Source: Macrostomum lignano
Lineage: Eukaryota
DNA: 64,000 nt
NCBI GenBank assembly: GCA_002269645.1
Contig: NIVC01000164.1
Location: forward strand, 186,001 to 250,000
Direction: 5' to 3'
Below, piece by piece: positions 1-64,000 of this stretch; position 1 is the first letter of the stretch; every line of letters begins with the position of its first letter. The notes under the pieces are model-generated. The model did no database searches, was not told the origin of the DNA, and saw nothing but the letters and a program-made list of their open reading frames with translations. Position numbers and translations under genes: made by a program.

Positions 1-187
1 TTCGGCAACTCTCGGCCGCGCTGCTCCTTCAGGAAGATCAGAATGCTGTTGCGCAACTGGGTTGCGTCATCGCCAAGAGTTTTAGCGGTCGTGGCGGCTT
101 TCTCACCCAGAATGCGCCAGTGAATGCGGCAGCGCTGGTGAAGATTGCGCATCTTGACGCCGTCTTTAGTGAACTTGTGCGCTGTGC
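1..187 (-). CDS. Mx: Mx-like dynamin-family GTPase, exon 6 (stalk/middle domain; gene continues beyond window)
   Basis: Acceptor catcag| at 188-189; phase matches exon 5; translates GTAHKFTKDG...LKEQRGRELP, containing the Mx-family RGRELP motif. Confidence 0.85.
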
Positions 188-584
188 CTGATGTTTTAGA
201 CGGTTGAGTTGGCGTAAATTGTAGTAGTATGTTGTGCGCATTGAAGGTTTTTATAATTGTGCTCTTTTCAAACGAAAGGTTTACTGAATGTCTCAGGGAG
301 TCAATGAGTTCACATGAAGCCAACAAATAATTGGCTTGGGGTCAACGGGTTCGTTTGAGTCAAATTCATTTTAAGTTACATTAACGCGTTCTGTTGGGAT
401 CAAGGATTTGACTTGAGGTCATGAAGTTCACTTGAGGTCACAGAGTCAACATGGGATTTATGACTTCTCCAGGGGTCAAGGCTTAAAGAGTCAGAGAGTT
501 GATTTCAGAAATCCAGGAGTTGAGGAGCTTGAGGAGTTCTCAAAGTAACAAAACAGCAACAAAAACTGCTGTACCGTCCCTCAC

Positions 585-750
585 CGTCTGCTTCCGAGCT
601 GAACATTCTAACGAAGTCGTTGTACATTCTGGCGATCATGGCAACCTTCTCGCGGTCGTCTTCTGGCGGCCCGACTCCCAGCTCTTCCAGCTGCTGGGTG
701 AGCCGTTCGCGCACCACCTGCACATCCTTGATGACTTCGGGAATGAATTT
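585..750 (-). CDS. Mx: Mx-like GTPase, exon 5
   Basis: cacag| acceptor, |gtgagg donor; KFIPEVIKDVQVVRERLTQQLEELGVGPPEDDREK...; phases consistent with neighbouring exons. Confidence 0.85.
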
Positions 751-901
751 CTGTGAAGATAAGGGACAGGTGTGAAGTGCTTCGACTTTCTCGTAGATTC
801 TTCCATTTCAAATTTCTATTCCTAAATTTTGGCCCAGCATTTTACATTAGGGTATGAAAGCATAACAAAACAAACAAACTAACAAACAAACACTGACTGA
901 A

Positions 902-1126
<225 letters not shown>

Positions 1127-1131
1127 CAGAC

Positions 1132-1406
1132 CTTGATAAGGGTGAGCAGCTCTGTGCTCAGCCGCTTAGCCAGAGTATCGGTGCCGCGCTGGCTCGGGTC
1201 CAGCTGGCTGAAGAACGGATCGTTAGAGAAGAAGCGCATCTCGTCGACTTTCGCCTCCCTCAATGACTTCCTGCTCTTGATGTCCTCCTGGTTGCGGCAC
1301 TTGACAGTGATGTAGCCTTTGGACAGCGGAAAGGTGATGTTGCGTGCGATCTGCAGCTTCTCTTCTTCGGCGCCTTTGTTCACCAGATCCGGGAAGGTGA
1401 GAACAC
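1132..1406 (-). CDS. Mx: Mx-like GTPase, exon 4 (G4 region)
   Basis: ctgcag| acceptor; GVLTFPDLVNKGAEE...KGYITVKCRNQEDI...GTDTLAKRLSTELLTLIK matches Mx GTPase domain C-terminus. Confidence 0.9.
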
Positions 1407-1644
1407 CTGCAGGGTAGGCGATTAGTAGTGATTAGACCATAGCTACAGGCAAGTATGCATGGTAAAAGCGGAGCAGCTCAGCGGAGCAGTCTGCAACCCA
1501 AATTAACCAAGTGAAACTTCTAGAATTGAACCGTTGGGGAAAATGGAAGCCACATTGCACTACAAATAATTAGAAACCCCAATGGAGGTGCTGACAGGCT
1601 AGTCATTTGCACTAGAAAAGTGCGCTGCTAATATATGCACTCAC

Positions 1645-1783
1645 CGATAGTTCTCAGACCGTATGGATCAACATCCTTGGCTAGCTGGAGGGCTTCCATA
1701 GTGGCCGTATCGGCGCTCAGAGGAATGACAGTCAAAATGATGGTCTCCTCGCGCTGGATGTACTCTTTGATGATGTCCGTTGT
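1645..1783 (-). CDS. Mx: Mx-like GTPase, exon 3
   Basis: aacag| ... |gtgagt; TTDIIKEYIQREETIILTVIPLSADTATMEALQLAKDVDPYGLRTIG, typical Mx/dynamin segment. Confidence 0.9.
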
Positions 1784-1852
1784 CTGTTGATAAAACGGTA
1801 CGGTTTGTTATCTGCGCTTGCTTGTAACTGTTTTAAAATTAAATACATACAG

Positions 1853-2885
1853 AAGGGGTGCAGCTACAGAGAGGGCGCCAGATACAAGAGGCGGGAGCTA
1901 AAAGGGGGCGCCAGCTACAGAGAGGGCACCAGCTACAGAGATGGCACAAGCTACAAAGGGGATGCCCAGCTACAGAGAGGGCGCCAGCTACAGAGAGGGT
2001 GCCAGCTACAGAGAGGGCACCAGCTACAGAGATGGCACAAGCTACAGAGGAGATGCCCAGCTACAGAGATGGCACCAGCTACAGAAGGGACGCCCAGCTA
2101 CAGAGAGGACGCCAGCTACAGAGAGGATGCCAGCTACAGAGAGGGCGTCAGCTACAGAGATGGCACCAGCTACAGAGGGGATGCCCAGCTACAAAGAGGG
2201 TGCCAGCTACAGAGAGGGCGCCAGCTACAGAGATGGCACCAGCTACAGAGAGGGTGCCAGCTACAGAGAGGGTGCCAGCTACAGAGAGGTTGCCAGCTAC
2301 AGAGAGAGCACCAGCTACAGAGAGGTTGCCAGCTACAGAGAGGGTGCCAGCTACAGAGAGGGTGCCAGCTACAGAGAGGGTGCCAGCTACAGAGGGGATG
2401 CCCAGCTACAAAGAGGGTTCCAGCTACAGAGAGGGTGCCAGCTACAGAGAGGGTGCCAGCTACAGAGAGGGTGCCAGCTACAGAGAGGGTGCCAGCTACA
2501 AAGAGGGTGCCAGCTACAGAGAGGGTGCCAGCTACAGAGAGGGTGCCAGCTACAGAGAGGGTGCCAGCTACAGAGAGGGTGCCAGCTACAGAGAGGGTGC
2601 CAGCTACAGAGAGGGTGCCAGCTACAGAGAGGGTGCCAGCTACAGAGAGGGTGCCAGCTACAGAGAGGGTGCCAGCTACAGAGAGGGCGCCAGCTACAGA
2701 GAGGGTGCCAGCTACAGAGAGGGTGCCAGCTACAAAGAGGGTGCCAGCTACAGAGAGGGTGCCAGCTACAGAGAGGGTGCCAGCTACAGAGAGGGTGCCA
2801 GCTACAGAGAGGGTGCCAGCTACAGAGAGGGTGCCAGCTACAGAGAGGGCGCCAGCTACAGAGAGGGTGCCAGCTACATAGAGGA
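1853..2885 (+). repeat. ~18-bp minisatellite (gccagctacagagagggt) in Mx intron 2
   Basis: Dozens of near-identical units; source of several spurious long ORFs. Confidence 0.95.
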
Positions 2886-3045
2886 CGCCACACTTTAAGC
2901 GATTTATATGTCAAGCCTAATTTCAATTTTTCTGGAAAAAACCCCAGTGCTTGATTAAATGCTGTACGCACGTGTCAGTTACATTTACTTAAACAAACGG
3001 TTCACAAAACGAATTTGTTATGTCACAGCTTCGTTCGGTGCTCAC

Positions 3046-3185
3046 CAACTTGTACAGATTGACAGAGCCACCGTCGGAGTGGCTGTACCGGGCGATTCCG
3101 GGCAGGTCGACCAGAGTCAGATTGGGCAAGTCCGGCGCTTCAAGAGTCATCTCGATTATGTTCTTGGAGATGGCCTTCTTGTGGC
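3046..3185 (-). CDS. Mx: Mx-like GTPase, exon 2 (G3 motif)
   Basis: ttcag| ... |gtgagc; contains PNLTLVDLPGIA (dynamin G3 DLPG). Confidence 0.9.
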
Positions 3186-3227
3186 CTGAAATTGGTCGGA
3201 GTTGCCTTAATTACAACACAGAAAGAG

Positions 3228-4320
3228 CGCCAGCACCAGGGGCTTTAGCACCAGTGGCTTTAGCACCAGTGGCTTTAGCACCAGGGGCTTTAGCACCAGT
3301 GGCTTTAGCACCAGGGGCTTTAGCACCAGTGGCTTTAGCACCAGGGGCTTTAGATGGGGTTGCGATAGGGGCCTCGCGGCCTATTCGCGGCGCCTGCGCC
3401 CCCCGTCAGTAGTAAGTAAGTAAGTTAGCACCAGGGGCTTCAACACCAGGGGCTTTAGCACCAGGGGCGCCAGCACCAGGGGCGCCAGCACCAGTGGCTT
3501 TAGCACCAGGGGCGCCAGCACCAGGGGCTTTAGCACCAGTGGCTTTAGCACCAGTGGCTTTAGCACCAGTGGCTTTAGCACCAGGGGCGCCAGCACCAGG
3601 GGCGCCAGCACCAGGGGCGCCAGCACCAGGGGCGCCAGCACCAGGGGCGCCAGCACCAGGGGCGCCAGCACCAGGGGCGCCAGCACCAGGGGCGCCAGCA
3701 CCAGGGGCGCCAGCACCAGGGGCGCCAGCACCAGGGGCGCCAGCACCAGGGGCGCCAGCACCAGGGGCGCCAGCACCAGGGGCGCCAGCACCAGGGGCGC
3801 CAGCACCAGGGGCGCCAGCACCAGGGGCGCCAGCACCAGGGGCTTTAGCACTAGGGACTTTAGCACCAGTGGCTTTAACACCAGGGGCTTTAGCACCAAG
3901 GGACTTTAGCACCAGGGGCTTTAGCACCAGGGGCTTTAGCACCAGGGGCTTTAGATGGGGTTGCGATAGGGGCCTCGCGGCCTATTCGCGGCGCCTGCGC
4001 CCCCCGTCAGTAGTAAGTAAGTAAGTTAGCACCAGGGGCTTTAACACCAGGGGCTTTAGCACCAGGGGCGCCAGCACCAGGGGCTTTAGCACCAGTGGCT
4101 TTAGCACCAGGGGCTTTAGCACCAGTGGCTTTAGCACCAGTGGCTTTAGCACCAGGGGCTTTAGCACCAGGGGCGCCAGCACCAGGGGCTTTAGCACTAG
4201 GGACTTTAGCACCAGTGGCTTTAGCACCAGGAGCTTTAGCACCAAGGGACTTTAGCACCAGGGGCTTTAGCACCAGGGGCTTTAGCACCAGAGGCTTTAG
4301 CACCAGGGGCGCCAGAGCTA
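3228..4320 (+). repeat. 15-bp minisatellite (gcaccaggggcttta/gcgcca) with a duplicated unique spacer
   Basis: Tandem units; an ~80-bp non-repeat block occurs twice, at ~3351-3430 and ~3951-4030. Confidence 0.95.
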
Positions 4321-4430
4321 CTGTAAGGGGGTGCCATATACATTATCCTCCCTCTCATATTCCATACCAAATGGTGCAAAACCGAATTCTCGTACACTAA
4401 ATTAACAGGCGAGTCAGATATACTACTGAC

Positions 4431-4989
4431 CAGTAATACGCATCTGGGCATTCTGGATAGCATTCTCCACATCGTCAGGCGAGTCGATGTCCCAGTGCAC
4501 CTCCTTGCCCTGCGCGTCAAAGTATCGAACTGTGCCACGCCATTTCTTATCGCTGGAACGCATGCTGAGCTGCAGCGGGCACAATGTCACCACGCCATTG
4601 CCGCGCGGGAAGCTGACTCCGCTGATGGTCTCCAGCACGGAGCTCTTGCCCGACGATTGGTCGCCAATCACCACAATTGATGGCAATTTCAGCTCCTTGG
4701 CGAAGCCCAGGCCGCGAAGCTTGGAGATCTGGTCGAGGCACGGCTTGATCTGTTCGGCGTAGGCCTTCGCCAGGGCCGAATTCATTTCAGCAATGCGGGC
4801 TTGGTACTCCAGACTGGGCGGCTCCACCCGGTGTACATCGCTGATCATTGGATGGGCCTTCATTGCTGGCGAGGCAGCGCCGCCAAACATCGGACTGTCG
4901 ACCCGCAAGCCACCGGGTCCATCGCCGCCGAAATTTCTCGGCGTCTGCATCGGCTGAGGCGGCGTCTGCGCAGGCGAGAATTGAGGCAT
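4431..4989 (-). CDS. Mx: Mx-like GTPase, first recognisable coding exon (G1/G2); true start uncertain
   Basis: [38 protein letters not shown] (Mx-type P-loop); donor |gtcagt at 4430. First in-frame ATG at 4989; frame open to 5211; possible acceptor ttttaccag at 5056. Confidence 0.85.
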
Positions 4990-5439
4990 GGAGGCTGGCG
5001 ACTCCGAGCGCAGGAGGCCCGCTCCGCTTGCGACGCTGCCGCCAACGCCGCCGAGCTGGTAAAATGACGGCGGCGGTAGCGACGGCGGCGGCTGGCCGTA
5101 GCTGGGATTTGGCTGCACCCTGCTGGACGGGGATTTGGGATATGGCTTTGAGCTGTGTGCGTTGTGCTTAAGTGATGCTCTGATATACGAGGGTAAGGTG
5201 TGAAGGCTCAAAGTTACTTAGATATGTTAAAGGCTCAAGTGGGGTTGTTGAATATCAGTTTCCAATTGCGCGGGCACATAGGAAATTCACGTGACGCTGT
5301 TCATACGCAAGCCAAGCTGGAAGAGATCGGATTCCGACAGCTGAACCACCCGAGCTTACTGTCCTTGGTAGAGCCAAATCGATACGACGCATAAGAGAAG
5401 CGGGACGCAGCCAACAAATCATTGCTTCGCTTAGCGCGC

Positions 5440-5693
5440 CTGTCTCTTGCTTGGCGCCCCGTCTCTTGGTGGGCGTCCCTGTCTCTTGGTGGGCGCCCCT
5501 GCCTCTTGGTGGGCGTCCCTGTCTCTTGGTGGGCGCCCCTGCCTCTTGGTTGGAGCACCTGCCTCTTGGTTGGAGCACCTGTCTCTTGGTTGGAGCACCC
5601 GTCTCTTGGTTGGAGCACCTGTCTCTTGGTGGGCGCCCCTGTCTCTTGGTGGGCGCCCCTGCCTTTTGATAGGCGCCCCTCTCTCTTGATAGG
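5440..5693 (+). repeat. GGCGCC-containing minisatellite interrupted by the Gypsy insertion (continues 10185-10240)
   Basis: Unit cccctgtctcttggtgggcg; removing 5694-10189 regenerates a unit (ttgataggcgcccct). Confidence 0.85.
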
Positions 5694-5854
5694 TGTTGTG
5701 TTGCGACACAGAAGTCTTATGTTTCCAGATGCTTGTATGGATCTAGAGCAGCTGTGTAGTTATAAGTGCTCTTTAACACTCGTTTATTAGTCGTGTCCAT
5801 AGACATAAATCAAACACACAGAGAATGAGTCTATGAGTCTATCATAACATAACA
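5694..5854 (-). repeat. 161-bp LTR (TGTTATG...CAACA), preceded by PPT GAAGAAGGGAGA (5855-5866)
   Basis: TG...CA ends, internal AATAAA, polypurine tract immediately upstream on the minus strand. Confidence 0.85.
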
Positions 5855-5941
5855 TCTCCCTTCTTCAGAGGGATTCCTATGTGTAAGTAAAATAAATCCT
5901 CTTTCCGGAAGTTCTGTTCTACACTGACACCTTTTCATTAG

Positions 5942-8212
5942 TCAATGTGCCTGAAATCGCACGACTGGCTTCACCACACGTCCACTCCGTGTTGTATAGC
6001 CATTTGTCGTCCTAGGTGACTGACATTGTTGTGCATTAGGTGCTTGTGCTGATTGTTTGCTGTCTATATTTTCCTCCACTGCTTCGTGCTTATCCGGTTG
6101 ACTTTGAGAAGCTTTCAGTGGTGCGGTAGTTTCCTTTCCGAATGCATCTTCAAGGGTTTCTCTTTGTGGAACAGCGATTTCTTCTGCTGCTCCAGTCCGT
6201 TGAGTCAAAAACGATTTGTTCCGACGTAGTAGCTTTCCTTGTTCATCGCGAACTATATAAGAACGGTCATTCACTCTCATGTGCACTTCTGCTGGCTGCC
6301 ATCGTCGTGTTGATTCTTGCATCCAAACCTTTTCTCCACAACCAAATTCTCTCCTCTCCTTAGATCCACGGTTGTAATATTCTTCGGCCTTGTTCTGCTG
6401 GTCCTTTAGCTTCTGCAGTACTTTCCTGGACATGACCTGTCTAGGAATTAGATCTGCTTTGGGATCGGCAAATCATAGCGCAGTTTGTGTCCAAAGACTA
6501 GCTCAGCGGGTGATGGCATTCCATGCTCGATAGGAGTGTTCTTGTAATGCAGCAGTGCCATGTGCTCGCCTTCATTGCTCTTCAGAACCTTCTTTAAAAT
6601 ATTCTTGATCGTTTGAACGCCTCTTTCCGCTAATCCGTTGGACTGGCTGTACTTCGGCGATGATGTAGCATGCTTGAAGCCGTACTCTTTCGCGAAACGA
6701 CCAAATTCTCTTCCCGAGAATGGAGGTCCATTGTCAGATCTTAAAATCTCGCAAACTCCATAGGTCTGGAAATACTTCTTTAGTTGGGGAATCACAGAGG
6801 CAGCTGAAGTATTGTTGATCCTAGCGTATTCGATCATCCGACTGTATTTATCAACATATATCAGGAAATTCTTCCCGTCAATATGGAAAATATCCGTGCC
6901 ACATTCCTGAAATGGGTAGTCCGGTAGGCACTGAGCCACCATCGGTTCCTTCTGTGGCTTTCTTTGGCTTTCCTGGCAGGCAATGCACGCTGAAGTCATT
7001 TCTTGAATATCACATCTAATTCCAGGCCAGTAGACGCTCTCTGACGCCTTTAAGCTTGCCTTCACAATTCCAGGGTGTCCAGTATGCAGCTTCTGTAGCA
7101 CTTCCATTCTCATTGAGTTTGGAACGACTATTCGGTTCTTCATCCAGATCAGATTGCCATGCGCAGTCAGATCATGTCTGACGTTCCAGAAACAACGAAG
7201 CTCAGTCACGAGCTGGCTTCTGTGGTGAGGCCAACCAACACCGATGATCTCAGCGAGTTGTTGCAGTGTTGAGTCCTTTGCCGTTTCATTTTCCAGTTTC
7301 TGCATCAGTTCTGGGAATCCAACCGACATTCTAACACCGAGCACGTGACCTTCGATGTCATCTTCGAGTTGTTTAGAGGCATGTACGTTCTTTAAGAAAG
7401 CGCGGCTTAGAGTGTCTGGAATGTGCAAGTCTTTACCGGGAATGTATATAATGTGCAGGTCGTACTTCTGAACTAGTAGCATCAGTCTCTGCAATCTTGC
7501 TGTAAGAGTTGAAATTGGCTTCCGGAAGATGTTCTCTAGCGGCTTGTGGTCGCTCTCGACCGTTACCTTGTGTCCCCAGACGTACTGGTGGAATCGCTTG
7601 CAGCCAAACACAATAGCCAAAAGTTCCTTTTCGATCTGAGCATACTTCCGTTGGGATGGCGTCAGTGATGACGAAGCGTATTCCAGCGGGTGTCCATCTT
7701 GCAGGATAGTTGCTCCGAGACCGTGTTGACTAGCATCGACTGACAGAGTAAGTGGTGCGTTCGGGTTATAGCGAGCTAAGACTGGTGCGTCGCAAAGACT
7801 CTGCAAAATTGATTCGTACGCTTTTTCGTGTTCATTTGTCCAGTTCCACTGAGCATTCTTCGTCAGCAATGTGCGTAGCGGTGCTGCCTTAGATGACAGA
7901 TCCGAAATGAATTTGGACAAAAAATTTGCACATCCTAGAAATCGCATAAGTTGCTGCTTTCTCTCATTACCGGATAGAGTATCTGGTCGGGGCATATCGC
8001 GCATTGCTTTTACTTTGTCTGGGTCGACTTTAATTCCGGTGTGCGAAAGTATGTTGCCGAGGAATTTCAACTCCTTCAATCCGACTTTCCGCTTTTTATA
8101 ATTCAGGCGCAAATTCTTCGCACGGCACATTTCCATAAGCTGCTTCACAGCTTCATCGTGTTCTTCAACAGTCTTGCCCCAAACAATGAAGTCGTCAATA
8201 AAATTGTTGCAG
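5942..8212 (-). CDS. Gypsy pol 3' half: RT C-terminus (FIDD), RNase H, integrase; 1-bp frameshift near 6460
   Basis: CNNFIDDFIVWG; SVDASQHGLG; YAQIEKELLA; HHCC zinc finger (HTGHPG..CIAC); DDE residues GTDIF / SDNGP / GLAERG. Confidence 0.9.
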
Positions 8213-8272
8213 AACAGATGAAAGACAAGACTATACGTCTTTGCCTAGACCCTCAGCATCTGAATGCCAACA

Positions 8273-8286
8273 TGGTGTCAGAGGTG
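8273..8286 (+). promoter_or_regulatory. Primer binding site (tRNA-Leu-like)
   Basis: TGGTGTCAGAGGTG upstream of gag, near-complementary to the tRNA-Leu 3' end; typical of Mag-type elements. Confidence 0.75.
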
Positions 8287-8353
8287 CACTTGTGAAGAGC
8301 TCTGGATTTGAATTGTCAAACGCAGTACTGTGCTCAACTGGATCTGGATTCAA

Positions 8354-9283
8354 ATGGATGGCGGGCTCAAACCCCCAAAGCCATTCTGCTTTGATGAGCA
8401 CAAGGCGGAAAACTGGAGTAAATGGATTTCTGCGTTCGAGCTCTATATGACTGCAACCAAGCGTGACGAATCACCGGCTAAAGTGCAAATAGCGACACTG
8501 CTAACAGCCATCGGAGAAGAAGGTCGTGAGATTTATTCAACTTTCGAGAAATCGGAAGGAGACGAAGAGCTGTCGAAAGTGACGAAACTGTTCGAAGAAT
8601 ATTGCAAGCCGAGTGCGAACGAAACTTTCGAGCGCTACAAATTTCGGCAACGCAGGCAGAACGAGCATGAGAGCATTGACTCATTCGTCAGCGGCCTGAA
8701 ACAACTTATCAAGACATGCTCATTCGAGAAGCCAGCCTACGAATTGACGGTGAACGAATCAATAATCAGAGATCAGATTGTCCTCGGAATCAGAGACACA
8801 GAGTTGCGAGAACGGCTTCTACGTGAGCAGGAGTTGACGCTAGATAAGGCTATATCTATCTGCCGTGCAAGTGAATCATCAAAGACCCAAGTGCGGATCA
8901 TGACGGGAAACACCTCCGGAGAGATTTCGAAATACATCCAGAGAGAAGTCAATTCTGTTGTGAAGCCTCGCTCAACAGGCAGACCAGATCTCAAGTACAA
9001 GGAGAGACGTCCGAACAAAAGGTTTGGGTCCAATGGAAAGCCGATGGTAGGAAAGTCGGAGGGTTGCTCATTCTGTGGTAAGAAACACAAGAAAGGTTCA
9101 TGCCCTACATATGGCAAGACGTGCAAATCTTGCGGAAAGCAAAATCACTTCAGCAACGTTTGTCGGAATAAGACCGTAAGAGCCTTGGATCGAAATACAA
9201 ATGAAAGCTCAGAATCTGATCGTCAAGATTCGTGGGTTATGGTCAGCATCTCTGCGACCGGGTGGCAACGACAAAGACAGTAG
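8354..9283 (+). CDS. Gypsy Gag
   Basis: MDGGLKPPKPF...NWSKW; tandem zinc knuckles CX2CX3HX4C and CX2CX4HX4C (Mag hallmark). Confidence 0.9.
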   Translation: MDGGLKPPKPFCFDEHKAENWSKWISAFELYMTATKRDESPAKVQIATLLTAIGEEGREIYSTFEKSEGDEELSKVTKLFEEYCKPSANETFERYKFRQRRQNEHESIDSFVSGLKQLIKTCSFEKPAYELTVNESIIRDQIVLGIRDTELRERLLREQELTLDKAISICRASESSKTQVRIMTGNTSGEISKYIQREVNSVVKPRSTGRPDLKYKERRPNKRFGSNGKPMVGKSEGCSFCGKKHKKGSCPTYGKTCKSCGKQNHFSNVCRNKTVRALDRNTNESSESDRQDSWVMVSISATGWQRQRQ

Positions 9284-10179
9284 AACAACTGTTGGTATCA
9301 AAATCGAAGGTCAGCTGGTGAATTGCAAATGCGACACAGGAGCGGACGCAAATGTACTCCCTGAACATCTGCTTAGGCGGATTGCACCAAACACGTCGAT
9401 ACAAGCAACGTCTTGCAGACTCTTTTGCTATAAAAGGTCGCGCCTAACAGTCGCAGGGAAGGTACAATTGAAACTGGAATATGAAGGAGTCAAGCATAAA
9501 AATGAATTTATTGTGATTAAAGAGAGGCTCATTCCACTCATCGGATGGAAAACTGCAGAAGAGATAGGCCTGGTGAAATTCAACTTCGGAGTTTCTGTTC
9601 AACCTGAAGGGTTTAAGTCCACGTGGACAGATGAAAGATTTCTTCGAGAGTATCCCGATGTCTTTGAAGGAACAGGTTGCTTACCTGGGAGTTATCACAT
9701 CAGCCTGCGCGATGACAAAGAATCTTGGACGGATCGCCCTCGAAGAATCCCGTTTGCAGCAATGCAACCTTTGAAGGCTGAATTAGATCGCCTGGTTTCG
9801 GATGGACTCATCACCAAGTGTGATGAGCCCACGAAGTACGTTTCAAATGTGGTCGTCGTCTGGAAGGCAGACAAGACTATACGTCTTTGCCTAGACCCTC
9901 AGCATCTGAATGCCAACATAATGAGAGAGCAGTATCAGATACCGTCTTATGACGAAATTATTGCAGAAATCGGAAACGCTGCTCTGTTCTCAACTTTTGA
10001 TGCGACTGCGAGTTTTCACCAGATTGCATTGGATTATGAAAGTTCGTTGATGACGTGCTTTCACACACCTTTTGGACGATATCGTTGGCTGAGAATGCCC
10101 TATGGAATTTTTTCCGCATCGGAAGTCTACCAGAAGCGAGTTCGGGAGGAGATCTCGGACAAGATCAGAAACTGCAACA
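9260..10179 (+). CDS. Gypsy protease plus RT N-terminal half (truncated just before the YxDD-equivalent)
   Basis: CKCDTGADANV protease; IRLCLDPQHLN, FSTFDATASFHQI, TPFGRYRWLRMPYG. Probably fused to Gag in the ancestor (extra G at ~9260). Confidence 0.9.
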
Positions 10180-11100
10180 CAACAATAGGCGCCCCTGTCT
10201 CATGGCGGGCGCCCTGTAAATTGGTGGGCGCCATTCTGTCTCATACTGTAGGCCGGTAGATGGCACGTCAGAGGTGGCAAAAAAGCTCAAATCCTGCTTA
10301 TCCTGTTTACCTGTTCACCCCCCGAGTTTGGTTGCCCATTGCATTTAGGTTTAGCTTTTGAAGTAGCAAAATTTTCATGGTGTTACATGTATTTTTATGA
10401 CAGTGATTGAGTAGGGGCATTACAATACATCAGGTTGTATCGGTGAAATGTGTCAGCCCCCACCAGCTTCCTGTACATGTAGATTGGAATTTGACTAGAA
10501 AGTCGTTTTCTGTGACTACAATGAACCGAAGATTATACCATTAAACAAGTGGCTACCACATTGTTACGTGTCATATCTTAATCCTGTAAATTATCTACAT
10601 GTAACTCATAGCAAACTCACCTGCTTTCAACAAACCTGCGGCCTAGCAGTTCTTCCGGATCTGGCAATTGCCTACTGGGCTGTCCGTTCATCTTCTCTGC
10701 AGCTTGTATGCGATATGATCTATAGAATACTTTTTGGTCACAGAGCAGAGGAATTGGGTCTACAGTAGAAGCAGCCGCAGGCAGCAGCTGGGCAAAGGAA
10801 TTTATTGCCGCTCAAAAATGAGGTGGTCGGCCAGGAGGGGTGACGCGGGGGCAAACTCGGACCGCGCAGGGCATCTAAGAAAAAGCTAGGAGAGAGAGAG
10901 AGAAAAGAATGTCTTTACCATTTTTTAACCCCGAAGATGTGCTGCTGCATCTGGTTGAGCCTTATAAGTCTCTCTCCCTGTATATACCTTTCACCTGGCC
11001 GAGGGAGTCTTATAAATAAAATCTGGAGTAGAGACTAGACTCCAAAAACACTCAAATAAGTTTTGTATCACAGACAGATGAAGACCATAGGGCAGTATTT

Positions 11101-11310
11101 TCCGGATCGGAATTGCTGAGATGTCAGGACTTACAGGGGGAATTGCTGAAGTGTCAAGGCTTACAGGGGGAATTGCTGAAGTGTCAAGGCTTACAGGGGG
11201 AATTGCTGAAGTGTCAAGGCTTACAGGGGTAATTGCCGAGATGTCAAAGCTTACAGGGGGAATTGCTGAAGTGTCAAGGCTTACAGGGGGAATTGCTGAA
11301 GTGTCAAGGC
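11101..11310 (+). repeat. 30-bp tandem repeat, ~7 copies
   Basis: gaattgctgaagtgtcaaggcttacagggg units. Confidence 0.9.
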
Positions 11311-14300
11311 TGAGGCCAGAAGCTACACATGTACGACGTAGTTTATTTAAAATTTTGTATTCCATTCTTTGTTGGCTCCGCAACTGGGGGGGGGGGCTGA
11401 TTGCTAGAAAGAAACTAACAATAGTTACTATATACAAGGTCAAAGGCTACATGTAGTTAATAAAAATTGTCCCCATTTATTGTAGTCTCCACATCAGGGA
11501 GCACAGATTGCTAGCCCACTATACTGAAAATGGACTTAAATTTCACTACATGTATACTACTAAAAACTACTACAAACTAAGATTTAGATAGGCCTCTTAA
11601 TTTGCATACTTTTTTTAGGTTAGCGTGCGTAATATTAACAAAAAAACAAATTCCATTTAAAAAGCGAGACTTTAAAGACAGTTCTTCTATTCCAGATGAA
11701 TTTAAATCTAGAAGTCCCTGGCCCAGAGAACAATCTACGGTTTTTTGTGGCGGGGTCAGGCAAGACTAGACAGAGTTCTGAAATGAGTCTGACTGAGCAA
11801 AATGAGCTTGAGGACAGGCAGGCCAGCACAGAGGCACACTAAACACAGATAAAATGAACTGAAAAAACCCTCGCCTTTGTTAACCCATCGCATATATTCA
11901 TTTTGTAGCAAAAGTGGGCGTGAGCGGCCGTATGTTTAAGCCATTACTAGGCAGAATCCATAGATGGAATATTATTATATGCTATATAGTACGAGGCGTA
12001 TATACGACTATATATATATAAGTGGAACTGCACGACTTCAAAATACTTCGTCAACGTTGTGAGATGACTCACAATGAGCTTGAAAGTAGAAACTCCGTAT
12101 TTGCTAGTTTATTTCGTTTTTAGAAAATCAAACTTTCAAAAAAACTAACCAAACCTCTTAAAAGAATTCATTTATTCACGCATCTTTGAAAGCTTTCTTA
12201 TTCGCGCCAATTCAAATGGAAACAAAATAACAGATCAAATTGACGTTCGATTAGGGAAGCCGGCCAATATAGGAGGATAACATGTGACTGATTGATTTGT
12301 GAATTTTGAAGCTGGCGAATATAGACAATTACATAGGATCGAATCAATAAGTTAAATGGAAAAGCAAAATTTACGAATAAAAACTTTGTCTGGGCAGGTG
12401 TTGCCTCACAAGGCTATATAAGTAAGGGGGCAAATGTGAACACTTGTAAAGCACATCTAACTCCAAAACACCGATTACTCGCAATTATTACGTAATATAT
12501 TATTCTTTTCGAAATGAAACAAGCGCAAGCATCGACATTCCAATTAAAGAATCTAGACAAAGCAGCTGATAACAGTGACTGCACGTGCAATTGTAAGACA
12601 ATAATTTATTGAGTTCCAGCTGAATTCAGTAGGACCAGGAGGGAAACGCCTTTTAGATGACAAGAATCGAGGAGAAAGTGAGGGAAGATGTCGATGGTGA
12701 GATAAAAAGAGGATAACAGAGAAGGGGAGCAGAGAGTTGGTAAGAGGGCAAGTGAGGAAGGAGGTTCTGGGGGTGAGGGTGATAGAGAGTTAATGGCAAA
12801 ATAAGCAAAACAAAATGAGATGTCCCACAATCATAAAAACAATTAATGGAAAACTTACCTCCATTCAATATCACTAAAGAGGTTGAATAAAATTATGGTT
12901 CAACAGATGAAGACTGAATCACAAACTTCAAGCAGTTTGCAGGGAACTCATACATATTCGAAACTTTATGAAAAAAAACCTGTGCTTAAGCAGCGCGTGT
13001 TTCTGTAAACTCGGAAACAAAAAAACACACTTAGATGGAGTGCATAAGAGTGCAACTATGATTGACTGTGAATTTGCGTACAACCTAACAAGACACACTA
13101 CTGCAGCCACATACTGTGCTAGATTATAAAACAAAACAACTGATAAATTATAAAACGTGCATTTTGCGATAAAATAGGTTTTAGTATTCTGAAATAAGGG
13201 CGTTATTAACTCGATAGATTAAACTCTTTCACACTAAATTCATAAACAAGAATGATTATAACCCAGAAAACAGGCGATGTTGTAAATGCACAAACCATTA
13301 GAAACAGTTTTTTAATTAGCTTGCCTAAGATTATTGACGCGACTTAAAGGATTTGAAGAATTAAACATGGACTCAAAAGGAACATCAACTTGTAAGGGAA
13401 ATTCAATATCAAGAGAAATTTAACTTGGATTCTGAGGGGAGATTGACTTGAAATTAAAATGGAGTTCAAACAAACAAAGATCATTTATTAGAAGAACATT
13501 CATAGCAAAATACAAGAGATATAGTACTCGCATTAATGATAATTTAATCTGCAATTTTGGCAACATTACAGAACAGAAGTACAAAGCAAATTATTAATAA
13601 CAGCAAAACAGATATTGAACAACAAACAGAAGTATACTATGGTTATTGGCAAGGCACTACTAGCACACACAACGCTGCAATGAAGTCTGTTTAATTTGTT
13701 TTTTTTACTCCTATTAATACCAGAACATTTATGAGCAAACAATATATACTTTTTGAAACGAAAAATCAGCTCTCACTATAACAACTACTCAACATATCGT
13801 CAGTCAAGCAATTTGCATGTACAAACCGTAAAATAAGAAGTCTTAAAAATTAAGTTTGTTGGTAAAGTAGACTGTGTTTGTTGTGTTTTTATTGCTATTT
13901 TTTGCATTTTTGCTCGATTTTTATTTGGATTAGACGCCAATGCCTTATTAACAGTAGAACTACCAAGATAGAGGGACACCCCCCCTGACATTTTTGCTGC
14001 GCCTGAACGGAGCAAAGCAGGCACACGGGCTAAATTTTTGTTGCGTACCTTCTCAAACAAGAATCAATTTGTTAGCATCCGGACTGTCGAGATATTCGAC
14101 GATTTTGCCAGAAGTTCGGACTTTTTTAATAAGCTCTAGTGTATTCAGTACACCCCTGTGCGCCAATCAGCACTGCGCCTCAGTGCAGCCTTGTTGCCAA
14201 GACTCCAAATTTCATCAGAACGCCGACCGAATTTGTCTGCATCGGCTCTGATTTGGTTGGTTACTGGCTTTCACCTAGGCGGAGCTTCTGGACCTTCAAC

Positions 14301-14568
14301 AGCTGGCACCAGATGACTATGGACACTCTGATGCAAATTTGTCGAGTTTCGCTGATCAAGCCTCAACAGTGGGCAAGCCTTAACTGCTGGACATCTTCAG
14401 CTGGTCTCTCAAGCATTCATTAATCACCCCGACGCCGTCGGCACCTTTAATTTTTTTTTAATTCCCCCCACCCCACTTGGTAGCTCGATGGGCGAAAAAA
14501 TGGCTTGGTTTTCCTACTGGAAATTGTGTAGCATTACAAGCGGGTCAAATAATTAATTAATGTAAAAT

Positions 14569-15185
14569 CTATTCGTTCGAATTAGATTCAGTTTCAATTA
14601 AAGCGCTTCCGCGATCAATTAGTTGTAGGCTGCGGTTCAGTCTGGCGCGAACTTTGTCAAGATCAATATCGGCTGCGGAGGAGGCAGCATTGAAAATCTC
14701 GTTCGAATCGTCATGGTGATTGACATCGACTGTAGAATTCGCTGTTGCAGAAACTGACGCGGGAGCGGCGGCAACAGCAGCAAATGTGGCATTAGTTTTA
14801 CGCGAACTATTCGATCCAGATGATTGCTGTTCAATTGTAGCATTACTACTACTAACAGTAGCACTGGAATTAGCAGAGAATTGTTCCGGATAAGATATCA
14901 ATTCAACGCGTTTAGCGTGATTCAGTCGGACAAAGGTGATATCGTGTAGGCCTGCCCGGCCACTAGAAGCTGGATATTTCACTATCACAATGTTATAGAG
15001 CGGGTCGTGAACAGCACTTCCGCTCGGGGTATTCGACGATCGCAAGATGTTACTAGATCGATTATGGAGCCAATTGGATAGTAGACAAACTCATTGTTAG
15101 GCGTGGTACTGTCGCTGGCCGAGTAGCGCTGCTGCTGATTGTGAGGATGATGCAGACTTTGCTCTTGTACAAGATCGGCTGGCAT
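14569..15185 (-). CDS. LSM12: LSM12-like protein (LSM domain), with apparent 1-bp frameshift at ~15010
   Basis: YPIGSIIDLVTSC..RAEVL (frame 1) joins HDPLYNIVIVKYPASSGRAGLHDITFVRLNHAKRVELI (frame 2), matching the LSM12 pattern GEV..FD....LKCPSSSG...DI..INL...V.II. C-terminal anticodon-binding domain not found. Confidence 0.7.
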
Positions 15186-15449
15186 AACGATTAATTGACT
15201 GGATGCTTATTATGGGTTTGCAATATCTGATTTCCTCCGATCCGAAGGGTTTTTTTGTTATTAATTGAATGACCATGAACAAAATAAGTAAAAAAATTTA
15301 CGTTACAACTAAAGACCAAGAAGTTATTCTTAGTTTAGTATTTCTTAAGTCTTAAAATAAAATGGATTAAAGCACATTTAATAGATCAGAGGCGACTCTT
15401 AAATGTTCACTATACATTTTAGGCCTTAAAACCTAAAAAAGGTTAAATT

Positions 15450-16035
15450 GGAGACGATTCTCAAGGTGGATTAGAGACGATTCTCATGGTAGCTTAGAGA
15501 CGATTCTCAAGGTGGATTAGAGACGATTCTCATGGTAGCTTAGAGACGATTCTCAAGGTGGATTAGAGACGATTCTCAGGGTAGCTTAGAGACGATTCTC
15601 AGGGTAGCTTAGAGACGATTCTCAGGGTAGCTTGGAGACGATTCTCAGGGTAGCTTGGAGACGATTCTCAAGGTGGATTAGAGACGATTCTCATGGTAGC
15701 TTAGAGACGATTCTCAAGGTGGATTAGAGACGATTCTCAGGGTAGCTTAGAGACGATTCTCAGGGTAGCTTGGAGACGATTCTCAGGGTAGCTTGGAGAC
15801 GATTCTCAAGGTGGATTAGAGACGATTCTCAAGGCGGATTAGAGACGATTCTCAGGGTAGCTTAGAGACGATTCTCAGGGTAGCTTGGAGACGATTCTCA
15901 GGGTAGCTTGGAGACGATTCTCAGGGTAGCTTAGAGACGATTCTCAAGGTGGATTAGAGACGATTCTCAGGGTGGATTAGAGACGATTCTCAAGGTGGAT
16001 TAGAGACGATTCTCAGGATAGATTAGAGATAGACT
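15450..16035 (+). repeat. 23-bp minisatellite
   Basis: agagacgattctcagggtagctt / ...caaggtggatt variants. Confidence 0.9.
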
Positions 16036-16279
16036 CTCAAAGAAGCGATGAGTTAAGCAGTTTTACACTGTTCATAAAAATAAATTATTCAAACATAGAA
16101 AATCAGAATCTACAACTCGGGTCATTGTCATTTGAAGCAGTTTATTAACATAATCAGATACTCTGAAGCAGAAAATGCTCACTAACAGAAACTACACGCA
16201 ATAAAATATGCAACATTGTTACGAAGCAACATTTGAGCCAATTTAGGGATACCGTTTTAAAACATGGTATAGGATTATG

Positions 16280-16690
16280 ATATAGGATGAAGGATCGTGA
16301 TATGGGATAGGATATTATTATATGGGATCGTGGATCATGATATGAGATAGGGGATCATTATATGGGATCGGGGATCATTATATGGGATCGTGGTCGTGGA
16401 TCATGATATGAGATAGGGGATCATTATATGGGATCGGGGATCATTATATGGGATCGTGGATCATGATATGGGATAGGGGATCATGATCTGGGAAAGGGGA
16501 TCATGATAAGGGATAGATGATCATGATATTGGGGATAAGGATCATTATGGGATCGGGGATCATAATATGGGATAAGGGATCGTGATAGATAAGTGGTCGT
16601 GAATCATGATATTGGGGATATGGATCATTATATGGGATCGTGGATCATAATATGGGATAGGCCAGGTATCACGATCTGGGATCTGAAATT
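16280..16690 (+). repeat. Degenerate gatcat-based tandem repeat
   Basis: Recurrent ggatcattatatgg / gggatcatgat units. Confidence 0.7.
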
Positions 16691-16774
16691 TAAGATCACG
16701 ACCCGTGATTATGGTAAGCCCACAGTATTAAAACATTCGATTACGCAGTCAAGTCGCACTAAAACAGAACAAAG

Positions 16775-17120
16775 CTACCAAGAAATATTTTTCTTCATCA
16801 AAGAAGACACAGGATAGATTTCGTAGGCAAATTTCTCATTTAATGTAGCATCATAGAATGCGGCCACGTAGTCCAGTTCAAGCGAGAACGGCCCCGGTAT
16901 TCCATCGCATAAAGTGATGCTCAGGTGGGAATAGGCGCTTAGGTCATCGAGAATTGGTCGATCTTGAACCCGGCCTTTGTAGGTGCGAATCAGTTTAGAC
17001 ACGGGTATCTTGGCAACTGTCCAGTAGGGTCCGCCTCTAGTGTACAGAGGGAACGAGTAGATGTCAAATAGGGTGTAGTCTAACTTGCCTAGCGGACTAC
17101 GATGGAGATTGAGTCGGTAC
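16775..17120 (-). CDS. NDUFAF1: Complex I assembly factor NDUFAF1/CIA30, exon 2
   Basis: ctccag| acceptor; YSFPLYTRGGPYWTVAKIP...GPFSLELDYVAAF...EKFAYE, the CIA30 C-terminal signature; stop TAG at 16775. Confidence 0.92.
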
Positions 17121-17339
17121 CTGGAGTGGGTGAGGTAAGGGTTAACGATTAGTAACCATGTTTTTTCTGAAACTCAGATCAGCCAATCCATAGCATTTAA
17201 TATGGAAATCAAATGGAGTGTCGCCTGCATAATTTCACCATTATTTCAATCATTGCAGCAAACCCAGCCTGCGCTTCAGAAATCCCATTCAAGACGTGCA
17301 AAACAACCTTCTCTCTGTAGCGTAGCATCTGGCGGCAAA

Positions 17340-18570
17340 ACTGTAGCAGGCGCCCTCTCTGTAGCTGGCGCTCCCCTGTTCCGCCTCTTGTATCTGGCGC
17401 CCTCTCTGTAGCTGGTGCTCTCTCTGTAGCTAGCGCCCTCTCTGTAGCTGGCGCCCTCTCTGTAGCTGGTGCCCCCTGTTCCGCCTCTTGTATCTGGCGC
17501 CCTCTCTGTAGCTGGTGCTCTTTCTGTAGCTAGCGCCCTCTCTGTAGCTGGTGCTCTTTCTGTAGCTAGCGCCCTCTCTGTAGCTGGCGCCCTCTCTGTA
17601 GCTGGTGCTCTCTCTGTAGCTGGCGCCCTCTCTGTAGCTGGTGCCCTCTCTGTAGCTGGCGCCCTCTCTGTAGCTGGCGCCCTCTTTGTAGCTGGCGCCC
17701 CCTGTTCCGCCTCTTGTATCTGGCGTCCTGTCTGTAGCTGGCGCCCTCTCTGTAGCTGGTGCTCTCTCTGTAGCTGGCGCCGTCTCTGTAGCTGGCGCCC
17801 CCTGTTCCGCCTCTTGTATCTGGCGTCCTCTCTGTAGCTGGTGCTCTCTCTGTAGCTGGCGTCCCCTTTTAGCTCCCGCCTCTTTGTTGTTGGCGCCCTT
17901 TCTGTAGCTGGCACCCCCTGTTTAGCTCCCGCCTCTTGTATCTGGCGCCCTCTCTGTAGCTGGGACACTGTAGCTGGGGCCCTCTGTAGCTGGCTGGCGC
18001 CCACTCTGTAGCTGGTGCTCTCTCTGTAGCTGGCGCCCCCTTTTAGCTCCCGCCTCTTGTATCTGGCGCCCTCTCTGTAGCTGGTGCCCTCTCTGTAGCT
18101 GGGACACTCTGTAGCTGGGGCCCTCTCTCTCTGTAGCTGGCTAGCGCCTACTCTGTAGCTGGCGCCCCTCTGTAGCTGGCGCTCCCTATGTAGCTGGCGC
18201 CTCCTAAGTAGCTGGCACCCTCTCTGTAGCTGGCGCCCCCTGTTGAGCTCCCGCCTCTTGTATCTGGCGCCCTCTCTGTAGCTGGCGCTCCCTATGCAGC
18301 TGGCGCCCCTCTGTAGCTGGCACCCCCTCTGTAGCTGGTGCCCTCTCTGTAGCTGGCGCCCCCTGTTCCGCCTCTTGTATCTGGCGCCTTCTCTGTAGCT
18401 GGCGCCTGTTTTGTAGTTGGCGCCCCCTCTTAGCTTCCGCTTCTGCAGTTGGTGCCCTCTCTGTAGCTTGTGTACTCTCTGTAACTGGCGCCCCTATTTT
18501 GCTCTCGCCTGTGTATCTGGTGCCCCTCTGTAGCTGGCGCTCTCTCTTTGTAGCTGACGCCCTATATGAC
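17340..18570 (-). repeat. Minisatellite in NDUFAF1 intron; reverse complement of the 1853-2885 family
   Basis: ggcgccctctctgtagct units plus the shared variant cccgcctcttgtatct. Confidence 0.92.
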
Positions 18571-18918
18571 GCTTTTTAAGCATTCGCTGGTAACAAGCTT
18601 ATCAGAATAATTATTAAATGTAAGACAGACAGTAGGCCTGTAAGCTGCACATGGGTAGTTTATACGAAACAAACCGCAGTACAAACAGACGGATCAATGT
18701 CTGTCTACTATTGTGAACAATATTAATGTACCTCTTTTTAGTAGGAGCAGCAGTTCAATGCAGTTTATAAAAATTTGCCACTCTGTTGCAAAGAGGACTT
18801 AGAAGCAGAAATTTTGCCATGCAATGCAATGCACCCTGTTTTTTCTAAGCTAGATACCGGTTCCTTGAAGATCAGCGATTTATCGATTCAAAACAAGAAG
18901 AACAATGCAAGTACTCGC

Positions 18919-19616
18919 CTCCGCCCATCGCCTCGATACCGGATCACAATGCAATTCAAAGGCTGCAGATTGATACCCCTAGCTCGACCTTTAATCATGA
19001 GAGCGTAGGGCGAGCGCAAGTTGACGTAACCGGCTCTGACTAGCTGGCCAGTCTGCGGCACACGGGTGTCAATGACGCCGCGAAACAGTCCGGTACACCT
19101 GACAATTGGTTGATCCTGATCGATGCCACAGTCTCCAGCTTTATTTTTGACATCAGTCAGCCAACTAGACGGGATAAATTCCCCAGTAGAATAGCCTTCG
19201 CCATAGTGAGAGTCGGCCGTGACAATCCATTTGTGGTGGCCGCCGTCGCGCGACAAATAGCCAATATAATAATAATCGCCATGGCGAACGTCTACAGACT
19301 TGAATGAGACTCGATCGTACAAGTGATAATTGCGAAGTTCAGCATAGGACTCTGGCAGCTCTAGCCAAGCTCGCTTATAGATTCTCAACCAATCGCGCAT
19401 TGACAGACTCTCTTTAAAGGGCGCGGCATAGCCGCCGCGTTCGTTGACTTCGCCAAATAGAATTGGCGTGTGCTGATCAGCGCGCACCTTTTTACGACTA
19501 AATAAATTGCGACGGCAATAATTTAATGGTAGCTTACTTAATCGTGGTATACTACTACTACTACTACTACAAGTGCTAGTAAGTAGTAGGCGAGGAAATG
19601 AAACTAGATGCGACAT
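18919..19616 (-). CDS. NDUFAF1: NDUFAF1/CIA30, exon 1
   Basis: Presequence-like N-terminus; KWIVTADS, AGYVNLRS, IRYRGDGR motifs; phase-2 GC donor AG|gcgagt. Confidence 0.9.
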
Positions 19617-20537
19617 ATTAAGCTGACATTGACAATCTGAAATTATTCCAATATAAATTTAAGTTGATGTACCAGGTATACTTAGTAACAAATATATATA
19701 TAGGTCTTAATAGCCTAAACTCAAAAAATGACCAACGTTGACACTTGACCCACCATACATTTTTTACTGTAAAAATGTGAGCCTAACAGTAGGCCTGTTA
19801 ATTGCAGCAACAGATAAGCAAATCAAACAGACAGATCAGTGATAGGCATTTTCTATTCCTCATTTTAGTAGGAGTAGATAGATTATTGGTAAGAATATAC
19901 TACTATGTTGCAATGAGGACTAGGAGGTCAACTAGTATCAAATATATAATATTGAATAGCCTTACATTTATTGGTATAATATTCTTGTATATACATAAAA
20001 TAAACTTAAATAATTGAATAAACATTACATAATGTAATATTAATATGCCTATAACTATATTTATACTCAAATACTAATATATCTTTTGTTATGCTGTATG
20101 GAATAGTGGGCCTATATAACTCTTAGTTGGCATACTATACTTTGCTTACTTATTTTGCTTACTTGCTTAGAAAATTGCTAAGGCCTATGGGCATTATTAT
20201 CACTTCACTTCTATAACCAGTAGAGACAACCAAGATGTGGCCATGTGATATTATGTAATGGATTTCTCCTTGCTCCACCTGCTGGGACTTGATGCTTAAA
20301 TCATAAAACCATATAATCTAAGTGCTAGAATGTTTTCACCCCCTAAATGTGCTAAGCTATTTAATGTATTTGTGTCTATAAGTGCAACATGCTAATTCTC
20401 TGACCAACCAACCACCTCAGTGGCAGATTAGATCTACGAGGGGTGCGGGTATAGAGATGGTCACTTTATCCCTCAAGACTAAAGTGGCTAGCCACTTATA
20501 TACTTATGAAGTGAGTAAGATATATACTCAACCTTGA

Positions 20538-22265
20538 TGGGGGATCATTGCAAACCCGACTGGGATCATTGCAAACCTAACTGGGAAAATTGGAAACATG
20601 ACTAGGGATCATATTGCAAACTTGACTAGGATCATTTCAAACCTGATTGGGGGATAATTGCAAACCTGACTAGGATCATTGAAAACATGACTGGAGATCA
20701 TTTCAAACCTTATTAGGGATTATTGCAAACTTGACTAGGGGATAATTGGAAACCTGACCAGGGGGGGGGGATAATTGCAAACCTGACTGGGATCATTTTA
20801 AACCTGACTAAGGGATCATTGCAAACCTGACTAGGATCATTAGAAACATGACTGGCATCATTTTAAACCTTGCTGGGGGATCATTGCAAATCCGACTGGG
20901 ATCATCGCAAACCTGACTAGGATCATTGGAAATATGGCTACAGATCATTGCAAACTTGACTAGGATCATTTCAAACCTGGCTAAGGGATCATTGCAAACC
21001 TGACTGGGAGATCATTGCAAACCTGGCTGGGGGATCATTACAAACCTGACTGGGGGATCATTACAAACCTAACTAGGGGATCATTGCAAACCTGACTAGG
21101 ATCATTGCAAACTTGACTGAGGGATCATTGCAAACCTGACTAAGATCATTGCAAACTTGACTAGGGACCATAGTCAGGAAGGTGGCCTCTGAGGAAGAAA
21201 ATTCCCACGCACACAAAGGGTCTCGGTGCACATTGGCACACAAGCGCGGCGCACACAAAGGGTCTCAGCGCACATTGGCACACAAGCGCGGCGCACACAA
21301 AGGGTCTCAGCGCACATTGGCGCACCCACACTCTGGATCATGTAGTATATGCCCGAAAATTCGGGCGTGCATTGGCCTTGCACGCCAAAATTAGGTGTGC
21401 ACAGTTAGCGTGCATCACTCCTGAGAAAAAAGTATGCATGCACACCTGGCACGCACTTTATAGAATCACGCGTAAGAGTTATTGTAAAGTAGAAAAAAGA
21501 TGAAAAAAGTCCATTTTTAGGCGCAAATTTCAAGCTTTCCGGTTTTTTCCAGCTTGTAAAAGAGTATTTAAACAAATCTTTGCGTGTATAAACTTTGCAC
21601 TGTAAATAGTATCGCCGAAAAAGCTTTAAAAGCAACAAAATTATCTAATAATAAGGGTCTCCTACGCAATTTAAAAAAGGTCTTTTATTGTCACAACGTA
21701 AAAAAGGTCATTTATTGTCGCAACACCAGCGGATTTTTGAGAATGGGCATGCACTAATTTTTTTTCGGCGTGCAGTTGTAATTATTCAATTTTTTAATAA
21801 CGGCGCACAGACGGCGCACAGATGGCACACAGATGGCGCACAGACGGCGCACAGATTGTCCTTCTAAAATTTATTCCGGCGCACACTCTGCCACCTTCCT
21901 GACTATGGACTAGGGAATCATTGCAAACCTAACTGGGGGATCATTGCAAACTTGTCTGGGATCATTTTAAACTTGACTGAGAGATCATTGCAAACCTGAC
22001 TGGGATCATCATTGGAAACATGACTAGGCCTAAGGATCATTTCAAACCTAATTAGGAGATGATTGCAAATATGACTAGGCCTAGGATCATTGCAAACCTG
22101 ATTAGGATTATTGAAAACCTGACTGGGGATCATTTCAAACTTGATTGGGATATCATTGCAAACCTGACTGGGATCATTAATTGCAAACCTGACTAGAACC
22201 ATTCCAAACCTGACTGGGATCACTGCAAGCCTGACTGGGGATTATTGCAAACTTGATTGGGAGAT
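20538..22265 (+). repeat. ~21-bp minisatellite (gggatcattgcaaacctgact) split by a MITE
   Basis: Array on both sides of 21168-21908. Confidence 0.85.
21168..21908. mobile_element. 741-bp non-autonomous DNA transposon (MITE; 8-bp TSD, hAT/P-like)
   Basis: Perfect 19-bp TIR CCATAGTCAGGAAGGTGGC; TSD ACTAGGGA at 21160-21167 and 21909-21916; subterminal gcgcaca repeats; no ORF. Confidence 0.9.
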
Positions 22266-25229
22266 TATTGGTAGATTCTTAGAAACAGATTCTGCAATGT
22301 GGATTAGCAATTTTATAAATGGTTCTAAAGTTTTTTAAGTGTAGGCCTAGGCCTACTCTACTCATACTTTAAGACACCATGCTTATTGTTACCAGTGACA
22401 CCAGGCCTACTAGTAACTAGGTGGCTAGGCCTAATTGCTTGCTACCAGGATTTAAATAAAAAAATTTTGCCCCTTTCTTATTGGCCGCCCCGAAGGGGGG
22501 CACTAGATTGCTAGTTTGACAACTAGGCCCTATCTTTGTAGGTTGTAACTCTGCCATTGTCTGGTCCCGACTCCCAAGCCTAAAATGTGAAAGGAGGCTG
22601 AGGGCGACTATGTGTAGATACATAACATGTGATGTGGCCGCAGCCTACTGCTGTAGGCATAGGGCCACAGTCACATCTTTTAATTTTTACAAAGGTGAAG
22701 TGTTTGTCATAGAAGGAAGCAACTTATCGTAGGCCTATCTTGATATTGATTGATTGTGATTCATTGATATCAATCGTATTAAATCTTAGGCCTAACTACA
22801 CTAATAGTTACACTCACTTATAAGATTGGTTAGGGCCTTCATTACCAGCAAAACCGGACGATGATCGAGTTAATAGATTGCTTCTCTGACATGGTGAGCT
22901 GGTCTGGTCACTAGGCCTACTTAAGACTGAGAGAGATCAGAGATCAGATCGTAAGTTTCGACGAGATGGTTTTAAGAGAGAGTTCAAATCAGTCACTTGT
23001 TTGAGCGCTTTTAAATCATAATTTTTCTAATATATTATCAAAACATAGAAAACTAGCCAAAAAAATTTTGGAGCTTCATGTTTTTATTAAAAAAAGAGTT
23101 GAACACTTTTTTCATGCTTTCTTTAAGTAGATAGGCCTATCGATCAAAAGGATTTTAAAATGCATATTTTCTTCGAAAGACCCAAGAGCACAGAAATTAC
23201 TGAAAGTGAAAAATACAAGTAAAGGCGTCAGGCGCGTCTGGCGTCTCTCAAGGCAACTAATACAAAGTTTATTTATGTTATTTTTAAACGCTTCATGGCT
23301 ACTTATTAGGGCCTATTGATCAGTTTAATAGCGATATTTAGTAAGTGGTATTTTGCGATTCTGCAGTAACCAACTGAATATACTGTATAATATTATTAGC
23401 CTGCCTGCACTACAGTACAGTCTTACCTAGCGCCTAGTAGTGAGATGACTGTCTAAACATGACATTAGATATGTAAATTCTTGCCTTGGGGTAACAGTAA
23501 CCTCTGCTAAAATTCTAATGTTATAAGTCCTATTCATAAACCAATGTGGGTATATATTATATTAAATCACATCAAGGTTAGGGTAGGCTCATCTACTCAC
23601 ACTCATACTCATAGTAGGCTTTCTTTATAATACAATATTCCTAAGTTACTTTATCTTCCTTTTTATATAAAGAAAATTTAAGTTTCAGTAGAAATATTAA
23701 AATTTAGGCCAGTTCAATAAACAAAATTGATTTTTTAGGAAAAATAAGAAAAGCAAAGGTTTAACTTCCTATTTTAGTTATATAGATTCAGAAGTTATTG
23801 ATACCATTTTCTTTCCTTATTTTAACTCCATAGGCCTATTAATTGCCAAAAACAATTATGTAAAAAGAAAGATAAAGTAACTTAACTTACTAATATGAAA
23901 CTGAAAGTTTGCATAAATAAGAAATTATATTTATAGAATAAAGTCAAGGAAAGATAAGATTTTGTCTAGGAATATAAAAATACAACTGCAAATTCTTATC
24001 AATAATATGTTTTTGACAATTTTTTTGGTTTTAAATCTATAGAGTTTATTTTTATATATAATATGATATTGTTAGATTGCTAGATTTTTTGCTTACTTTT
24101 TGGTAATAGCATTTTGGTGTCTTTATTTGCTTATTGGTGCTAGATGGAGATCTAAAAAACTTTTAACAAGGGGCACAGATTACTAGAATATACAATATAC
24201 ATTTTACTATTTTATATGTAAATGATAATATATATATCTCTACATATAAAAATCAAAACTGTCTATCTGTGTGTGTACAATTTTTATCGCTGACTCCCAA
24301 ACCACTCAACCAAATTACACCAAATTTTGCACCTATCCTAAACTCACTATGGAGAATGTCTTAGGCTACCTTTACATTTCCTAAATTTGAGTCTTCCTAC
24401 CTAAAAGTGCAAAAAAACTGCTCAAAATGCACAATTTTTTCACTAAATCCTCCATAGTGCCACTCCACTTCTACCAATCCTGTTCAAATTCAACACAACC
24501 AATCTTCAACTATTTTGACACAATCGAGGCTCAAAGTCAATCCCAAATGGTGCTGTGCCCTTTTTCAAGTTAGTCTGCTTTTTGTCAGCAAGACAGCCAC
24601 CCCAACCTCCACCTGCCTGCCATTGACTTGAAACTTGACACAATTCTTCTTTAACTTATTAACTCTCTAAATATAAAGTCTCAAACTCAAAATAAAAAAT
24701 CCTCCTGTAACTCAGGAGGAACTCTGTAACTCTGTAACTCAATCAGAACAGAAACTGTAAGCATGTGAAGTTTGTCTGCTTTTTCTATTGTTTTGTGCCA
24801 CTCACTCACTTTGTTTATGGCCTTCTCTGCTCCCCCATGGAGAGGCTACGTTTATCCATCCATAACTTTAGTGAGAAATTCTAACCACTGTCCTCTGTAT
24901 AGGCAAACTCTGCAGCAGTTTAACAGTGGATGGCAAATCAGGTAATCCAGCATGGTTTGTAAAAGCGAAAGATTTATGAGAAGGCGATGCAATGCAATTC
25001 AACCCTACTAAATTAGTCACACCATGAACTTTTTAAGTTTCTCTTAAAGGTACTTTTAAATTTAAATGGCCTCCTAAGAAATGCGTATTTCCTTGGTTGT
25101 TAGACTGATGCAGACTGTAGTGGAGCTGAGGATACACAAATTCCTTTCAGGACTGCAAATTGGCAAGAAAGATGACATGATCAAAGCATGAGAACAACGA
25201 TGAGAGTAACTCAAGTAAAATTGAGTTAA

Positions 25230-25778
25230 GAGGAGAGAGAAGAAAGTAGAGATGAGAGAGCAGAAAGCTGCAGATGAGAGGAGACAGGAGACAGGCGAGA
25301 GGAAAGAGATGAGAGAGTAAAGGAAAGAGAGAAGAGATAAGATTGTAGAGATAAGAGAGGTGTAAGGAGAGATAAGAAATGAGAGATAAGAGATAAAGGA
25401 GGAGAGAGGAGAGTGGAGAGAGAAGAGAGGAGACAAGAGAGGGAGGTAGTATAGAAGAAGGAAGAGAAGAGAAGAGAAGAAAGGAGAAAGGAATGCGAGG
25501 AGTCAAAAAAGGGGAAAGAAAAGTGTACAGAGGAGAGAGGTGAGAGAACAAATAAGATGACACTAAAGATGACAAATAAAAGAGGGGAATGAGAGAGCAG
25601 AGACGAAAGTGAACAGACGAGAGATGGGAGAGGAGAGATAAGAGAGAAGAGATTACAGAGACGAGAGGAGATAGGAGAGACACAGGGAGAGAGAAGTGAG
25701 TGAGGAGAGAGGAGAGGAAAGGGGAGAATGGAGAGGTGAAGGGGAGAGTAGAGGGGAGAAGAAAGATGGGAGAGGAGA

Positions 25779-25847
<69 letters not shown>

Positions 25848-26220
25848 AGAGAGAAATGAGAAGAGACAAGAGAGAAAAGATAAAGAAGAGAAAGGAGATG
25901 AGATAGCAAAGAGAGAGACGAGAGAAGAGGGGAGAGAGGAGAGAAGAGACGAGATAAGAGGAGAGAGAGTAAAGAGTGGAAAGGAGAGAGTTGAGAGAAG
26001 AGGGAAGTGTTGAGAGAGGGGAGAGTGAGGAATAAGAAGAGGGGAGAGAGAAGAGAGAGTAGAGAGCAGAGAGAAATGAGAAGAGATAAAAGAGGAGAAA
26101 GGAGAGACGAGAGAGAAGAGAGGATAGAGAAAAGAATAGAGGGGAGAAGGAAGATACGAGAGGAGAGAGAAAAGAGAGGAAAGACGAGGGACGAGAGAGA
26201 AGAGAGGAAACAGAAGAGAA
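25230..26220. repeat. GA-rich low-complexity tract with (GA)n core
   Basis: Near-pure purine strand for ~1 kb. Confidence 0.9.
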
Positions 26221-26807
26221 GATATAAGTTTCAAAGGATCCAAGGGACGTAGGGAAAGTCAAAGGCAGAGGCCAGAGTTTTCCAATACATGTTTTAGAGT
26301 CAGACAGACATTCTGCGCGGCACCCAGCCAACAATATCAAATGCTTGCCTCAAATCCTAATTTTACACGATTGTACTCCATTTTATGTTTACCTCTATCC
26401 TACTAACTATTAAAAAGTTTTTGTTTAAGTTAAAAACCAATTCCTTCTTCAGTTTTATAAATCATCTTATTCGAGTAAAATTGTCACAGACAAAGATGTT
26501 TGCAATGAATCTCTTTCCTTTTTTCTAAAATTAACAGAAAGACAACAAGATATAGTTTTCACAAAGATAACAGACATTCCCCCTAAATTGAAAACATCCC
26601 CAAGACAGCAAGCACCCTCAGATAGCAAGCATCCCCTAGATAGCAAGCATCTTCCAGATAGCAAGCATCCCCCAAATAGCAAAAATCTACCAGACAGCAA
26701 GTACCTAGTGCAATAATCATTTCCTCATCTAGTGCAAAATTCCTTTACTCATCAAGTGAAAAATCGATGTCTCAGTAGTGCATTAGTCCATTTCTAGGCT
26801 AGTAGCA

Positions 26808-27110
26808 TAATCCTTGGTTTATCAAGTGCAGTAATCCTTGGTTTATCAAGTGCAGTAATCCTTGGTTTATCAAGTGCAGTAATCCTTGGTTTATCAAGTG
26901 CAGTAATCCTTGGCTTATCAAGTGCAGTAATCCTTAGCTTATCAAGTGCAGTAATTCTTGGTTTATCAAGTGCAATAATCCTTGGTTTATCAAGTGCAGT
27001 AATCCTTGGTTTATCAAGTGCAGTAATCCTTGGTTTATCAAGTGCAGTAATCCTTGGTTTATCAAGGACAGTAATCCTTGGTTTATCAAGTGCAATAATC
27101 CTTGGTTTAT
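26808..27110 (+). repeat. 24-bp minisatellite
   Basis: tcaagtgcagtaatccttggttta, ~12 copies. Confidence 0.92.
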
Positions 27111-27253
27111 AGGTCAAGTTAAGTTTATGGCTTATATATTGTCTAACATATTTTGTTTTTACTTTATCTTTTATAAATATAGCAAATATGTTGTATAAGC
27201 ATATTTTATTATTTTGAATTGCAGCCCAAATTAAATCTAGACTTTCTAGTATT

Positions 27254-27374
27254 ATGCAGACAATGTCAGCATTGAATGGTTTTGCTTTCAAGTCTTTCTC
27301 TGTGCTTTGTCATCGATACAAACTTTTACCTTGGTCCAATTTGAGCATCGCTCATCTTTGCCAGTCATCTAAAA
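27254..27374 (+). CDS. FAM162: FAM162-like (DUF1075) protein, exon 1 (mitochondrial presequence-like)
   Basis: ATG 27254, MQTMSALNGFAFKSFSVLCHRYKLLPW...; donor A|gtaagt phase 1 joins exon 2 in frame. Confidence 0.65.
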
Positions 27375-27409
27375 GTAAGTAAAACCAATTTACTTATATA
27401 ATTGACATC

Positions 27410-27870
27410 TTTTTGATGGAGTCCCACTACACCCTCCCCATTCCTTTGATGGAGTCCTGCTACACCCTCCCCATTCCTTTGATGGAGTCCTGCTACACCC
27501 CATTCCTTTGATGGAGTCCTGCCACACCCATTCCTTTGATGGAGTCCTGCTACACCCTTCCCATTCCTTTGATGGAGTCCTGCTACACCCCATTCCTTTG
27601 ATGGAGTCCTGCTACACCCTTCCCATTCCTTTGATGGAGTCCTGCCACACCCATTCCTTTGATGGAGTCCTGCCACACCCATTCCTTTGATGGAGTCCTG
27701 CTACACCCTTCCCATTCCTTTGATGGAGTCCTGCCACACCCCATTCCTTTGATGGAGTCCTGCCACACCCCATTCCTTTGATGGAGTCCTGCCACACCCC
27801 ATTCCTTTGATGGAGTCCTGCCACACCCCATTCCTTTGATGGAGTCCCACTACACCCTCCCCATTCCTTT
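27410..27870 (+). repeat. ~29-bp minisatellite filling the FAM162-like intron
   Basis: ccattcctttgatggagtcctgccacac units. Confidence 0.9.
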
Positions 27871-27947
27871 GTCTGGGTACCACTACCCTCTTCATTTATA
27901 AAAAAAGCTATACTTCTCAAACCCTCCACTTGTATCCCCGGGCTCAG

Positions 27948-28228
27948 GTGCAAGCAACACCGGCACAGGCATTGCAATGAAACCAACGGAATGGCAGAAG
28001 CGAATCCTAATTCTGGCTAAGAAATACCCCAATGTGGAATCGGTGCCAGCTTCCATTGACTTCGAGTCGGTGTACAAGCCGGCTTGGCTGCATGCTCGAA
28101 GGAAATTTAGAATCTATCTGTTCGTCCTAGTGGTAGGCATTGGTCACGTGATTGTGATTGCGCAATTCCTGCGGCATAGAGGCAACTATTGGAAAGAAGT
28201 GCAGGCCAGGAGCGAGCAGGACTTTTAA
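27948..28228 (+). CDS. FAM162: FAM162-like protein, exon 2
   Basis: ctcag| acceptor; KPTEWQKRILILAKKY...VP..I, then a hydrophobic TM segment; matches the FAM162 KPT.WQK.IL motif. Confidence 0.8.
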
Positions 28229-29129
28229 AAAAAATTTTGCAACCAATGAAAATTGCTTGTAAAGTATTGAATTTAACTGTAATAGTGTTAGAACTGGATA
28301 AATACATATATATATTCACGTTTTGTTTTAATTGCAAGCGTCATTGTTTTGTTTTATTTTAATTCAATTAAGTTCGAATTATTAGCAGTTGTTTTCATTT
28401 TAACTGTTTCGCCTGCGTAACTGAATTTTGTGAATTACAATAGTCAATGGACTTTCGTATATACAATAAATAGAAAATAAGTTTAAAGGCGCGCCTTATC
28501 TTTAGTGCTCCTTATTCAGTTATTAACTAGGTTTCAGTGAATGTTTTATCATGTAAATCTTATCAGCGGCCAAATTTTTATAGTCCCACAGGGTGAGATT
28601 TTAAGAAATTGAATTGTCCTGACTAGCCTACTTATTTGGGCGATAGCAGTAGGGTGTAGTAGATTTGTTTTTCAAAGTCTACCATAAATAAATCCGAATT
28701 CTCAGCGTTAGAATTCAATCGATTAATTCAACAGGACGTCGATTGTAAAAATTAGATAATCCTGATCCGCCAAAGCTGATTGTTTGTCACGGAATTGTGG
28801 ATTTAGTTTCGAACGTCAAACCTTAGGAAAACCGCTCTCAAATGTGAGATCCTTGGTGTTAGATGTTTAAAGGCTACACAGGCCTCCTCTGGTTTTGAGA
28901 TTTCGGAACAACAATAGCAGTCCTATAGTTGAAGATTTATGCATCAAGCGCTTCACAAATGAACGAGATTTTCACTATAATTTAAGCAAAAATGCTAAAA
29001 GAAATCTATTTATGAATTCTGAATCTGAAACTAAATTTATTGCAGGTAGGAGCTGTGAACCATTGCGAAATTTTTTTCAAAAATCATAGAAACATACCGT
29101 AAAACAGCGATAAACATTGAAACAAGAAA

Positions 29130-29390
29130 ATGCTTCGATATTCGTCGCCAAAATCGGCGGCGCTGTTGTTGAAGCGAGTCGCTGCGGCGCCTCTCCTGAT
29201 GCACGGCAGTGTTGGCAGTGGCGCCAATCTGGCGCGCTGCTTGGCCAGCAGCGGCGGCGCCGGGGCCGGCGGTAACGGCGCCTACAAAGCCGTCGTATTC
29301 GACATGGGCGGCGTCCTCATCCCGGGACCGGCCGTGGTGTTCCGCGAATTCGAAAGCCGAAATCGATTGGCTGAGGGCGAGCTACTGCGG
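29130..29390 (+). CDS. ACAD10: ACAD10 exon 1 (presequence + HAD motif I)
   Basis: YKAVVFDMGGVLIP; donor |gtgagg. Gene model 29130-54256 has HAD + APH-kinase-like + acyl-CoA dehydrogenase domains. Confidence 0.92.
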
Positions 29391-29404
29391 GTGAGGGCTA
29401 AGGG

Positions 29405-29850
29405 ATTGATTGATTTATTGACTGATTGATTGGTTCTTTGGATGATTGAGTAATTGATTGACTGATTAATTGATTGGTTATTGATTGATTGGTGGTTGAT
29501 TGCTTGATTGATTGACTGGTTGATTGCTTGCTTCCTTGATTTATTGATTGGTGATTGATTGCTTGATTGATTGGTGATTGATTGCTTGATTGATTAATTG
29601 ATTAATTGACTTTTTGATTGACTGGTTGATTGACTGGTTGCTTGCTTGCTTCCTTGATTGATTGATTGGTGATTGATTGCTTGATTGATTGATTGGTGAT
29701 TGATTGATTGGTTCTTTGGTTGATTTGGTTGATTGAGTAGCTGACTCACTAATTGATTGATTGACTGGCTTGAGCCTACTCATCGCCAAGCGTGTAGCAC
29801 TACCAGATTAATTTATTGACTGATTGATTGGTTATTTGATTGATTGCATG
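29405..29850. repeat. (GATT)n-type microsatellite, ACAD10 intron 1
   Basis: Degenerate gatt/gact/ggtt array starting 15 nt after the donor. Confidence 0.85.
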
Positions 29851-30296
29851 TCTGCAAAATCTATTACCCATCTACCTGTATATCTTTCATCTGACTTGTC
29901 ATGTCATGAGCCTGACCTGTCCATGCTTGTCAAGTGATATCATGTCCAACCACCCACGCATGCCTTGTCCACCTAATGCAGGGGTCGGCAAACTTTTTTA
30001 CCTCACAGGGCCAGATAAAGAATCCAGCTTATGGCTGCGGGCCAGGTGAGAGAAAATGGAGAGGGAAAAATGAGGGAGAGGAGAGAATAGGGGAGGAAAG
30101 GGAAGAGAAGAGACAAAAACCTTGAGCGGGCCGGATTGCTATTGTGAAGTTTCAAGGAACCCAATGAAAACCCTTAAATTTATATACTAGTCCATCTGCT
30201 AGTCCATCCACCCGGTTGCTTACCTGACCATCTGTTATCTACCTATCCATCTACCTGTCCACCAACCTGTCCACCCACCCGGCACTGGACCGCCAG

Positions 30297-30587
30297 ACGA
30301 TCCTCAGCGGCGGGGACAGCGGCGCCTGGCACAGATTGGAAACCGGCCAATTGCCACTAGAAGAATTTTCTGTCGCTTTCTCCCGGGAAATCGCCAACCG
30401 CGCCGGTCGGCCAATCGACGCCGCCGGCATGCTGGAGGCCATGGACCTGGCCGAGCCTCTGCCGGAGATGCTGGACGCTGTGCGGGCCTGCCGTAGCAGC
30501 GGCTTTCGAACCGCCCTGCTGACTAACAATTGGATGAATCGGGAGGGCGCGTCGTTGATGCCGCTGGATGCCAGGCTGTTCGATGTG
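30297..30587 (+). CDS. ACAD10: ACAD10 exon 2 (HAD)
   Basis: ccgccag|; GFRTALLTNNW...RLFDV; |gtgagg. Confidence 0.92.
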
Positions 30588-31559
30588 GTGAGGAGGGGGG
30601 GCATTAATTTAGGGCTAAATTGGAATCTCGGCTTGGCTCTGCTCGTGCAATTAGCGGCCTTGAGGGCCAATCCCCAAGGCACAGTGAAGTGTACATGCCT
30701 AACGATCAATAAATTTTGGGCCTCTGTACACTCCTGTGAGTGTGTGCCTGCTCACGGGAGTCGGTGGAATGGGCAGTAATGCCTCTCGCCGGTTGTGTGA
30801 CAATTCCGCTTAAAGTGATCCAGGGTAAACACAGCCCCTGACTGTAACTAGAAAATTGATTGGTTGATTAATGAACTATTTTTTAGTTAATTGGTTGATC
30901 AGTTTACATAATTGAATTTTTTGATTAAGTGATATTTTAATTACAGATAAGATTGGTAGATTTAATTGCTTTATTAACAGTTTTCAATTGTTATATTTGG
31001 TTAAGTTAGTATGCGTCAGATGAAGACTGACGTTAGTTGTCTAATAATAATAGAATCACAGTCAGGTAGCTTTATGAAATCCTTTGCTACTTTTCTGTGA
31101 GTTTTGCTACTCCTGCCAATAAGGTTTCAATCCCTTTTTCCTATTCTCCAAAGTTCATGTTGTACCTACGCGATGGAACTAGCTGGCTCCGTATGGCGTG
31201 ACTTCCTAGCAGCGTTCAAGTATACGAACGCCAGGTGGAAATTTTTTTATAATTATGGCCGAATTATAATTTCTAATTATAGCATTTCACCCCTGAAAAA
31301 AGCTTTGTTACGGAAATGAAATCTGAATAAAATCTACTGATTGAATGGGAAATCCTTCAAATGCAAAGAAATATGGACTGGTTAGGGAGATCAGGAAAGA
31401 AGGAATACGTCACTGCCAAACCTTGCTTCAGTTTCATAGGGCATTTAGTTTGAAGCTGATTTAAAAAGTAATTATGAAAATACTTGCAAAATTAAATGAC
31501 GGTGAAAATTAAGTTCGTGATTTATAGTTTTGTAAATTAAGCTTTGTATCATTTCATGA

Positions 31560-32170
31560 TTAGTGTAATTTGAAAATTGTGTAATTTGGGGTTCGTGTAG
31601 TTTGTGGTTTGTGTAATTTGGGATTTTTGTGATTTAGCATTTGTGTAATTTGGGGTTTGTGTAATTTGGAATTCGTGTAATTTAAGGTTTGTGTAATTTG
31701 TGATTTTTGTGATTAGGCATTTGTGTTTTTGCAATTTGTATAATTTGGGGTTTGTGTAATTTGGAATTTGTGCAATTTGGAATTTGTGTAATTTAAAGTT
31801 TGTGTAATTTGGGATTTGTGTAATTTGGGGTTTGTGTAATTTGGAATTTGTGCAATTTGGAATTTGTGTAATTTAAAGTTTGTATAATTTGGGATTTGTG
31901 TAATTTGGGGTTTGTGTAATTTGGAATTTGTGCAATTTGGAATTTGTGTAATTTAAAGTTTGTGTAATTTGGGGTTTGTGTAATTTGGAATTCGTGTAAT
32001 TTAAGGTTTGTGTAATTTGTGATTTTTGTGATTAGGCATTTGTGTTTTTGCGATTTGTGTAATTTGAGGTTTGTGTAATTTGGAATTTGTGCAGTTTGAG
32101 ATTTGTGTAATTTGGAATTTTTGTAATTTGTAATTTGTGTAATTTACGGTTTGTAATTTGGGCTTAGCGT
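31560..32170 (+). repeat. Degenerate tgtgtaattt repeat
   Basis: Recurring ttgtgtaatttgg units. Confidence 0.8.
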
Positions 32171-32574
32171 AATTTGATATTTTTCTTATTTGAATCTTTA
32201 AAACCACCTGCAAATTTAGCAGTACTACTTGACCTGATGAAGAGCAGGTACAGAGGACAGGGAGAAAAGTCGAAAGCGCGTATTTCCAATGACCTTCATT
32301 TATAGCGTCACGTGGTTTTAATCAGTTCTTTTTCTTGCTGACGTCCAGCTTGTAGCCTCCGTGATTAGTTATAGTTATTAATTATCCATAAATCGTCCTG
32401 CAATTTGTTCTCTTATCTCCGTTCGCGTTGGACCCTTGTTATCTTTACCTTGGGCATCGACTTTGACTTCTGTAGGGCATAATTGCATGTTTTATTTAGC
32501 ACTTCTCATTTAGCCCAGGCTGAATTGGCCTGCGTGTAACACAGAAATCCAGGTAGATAAATATTTCCATTCCT

Positions 32575-32860
32575 ATTACCAGCACCTGCCTTACCCTCTT
32601 GTCGCCAGCACCCACCTTTCCCTCTTATCACCAGCACCCGCCTTGCCTTCTTATTACCAGCACCCGCCTTACCCTCTTATCACCAGCACCCGCCTTGCCC
32701 TCTTATCACCAGCACCCGCCTTACCCTCTTATCACCAGCACCCGCCTTGCCCTCTTATCACCAGCACCCGCCTTGCCTTCTTATCACTAGCACCCACCTT
32801 GCCCTCTTGTCACCAGCACCCGCCTTGCCCTCTTATCACAAACACCCGCCTGGCCGTCAT
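32575..32860 (+). repeat. ~28-bp minisatellite
   Basis: tcaccagcacccgccttgccctcttat units. Confidence 0.8.
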
Positions 32861-33129
32861 CACCAGCTGTCCCCGTCTCCTAAAGCATGACTAACAGGGT
32901 AATTAAAATAATTTGGGCAACAAATTTGGTAGGCGGATATAATTGTACTAAATAGTCTGGCTCGGCTTTTGCGCCAATTAAACTGCCGGCTGGCACGCGC
33001 AGGCTATAAATAAAGTTGATTGGCCGAGCCTATTGCGTAGTTTTTTGCGTGTCAGAGCTGCTAAAGATAAAGGCGACAATTAGTTAGGAAAAAATAGGCA
33101 CCACTGTTGACGTACAGAATGGTAAAGAA

Positions 33130-33895
33130 AATCAGGGATAGGACAGTGAGATAGAAGACAGGCGGAGAGAGGGATGGACACAATCACGGATAGAACAGTG
33201 AGATAGAAGACAGGCGGAGAGAGGGATGGACACAATCAGGGATAGAACAGTGAGATAGAAGACAGGCGGGGAGAGGGATAGACACAATCAGGGATAGAAC
33301 AGTGAGATAGAAGACAGGCGGGGAGAGGGATAGACACAATCAGGGATAGAACAGTGAGATAGAAGACAGGCGGGGAGAGGGATAGACACAATCAGGGATA
33401 GAACAGTGAGATAGAAGACAGGCGGAGAGAGGGATGGACACAATCAGGGATAGAACAGTGAGATAGAAGACAGGCGGGGAGAGGGATAGACACAATCACG
33501 GATAGAACAGTGAGATAGAAGACAGGCGGAGAGAGGGATAGACACATTCAGGGATAGAACAGTGAGATAGAAGACAGGCGGAGAGAGGGATAGACACATT
33601 CAGGGATAGAACAGTGAGATAGAAGACAGGCGGAGAGAGGGATGGACACAATCAGGGATAGAACAGTGAGATAGAAGACCGTCGGGGAGAGGGATAGACA
33701 CATTCATGGATAGAACAGTGAGATAGAAGACAGGCGGAGAGAGGGATAGACACATTCAGGGATAGAACAGTGAGATAGAAGACAGGCGGAGAGAGGGATG
33801 GACACAATCAGGGATAGAACAGTGAGATAGAAGACCGTCGGGGAGAGGGATAGACACATTCATGGATAGAACAGTGAGATAGAAGACAGGCGGAG
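33130..33895 (+). repeat. 52-bp minisatellite, ~14 copies
   Basis: cagggatagaacagtgagatagaagacaggcgg...gacacaat units. Confidence 0.92.
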
Positions 33896-34439
33896 TGAGA
33901 ATGCGACACACACAGATCGCCCTTGATCTCACACAGCAAGCAGAGATACTGATAGTCAGAGATACATTACGGATAGATAAATGATAGTGATAAAAAATTT
34001 CAACCTAAGCAGCCTCCGATTACTGACCGAGTGAGCAAGACCAGCTAATCCCATATATGAATAGCAACTCCCAGCTTAATGGCTTGTATGAGCGCGGGAC
34101 TTAAATGGTGCAGTTTTCGTTCCCCAGTAATCCCCCCGCGCTCACTCAGTGTTCGTTCAGCTCCCAGTCTGTCTGTCTGTACCATTTTTTAACATTCTAT
34201 CTTTCTTGAAAGCTATCGTAGATAGCTGGTATAATCATAGCCCGACTCTATTTGTGCCTGGAAAATTCTGGCAAATAGCCAATAGTGCATCCGATTCGCA
34301 TTTGTTTGAATTGGACTATTGACATTCACTCGATCGCTCTGTCACTTCATTCACAAGTATGGTTGTACGTCGCTTTTGGTTGGAAATTTGAATCAGCTTC
34401 TGTATTTCAACCATGTCTCAAAGTCCCTTTAGCACTTTT

Positions 34440-35430
34440 CTCTCATCATTCTTGCACGTTTCTCTTTTCCCTCTTGCACGTTTCTCTTTTCCCTCTTGCA
34501 CGTTTCTCTTTTCCCTCTTGCACGTTTCTCTTTTCCCTCTTGCACGTTTCTCTTTTCCCTCTTGCACGTTCTCTTTTCCCTCTTGCACGTTTCTCTTTTC
34601 CCTCTTGCACGTTCTCTTTTCCTTATTGCACGTTTCTCTTTTCCCTCTCACACGTTCTCTTTTCCCTCTTGTACGTTCTCTTTTCCTTCTTGCACGTTTC
34701 TCTTTTCCTTCTTGCACGTTTCTCTTTTCCCTCTCACACGTTCTCTTTTCCCTCTTGTACGTTCTCTTTTCCTTCTTGCACGTTTCTCTTTTTCCTCTCA
34801 CACGTTCTATTTCCCTCTTGTACGTTCTCTTTTCCTTCTTGCACGTTTCTCTTTTTCCTCTCACACGTTCTATTTCCCTCTTGTACGTTCTCTTTTCCTT
34901 CTTGCACGTTTCTCTTTTTCCTCTCACACGTTCTATTTCCCTCTTGTACGTTCTCTTTTCCTTCTTGCACGTTTCTCTTTTTCCTCTCATACGCTCTATT
35001 TCCCTCTTGTACGTTCTCTTTTCCTTCTTGCACGTTTCTCTTTTTCCTCCGTTTCTCTCATCCTTCTTGCACGTTTCTCTTTTCCTCTTGCACGTTTCGC
35101 TCATCCTTCTTGCACGTTTCTCTTTTCTCTCTTGCACGTTTCTCTTTTCCCTCTTGCACGTTTATCTCTCATCCTTCTTGCACGTTTCTCTTTTCCCTCT
35201 CACACGTTCTCTTTTCTCTCTTGCACGTTTCTCTTTTCCTTCTTGCACGTTTCTCTTTTCCCTCTCACACGTTCTCTTTTCCCTCTTGCACGTTCTCTTT
35301 TCCTTCTTGCACGTTTCTCTTTTCCTTCTTGCACGTTTCTCTTTTCCCTCTTGCACGTTCTCTTTTCCTTCTTGCACGTTCTCTTTTCCCTCTCACACGT
35401 TCTCTTTTCTCTCTTGCACGTTTCTCTTTT
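34440..35430 (+). repeat. ~22-bp pyrimidine-rich minisatellite
   Basis: ttgcacgtttctcttttccctc units. Confidence 0.9.
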
Positions 35431-35655
35431 CCCCCTTGCAGACAATTCTCTCACCCCTCTGTCTTATTCCTCCAGCATGTTTCTCTCAGCTCTCTCTCTG
35501 TCTCATGTATCTCGTATCTTTCTTACAAATTTCCTCTAACGTCTTTATCAGTGATTTATATTAATATTTCATATTTTCACTTATCAACATACATTGCTAA
35601 GTTTTGATTTCCAATCAGTAATTTAAGCAGTAATCCTGCCTTCGATTTTTCGCAG

Positions 35656-35814
35656 ATTGTTGAATCCTGCAAAGTTGGCTGCCGAAAACCGGACGAGAGA
35701 ATCTACAAAATCTTGCTAGAGCGGCTTGGCTTGCCAGCCAGCAGTGTGGTCTTCTTGGACGATATTGGCCAGAACTTGAAGGCCGCAAAAGCGCTGGGTA
35801 TTAAAACTATTAAG
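35656..35814 (+). CDS. ACAD10: ACAD10 exon 3 (HAD motifs III/IV)
   Basis: [17 protein letters not shown]...[22 protein letters not shown]. Confidence 0.92.
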
Positions 35815-36199
35815 GTGAGAATAAATTTCATTCTATAGCTTTGTGGGATGGGTTTTGTGATGTGGGATTTGTTGAGTGGCTTTTTTGGTGTAGCTTTTTG
35901 GGGTAAGTATTGAGGAGGTGGGTTTCGGTGGTTTGTTTTGAATGTATACCAAGATTTAGAGGTCATAGAAGCTCTATCTCCTATAAAACAAATTGAGTAT
36001 TTTATCAAAATTTCTGTCCTCAAACATAAAATTCAAGCCAATAACTTCTATTGCCCATTAAGTTTAAATAATAAATTCAGTTTGAATTTTTATTCAGGAG
36101 AATTCTGGCTTTCGTCTTAATATTTTCCAAATATATATTGGCCATTCCGACTATCAACTGCACATTGGAGGGCTTGAACTGCTTTTTATGAAGCTTTAT

Positions 36200-36491
36200 A
36201 GTCTGTGTGTCGGTCTGTCTGTCTGTCTGTGTGTCTGTCTGTGTGTCTGTGTCTGTCTGTCTGTCTGTCTGTCTGTGTGTCTGTCTGTGTGTCTGTCTGT
36301 GTGTCGGTCTGTCTGTCTGTCTGCCTGTGTGTCTGTCTGTGTGTCTGTGTCTGTCTGTCTGTCTGTCTGTGTGTCTGTCTGTGTGTCTGTCTGTCTGTGT
36401 GTCTGCCTGTCTGTCTGTCTGTGTGTCTGTCTGTGTGTCTGTCTGTGTGTCTGTCTGTCTGTGTGTCTGCCTGTCTGTCTGTCTGTCTGTG

Positions 36492-36540
<49 letters not shown>

Positions 36541-36575
36541 GCCTGCCTGCCTGTCTGTCTGTCTGTCTGTCTGTG

Positions 36576-36618
<43 letters not shown>

Positions 36619-36637
36619 GTGTGTGTCTGTCTGTGTG

Positions 36638-36680
<43 letters not shown>

Positions 36681-36735
36681 GTATCTGTCTGCCTGTCTGT
36701 CTGTCTGTCTGTCTGTCTGTGTCTGTCTATCAGTC
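36200..36735. repeat. (TCTG)n/(TG)n microsatellite
   Basis: Ends ~30 nt before the exon 4 acceptor. Confidence 0.92.
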
Positions 36736-36765
36736 TGTCACATCTACTCTACTCCTGTCCCGCAG

Positions 36766-37260
36766 GTGACGAGCTCCCAGCAGGCCATCCGCGATCTGGA
36801 ATCTGTAATCGGCGTTTCACTTCAACAGACGGCCGCATCCTCGCCGCAGGATCCGCACCCCCCGGGCACGGTTGAGGTGTCGGAGCGGCTGCGCCTGGAT
36901 GCGGACCGACTCCGCTCCTACCTGGCCAAACTGTTCCCCAGCGAGTCCGCTGCCGAGCTGACAGTCCGAGGCTTCAGCCACGGCCAGTCAAACCCCACCT
37001 ACTACATTCGGCTGGGCCAGCGAGAACTCGTGCTGCGCAAGAAGCCGCCGGGCAAGCTGCTACCGTCGGCTCACGCAATCGAACGCGAGTTTAGGGTGAT
37101 GTCGGCTCTGCGACAGCGGGGCGTCCCGCTGCCCGAGCTGTTCGATCTGTGCGAAGATTCCAGCGTGTTGGGCACGCCGTTCTACGTGATGGAATACCTG
37201 AGAGGCCAGGTATTCACCGATGTGAGACTGCCGGACCTGAAGCCGGAGCAGAGAAGACAG
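36766..37260 (+). CDS. ACAD10: ACAD10 exon 4 (APH/kinase-like domain)
   Basis: [11 protein letters not shown]...[23 protein letters not shown]...GTPFYVMEY. Confidence 0.93.
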
Positions 37261-37919
37261 GTTCGACTTTTGAAGGCCTATTTTTAATGATCATTGAGCG
37301 ATATCTAGAATTCTAAAAACGACACTTATGAAACCGAAACCAGTTTCTTAGAATCAATATTATTTAGGACGGACCTTTATTCATAATCGTTCTCGCTTTC
37401 CTAGAAACAGCAGATTTCGTAGAATTGACAGACTTTGTATAACATATTATTTTAAATAAAAATCGTAAAATTTAAAAAAGTTAGTTTACATGTAGTTTAG
37501 TAAGATAGACATAAGTATTCTTCTAGCTCGTAAGAAGCGACACCGTTTCAAAAAAAAGTGCACCCCGTTTTCTTTGAGTTGACGTGTCAGTTTCATAGAT
37601 TCAACTGGATTTTATTAGAATCACTTCTAAATTTCTTTGAATCGGTTTTATTTTCTTAGAATCGGTGTTTTTTTCTAAGAATGGGCCTTAATTCTTTGGA
37701 ATCGACTTTATATTCTCTTAGAATCGATCTTATTTTCTTAGAATCAATCTTATTTTCTTAAAATCGGTCGCTTTTTCTTAGAATCAGTCTTTTTAAGAAT
37801 CGATCTTACTTTCTTAGAATCGATCTTACTTTCTTAAGAGTCGGACTTAAGAATCGCTACAATATCGTTGTATTGTATTTGGATCGCCCCCTATATTCCA
37901 AGAAATCGCCCATCCGCAG

Positions 37920-38204
37920 GTGTACTCTGAGATGATCCGGGTCCTGGCTCTAATCCACAGCGTAGATCCAGATTCGGCTAATCTGTCGGACTACGGCAAG
38001 CGCGAGCGCTATCTGGCGCGCAATATCGAGCGGTGGCGCGGCCAATACGAGGCCAGCGTCGGTGGCGACGCCCAGCCGATACCGGAGATGACGGATTTGC
38101 ACAAATGGCTGATGGCGCATCTGCCCGAAGGCCCCGAGCCCAGCGGAGTTGTGCACGGGGATTTCCGATTAGATAATTTGGTATTCGATCGGGATAAGCT
38201 GCAG
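37920..38204 (+). CDS. ACAD10: ACAD10 exon 5
   Basis: VVHGDFRLDNLVF (Brenner-type motif). Confidence 0.93.
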
Positions 38205-38295
38205 GTGGGCCTTTTTGTGATTTGAATATTATTTTCTTGTTTGTTGAGTCGACCCCGCAGCCAGCGGGGAGGCAGGGCAGTCACGCGCTCGCTCA

Positions 38296-38900
38296 CCTGT
38301 TTCCTAGAATAATGGCTGTTTCCTAGAATAATGGCTGTTTCCTAGAATAGTGGCTGTTTCCTAGAATAAAGGCTGTTTCCTAGAATAATGGCTGTTTCCT
38401 AGAATAATGGCTGTTTCCTAGAATAGTGGCTGTTTCCTAGAATAAAGGCTGTTTCCTAGAATAATGGCTGTTTCCTAGAATAGTGGCTGTTTCCTAGAAT
38501 AAAGGCTGTTTCCTAGAATAAAGGCTGTTTCCTAGAATAATGGCTGTTTCCTAGAATAATGGCTGTTTCCCAGAAACATGGCTGTTTACTAGAATAATGC
38601 TGTTTTCTAGAATAATAGCTGTGTCCTAGAATAAAAGTTATTTCCTAGAATAATGGTGGTTTCCCAGAAACATGGCTTTTTCCTAGAATAATGGCTGTTT
38701 CATAGAATAAAAGTTATTTCCTAGAATAATGGTGGTTTCCTAGAAACATGGCTGTTTCCTAGAATAATAGCTTTTTCCTAGAATAATGCTGTTTCCTAGA
38801 AAAATAGCTGTTTCCTAGAATAAAAGCTGTTTCCTAGAATAATGGCTGTTTCCTAGAAGAATGGCTGTTTTTTTAGAAGAATGGCTGTTTTCTAAAAACT
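38296..38900 (+). repeat. 20-bp minisatellite
   Basis: tttcctagaataatggctgt units. Confidence 0.9.
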
Positions 38901-39334
38901 AATTTTCCTAGAAGCAAATTTTATTTTGCTTTTGCTTTATATTCTTCCATTTCTCTAACCTTCAAATGCCTTTCATTAATCCCTCTATAATCTGTCGTTC
39001 GGCGCTCGCAAATCAAAGTCACGTGATGCAGAATTGCGTATCGTCATTAATGTTTGATGCGCCATATGCTTCTACGCAAATTTCTTGTCCAACAAAATTC
39101 GCTTATTCAGCGAATGATCGATGACTGTGCTGTAGGGACAGATTTCGCGCTTTGAGTCACCTGTTGGGTGGAAATATTTTTAACCTTTTTGTGCAAAGCA
39201 ACCATTTGCCAACACCTGTTTTTTTCGTAGCAGTCTCCCAATTTATTCTATTTCGATGTCTAAATCTGGCACAACGGCCTTGGTTTAATTCTCTTTTCTG
39301 CTTTGGTTTTCTGCCGACCTTTCCGTTCGGATTG

Positions 39335-40580
39335 CGCCCCTCTCTGCATTTTCTCTCCGTCCCTCCCTCTTCGCCCCTCTCTCTCCGCCCCTCTCTACCC
39401 CTCTCTCCGTCCCTCTCTCTCCTCTCTACCCTTTCTCTTCGCCCCTCTCTACCTCTTCTCTCCGCCCCTCTCTACCCTTTCTCTCCGTCCCTCTCTACCT
39501 CTTCTCTCCGCCCCTCTCTACCCTTTCTCTCCGCCCCTCTCTACCTCTTCTCTCCGCCCCTCTCTACCCTTTCTCTCCGCCCCTCTCTGCATTTTCTCTC
39601 CGTCCCTCCCTCTTCGCCCCTCTCTCTCCGCCCCTCTCTACCCCTCTCTCCGTCCCTCTCTCTCCTCTCTACCCTTTCTCTTCGCCCCTCTCTACCTCTT
39701 CTCTCCGCCCCTCTCTACCCTTTCTCTCCGCCCCTCTCTACCTCTTCTCTCCGCCCCTCTCTACCCTTTCTCTCCGCCCCTCTCTACCTCTTCTCTCCGC
39801 CCCTCTCTACCCTTTCTCTCCGCCCCTCTCTACCTCTTCTCTCCGCCCCTCTCTACCTCTTCTCTCCGCCCCTCTCTACCCCTTCTCTCCGTCCCTCTCT
39901 CTCCTCTCTACCCTTTCTCTTCGCCCCTCTCTACCTCTTCTCTCCGCCCCTCTCTACCCTTTCTCTCCGCCCCTCTCTACCTCTTCTCTCCGCCCCTCTC
40001 TACCCTTTCTCTCCGCCCCTCTCTACCTCTTCTCTCCGCCCCTCTCTACCCTTTCTCTCCGCCCCTCTCTACCCTTTCTCTCCGCCCCTCTCTACCTCTT
40101 CTCTCCGCCCCTCTCTACCTCTTCTCTCCGCCCCTCTCTACCTCTTCTCTCCGCCCCTCTCTACCCTTTCTCTCCGCCCCTCTCTACCTCTTCTCTCCGC
40201 CCCTCTCCACCCTTTCTCTTCGCCCCTCTCTACCTCTTCTCTCCGCCCCTCTCTACCCTTTCTCTCCGCCCCTCTCTACCTCTTCTCTCCGCCCCTCTCT
40301 ACCCTTTCTCTCCGCCCCTCTCTACCTCTTCTCTCCGCCCCTCTCTACCCTTTCTCTCCGCCCCTCTCTACCCTTTCTCTCCGCCCCTCTCTACCCTTTC
40401 TCTCCGCCCCTCTCTACCTCTTCTCTCCGCCCCTCTCTACCCTTTCTCTCCGCCCTTTCTCTTTGCCCCTCTCTCTGCCCTTTCTCTACGCCTCTCCATC
40501 CGCTCCCTCTTTCCGCCCCTCTCTCCGCTTCTATCCGCCCAATTCTCCCCTCCCTCTCCGCCCCCTCTCTCTCCGCCCCC
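39335..40580 (+). repeat. ~23-bp CT-rich minisatellite
   Basis: ctccgcccctctctaccctttct units. Confidence 0.9.
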
Positions 40581-41449
40581 CTTGTTTCTTGCATCGAAGC
40601 CCTAGTTTTCGACTCACGCCAATTGATTTTAATCCCTTAAAATTCTCATTGATTTTTATTTATCATCATCAAAATCAAAGTTGGCTGCTGGTGTTTAGAA
40701 ATATTCAATAAACAAGGGCTTAAATGTGGTACAGGGGTGTATTTAGATATAAGCTGCCATTCCTTGTCAGGTATGCAGAGGTTGAAGGCAGCATCCTATT
40801 CTCCATCATACCTATTCTCACGACTGAGCTAGATTGCTTGCTCTCGTTGCTGGCTTGAAGCAGTTTTTTGTGAAAAAATTAATCAACTGAATCGTTGTTG
40901 CTTTTTAACCTTGAGCTGCATTTGTCGAATGGCAACTAACAACCTTTTATATTCTTTGGTGCTTGCTTTGCGACATTGCTTCGAGTGCAATGCTAACTCA
41001 TCTACCAATTCCATTTGTGTTTGTGAGCAATGAGTGCTGTTGCACCTGTGTAATGCAGATTTTTCCTAATCTCCCATTATTGTCTGAATTTAATGCGTGT
41101 GTGTGTGTTTTTTTTGATAATAAACTAAACTCAAATTTTTGTGAGACATTTTTTAGTGTGACCTACTATGGGGTGTTTTTGAGCAAAATAACAATTAAGC
41201 TAATTGACTCGCAGTCTAGTGCTCCCCTCAGGGCACCCAATAAGCAAGGAGCAAAAATTATTCATGCAAATCCATTAAAAAAGCACATTTTCTTAAGAAC
41301 CAATTCCTTCTTCAGTTTTACAAATCCCTTATTCGTGTAAAATTGGCACGGAAAAAGATGTTTGCTAAGAATCTCTTTTCTAAAAGTAACCAACGGACAA
41401 CAAAATAAAGCCTTCACAAAGATAACCGGCATTCCCCCTAAATAGAAGG

Positions 41450-42612
41450 CACTCTGGAACAGTAGCACTCTGGAACAGTAGCACTCTGGAACAGTAGCAC
41501 TCTGGAACAGTAGCACTCTAGAAAAATAGCACTCTGGAACAATAGCAATCTGGAACAGTAGCACTCTGGAACCGGAGCACTCTGGAACAGTAGCACTCTA
41601 GAAAAATAGCACTCTGGAACAGTAGCACTCTGGAACCGGAGCACTCTGGAACAGTAGCACTCTAGAAAAATAGCACTCTGGAACAGTAGAACTCTGGAAC
41701 AGTAGCACTCTGGAACCGGAGCCCTCTAGAAAAATAGCACTCTGGAACAGTAGCACTCTGGAACAGTAGCACATTAGAAAAATAGCACTCTGGAACAATA
41801 GCAATCTGGAACCGGAGCACTCTGGAACAGTAGCACATTAGAAAAATAGCACTCTGGAACAATAGCACTCTGGAACAGTAGCACTCTAGAAAAATAGCAC
41901 TCTGTAACAGTAGCACTCTGTAACAGTAGCACTCTGGAACAGTAGCACTCTGGAACAATAGCAATCTGGAACCGGAGCACTCTGGAACAATAGCACTCTA
42001 GAAAAATAGCACTCTGGAACTATAGCACTCTGGAACAGTAGCACTCTGGAACAGTAGCACTCTGGAACAGTAGCAATCTGGAACAGTAGCACTCTGGAAC
42101 AGTAGCAATCTGGAACAGTAGCACTCTGGAACCGGAGCACTCTGGAACAGTAGCACTCTAGAAAAATAGCACTCTGGAACAGTAGCACTCTGGAACTGGA
42201 GCACTCTAGAAAAATAGCACTCTAGAAAAATAGCACTCTGGAACAATAGCAATCTGGAACAGTAGCACTCTGGAACCGGAGCACTCTGGAACAGTAGCAC
42301 TCTAGAAAAATAGCACTCTGGAACAGTAGCACTCTGGAACTGGAGCACTCTAGAAAAATAGCACTCTGGAAGAGTAGCACTCTGGAACAGTAGCACTCTG
42401 GAACAGTAGCACTTTAGAAAAATAGCACTCTGGAATAGTAGCACTCTGGAACAGTAGCACTCTGGAACCGGAGCACTCTGGAACAGTAGCACTCTAGAAA
42501 AATAGCACTCTGGAACAGTAGCACTCTGGAACAGGAGCACTCTAGAACAATAGCACTCTGGAACAGTAGCACTCTGGAACAGTAGCACTCTGGAACAGTA
42601 GAAATCTGGAAC
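41450..42612 (+). repeat. 16-bp minisatellite
   Basis: gaacagtagcactctg units, ending just before the exon 6 acceptor. Confidence 0.92.
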
Positions 42613-42640
42613 AAAAAACAACCCACTTACCCACTGCCAG

Positions 42641-42912
42641 GTGATCGGCATCCTAGACTGGGAGTTGTCCACTCTCGGCCACCCGCGAACGGACCTGGCC
42701 ACGTGCCTTCTCGCTCACCGTCTCGACCCGGAATGGAGCGATAAATTCTTGGTGCCATCGCTGCAGCCTCTGCCAGACGGGGTGCCCACTGAGGCGGAGC
42801 TCATCGAAGACTACTGCAAGCGTTTGGGCCTGAGCGGCGGGGTGCCCGACATTGACTTCTATCACGCCTTCGTGATGTTCCGCTTTGCTGCTATTTTGCA
42901 GGGCGTTTACAA
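42641..42912 (+). CDS. ACAD10: ACAD10 exon 6
   Basis: VIGILDWELSTLGHP..DLA...AAILQGVYK. Confidence 0.93.
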
Positions 42913-42914
42913 GT

Positions 42915-43270
42915 GAGTTGCTAGGGGATATGCAGAACCCTCCCGGATCCTCAGTTGCTAGGGGGATATGCAGACCCTCCCGGATCCTCAGTTGCTAGGG
43001 GAACTGGTAAACCCTGGATCCTCAGTTGCTAGGGGGATTTTCAGACCCTCCCGGATCCTCAGTTGCTAGGGGGATTTGCAGACCCTCCCGGATCCTCAGT
43101 TGCTAGGGGGATTTGCAGACCCTCCCGGATCCTCAGTTGCTAGGGGGTTGTGCAGACCCTCTCGGATCCTCAGTTGCTAGGGGAATTGGCAGACCCTCTC
43201 GGATCCTCAGTTGCTAGGGGAATTGGCAGACCCTCTCGGATCCTCAGTTGCTAGGGGGATTGGCAGACCT
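42915..43270 (+). repeat. ~37-bp minisatellite occupying most of ACAD10 intron 6
   Basis: gaccctcccggatcctcagttgctaggggg units. Confidence 0.9.
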
Positions 43271-43306
43271 CCTTAATTTCGCCTAACCACATGCCCCCCT
43301 CAACAG

Positions 43307-43805
43307 GCGCGCCCTCGACGGCCAGAGCAGCTCGGCGAAGGCCAAGATTGTGGGCTCATTCGCTCGCGATGTGGCTCGCCTCGGCTGGACGGTGGCCCAG
43401 CGCTCCGGCCTGCCCAGCCAGCCCAGTCACAGTTTCTCATCGTCGGCCTCGGCGACATCCGGCATGCCTGTCAGCCTGTCGGATCTCCGACCCGAAGTTC
43501 GTCAACTGCACGCCAAAATTCGGGCATTTGTTCGCGACAGGATTTTGCCACTAGAATCCGAGCTGAACTCGCACTACGAGTCCCAGTCCAAGTGGACGGT
43601 GCACCCCAGTATTGAGCGGCTGAAATCTGAGGCTAAAAATCAGGGCCTCTGGAATCTGTTCCTGCCTGTAGAGTCGGATCCGAACCGGCTGTACTCGCCC
43701 GGCCTCACTAACTTGGAGTACGCCTTCCTGTGCGAAGAGATGGGCTGGTCCGTATATGCCTCTGAGGTGTTCAACTGTTCCGCTCCGGACACTGGGAATA
43801 TGGAG
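43307..43805 (+). CDS. ACAD10: ACAD10 exon 7 (start of ACAD domain)
   Basis: KRALDGQSSS...GLWNLFLP...GLTNLEYA..CEEMG...FNCSAPDTGNME. Confidence 0.93.
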
Positions 43806-43849
43806 GTTTGTCGCTTCTGTAACACCTGCTGCATTATGTATTCACAATC

Positions 43850-45250
43850 TAACACCCATCCAGTTACCCGAAATCCCCAATCTTACGAGCTAACATCCCA
43901 GTTACCCGAAATCCCCTATCTAACATCTATCAGTTTACCCGAAATCCCCAATAAAACACCCTGTCAGTTACCCGAAATCCCCAATCTAACATCCCATCAG
44001 TTTACCCGAAATCCCCAATATAACACCCTGTCAGTTACCCGAAATCCCCAATCTAACATCCCATCAGTTTACCCGAAATCCCCAATCTAACATCCCATCA
44101 GTTTACCCGAAATCCCCAATCTAACATCCCATCAGTTTACCCGAAATCCCCAAGCTAACATCTATCAGTTTACCCGAAATCCCCAATATAACACCCTGTC
44201 AGTTACCCGAAATCCCCAATATAACACCCTGTCAGTTACCCGAAATCCCCAATCTAACATCCCATCAGTTTACTCGAAATCCCCAATATAACACCCTATC
44301 AGTTTACCCGAAATCCCCAATCTAACATCCCATCAGTTTACTCGAAATCCCCATTATAACACCCTATCAGTTTACCCGAAATCCCCAATCTAACATCCCA
44401 TCAGTTTACTCGAAATCCCCATTATAACACCCTATCAGTTTACCCGAAATCCCCAATCTAACATCCCATCAGTTTACTCGAAATCCCCATTATAACACCC
44501 TATCAGTTACCCGAAATCCCCAAGCTAACATCCCATCAGTTTACTCGAAATCCCCAATATAACACCCTATCAGTTTACCCGAAATCCCCAATCTAACATC
44601 CCATCAGTTTACTCGAAATCCCTATTATAACACCCTATCAGTTTACCCGAAATCCCCAATCTAACATCCCATCAGTTTACTCGAAATCCCCAATCTAACA
44701 TCCCATCAGTTTACCCGAAATCCCCAATATAACACCCTAACAGTTACCCGAAATCCCCAAGCTAACATCCCAGTTACCCGAAATCCCCAATCTAATACCC
44801 TGTCATTTACCCGAAATCCCCAATCCAACACCCCAGTTACCCGAAATCCCCAATCCAACACCCCAGTTACCCGAAATCCCCAATCCAACACCCCAGTTAC
44901 CCGAAATCCCCAATCCAACACCCCAGTTACCCGAAATCCCCAATCCAACACCCTGTCAGTTTACCCGAAATCCCCAATCCAACACCCTGTCAGTTTACCC
45001 GAAATCCCCAATCCAACACCCTGTCAGTTTACCCGAAATCCCCAATCTAACATCCCAGTTACCCGAAATCCCCAATCTAACATCCCATCAGTTTACCCGA
45101 AATCCCCAATCTAACATCCCAGTTACCCGAAATCCCCAATCTAACATCCCATCAGTTTACCCGAAATCCCCAATCTAACATCCCAGTTACCCGAAATCCC
45201 CAACCCAACACCCCAGTTACCCGAAATCCCCAACCCAACACCCCAACCAG
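43850..45250 (+). repeat. ~33-36-bp minisatellite occupying ACAD10 intron 7
   Basis: acccgaaatccccaatctaacatcccatcagttt units; the last unit supplies the acceptor. Confidence 0.92.
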
Positions 45251-45605
45251 GTGCTGGTCCGCTACGGCACAGAGGAGCAGAAGCGCCGCTGGCTCGATCC
45301 CCTCCTAGCAGGCAGCATTCGCTCCTGCTTCGCAATGACGGAACCGGCCGTCGCCTCTTCGGACGCCACCAACATCGAAGCTTCGATCTGCCGCTCACCA
45401 GACGGCTCTCACTACGTAGTGAACGGCCACAAATGGTGGATCTCCGGAGCCCTGCATCCCAATTGCAAAGTGGCCATATTTATGGGCAAAACTGATACTT
45501 CAGCAGCCGCTCACAAACAGCAGACGATGCTGCTTGTGCCGATGGACTCGCCCGGGGTCACCGTGGTTCGTCCTCTGCACGTGTTCGGCTTTGTTGACGC
45601 TCCAG
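45251..45605 (+). CDS. ACAD10: ACAD10 exon 8
   Basis: [19 protein letters not shown]...[10 protein letters not shown]. Confidence 0.93.
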
Positions 45606-45717
45606 GTGAGTTCAGTTTAAAGTAATTTTTATTAATGTTCAGTTTGCTAGCTGTCAGCTCTCTACAGTAGCTCACAGCTGTACACGTTGATATCATGGCA
45701 GTGTGAGCTCGGGGCCC

Positions 45718-46640
45718 ACGTTTGACTGACACATTTTGACTGACACTACTTTGACTGACACATTTTGACTGACACTATTTGACTGACACTATTTGACTGA
45801 CACTTTTTGACTGAAACATTTTGACTGACACTATTTGACTGACACTATTTGACTGACACTTTTTGACTGACACTACTTTGACTGACATTACTTTGACTGA
45901 CACTACTTTGACTGACACTTTTTGACTGACACTACTTTGACTGACACTTTTTGACTGACACTACTTTGACTGAAACTACTTTGACTGACACTTTTTGACT
46001 GACACTATTTGACTGACACTTTTTGACTGACACTATTTGACTGACACTATTTGACTGACACTTTTTGACTGACACTATTTGACTGACACTTTTTGACTGA
46101 CACTTTTTGACTGACACTACTTGGACTGACACTTTTTGACTGACACTATTTGACTGACACTATTTGACTGACACTATTTGACTGACACTTTTTGACTGAC
46201 ACTATTTGACTGACACTTTTTGACTGACACTTTTTGACTGACACTACTTGGACTGACACTTTTTGACTGACACTATTTGACTGACACTTTTTGACTGACA
46301 CTATTTGACTGACACTTTTTGACTGACACTTTTTGACTGACACTTTTTGACTGACACTTTTTGACTGACACTACTTGGACTGACACTTTTTGACTGACAC
46401 TATTTGACTGACACTTTTTGACTGACACTATTTGACTGACACTTTTTGACTGACACTTTTTGACTGACACTACTTGGACTGACACTTTTTGACTGACACT
46501 ATTTGACTGACACTATTTGACTGACACTTTTTGACTGACACTATTTGACTGATACTACTTTGACTGACACTACTTTGACTGACACTACTTTGACTGATAC
46601 TACTTTGACTGATACTACTTTGACTGACACTACTTTGACT
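45718..46640 (+). repeat. ~15-bp minisatellite
   Basis: tttgactgacacta units. Confidence 0.92.
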
Positions 46641-47319
46641 CTCTCTCTCGAAATCTATAGTGAATAAACAATTTCTAATAACCGATCAAACCCTATGGTA
46701 AACAATGAAGTTAAATATGCAATAATATTTTAGTCATTTTTTCTTCAATTGATTAAATTGCCGAATTTTATTGGGTTTCGTTGTAAGTTTAAGGTTTTTT
46801 ACCATAATACGCTCATATTTGTTTTTGACCTTGCTCTGTGCTTGAAACAATTAGGCATCATAAATTGGTAATTAATCATTTGCGTAGTTACTGTGTATTT
46901 AAAATGCTACACAACCACCCCGACCCGCCTCCATTCCCTTTCTGTCTCCCCCGCAAGCTAATTAGTCATCATGTGAGTGTAATGTGAGTTTGCTCATAAT
47001 TAGCCGGCTAGAAAGGTTAAAAGTACAGACAAATATTGGACGAACTTTTGTGCATATATATTTTGTTACAGGGATTTTCTAAAAGTACAAGTTACAACAA
47101 TTTTTGCGGGAAATGTAACAAGTTTTTCAATATAGTTGATTGACTGGAGAGAAGGCAGTTGTCTTCTGCCTATTGTATTCTGTTCTGTAGGCTGAACTTT
47201 TTACTTTGCTCATTCGTATTAGAAACAAGTTTTCATACTTCTCAGTTGATGGAGTTTTGAGTTGGTGAAGTTTTAAGATGATGGAATTCTGAAATGATAA
47301 AGTTTTGAGCTTTACATTC

Positions 47320-47885
47320 ATCTTAAGCTGATGTAGTTTTGAGCTAATGGAATCTTAAGCTGATTTAGTTTTGAGCAGATGTAGTTTTGAGCTAATGGAA
47401 TCTTAAGCTGATTTAGTTTTGAGCAGATGTAGTTTTGAGCTAATTAGAATCTTAAGCTGATGTAGTTTTGAGCAGATGTAGTTTTGAGCAGATGTAGTTT
47501 TGAGCTAATTAGAATCTTAAGCTAATGTAGTTTTGAGCTGATGTAGTTTTGAGCTGCTGTACTTTTGAGCTGCTGTAGTTTTGAGGTGATGGAATCTTGA
47601 GCAGATTGTAGTTTTGAGCTGATGTAGTTTTGAGCTGCTGTAGTTTTGAGGTGATGGAATCTTGAGCAGATTGTAGTTTTGAGCTGCTGTACTTTTGAGC
47701 TGCTGTAGTTTTGAGGTGATGGAATCTTGAGCAGATTGTAGTTTTGAGCTGATGTAGTTTTGAGCTGATGTAGTTTTGAGATGATGGAATCTTGAGCAGA
47801 TGTAGTTTTGAGCTGATGGAGTTTTAAGGTGATAGAGTTTGAGATGATGGAGTTTGAGATGATGGAGTTTTAAGCTGATGGAACT
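47320..47885 (+). repeat. 16-bp degenerate minisatellite
   Basis: gctgatgtagttttga units. Confidence 0.85.
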
Positions 47886-48239
47886 ATTGGAACTGAAAAT
47901 TCAACTCAGCTACACTACTCGTAATTGCGCACCCAGATCATTGCTATAAATATACTTTATGATGATTTTTTAGCCTAAATTAGGCTTTTCAGCTGCTTCG
48001 CCTCTTGGCTTTATTATAAATCAAGGTAGAAAACTTCAGCAGTAAAAGCTGAAGCATAGTTAATTGAGGAAATTAGAAGTGGGAGGAAAATAATTATTCG
48101 TACCCTCGAAAAAATGTAAGAAAAATGGACATTTTGATGTTCTGATGCACCTGACTAAATTATTGCCATTTTTTTCAAATCCTTCTTGAAAATTTTCGGG
48201 CTGATTTATGATAATTAAACTGGATTTGTGTGCTTGAGA

Positions 48240-48562
48240 AGGCGCCACAAACAATGCTTGAGATGGCGCCACAATCAATGCTTGAGATGGCGCCACAATC
48301 AATGCTTGAGATGGCGCCACAATCAATGCTTGAGATGGCGCCACAATCAATGCTTGAGATGGCGCCACAATCAATGCTTGAGATGGCGCCACAATCAATG
48401 CTTGAGATGGTGCCACAATCAATGCTTGAGATGGTGCCACAATCAATGCTTGAGATGGCGCCACAATCAATGCTTGAGATGGTGCCACAATCAATGCTTG
48501 AGATGGCGCCACAATCAATGCTTGAGATGGCGCCACAATCAATGCTTGAGATGGCGCCACAT
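48240..48562 (+). repeat. 30-bp minisatellite, ~11 copies
   Basis: ggcgccacaatcaatgcttgagat-type units. Confidence 0.9.
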
Positions 48563-48608
48563 TAAACGACCTTGTCTTCTCAGCAAAGAGTCCATTCGAC
48601 AAATCAAT

Positions 48609-48900
48609 GGGAGGTTGTAGCCTAGTGGTTAGAGCGTCGGACTCACGACTTAAAGGTCGGGGGTTCGATTCCCGATCCCACTCGGAACAATTTATGCCCT
48701 TGAGCAAGACACAACTCTGCACTGCTTCAGTTCACCCAGCTGTAAAATGGGTGCCAGCATTAGCTGGGGTAATTGAGGGTGTGTGGCGACCCCCCAGTCC
48801 TTGGACTGAACAGCCGTACGCAGCCTTCAGATGCGCCGCGCAATAGCTGCGGCTGAGCTGTCGGTTGCACCTCTGGTCCAATTGGGCCAGGTGTAATCAA
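48609..48900 (+). mobile_element. tRNA-derived SINE with CORE/Meta-like central domain
   Basis: A box TAGCCTAGTGG, B box GGTTCGATTCC, then ccttgagcaagacac...cagttcacccagctgtaaaatgggt resembling the CORE-type domain; no tRNA acceptor stem. Confidence 0.75.
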
Positions 48901-49954
48901 TTATTTTTAATATTATTACAAATCAATGACTTGAACAGAGTTTATCATTGCTTAATATAGAATCCTCTGTTTTGACTTGAGTATATTTTTCAGGTAAAAA
49001 AATTGCCTAAAAGTAAAACAGCCAGTGCGGTGATGTCAAGTCGGATTTTTCAGTTTCCGTTTAAATATCTTAGGCATATGAATGCATCTAGGCTGGTATA
49101 CATAAACTTGAACAAATACTATGCATTGCTTACTTTATATGCTCATAGTAATTTTTTGCAGTGTATGCTTTGAAAAATGAAGCACATGTTTTCCAGTTGC
49201 CGTATTTACACCAAGCGACCATATAAACTTTGACAGGGGACTCTGAACTGAATCAAAAAAATTACAGAACTTTTTTTATTAGTGAGTCATTATCGCTATA
49301 AATTGTAATCAATTGAAACAAGATTGGAATTTTTTTTGAATGACACAAACGGACTTATTAGTTAACAGTGTTTTAACAATCGGGCTCGCAGTTGCACAAG
49401 TTATTTAGCTATAGTTAATTGCCACAGTTAGTTTCTTAAATAGCAAATTTGGCTTTTGACTGCGTTTGGTGCTAAAATCAACACAAGATGTCTCTCTTGT
49501 CTGTCTGGAACCCTGCATGGTTACTGTTTTATGACTTATTATCGTTAAAAACCGTGTTGGAACTTCTATCTATTAGTAACCATGCAAGGTTAGCAGAGAT
49601 TTAACTGGCAACAGGTATAAAATTTACAATAATAATATTAAGAAGGTTAATTACTTGTGTAACGATGTGTAAAACTGCACAGAATTTCTATACATACAGG
49701 TAAACAGAACGAAAGCTGACGAGTGCACAAGGACTAAACAGACACACGAAGACACAAGTTAGTTTATAGAGTTAGACAGCAGCAAATAGAAAAATCATAT
49801 CGGTTAAATATTATAATTATGATTACTATTTGTTGTTTAGCTAGTAGGAGGGAAAAAGCATCGGTTCACAGAAAGCGAAGAATGAAATCTTGGACACAAG
49901 GACTCAAACTTTTTGTATAAGAGTTACGAATTCCTTACTGAAAATTACATAGTT

Positions 49955-51445
49955 CTAAACAACGCTGACCTCGCCTTCATGACTGGTGGAGCCGGCAGAC
50001 TCGCCATCGCTGCTCGAAGCTTCCGCAGCGTCCTCGGTTGAGAATGGATTCTCTCGTTTGGCCAGTTTGAGCAGCACCCGAGGCGGGTGCAGCAGGTGCA
50101 GAGAGTCCATGTCCACGTAGGATAGGAAGGCGACCACCTCCGCCGGGAAGGTCTGCGCCAGTCTGCGCAGCTTTGCTCCAAAATCCACGCCGCCGATGTT
50201 ACGTCGAACGGCGTTGCGCGCCTGCAGTCTCAGCGACATTGGTCGCTTGTTGAAATCCGAGCAGGCCCGTTGCAACGTCTCCAGATTGTCTTTGAACTCT
50301 TGGCGTCGCTGGGAGTAGCGCTTAGCGTACAGCTTCCTGAGGGAGAGGTTCTCCAGGCTCTCGCTGATCTCTTCGCTTGTTGGATGCGAGCTGCTCAACG
50401 ATAAGAAGTTGATAAGTAGCAGGGCGGCCTCCTGGATGATTGGCGGTAGCTGGATGTTCGACCCGTACTGGTCAAGTCTGGGGTGGCACAGCAGACAGAT
50501 CAGGATGCCGAACCAGTTGTGCGACGAGGACAGAAACTCGAGGCATTCGAACTCGGAAAAGCCGGCTTTGATTAAACTTCTGACTGTGAAGATCTCGGCG
50601 CACGAGTCGTTCTGTTCGGGAATGTCCGGCACCGTGTTGTTCTCGTTGGTGTACTTGGTGAGGTACCAGTTTAGCGAATAGCCTAGCGAATTGAACAATA
50701 TGATAGAATCGATTCTGTGCACGTCGATGCCTCTCAGTAGCAGCTGGGGCAACTGCTGAAAGAAATAATAAAACGTTGACGGCGACGAGTAGCCTACAGC
50801 CGACGAGCTCATTCTTTGCATCTCCTCGCCCAGAAATTCGTAGATCGATCCGAAGTAGTAGTCCAAAGCTGACTGGTAGGTGTAGCGGCCCTTTGTCCAG
50901 AACTTCTTGTAGGGCACCATCGCTGAGCGATTGCTGGACGCCGGCGAGAAGTTCCACCGTTTGCACTGCAAAGGCCTGTTAGGATCGTGACCGTATTTGG
51001 CTAGAATTGGCAGCATCTGCCACTGCTGATTGTCCACTGCCCAGACCACTGGCGAGCACTCTTGGTGAAAGTGTAGAAATGGATCCTGGCTTCTGTTGGT
51101 CCAGGCTAGGAAATTCGGGCTGAGGTGTCGCCTCTTGACCGAGACAACCACCTTGGATGGAGGCACCGCTCGCAGTTTGCGGAGTATCCGCTCCACCGAC
51201 CGAGTATTGCCCAGCTGGATGTGATAAGCCAGTCTCTCTGTTAGCTTCTCAATCGCGTCGGCGTTTACTGGATTCGCTCGACCTGCCGCGCCGCTACCTG
51301 CCCCGGCGCCGGCGCCAAAACAGGCGCCAAACAGGCAGGCAGCGCCGCCGGCAGCGCCTGTACCGCTGCTGACAGTCGATGCCGTGGAATTATTGCTCTT
51401 AGTTGAAGCTCGTTTAGATCGAACTAAGCAGCCTGTTTGCGACAT
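49955..51445 (-). CDS. Intronless ankyrin-like + SOCS-box protein (ASB-like), nested antisense in ACAD10 intron 8
   Basis: 496-aa non-repetitive ORF with host-like codon usage; CSPVVWAVDNQQWQMLPILAKYGHDPN (ankyrin-like); PMSLRLQARNAVRRNIG...FPAEVVAFL (SOCS box). Confidence 0.8.
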   Translation of the reverse strand: MSQTGCLVRSKRASTKSNNSTASTVSSGTGAAGGAACLFGACFGAGAGAGSGAAGRANPVNADAIEKLTERLAYHIQLGNTRSVERILRKLRAVPPSKVVVSVKRRHLSPNFLAWTNRSQDPFLHFHQECSPVVWAVDNQQWQMLPILAKYGHDPNRPLQCKRWNFSPASSNRSAMVPYKKFWTKGRYTYQSALDYYFGSIYEFLGEEMQRMSSSAVGYSSPSTFYYFFQQLPQLLLRGIDVHRIDSIILFNSLGYSLNWYLTKYTNENNTVPDIPEQNDSCAEIFTVRSLIKAGFSEFECLEFLSSSHNWFGILICLLCHPRLDQYGSNIQLPPIIQEAALLLINFLSLSSSHPTSEEISESLENLSLRKLYAKRYSQRRQEFKDNLETLQRACSDFNKRPMSLRLQARNAVRRNIGGVDFGAKLRRLAQTFPAEVVAFLSYVDMDSLHLLHPPRVLLKLAKRENPFSTEDAAEASSSDGESAGSTSHEGEVSVV

Positions 51446-52719
51446 TCTGCACCTCACTAGTTCTGACTGATGTATTCCTTAGCAACCGAAGCTGGACGCA
51501 GTTTGCGTCTAGAACTAATTGGTTCAAGGCTGTTCTATCTCTATGTGTGTAGAGATTTTCTATAGAAAGTATTTTACCGATAGATTGTGAGACGAATCGG
51601 TGGAAAAGATGCGTATATATATATGCAAATTAACTCGTGCATGTGCACACGCCCTTTGGTATACTACATAGTCAGTGTTCGGCCGTCGCTTTCAGAAAAG
51701 TGTAGAGAGAGGGGGGAGAGGAGAGGAGGGGGGAAGGAGGCAAATGGTACATCAAGCCGATAAAAGAGACGACAGGAGAGAAAAAAAAGGATAGAAGGAA
51801 ACGGAGAGAAGAACGCAGGCGCCCACGAGTGCGACAGTAGAGACTGCTGCTGTCGCTGCCGCTAAGCGAATAGAAAAGCGAGCTGCAGACATGGGAGAGG
51901 GCAGAGAGAGAGGGGGAGAGAGCAAATGGTGGGTTGTGTAGGTTCTAATCTGAACAGTCGGCGGGGCAGTGCTGGCTTGTCAGTAGTGCAGGGAAGTGCA
52001 GTAAGAAGGAGAAGGACAGAGATAGATCAATAAAAATCTTTCACTGACGTAGCGGGCCTATTGTACGTTTACGGCGAGTGTACACGCAGCGTTAACTCTC
52101 TCTCTCTCCCTCTCTTGCCCCCCTGGCAGTGCACAACAGCGTCAACCCCAACTCCTGCATAAGAGATGCAAATGATCCTATCCTTTTTCGGCCTTTGAAT
52201 CGACTTGGGGGTGGGAACCTTGTCCAGACCAGTCAGAAACTACTCCTCGGATTTGGGAATGACGTTCTTGTCTTTCTCCTTCCTCTCTTTCTCTCTCGCA
52301 AGGTCGGGCCTAACGGGGGGCACCAGCTTTCTTAATCCTCCTACTCTTACAGTCTCCCTCTCCCCGTCTTTCAGTCTTTTTGAGTTCTATAATTCTGGAC
52401 ACAGGGGGAGATGTTTTATTCAAATAAAATTTCTGTTATCTAGCGTGCCACTTCCGCTTAGCCCTTAACTGACCTGTGTTATAGACTGGTTAGTACTTGT
52501 GTATTAATAATAGTAATGCTTGTACAAATAACTGGTCACGCGGTGTCTTATCTCGGTAGGGCGGTTCAGGGTGGCGTCGGTAGGCTGCACCCCTACCTTT
52601 GTATTTCCGGCTTCAATCTGCTAGGTTTTATATGTTTTATCGCAGCCTGAATATAATTGTGTTGAGTGCTGCCGTACCCGCTGTGCACAGTTCCACCTAG
52701 TCCTATGAGTAATGTAATG

Positions 52720-53670
52720 TATTCTATCCACCATCTACCTGCATTCTATCCGCCCTTCTACCTGCAGTCTATCCACCCTCTACCTGCATTCTATCCGCCC
52801 TTCTACCTGTATTCTATCCGCCCTCTACCTGTATTTTATCCGCCCTTCTACCTGTATTCTATCCACCCCTCTACTTGTATTCTATCCGCCCTCTACCTGT
52901 ATTCTATCCGCCCTTCTACCTGCATTCTATCCACCCTCTACCTGCATTCTATCCGCCCTTCTACCTGTATTCTATCCACCATCTACCTGCATTCTATCCG
53001 CCCTTCTACCTGTATTTTATCCGCCCTTCTACCTGTATTCTATCCACCCCTCTACTTGTATTCTATCCGCCCTCTACCTGTATTCTATCCGCCCCTCTAC
53101 CTGTAGCCTATTCGCCCCTCTACCTGTATTCTATCCGCCCCTCTACTTGTATTCTATCCGCCCTCTACCTGTATTCTATCCGCCCTTCTACTTGTATTCT
53201 ATCCGCCTTTCTACTTGTATTCTATCCACCCTTCTACTTGTATTCTATCCGCCCTTCTACCTGTATTCTATCCGCCCTTCTACCTGTATTCTATCCGACC
53301 TTCTACTTGTATTCTATCCGCCCTTCTACCTGCATTCTATCCACCAATTACATGCTCCCGTCACTCCACCCCAAATCGCCCGTCACTCCACTTCAATTAT
53401 CCTTCACTCCACCCCAATTATCCTTCACTTCACCCCAATTATCCGTCACTCCACCCCAATTATCCTTCACTCCACCCCAATTATCCTTCACTCCACCCCA
53501 ATTATCCGTCACTCCACCCCAATTATCCTTCACTCCACCCCAATTATCCTTCACTCCACCCCAATTATTCTTCACTCCACCCCAATTATCCTTCACTCCA
53601 CCCAATTATCCTTCACTCCACCCCAATTATTCTTCACTCCACCCCAATTATACTTCACTCCACCCCAATT
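52720..53670 (+). repeat. Two adjacent minisatellites (~22-bp ctacctgtattctatccgccc; ~21-bp cactccaccccaattatcctt)
   Basis: The second array ends ~15 nt before the exon 9 acceptor. Confidence 0.9.
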
Positions 53671-53688
53671 TTCTTGTGCCCATTGCAG

Positions 53689-54256
53689 CTGGCCACGCGG
53701 AAGTCCGTTTCGACAATGTCATTGTACCAGCCGAGAATGTTCTTCTAGGCGAAGGTCGCGGATTCGAAATCGCCCAGGGCCGGCTTGGTCCCGGCCGGGT
53801 GCATCACTGCATGCGGCTGATCGGCCATTGCGAGAGAGCAATCGAGCTGGCTTGCCAGAGAGCAGTGTCCCGGGTAGCGTTCGGCAAGCCGCTAGCTGCT
53901 CAAGGCAGTGTTCAGCAGAGCATCGCTTGGAGCCGGGCCCAGCTGGAGGCTGCCCGCCTTCTAGTGCTGAAAACTGCCCACCTGATGGACACCGTTGGCA
54001 ATAAAAAGGCCATGAAAGAGATTGCGCTAATTAAAGTAATGACCCGCGAGTTGCCACGGAGATAATTGATAGGGCTATTCAAATTCACGGCGGAGCCGGA
54101 CTGTCGCTTGACCTGCCTCTGTCTGTGCTGTACACCTGGTCTCGGGTGCTGCGGCTGGCCGATGGACCGGACGAAGTTCATCTAAGGTCAGTCGCCAAAC
54201 TGGAGCTGGCGCCGCACGTGGCTGCGTCGAGTTCGGTGCGCTCGTCTAAGCTTTGA
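53689..54256 (+). CDS. ACAD10: ACAD10 exon 9 (last), with 1-bp deletion at ~54042-54045
   Basis: GHAEVRF...[19 protein letters not shown]; after the shift, [11 protein letters not shown]...[11 protein letters not shown]...SSKL*. Confidence 0.9.
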
Positions 54257-54465
54257 TCTTCAATTTTGCTACTGATTTTGAATTCATTCGTTGACTGTTT
54301 TTTAGTTTTAATTTGGTCTGCTTTTTTGATTTATTGGACCGCACCTTGGTATCAGATAGCTATCCAATCTACATTGTGATGTACAGCCAAGTCTTCGAAA
54401 TGACGGTGAGCAGTGTGTAAACATGGGGCAGCAATAGTCTATGGCCAGCCCTAGCTTAGAAGTTC

Positions 54466-55070
54466 CTTAGAAAAAGTTATGAAGGCTGGTTTTCGCCGAA
54501 AAATACACTACGGATATAGGAACTTTCACTTTTTTCATATTAAAATTGTTATTGCTTTCGATAGGAGGCAGAACCAGTGTTTCATATTTGATATGTTGTG
54601 CCTTTCTTGTAGCTCTATTGATATTTATAACGCTTTTCGTTCAGAAAATCGGGATTCTATGTCAATTTTTTAGTCTACGTACATTTGCTGTTTCTAAAAA
54701 TCATAGAAATGCATGGCACAACTCGAATCTTTGGTTTTCTAAATCTACTTTATCATCTCTGTTACACATATTGTTGCAAAGTCAGCTAAGAATGATAAAA
54801 TTGATTTATAAAACCAATGAGCCATTTTAAAACCATTTTAGGCACAGGACAAATGCAAATGTACGTAGACTAAAAAATTGACATAGAATCCTGATTTTCT
54901 GAACGAAAAGCTTTATGAATATCAATAGAGCTACAAGAAAGGCACAACATATCAAATATGAAACACTGGTTCTGCCTCCTATCGAAAGCAATAGCAATTT
55001 TAATATGAAAAAAGTGAAAGTTCCTATATCCGTGGTGTGTTTTTCGGCGAAAACCTTAACTTTTTCTAAG
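54466..55070. mobile_element. Fold-back element: ~220-bp inverted arms with ~165-bp spacer
   Basis: 54466-54689 is the near-exact reverse complement of 54856-55070; no TSD identified. Confidence 0.8.
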
Positions 55071-55679
55071 AAACGTCGTTTCCCGTCCTTCTACTTGAGT
55101 TGTCCTTGATTCTAGATTGGAGACTTCAGGCTTAGTCCATGAACCATATTTTAGTCTATTGTCCAAACCTGTACTGGGTATGTAATCAGTTTGATCATTG
55201 GAGCTCTTGAAACATAAATATTCGCTGATGGCCTGCGGGGCACCCTGAAGCAATGCCCCTTCGGCGGGGTCGTCCCACAAGCAACGCTGATAGCAATTCT
55301 GCACATGCTCACACAGGGTGTACATCGGTTCTCCTGACTTTCTAATCATCAGGCATGTACACTGTTTGAGTTTCGACCATAGAGTTTGAATTTTCTTATC
55401 TAGCATTATTTTAAAAATTGATACTTTTAAATTTTTTCATCTTCATCGTGGTTTCTTTGCGATAATGTGCCTGATTGATTTTTTTCTCGCTTGAAATGTG
55501 TTTTCTTTGATTATGCGATTTTTGCCTCGATTGAAAAATTAATAAAGATATGCCAAATAAAATTAATAAAATTTAATGAATTCTACTTTTTGTAAGCGAC
55601 TAAATCTTAGCAATTTCGAAATTCTGAACGTAAACGCTTTTTACTGATTTCTATATGCCGATAATAATTATAGATAAGA

Positions 55680-55950
55680 GAAGATGGGAATTACAATGGC
55701 TGCAGACCAATTAGCTTCAGCACCGTAGATGAGAGAAGAGTAGAATTACAATGGCTGCAGACCAATTAGCTTCAGCACCGTAGATAAGAGAAGAGTAGAA
55801 TTACAATGGCTGCAGACCAATTAGCTTCAGCACCGTAGATGAGATAAGAGAGGAATTACAATGCCTGCAGATCAATTAGCTTCAGCACCGTAGATGAGAT
55901 AAGAGAGGAATTACAATGCCTGCAGATCAGTTAGCTTCAGCACCGTAGAT
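55680..55950 (+). repeat. ~55-bp tandem repeat, 5 copies
   Basis: gaattacaatggctgcagaccaattagcttcagcaccgtagat units. Confidence 0.9.
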
Positions 55951-56832
55951 AAAATTGAACTTGCAGTACATGTACTTCAACAACGGGTCAATCTAAAGAA
56001 TTCACTTTACAAGAGCGGGGGACTACAAAGCTTCTAAATTGCACAAAAGTACACACAGAGGCGAGTTTATTAGGTGCATTTTCTTCTAACGGTTCTTTCC
56101 TTTCTGAGCTTTCTGATCAACCAGCTCAGTAGCTTAGTCTTATTTCAGTCGGGTCACAGAGAGGCTGTGTCTAAAAATAGCCGCATCTCGACCGAGCCTC
56201 ATCAAGCAAAGGAAGACTCAGAACTTCTTAAGCGTGTGCTCTACAGCTATGCTCCAGCACTCTACTGGATCCGTTCCTTCCCAGCCTTCCAATCCTTGCT
56301 TAATTCCACTTTTCTCCTTTCCCCCGTTCCTCCCCTCTCTCTCATCGAGATCCCCGGGGGGTGTGACCGCCGCCTCTTGCTAAAAGAGCAAAACGGCGTA
56401 GAGGAGAAGAAAGTGGAAAATAAATTTTCGCTGCCAGTCTGTCTGCGTCTCTTGTGCGCTGCAACTCCTGTAGCTAAGAATAGACACCAGAAGCCTATTT
56501 GTGTAGGAGCTAACTTTGACGAGTGCAGCACATGCATGCCTTTGAATATTGGTAGCCGAAGTAGGCGCTTTTGAATCCGCTAAAATTGGGCTCAGCTGCC
56601 TCGCTGTTGTTATTATCGCTCAGTTACTCGCTCGTAATTCCACCGTGGCTGGGCTATTTTTAGCTGTTTCTGGTCCTGTGTCGATCAGAGTGGCATGGTG
56701 GCAATAAAGGCTTTTTTAGTTATTCTTTGTTTTCTCTAGCGAGGATATGGAAACGCTTCGCTGGAAAGTTGATTTTTTATTTATGGAAGTAATTACAGTT
56801 GGCGTAGGATATTAAAGGCAGGAGTATGTATC

Positions 56833-56929
<97 letters not shown>

Positions 56930-56936
56930 GATAGAT
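56833..56936. repeat. (GATA)n microsatellite; target of the mariner insertion
   Basis: Array directly precedes TA|CGAGGGG. Confidence 0.92.
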
Positions 56937-56938
56937 TA

Positions 56939-58112
56939 CGAGGGGTGATCAAAAAGTTCTGCAACCTTTTGTTATAGCTTTTAGTTATAGAATCGGGAAA
57001 AGCCAAAAACTTACACATATGCAGCTGTATCTGTTTGCTATATTTATATGCATTTTTGGCTTCCAAATGTGCTCCAGTAAAATTTCACAGCCATATATTT
57101 TCCATGTGTTTTCAGTAGCTGATGGAAACAACAAAAGACAGTGTTCGCTTCTATATCTTTATGTGCATGCAACTTGGTTGCAAAGTGACTGAGATTCACA
57201 CCGATCTGGTGAATGTTTTAGCTGACTCTGCTCCATCATTTGACATGGTTGCCCGCTGGCTGCGCCATTTCTTGGAAGGCTGGGACAGCTTCAACGATGA
57301 ACCGAGGTCTGGCTGACCCCGGACATCCGTGACCGAAGATGTCGTGGCCCGTGCCGATGCAATAATTCGTGAGGATTGGAGCATTATGCTAAGATTCATT
57401 GCCTATGAGCTTGGTGTCAGCTGTGGAAGTGCTCATAACATCATGCATGAGCAACTAGGCCGCACAAAGACCTGCGCTCGGTGGGTACCCCATCTTCTCA
57501 CTCCGGAGCAGCAAGCAGAGAGGGTGCGCAACTGTCGCTTGTGGCTGCAAATGTTTGAGCCCCACGGCCCACGACGACTGTCGGATGTCATCACAGGAGA
57601 CGAATGTTGGATCTCCTTCTTTTACCATGAAGGATAAGCAGTCCAACATGGTCTGGCTGGCAGAAGATGAGCCAATGCCTGAGGTGCTGAAGACCGGATT
57701 CCGCAGTCGGAAGCGGATGTTCACCATTTTTTTCAACTCTCAGGGTGTTGTATCGGTAAACATCCTTCCAGCGGGTGCCACAGTGACTGCCAGGTACTAC
57801 ACAGACACTGTTCTGCCAGGAGTGCTGCAGGAGCGGCAGGAATGTGCGCGAACCAGACATGGACCTCGACTCCTGCTGCACCATGACAATGCGGCACCGC
57901 ACAGAGCGGCCTCAACCATGGCGTACCTGGAGCAGCAGGGGGTCCGGCTGCTGCCCCATCCATCCTACTCTCTAGACCTAGCACCTTGCGACTTTTGGCT
58001 GTTCCCGAGGATCAAATCCGTCATTTCTGGGAGGCCGTTTTCACACATGCAAGACCTTGCCCAAGCGGTACATTCAGCTCTACAGGGTATACCAACTTCG
58101 GAGTACCAGGAC
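56939..58112 (+). mobile_element. Mariner (DD34D) transposon, inactive, truncated by the Polinton insertion
   Basis: TA target + TIR-like CGAGGGGTGATCAAAAAGT; transposase from 57122 with WVPHLL, TGDE, HDNA, YSLDLAPCD; premature TGA at 57314 (SG-R-P CGA>TGA) and a frameshift at ~57620. Confidence 0.92.
57122..58112 (+). pseudogene. Mariner transposase pseudogene
   Basis: Three ORF fragments (57122-57316, 57329-57637, 57555-58124) join into one transposase lacking its last ~20 aa. Confidence 0.88.
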
Positions 58113-58384
58113 AGTAGTATATAAAAAGACGCTTCTAGACCCAGAGCACTTTTTTAATGACCGTTTTAAGGGTCTAGAGGGGGGACACGGGGGGGTAAAT
58201 AAAAAAACACATCTAAACACCCTTAACACATCTAATCACCCATAATCACCCCTAACAATAAAAATCACTTCCCAACACTTCCAAACACTCCCCAACACCC
58301 CCCTCGCGTCCCCCCTCTTAAGACCTTACAAACGGTCATTAAAATAAGGTCTGATCTAGAAGCGTCTTTTTCTATACTACTACT
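58113..58384. repeat. Terminal fold-back: ~85-bp imperfect inverted arms (58113-58197 / 58296-58384)
   Basis: AGTAGTATATAAAAAGACGCTTCTAGA... versus ...TCTAGAAGCGTCTTTTTCTATACTACTACT; spacer of ~100 nt has no G on the top strand. Confidence 0.88.
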
Positions 58385-58438
58385 CTATAACCCCTTGCCC
58401 GCGCCGCAGGCGCGAAGGGTCTTTTTCTGTTACTAAAA

Positions 58439-58753
58439 ATGACCCGAGTTTACACCTTTTCTGTTAGTGATACTTTTGAGACTGTTGCTAAAAATGCAGA
58501 GATAATAAAACAACATATTTTGAATGGAATAATTGATGAAGTTTATTTAAAATATGACGACAAGCACGACCTAAAACTTTATCCATTAGAGCTAGATGAG
58601 ATGTATGATTTAGAACAAGAGGGTGAGTTAATATTTCAACTTGGAGATTATTTAAATTCGGATGATTGGGAGGTTAGATCAACAGATTCTGAATCAACAA
58701 ATAGTTCATATGAAACCAGTGAATCAGAGAATGAAAGTGAAATTTTTATGTGA
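58439..58753 (+). CDS. Polinton small acidic protein, unknown function
   Basis: 104-aa ORF with TAAAAATG start; strongly D/E-rich. Confidence 0.7.
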   Translation: MTRVYTFSVSDTFETVAKNAEIIKQHILNGIIDEVYLKYDDKHDLKLYPLELDEMYDLEQEGELIFQLGDYLNSDDWEVRSTDSESTNSSYETSESENESEIFM

Positions 58754-58769
58754 AAAAAATATTTAAAAA

Positions 58770-59024
58770 ATGAACTATTATTCTATAACAGAAACGACAT
58801 TTATTGTGAAAAATATATATAAAAAAATGAAGGTAAATCGAACCCATGGTTCGCGTGCTTTGCACGATTACTCCTACATCGGAAATGTGCCGATTAATGA
58901 ACTTAATGAAAATTTAAGTTTGATAACAGTTGAACAAATGTCAATAATAATATTAGTAACAATTATTGTAATAATATTGTTTTTGTTTGTTATTAAAAAT
59001 TTACTACTATGTTGTCTTAAGTAA
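58770..59024 (+). CDS. Polinton small single-pass membrane protein
   Basis: 84 aa; C-terminal hydrophobic stretch IIILVTIIVIILFLFVI followed by LLLCCLK; TAAAAAATG start. Confidence 0.7.
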   Translation: MNYYSITETTFIVKNIYKKMKVNRTHGSRALHDYSYIGNVPINELNENLSLITVEQMSIIILVTIIVIILFLFVIKNLLLCCLK

Positions 59025-59034
59025 CTGATCGAAC

Positions 59035-60183
59035 TTAGTTTGCAGATAATATCTGATTCTCATAAAACGAACCCAATATTTCTTCACCGTCCTTATCAGC
59101 AATTATATAGGTTGTAGGATTGGTATTTAAAACTTTACTGATAGTAAATTTCTCACTTATCTTCCAATATCCTTTTCTTCCTTTTTCAAACTTATCTTTC
59201 CATTTATAGATATAAACAGAATCACCAACCTTAAAAGATTTCTTTTTATTTTTTTCAAATTTTCCAAAAGTAACTTTAACGTTTTCAGGATTGTTATAAG
59301 CTTGTTGAGGAGTCATCTTTATCGCCGAATGATATGAATTGTTATAATCTTTCACTACGTCTGGTAATATTTTTACCCATTTTTGGTTACCATTAAGACT
59401 AAACTGAAACCATAATTTCTTACCTAAAGTTCTATTAAATCTTTCTATTAATGCGTTTTTACTCTCTCCATAAATAGAATAAATTTTATTAATATACTCC
59501 CCATTCGCGTCTTTTTTCCTTTCTTCTCCTTTTTCAAAATGATATAATTTATACATATGAGGATTGTAAAATTCTTTTCCTTCGTCAACACACAACCTTT
59601 CACTTTTTTCTCCAAGACTTCTAAAAGCAGCAGCAACCTCCTCTCCCTTTTTGGATTTTAAAGGAACAGCCCACGCGTATCGAGTAAAACCATCTAATAT
59701 GGTTAAGATATATTTATATCCTCTTTCGTTCGGCATCGACATTAAATCAGCATACCAAATTTCATTCTTTTTGAAGTTCATGATTTTTCTATAAAATTTC
59801 GGTTTTCGATATTCTTTATGAAGAATCTTTGCCTCATCAGAACTTAACCCACCACCACTTAACAACAAACACTCAACACAATTATTTCCATGTTGATTAT
59901 AATTAATTCCCAAACCAAATTTAACTTTAGACTGCAAGATCTTTTTAACCATCCACCTAGTTAATCTTTGCCCTACCGATAATCCCTGCAAGTTATCTAA
60001 TCCTTGAATCATTTTTTGATCGGCTTCGTGTTTTAATCTTAACGCTTCCTCGGGCGGGTTCTTATCAGCATCTCTGTATGCTAAGTCATGATAGTATGCC
60101 AACCAATCAATTCCATTTATGGGAATTGAATCGGCTTTTGGAGTGTCATCAGGATTTAATCTCAAATCTAAGCGAGTGCCGGG
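59035..60183 (-). CDS. PLA2X-integrase fusion, exon 2 (rest of PLA2 domain + retroviral-type integrase)
   Basis: PGTRLD..PINGIDWLAYYHDLAY (parvo-type PLA2 HD); WYADL / VDEGKEF / ALIERFNRTL (DDE); C-terminal FKVGD..GSFYE typical of Polinton integrases. Confidence 0.92.
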   Translation of the reverse strand, partial: PGTRLDLRLNPDDTPKADSIPINGIDWLAYYHDLAYRDADKNPPEEALRLKHEADQKMIQGLDNLQGLSVGQRLTRWMVKKILQSKVKFGLGINYNQHGNNCVECLLLSGGGLSSDEAKILHKEYRKPKFYRKIMNFKKNEIWYADLMSMPNERGYKYILTILDGFTRYAWAVPLKSKKGEEVAAAFRSLGEKSERLCVDEGKEFYNPHMYKLYHFEKGEERKKDANGEYINKIYSIYGESKNALIERFNRTLGKKLWFQFSLNGNQKWVKILPDVVKDYNNSYHSAIKMTPQQAYNNPENVKVTFGKFEKNKKKSFKVGDSVYIYKWKDKFEKGRKGYWKISEKFTISKVLNTNPTTYIIADKDGEEILGSFYENQILSAN

Positions 60184-60516
60184 TAGTTTACCCCCAATCT
60201 TTCGAAAGAGGCTGGAGCACACCTTAAGCGGCGATAATTACCGCCCATCTCCGTCTGCTCTCTGAACCTTCTCCTTATATTTAAAATACTTAGGAGCTTG
60301 GCTGCACATTGCCACCGTGTCTTCAAGCTTTTTACCATCGAACCATAGGTTCGCGGACGAAGTCCGATTGGGAAGAGGAGTTACCTCTGTTCCTTCAAAA
60401 GATTTCTCAATTGAAGTGGTACTTGAAGCTGTATGACGGGTTTCACGCAATTTGGAGATGTCGCCACAAATAGTGACTAGCAAGGACATTGCCTTCCTCA
60501 CTCAGGCCACGGGTTA
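60184..60516 (-). ncRNA. Group I intron, subgroup IC1-like, 333 nt, no internal homing endonuclease
   Basis: P element AAATTGCG; Q TGCAGCCAAG; R GTTCAGAGAGCA; S TAAGGTGTGCTCC; P3 CATCTCC/GGAGATG; P7 G-a-GAGCA/TGCTCC; P1 with U.G at the 5' splice site; removal restores NFTG|PGT. Confidence 0.9.
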
Positions 60517-60642
60517 ACCTGTGAAGTTCATTGATGGTAGGTGTAGTTCCCCTGTATATTTACCAGTAGTAAAGATTGGTGGTAAGCTTGTTAATCCTTT
60601 TTGAACATCTAAAAATCCTCCTTCAAATACTATTTGGTTCAT
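60517..60642 (-). CDS. PLA2X-integrase fusion, exon 1 (42 aa)
   Basis: TAAAAATG start at 60642; MNQIVFEGGFLDVQKGL...GELHLPSMNFTG, the N-terminal half of the PLA2X ELHLP..N..GPGT motif; missed by the ORF track. Confidence 0.88.
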
Positions 60643-61126
60643 TTTTAATGTTTAAAAAACATGTTTCTATCAATTTAATAATTTCTAAATATTGGCCACC
60701 ATATAAAAAATTTAAAGCAAATTCCCCAGTTAACAAGGTAACTCCATTATCAAATACTTTTTGTACGGGGTTTTTAGTAGTATTATTAATGCAAATATAA
60801 TATAAATCAAATTCGGGATTAACATATTTAAATTCTAATAACTTTTGAATATTTCTAAATCGACTTGATGAATTATCTGTGTTATCAGAAGATTTTAACT
60901 CTAACGCAACTTTTCTTTCTGTATGAATTAAATCAATTTTATTTACTTTTTCAAAACCAAAATGTTTAATAGCTAATAATTCATAAAGAGATCCAAGTTT
61001 CATTTGTATTGTTTTAATATGGTTTGCAATTATTAATTCATCTTGAAATATTTTATTCAGTATTCTGTCAGAACCAACTTTATCACAAATAGGCTTACAA
61101 AGGTGGTCTTTTATTGTTTCATCCAT
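60623..61126 (-). CDS. PD-(D/E)xK nuclease, type II restriction-enzyme-like
   Basis: LGSLYE...KIDLI...ALELKSSDNTDNSSS: E..D..ExK spacing; NT.NSSS recalls Eco47II-family enzymes (from memory, not searched). Confidence 0.65.
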   Translation of the reverse strand: MDETIKDHLCKPICDKVGSDRILNKIFQDELIIANHIKTIQMKLGSLYELLAIKHFGFEKVNKIDLIHTERKVALELKSSDNTDNSSSRFRNIQKLLEFKYVNPEFDLYYICINNTTKNPVQKVFDNGVTLLTGEFALNFLYGGQYLEIIKLIETCFLNIKNEPNSI

Positions 61127-61153
61127 TTTATAAAAAATAAATTTAACAATTAA

Positions 61154-61837
61154 TTAAACACCAGTATGTCCAGCAGCTTTCGCAGCAGCTAAAACAAGTT
61201 TTCTAGGAGTTTTAAATCCATCACCAACAGCTGGTTTGTTATTTATAGAATTAACAATCCATTTATACAAGCTGGTATTTTTAACAGCTCCTCCTAAATC
61301 ATCATAAAAAATTCTAGCACTTACTAAATCATTCTTAGTATAAAAATCAGGGTTAAACTTAACCCTAGGGTTAGTAATAATTCTATATGCTCCGCCCAAT
61401 TCTCTATATAGTTCATTTCGATCTTTATCAACGTTACCAATTCGGTAATTATTATTACCTAAATCTGTCACAGCAATACTAGCTGGTACTCTTGGAAATT
61501 GTTTAACTTCTTCACCCCTTTCTGCAGCCCTAATCTCTGCACGTCTAATCTCTGCAACTCTCAATTGAGCTTGATCAACATCATAAGCAGGCGGCTCATC
61601 CAAAATTTCATCCTCTTTTGGCTCAGTATTTGTAGCAATTTTTTCCAGAAGATCTTTATCTGTTTTTTCTAGTTCACTAATTTTCCCAGTAATAGGATTA
61701 ACAAAAGGAGCAGCAAATCTTTCGCCAGCTAATTGTATTCCTAACTTTCTTTTTTGTAAATTTCTAACAAAATCAGAATATCTTTGCTTCTCTTTATAAA
61801 TCGCTAACTCTCCATCAACGTCCATAAATTGACTCAT
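61154..61837 (-). CDS. Polinton hypothetical protein (227 aa)
   Basis: Intact ORF with TAAAAAATG start, same codon style as neighbours; contains PPAY. Confidence 0.75.
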   Translation of the reverse strand: MSQFMDVDGELAIYKEKQRYSDFVRNLQKRKLGIQLAGERFAAPFVNPITGKISELEKTDKDLLEKIATNTEPKEDEILDEPPAYDVDQAQLRVAEIRRAEIRAAERGEEVKQFPRVPASIAVTDLGNNNYRIGNVDKDRNELYRELGGAYRIITNPRVKFNPDFYTKNDLVSARIFYDDLGGAVKNTSLYKWIVNSINNKPAVGDGFKTPRKLVLAAAKAAGHTGV

Positions 61838-61871
61838 TTTTTAACATAAAAAACTTTTTTAACTTAAAAAA

Positions 61872-63350
61872 ATGGCTGAAACAAAAACTATGTGGAGTGA
61901 TAAATTTCATTTCAAAAAGCACCGACAGTATATTAATGAGGTCAGAGCAAGAGATTTAAATTATACCCTACCAACAAGTGATAATTCAAATAACTTTACT
62001 ACTGGAACGGTAACTTTTGACATCGGCGCAACCAACACTATATTGGATATGAAAAATGCGTTTTTCCGCGTTAGATGGTTGTATACTAGAAATGATGGAA
62101 CTGCTCTTGCAGCCGGAGATATCGCAGATCGATCCGGAATAATAATAGAAAATGATTGGTTTTATAAATGTTTTTCCCAAGCTCAACTAACTGTTAATGG
62201 TGCTGAGGTTGAGACATCATCAAACCCCGCAGAGATTAATGGAGTTTTGAAACATTTAAATTATACTTATTTATCAAAACAAGTTGGTGATAATGTTGGG
62301 TGGATGCCGGATAAAGGTAACGGTCAAGCAGTAGTTTTCCCTAATGTACAAAACGCAGCCGGTGCAGATACTGCAGCGCTAATTGTTTACCTTAATACAA
62401 ACATAGTTCCAGTTGTAACCACTATGACTAATACAAAAGATATTAATACTGGTTTTATAGATCGTCAGAATAAATTCCCAGTCGCGGTTTTAACCACAGC
62501 AACAGCATATGAGCAGGACTTTTCAATCTTTCCACTATTTGGGTTTTTCTCACCAAATCGGGTATGGAAAGGATTAAAATTTGGGATACAGTTGCAAATA
62601 TCTGGTGGATATCAGCCTAGGATACTTTATGGAACCTCAATTTCAACCGATATAGCAGTTCGTATAGATTCAATTCAATTACTCGTAGTCGTACCAACTA
62701 TTGAGGTAACAGCCCCACTTTTAAAACACATCGATAATCAGTTAACGCATGATCAGGAAATATTTTATTTGAATCGTCGACATTTTATGCGAACCATTAA
62801 TAATAACCAGGATTCATTCCAGTGGCAAATACTGACATCAAAACGTCGGGTGAGATATATTTTTGTTTGGTTTAAGATAACAAATAGAAGGAGTAAAAGA
62901 GCAAATGGGGATTTATATTGGCTTCAATCCGGTGCCATAGCAGAACAAGCAGCCACCGCAACAGACAATGCGGCTGCAGCTATTAACGAGTTTAATGTTC
63001 AGAATATCCGCCTGCAGGTTGATGATCAATATTATCCGGTTAAAGACCCCCTAAATTTAAATATAGCAAATAATAATGTTAATGATTTTATAAAATATTA
63101 TCAAGATTATGCTAAAAATGAAGCGTATGCCGTCCCTCAGTACACACCCACAGAGTTTCTAAACATTCATCCAGTGGTTGTTTATGATCTAACGGCACAG
63201 AAAGAAAACGTAGCCAATATTGGACTTAATTATATGTTAGAGATTAATAAAACTGGTAATCAGGCACTTGACGCCCACGTATTGTTTCTAGAGGAATATA
63301 TGTCAATTGCTAAAGCTGATGGCACGATTGTTCGGGACGCCCCGCTGTAA
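61872..63350 (+). CDS. Polinton major capsid protein (double jelly-roll)
   Basis: 492 aa; VTFDI....LD..NAFFRV and NDWFYKCFSQAQLTVNGAEVE patterns typical of Polinton/adintovirus MCP; lies next to the ATPase. Confidence 0.82.
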   Translation: MAETKTMWSDKFHFKKHRQYINEVRARDLNYTLPTSDNSNNFTTGTVTFDIGATNTILDMKNAFFRVRWLYTRNDGTALAAGDIADRSGIIIENDWFYKCFSQAQLTVNGAEVETSSNPAEINGVLKHLNYTYLSKQVGDNVGWMPDKGNGQAVVFPNVQNAAGADTAALIVYLNTNIVPVVTTMTNTKDINTGFIDRQNKFPVAVLTTATAYEQDFSIFPLFGFFSPNRVWKGLKFGIQLQISGGYQPRILYGTSISTDIAVRIDSIQLLVVVPTIEVTAPLLKHIDNQLTHDQEIFYLNRRHFMRTINNNQDSFQWQILTSKRRVRYIFVWFKITNRRSKRANGDLYWLQSGAIAEQAATATDNAAAAINEFNVQNIRLQVDDQYYPVKDPLNLNIANNNVNDFIKYYQDYAKNEAYAVPQYTPTEFLNIHPVVVYDLTAQKENVANIGLNYMLEINKTGNQALDAHVLFLEEYMSIAKADGTIVRDAPL

Positions 63351-63399
63351 GCGGCGCAGGTCTCCGACCGTCGCGCCTATTTAAATTATTTCTTTAAAA

Positions 63400-64000
63400 A
63401 TGGTAAAGGCAAAACACGATAAGATATTTCCAAATGATCCTTTTCTTTGTTTAGTAATCGGAGGGTCGGGTAAAGGAAAAACACACTTTGTTTACGATTT
63501 ATTAACAACAGATGGAATGTTAGACTATAATAATTTAATAATTTATACTAATAAACCTAGAATAAAATATTATGAATTTCTTAAACATGGATTAAAAAAC
63601 AAATTAAAAAAAGATGTCTTGTTTAGAATGTTAAGAGCATATGAGCAATATGAGGATGATGACGAACCGCGATTTACACTCGATGACATTGAGGATTTAT
63701 GTAAAACAATGGCACAACAGCCAGAAAACATCACCGAACGAGCCCCAACTGTTAGAGTATCAACCCGATTAGCCTATGATCAAATTCCAAAACATGATAA
63801 AACACTAATTATTTTTGATGATTGTATTAATGACGGTGATCAAGAATTGCAAAAGGAAATTTTTGTTAGTGGTAGAGGAGATGGAATTGGAGCTTTTTAT
63901 CTAACACAGTCCTTTAGAGAATTAGAATCGATTATAAAAAAGAATGCAAGTTGTTGTGTAATGTTTGATTTAGATAATTATGATTTACAAAATATACACG
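63400..64000 (+). CDS. A32/FtsK-like packaging ATPase (partial, runs off the window)
   Basis: Hand-translated: Walker A GGSGKGKT, Walker B LIIFDD, SGRGDG, FYLTQS; absent from the ORF track because no stop lies in the window. Confidence 0.92.
   Translation, partial: MVKAKHDKIFPNDPFLCLVIGGSGKGKTHFVYDLLTTDGMLDYNNLIIYTNKPRIKYYEFLKHGLKNKLKKDVLFRMLRAYEQYEDDDEPRFTLDDIEDLCKTMAQQPENITERAPTVRVSTRLAYDQIPKHDKTLIIFDDCINDGDQELQKEIFVSGRGDGIGAFYLTQSFRELESIIKKNASCCVMFDLDNYDLQNIH

Follow-up and report, generated by a model that had tools for sequence, protein, structure and literature searches.

The Polintons of an animal nuclear genome almost certainly harbour a genuine family of group I introns. One member lies in the window (the whole 64,000-nt stretch of Macrostomum lignano DNA analysed here), where it interrupts a gene that joins a PLA2-like domain to an rve integrase. 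This places group I introns in a protein gene of a bilaterian nuclear genome, in more than 100 copies, and makes group I splicing on animal nuclear mRNA testable. More surprising than the intron itself are the nuclease that accompanies it and its predicted target, a site which the intron interrupts; such an arrangement would explain how the intron spread.

The interrupted gene and its ribozyme

The gene and its intron comprise the following features, in window coordinates:

59035..60183, minus: exon 2, 382 aa, the remaining PLA2-like domain and the rve integrase (Pfam rve, E 1.6e-7)
60184..60516, minus: group I intron, type A, 333 nt, without an open reading frame (ORF) (RF00028 match; boundaries from intron-free alleles)
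60214..60262, minus: P7 with the G-C guanosine-binding pair, and P8 60245-40/60235-30 (helix table, covariation)
60246..60460, minus: core (helix table and covariation)
Part of the core, minus: P3 60460-54/60252-46; P4 60449-44/60308-03; P5 60439-35/60316-12
Part of the core, minus: P6 60302-00/60268-66; P6a 60296-92/60275-71
Inside the core 60246..60460, minus: P5abc, with an A-rich bulge and a GAAA loop
60339..60366, minus: optional double hairpin inside P5abc, missing from 303-nt variants
60503..60521, minus: P1, in which the internal guide 60507-60503 binds the five terminal bases of exon 1 (U.G at the splice site)
60517..60642, minus: exon 1, 42 aa, the N-terminal portion of the PLA2-like domain; in intron-free homologs it runs on directly into exon 2

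The product of exon 2 matches foamy-virus integrases, and its PLA2 match, taken alone, is sub-threshold (15.2 bits). In an intron-free homolog (P0123) the PLA2 match reaches 32.9 bits and spans the junction, so that the intron cuts the PLA2 domain. An earlier note, made from the sequence alone, had called the gene PLA2X, a name given to a PLA2 domain with a C-terminal pX-like domain (PMC8502044); the PLA2 half of that label held good in P0123, but the partner domain found was the integrase. The PLA2 His-Asp is kept in 5/5 intron-bearing lineages compared.

The earlier note had also proposed a 333-nt group I ribozyme intron on the minus strand and a covariance-model search as its check. In the E-value mode of cmscan, RF00028 matched 60193-60526(-) over model positions 1-253 with 56.8 bits (E 2.5e-13), above the gathering score of 50 bits. 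The same intron was not reported by a fast gathering-mode scan of the whole window; that fast filters miss it may be why such introns have been overlooked. The split falls exactly at MNFTG/PGTRL, as had been read, with exon 1 ending at 60517 and exon 2 starting at 60183. A search for intron-less alleles, likewise proposed, found three in the same genome among 107 gene copies scored with an intron-free query. Their frames are open (431–432 aa), and they fix the insertion site precisely between the Gly and Pro codons, a junction that lies in the PLA2 calcium-loop motif.

The insert has a GC content of 0.47 against 0.32–0.35 in the flanking exons, in line with its description as GC-richer than its surroundings. 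Most full-length database homologs are contiguous at the insertion site. Three in-frame stops interrupt the insert (intron positions 1, 13, 277), and read-through was rejected on their account. Spliceosomal removal was rejected too, as the ends are not GT-AG and nearby GT and AG yield a stop (by eye).

Folding of the window intron gave a z of -2.8, with 0/100 shuffles as stable. P1, P2.1, P3, P5abc, P6a, P7, P8, P9 and P9.0 were located where they had been claimed (fold and helix table), and P10 forms four of the five pairs ascribed to it (by eye). P2 had to be redrawn: rather than the 4-bp AAGG/CCTT it is an 8-bp helix, 60502-60495/60486-60479, which covaries in four intron types. The P4 helix is present, with the correction that three of its pairs in the window copy are wobbles, one of which occurs at no other of the 43 type A places.

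Covariation was assessed in an alignment of six introns, three of which are near-identical type A rows, with P8 excluded as misaligned in the non-A rows. Within the core, 97.8% of 179 cells pair, and 9/32 core pairs show two-sided changes; slid controls pair only 36–50%. P7 has six Watson-Crick pairs, as the earlier note had it, in all six aligned introns, with two-sided changes in 4/6 pairs. It is also 6/6 Watson-Crick in type C, giving five P7 sequence versions overall, and the G-C guanosine-binding pair is intact and invariant in the six aligned introns and in type C. A U.G pair stands at the 5' splice site of P1 in 5/5 introns compared, and the P1 guide changes together with the exon in type C. 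The final intron base (60184) is A, not omega-G, omega having been placed via the 2-bp P9.0. IC1 introns are recognised by a P5abc with an A-rich bulge, by P2/P2.1 and by IC1-type P/Q sequences. Each of these was seen by inspection in the window intron, which supports its assignment as an IC1-like group I intron, the IC1 label resting on these inspected features.

The element, its host and the intron family

The window element, taken together with its sibling copies, is an integrated Polinton, with repeats, integrase, polymerase B and ATPase. Beyond the interrupted gene, its features in the window are:

58113..58381, plus: end of the element, which starts with AGTAGT, is palindromic within itself and lies in a mariner-like transposase remnant
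60623..61126, minus: free-standing PD-(D/E)XK nuclease ORF, 167 aa, Eco47II/EcoO109I-like (homology, fold)
61154..61837, minus: ORF of unassigned function upstream of the nuclease slot (no Pfam match)
61872..63350, plus: 492-aa ORF, presumed major capsid protein from size and position only
63385..64000, plus: A32-type packaging ATPase, running past the window (Pfam Pox_A32 28.6 bits, cut-off 22.8)

The window contig ends inside the element, and polymerase B is not on that contig; in sibling copies (e.g. C2506, C3109, C955, C826) it lies ~10–11 kb from the gene. A sibling copy of 23 kb, the one complete copy examined, has both terminal inverted repeats and a perfect 6-bp target duplication. Searches for capsid, penton and protease gave no Pfam or PDB match, these being presumed from position only, and the single-sequence fold of the 492-aa ORF has a pLDDT of 29. 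The arms of the terminal repeat (58113-58139/58355-58381 and 58152-58195/58301-58344) are such that each end could form a long hairpin, and the ends of type B elements look similarly palindromic. The mariner-like transposase remnant broken by the Polinton occupies 57200-58112.

Wnt domains mark animals and Prospero domains mark bilaterians. The genome gave 86 Wnt matches and 35 Prospero-domain matches, and Wnt exons lie on some of the contigs that hold element copies (C506, C952, C393, C67). Together with the repeats and the target duplication, these contigs bear out the proposal that the intron lies in a protein gene of a Polinton integrated in an animal nuclear genome. Elsewhere in the window, a host gene for an acyl-CoA dehydrogenase, which also encodes a phosphotransferase domain (ACAD10/11-like) and has repeat-rich introns, runs over ~42600-54100 (+), and a 507-aa ORF without a Pfam match (49955-51478, -) is nested in one of its introns. 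GC-richer element families with polymerase B are also present in the genome (C1131, C1704 and others).

Exon 2 occurs in at least 108 copies in the genome, and three intron types (A, B and C) occupy one site. De-duplication of 60 loci left 46 places, 43 of them type A. Type A introns are 333 or 303 nt long and end in A at 35/43 places and in G at 8/43; terminal G is also found in type B and in the metagenome introns L112 and L075. Type B introns are ~880 nt long, with an ORF in the P2.1 loop and an RF00028 score of 88.9 bits, and the 28 RF00028 matches for type B in the genome are all on nuclease-bearing contigs. Type C gave 23 full-length matches; its core, complete when aligned by hand, differs in P4, P6 and P7, and its J6/7 we take to be IE-like; RF00028 detected neither type C nor the truncated L075.

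Over the core, types C and A share 65% identity, whereas the genes are 98% identical; the 3' core of type C is closest (77%) to the metagenome intron L112, whose protein is 40% identical. This mismatch between core and gene identity indicates that introns moved laterally between elements, and the family is very probably mobile. Decayed type C-like introns (74–75% identity) with a broken flanking gene (C45, C114, C2521; L147-L149) indicate that the association of intron and element is not recent. One type C intron (L058 1167-1491) looks chimeric, its P5abc and P2/P2.1 being type A-like and its catalytic core unlike type A. A small GC-rich hairpin motif recurs at 60339-60366 (in P5abc), at 58839-58853 and at L063 ~1031-1060, as well as upstream of exon 1 in some copies with the 303-nt intron; it looks like a tiny mobile double-hairpin element.

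Outside this genome, an intron at the same site was found in 2/66 metagenome loci (L112 and L075), and related Polintons elsewhere do therefore carry it. L112 scores 80.6 bits against RF00028 and has an ORF in P2.1. Several database proteins, e.g. P0131, start with translated intron 3' ends and cluster with intron-free members. The metagenomes with relatives are of sediment type. The viral contigs searched held no relative of the PLA2-integrase gene, a phage collection gave no match, and prokaryote genomes gave one nuclease relative; 11 P5abc-motif matches in the viral contigs were dismissed as chance.

A restriction-type nuclease and the GGNCC pentamer

The window nuclease, encoded just upstream of the interrupted gene, shares 63% identity with the intronic ORF of type B. 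Against the Pfam RE_Eco47II profile the intronic ORF clears the cut-off (30.1 vs 25.9), with the window ORF falling under it at 18. The structural model (pLDDT 92) best matches EcoO109I (Z 10.1, rmsd 3.6, 166 aligned), the only match with Z over 8, and a PDB sequence search with the nuclease profile returned only AvaII (E 0.31). The nuclease lies inside the intron in type B and in L112, and among 31 database nuclease homologs 13 have C-termini that read into the intron core. In a tree of 42 rows, from which homologs shorter than 140 aa were excluded, the free-standing ORF is nested among intronic ones as sister to type B (97/88), which suggests that the nuclease gene left the intron.

Giant-virus relatives of the nuclease (11 loci, L151-L161) are 28–33% identical and adjoin a C5 methylase in 8/8 tested; L160 and L161, of which one is catalogued as a bacterial MAG, seem to be one stretch. 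In the genome studied here, none of the 12 C5 methylase matches is on an element contig. An HNH-like ORF occupies the nuclease slot in other copies and in all three intron-free alleles, the HNH label being based on a motif recognised by eye and on an Atlas lead scoring below 0.9, with unnamed viral proteins as the nearest Atlas clusters. This ORF (L063 462-1082; L139-L141) has near-identical junctions to the PD-(D/E)XK ORF that it replaces. The nuclease is present on 29/103 contigs and on 0/3 intron-free alleles, a difference that is not significant.

Eco47II cuts GGNCC, and EcoO109I has the site RGGNCCY (PMC10305163, PMC3299994). Family and fold predict GGNCC specificity for the nuclease, a prediction that preceded the counting. 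Gly-Pro codons always spell GGNCC, and GGN^CC is found at the insertion point in 28/29 intron-free homologs. If the nuclease cuts GGNCC without a methylase, the element should be free of this pentamer. Three non-overlapping type A stretches, covering ~11.7 of 23 kb, contain 0 against 6.2, 0 against 1.5 and 0 against 3.2 expected, the last being the polymerase part of a sibling; type B contains 0 against 4.0. Across the element stretches counted, the total is 0 against ~15 expected, and GGNCC is the most depleted of the 16 palindromic pentamers in each of the four stretches. Even with a halved expectation, P for this absence is about 6e-4. GGNCC is likewise absent from 68 redundant genome loci, and from elements with the HNH-like ORF (L063). 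Intron-free alleles contain a single GGNCC in ~1 kb, which is the insertion site (2/2 counted).

In metagenome relatives GGNCC is not depleted (172 vs 178 over 66 loci; 28 vs 36.9 over the 24 intron-free ones), and another Polinton family has 14 vs 20.2. The observed/expected ratio in host DNA is 0.25–1.1 over eight stretches, with 16 vs 45.7 in window 1-16000. By a trinucleotide model, host window 1-16000 and 18000-25000 are GGNCC-poor (0.35–0.5); repeats may inflate the expectation, though the shortage may also be genuine. Near giant-virus relatives, depletion is mixed, with GGNCC at rank 1 in 4/11 loci. The scarcity of Gly-Pro in proteins was discarded as evidence, being uninformative: homologs are short of Gly-Pro too (18 vs 52).

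Splicing, spread and known systems

No exon-exon joint was present among the matches listed from four contig sets of presumed RNA type, drawn from 23 listed runs; contig sets readily lose short contigs across a junction. A single contig of 781 nt crosses the 3' site unspliced. The terminal A, combined with an unchanged G-binding pair, predicts a slow second splicing step. The ND5-717 intron lacks omega-G and still gives ligated exons, inefficiently (PMC6545197), and a missing omega-G would be expected to lower efficiency and leave family identity unaffected. At the 3' junction of type C, 6/6 copies examined contain extra bases: one reading of the junction is in frame with an extra residue, and the structurally better one meets a stop. 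With its terminal A and extra P4 wobble, the window copy is probably a weak splicer, and the chance that it splices in the animal may be put slightly under one half. Covariation and the retained PLA2 His-Asp argue for a lineage dependent on splicing, from which present splicing of the window copy is a separate matter.

The explanation favoured here, with moderate confidence, combines a mobile intron at the Gly-Pro junction, a nuclease that cuts GGNCC and an element purged of GGNCC. In this explanation a mobile intron family in GGN^CC of the PLA2-integrase gene has reached a bilaterian nuclear genome on Polintons, and a guanosine-initiated two-step reaction would remove the intron and restore the fused frame. 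The nuclease may stem from a giant-virus type II restriction enzyme that lost its methylase and would cut GGNCC; the element would have escaped self-cleavage by shedding every GGNCC but one, which Gly-Pro makes unavoidable and the intron splits. Rivals that have no intron would be cut at that GGNCC and then either repaired from an intron-bearing copy (homing) or destroyed. In the window lineage, the nuclease gene would have moved out of the intron and now act by collaborative homing. A 5-bp enzyme would be usable for homing because the other sites have been purged and the intron interrupts the last one; an objection is that a 5-bp cutter without a methylase should harm host DNA unless confined. 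The odds lean modestly towards a link between the intron and a restriction enzyme without a methylase, whose site the intron splits, and to the same degree towards a domesticated restriction enzyme that drives or protects a mobile intron. The boldest version, in which active mobile group I ribozymes splice bilaterian nuclear mRNA and spread via a methylase-less 5-bp enzyme serving as homing nuclease, is tentative, at somewhat less than an even chance.

It is unlikely, though worth weighing, that the intron belongs to a viral phase and rides along as a passenger, most endogenous copies splicing poorly and multiplying as transposons, with the nuclease a hitch-hiking cassette. A corollary of comparably low probability is that the integrase is made from an internal start or supplied in trans, PLA2 being dispensable. 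The terminal A at 35 of the 43 type A places would follow, as would the ambiguous type C junction common to all six copies examined, the absence of a junction from the contig sets of presumed RNA type, the alternation of PD-(D/E)XK nuclease and HNH-like ORF in the upstream slot, and a Met upstream of the integrase core that is invariant in 27 homologs. However, core covariation across lineages, the His-Asp kept in all five intron-bearing lineages compared and the swapping of introns between near-identical genes are hard to reconcile with a mere passenger, and the absence of GGNCC would go unexplained.

That absence, along with the GGN^CC site data, would also suit a nuclease used to attack co-infecting elements or giant viruses, or a purge of GGNCC by outside restriction, though this is less likely still. 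The intron would then be kept for removing the last unavoidable site and would spread by ordinary recombination and selection, a reading of similarly slight probability. The restriction-modification origin of the nuclease, the lack of GGNCC in elements with the HNH-like ORF (L063) and the carriage of such systems by giant viruses (PMC12220804) speak in its favour; the ORF inside the intron in many lineages, the classic homing-intron arrangement, does not, nor does the slight depletion in intron-free relatives. That the assembly is at fault, or contaminated by a free virus or a protist symbiont, is very improbable and already largely refuted. Protist Polinton-like viruses are reported to have group I introns (PMC12220804), sediment-type metagenomes contain relatives and the window contig ends inside the element, yet terminal repeats and a perfect 6-bp target duplication bound the 23-kb copy, more than 100 copies exist, some of them decayed, contigs are shared with Wnt exons, and the stretch was found in 20 runs from six studies under one organism label.

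Under the favoured explanation of a homing nuclease, intron swapping bears on the co-infection of Polintons as viruses, since homing needs two element genomes per cell. The nuclease would represent a direct transition from restriction enzyme to homing enzyme, with a sharp GGNCC prediction, and a case in which a nuclease gene has moved out of the intron that housed it. Searches of full-text literature, a scope in which subscription journals are mostly not represented, turned up no account of such introns in Polintons of animals or elsewhere in animal nuclear DNA, and within that same scope none of an Eco47II-type intron nuclease. Here 'such introns' means group I introns of any subgroup. In the part consulted of a survey of 42,459 introns, animals are represented by placozoans, corals and sponges only, mostly by mitochondrial introns (PMC11835236), and nuclear group I introns have been described as confined to the rDNA of microbial eukaryotes (PMC3679873).

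With IC1 introns of the Tetrahymena LSU type, the family shares the P1–P10 layout, P/Q/R/S-like elements, P2/P2.1, P5abc and the P7 G-C pair; it differs in its location, a protein gene carried by a nuclear element in an animal, in its short 3' end and, in type A, in its mostly terminal A. The introns of protist Polinton-like viruses are similar as RF00028 matches of 309–376 bp inside protein genes (PMC12220804), but the account given of them there is limited to rhizarian, chlorophyte and cryptophyte cases, places them in a 50-aa gene near the capsid gene, and in the passages concerned describes no nuclease or target (PMC12220804). Hexacoral ND5-717 is also an animal group I intron without omega-G, although mitochondrial, obligatory and non-bilaterian (PMC6545197).

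Among the nucleases, PD-(D/E)XK I-Ssp6803I and EDxHD I-Bth0305I likewise unite a restriction-type fold with a group I intron (PMC3424549, PMC3239194), yet the nuclease described here belongs to a separate, Eco47II/EcoO109I-like family, and the 17-bp target of I-Ssp6803I (PMC3424549, PMC3239194) contrasts with a predicted 5-bp site and element-wide avoidance. The giant-virus Eco47II-family pairs have a nuclease 28–33% identical to the present one, which in these Polintons is intron-encoded and without a methylase partner. Phage collaborative homing offers the closest parallel in arrangement, a free-standing nuclease beside an ORF-less intron with a predicted target in the intron-free allele (PMC11296320); there the free state is proposed to have come first (PMC11296320), whereas here the tree suggests an exit from the intron.
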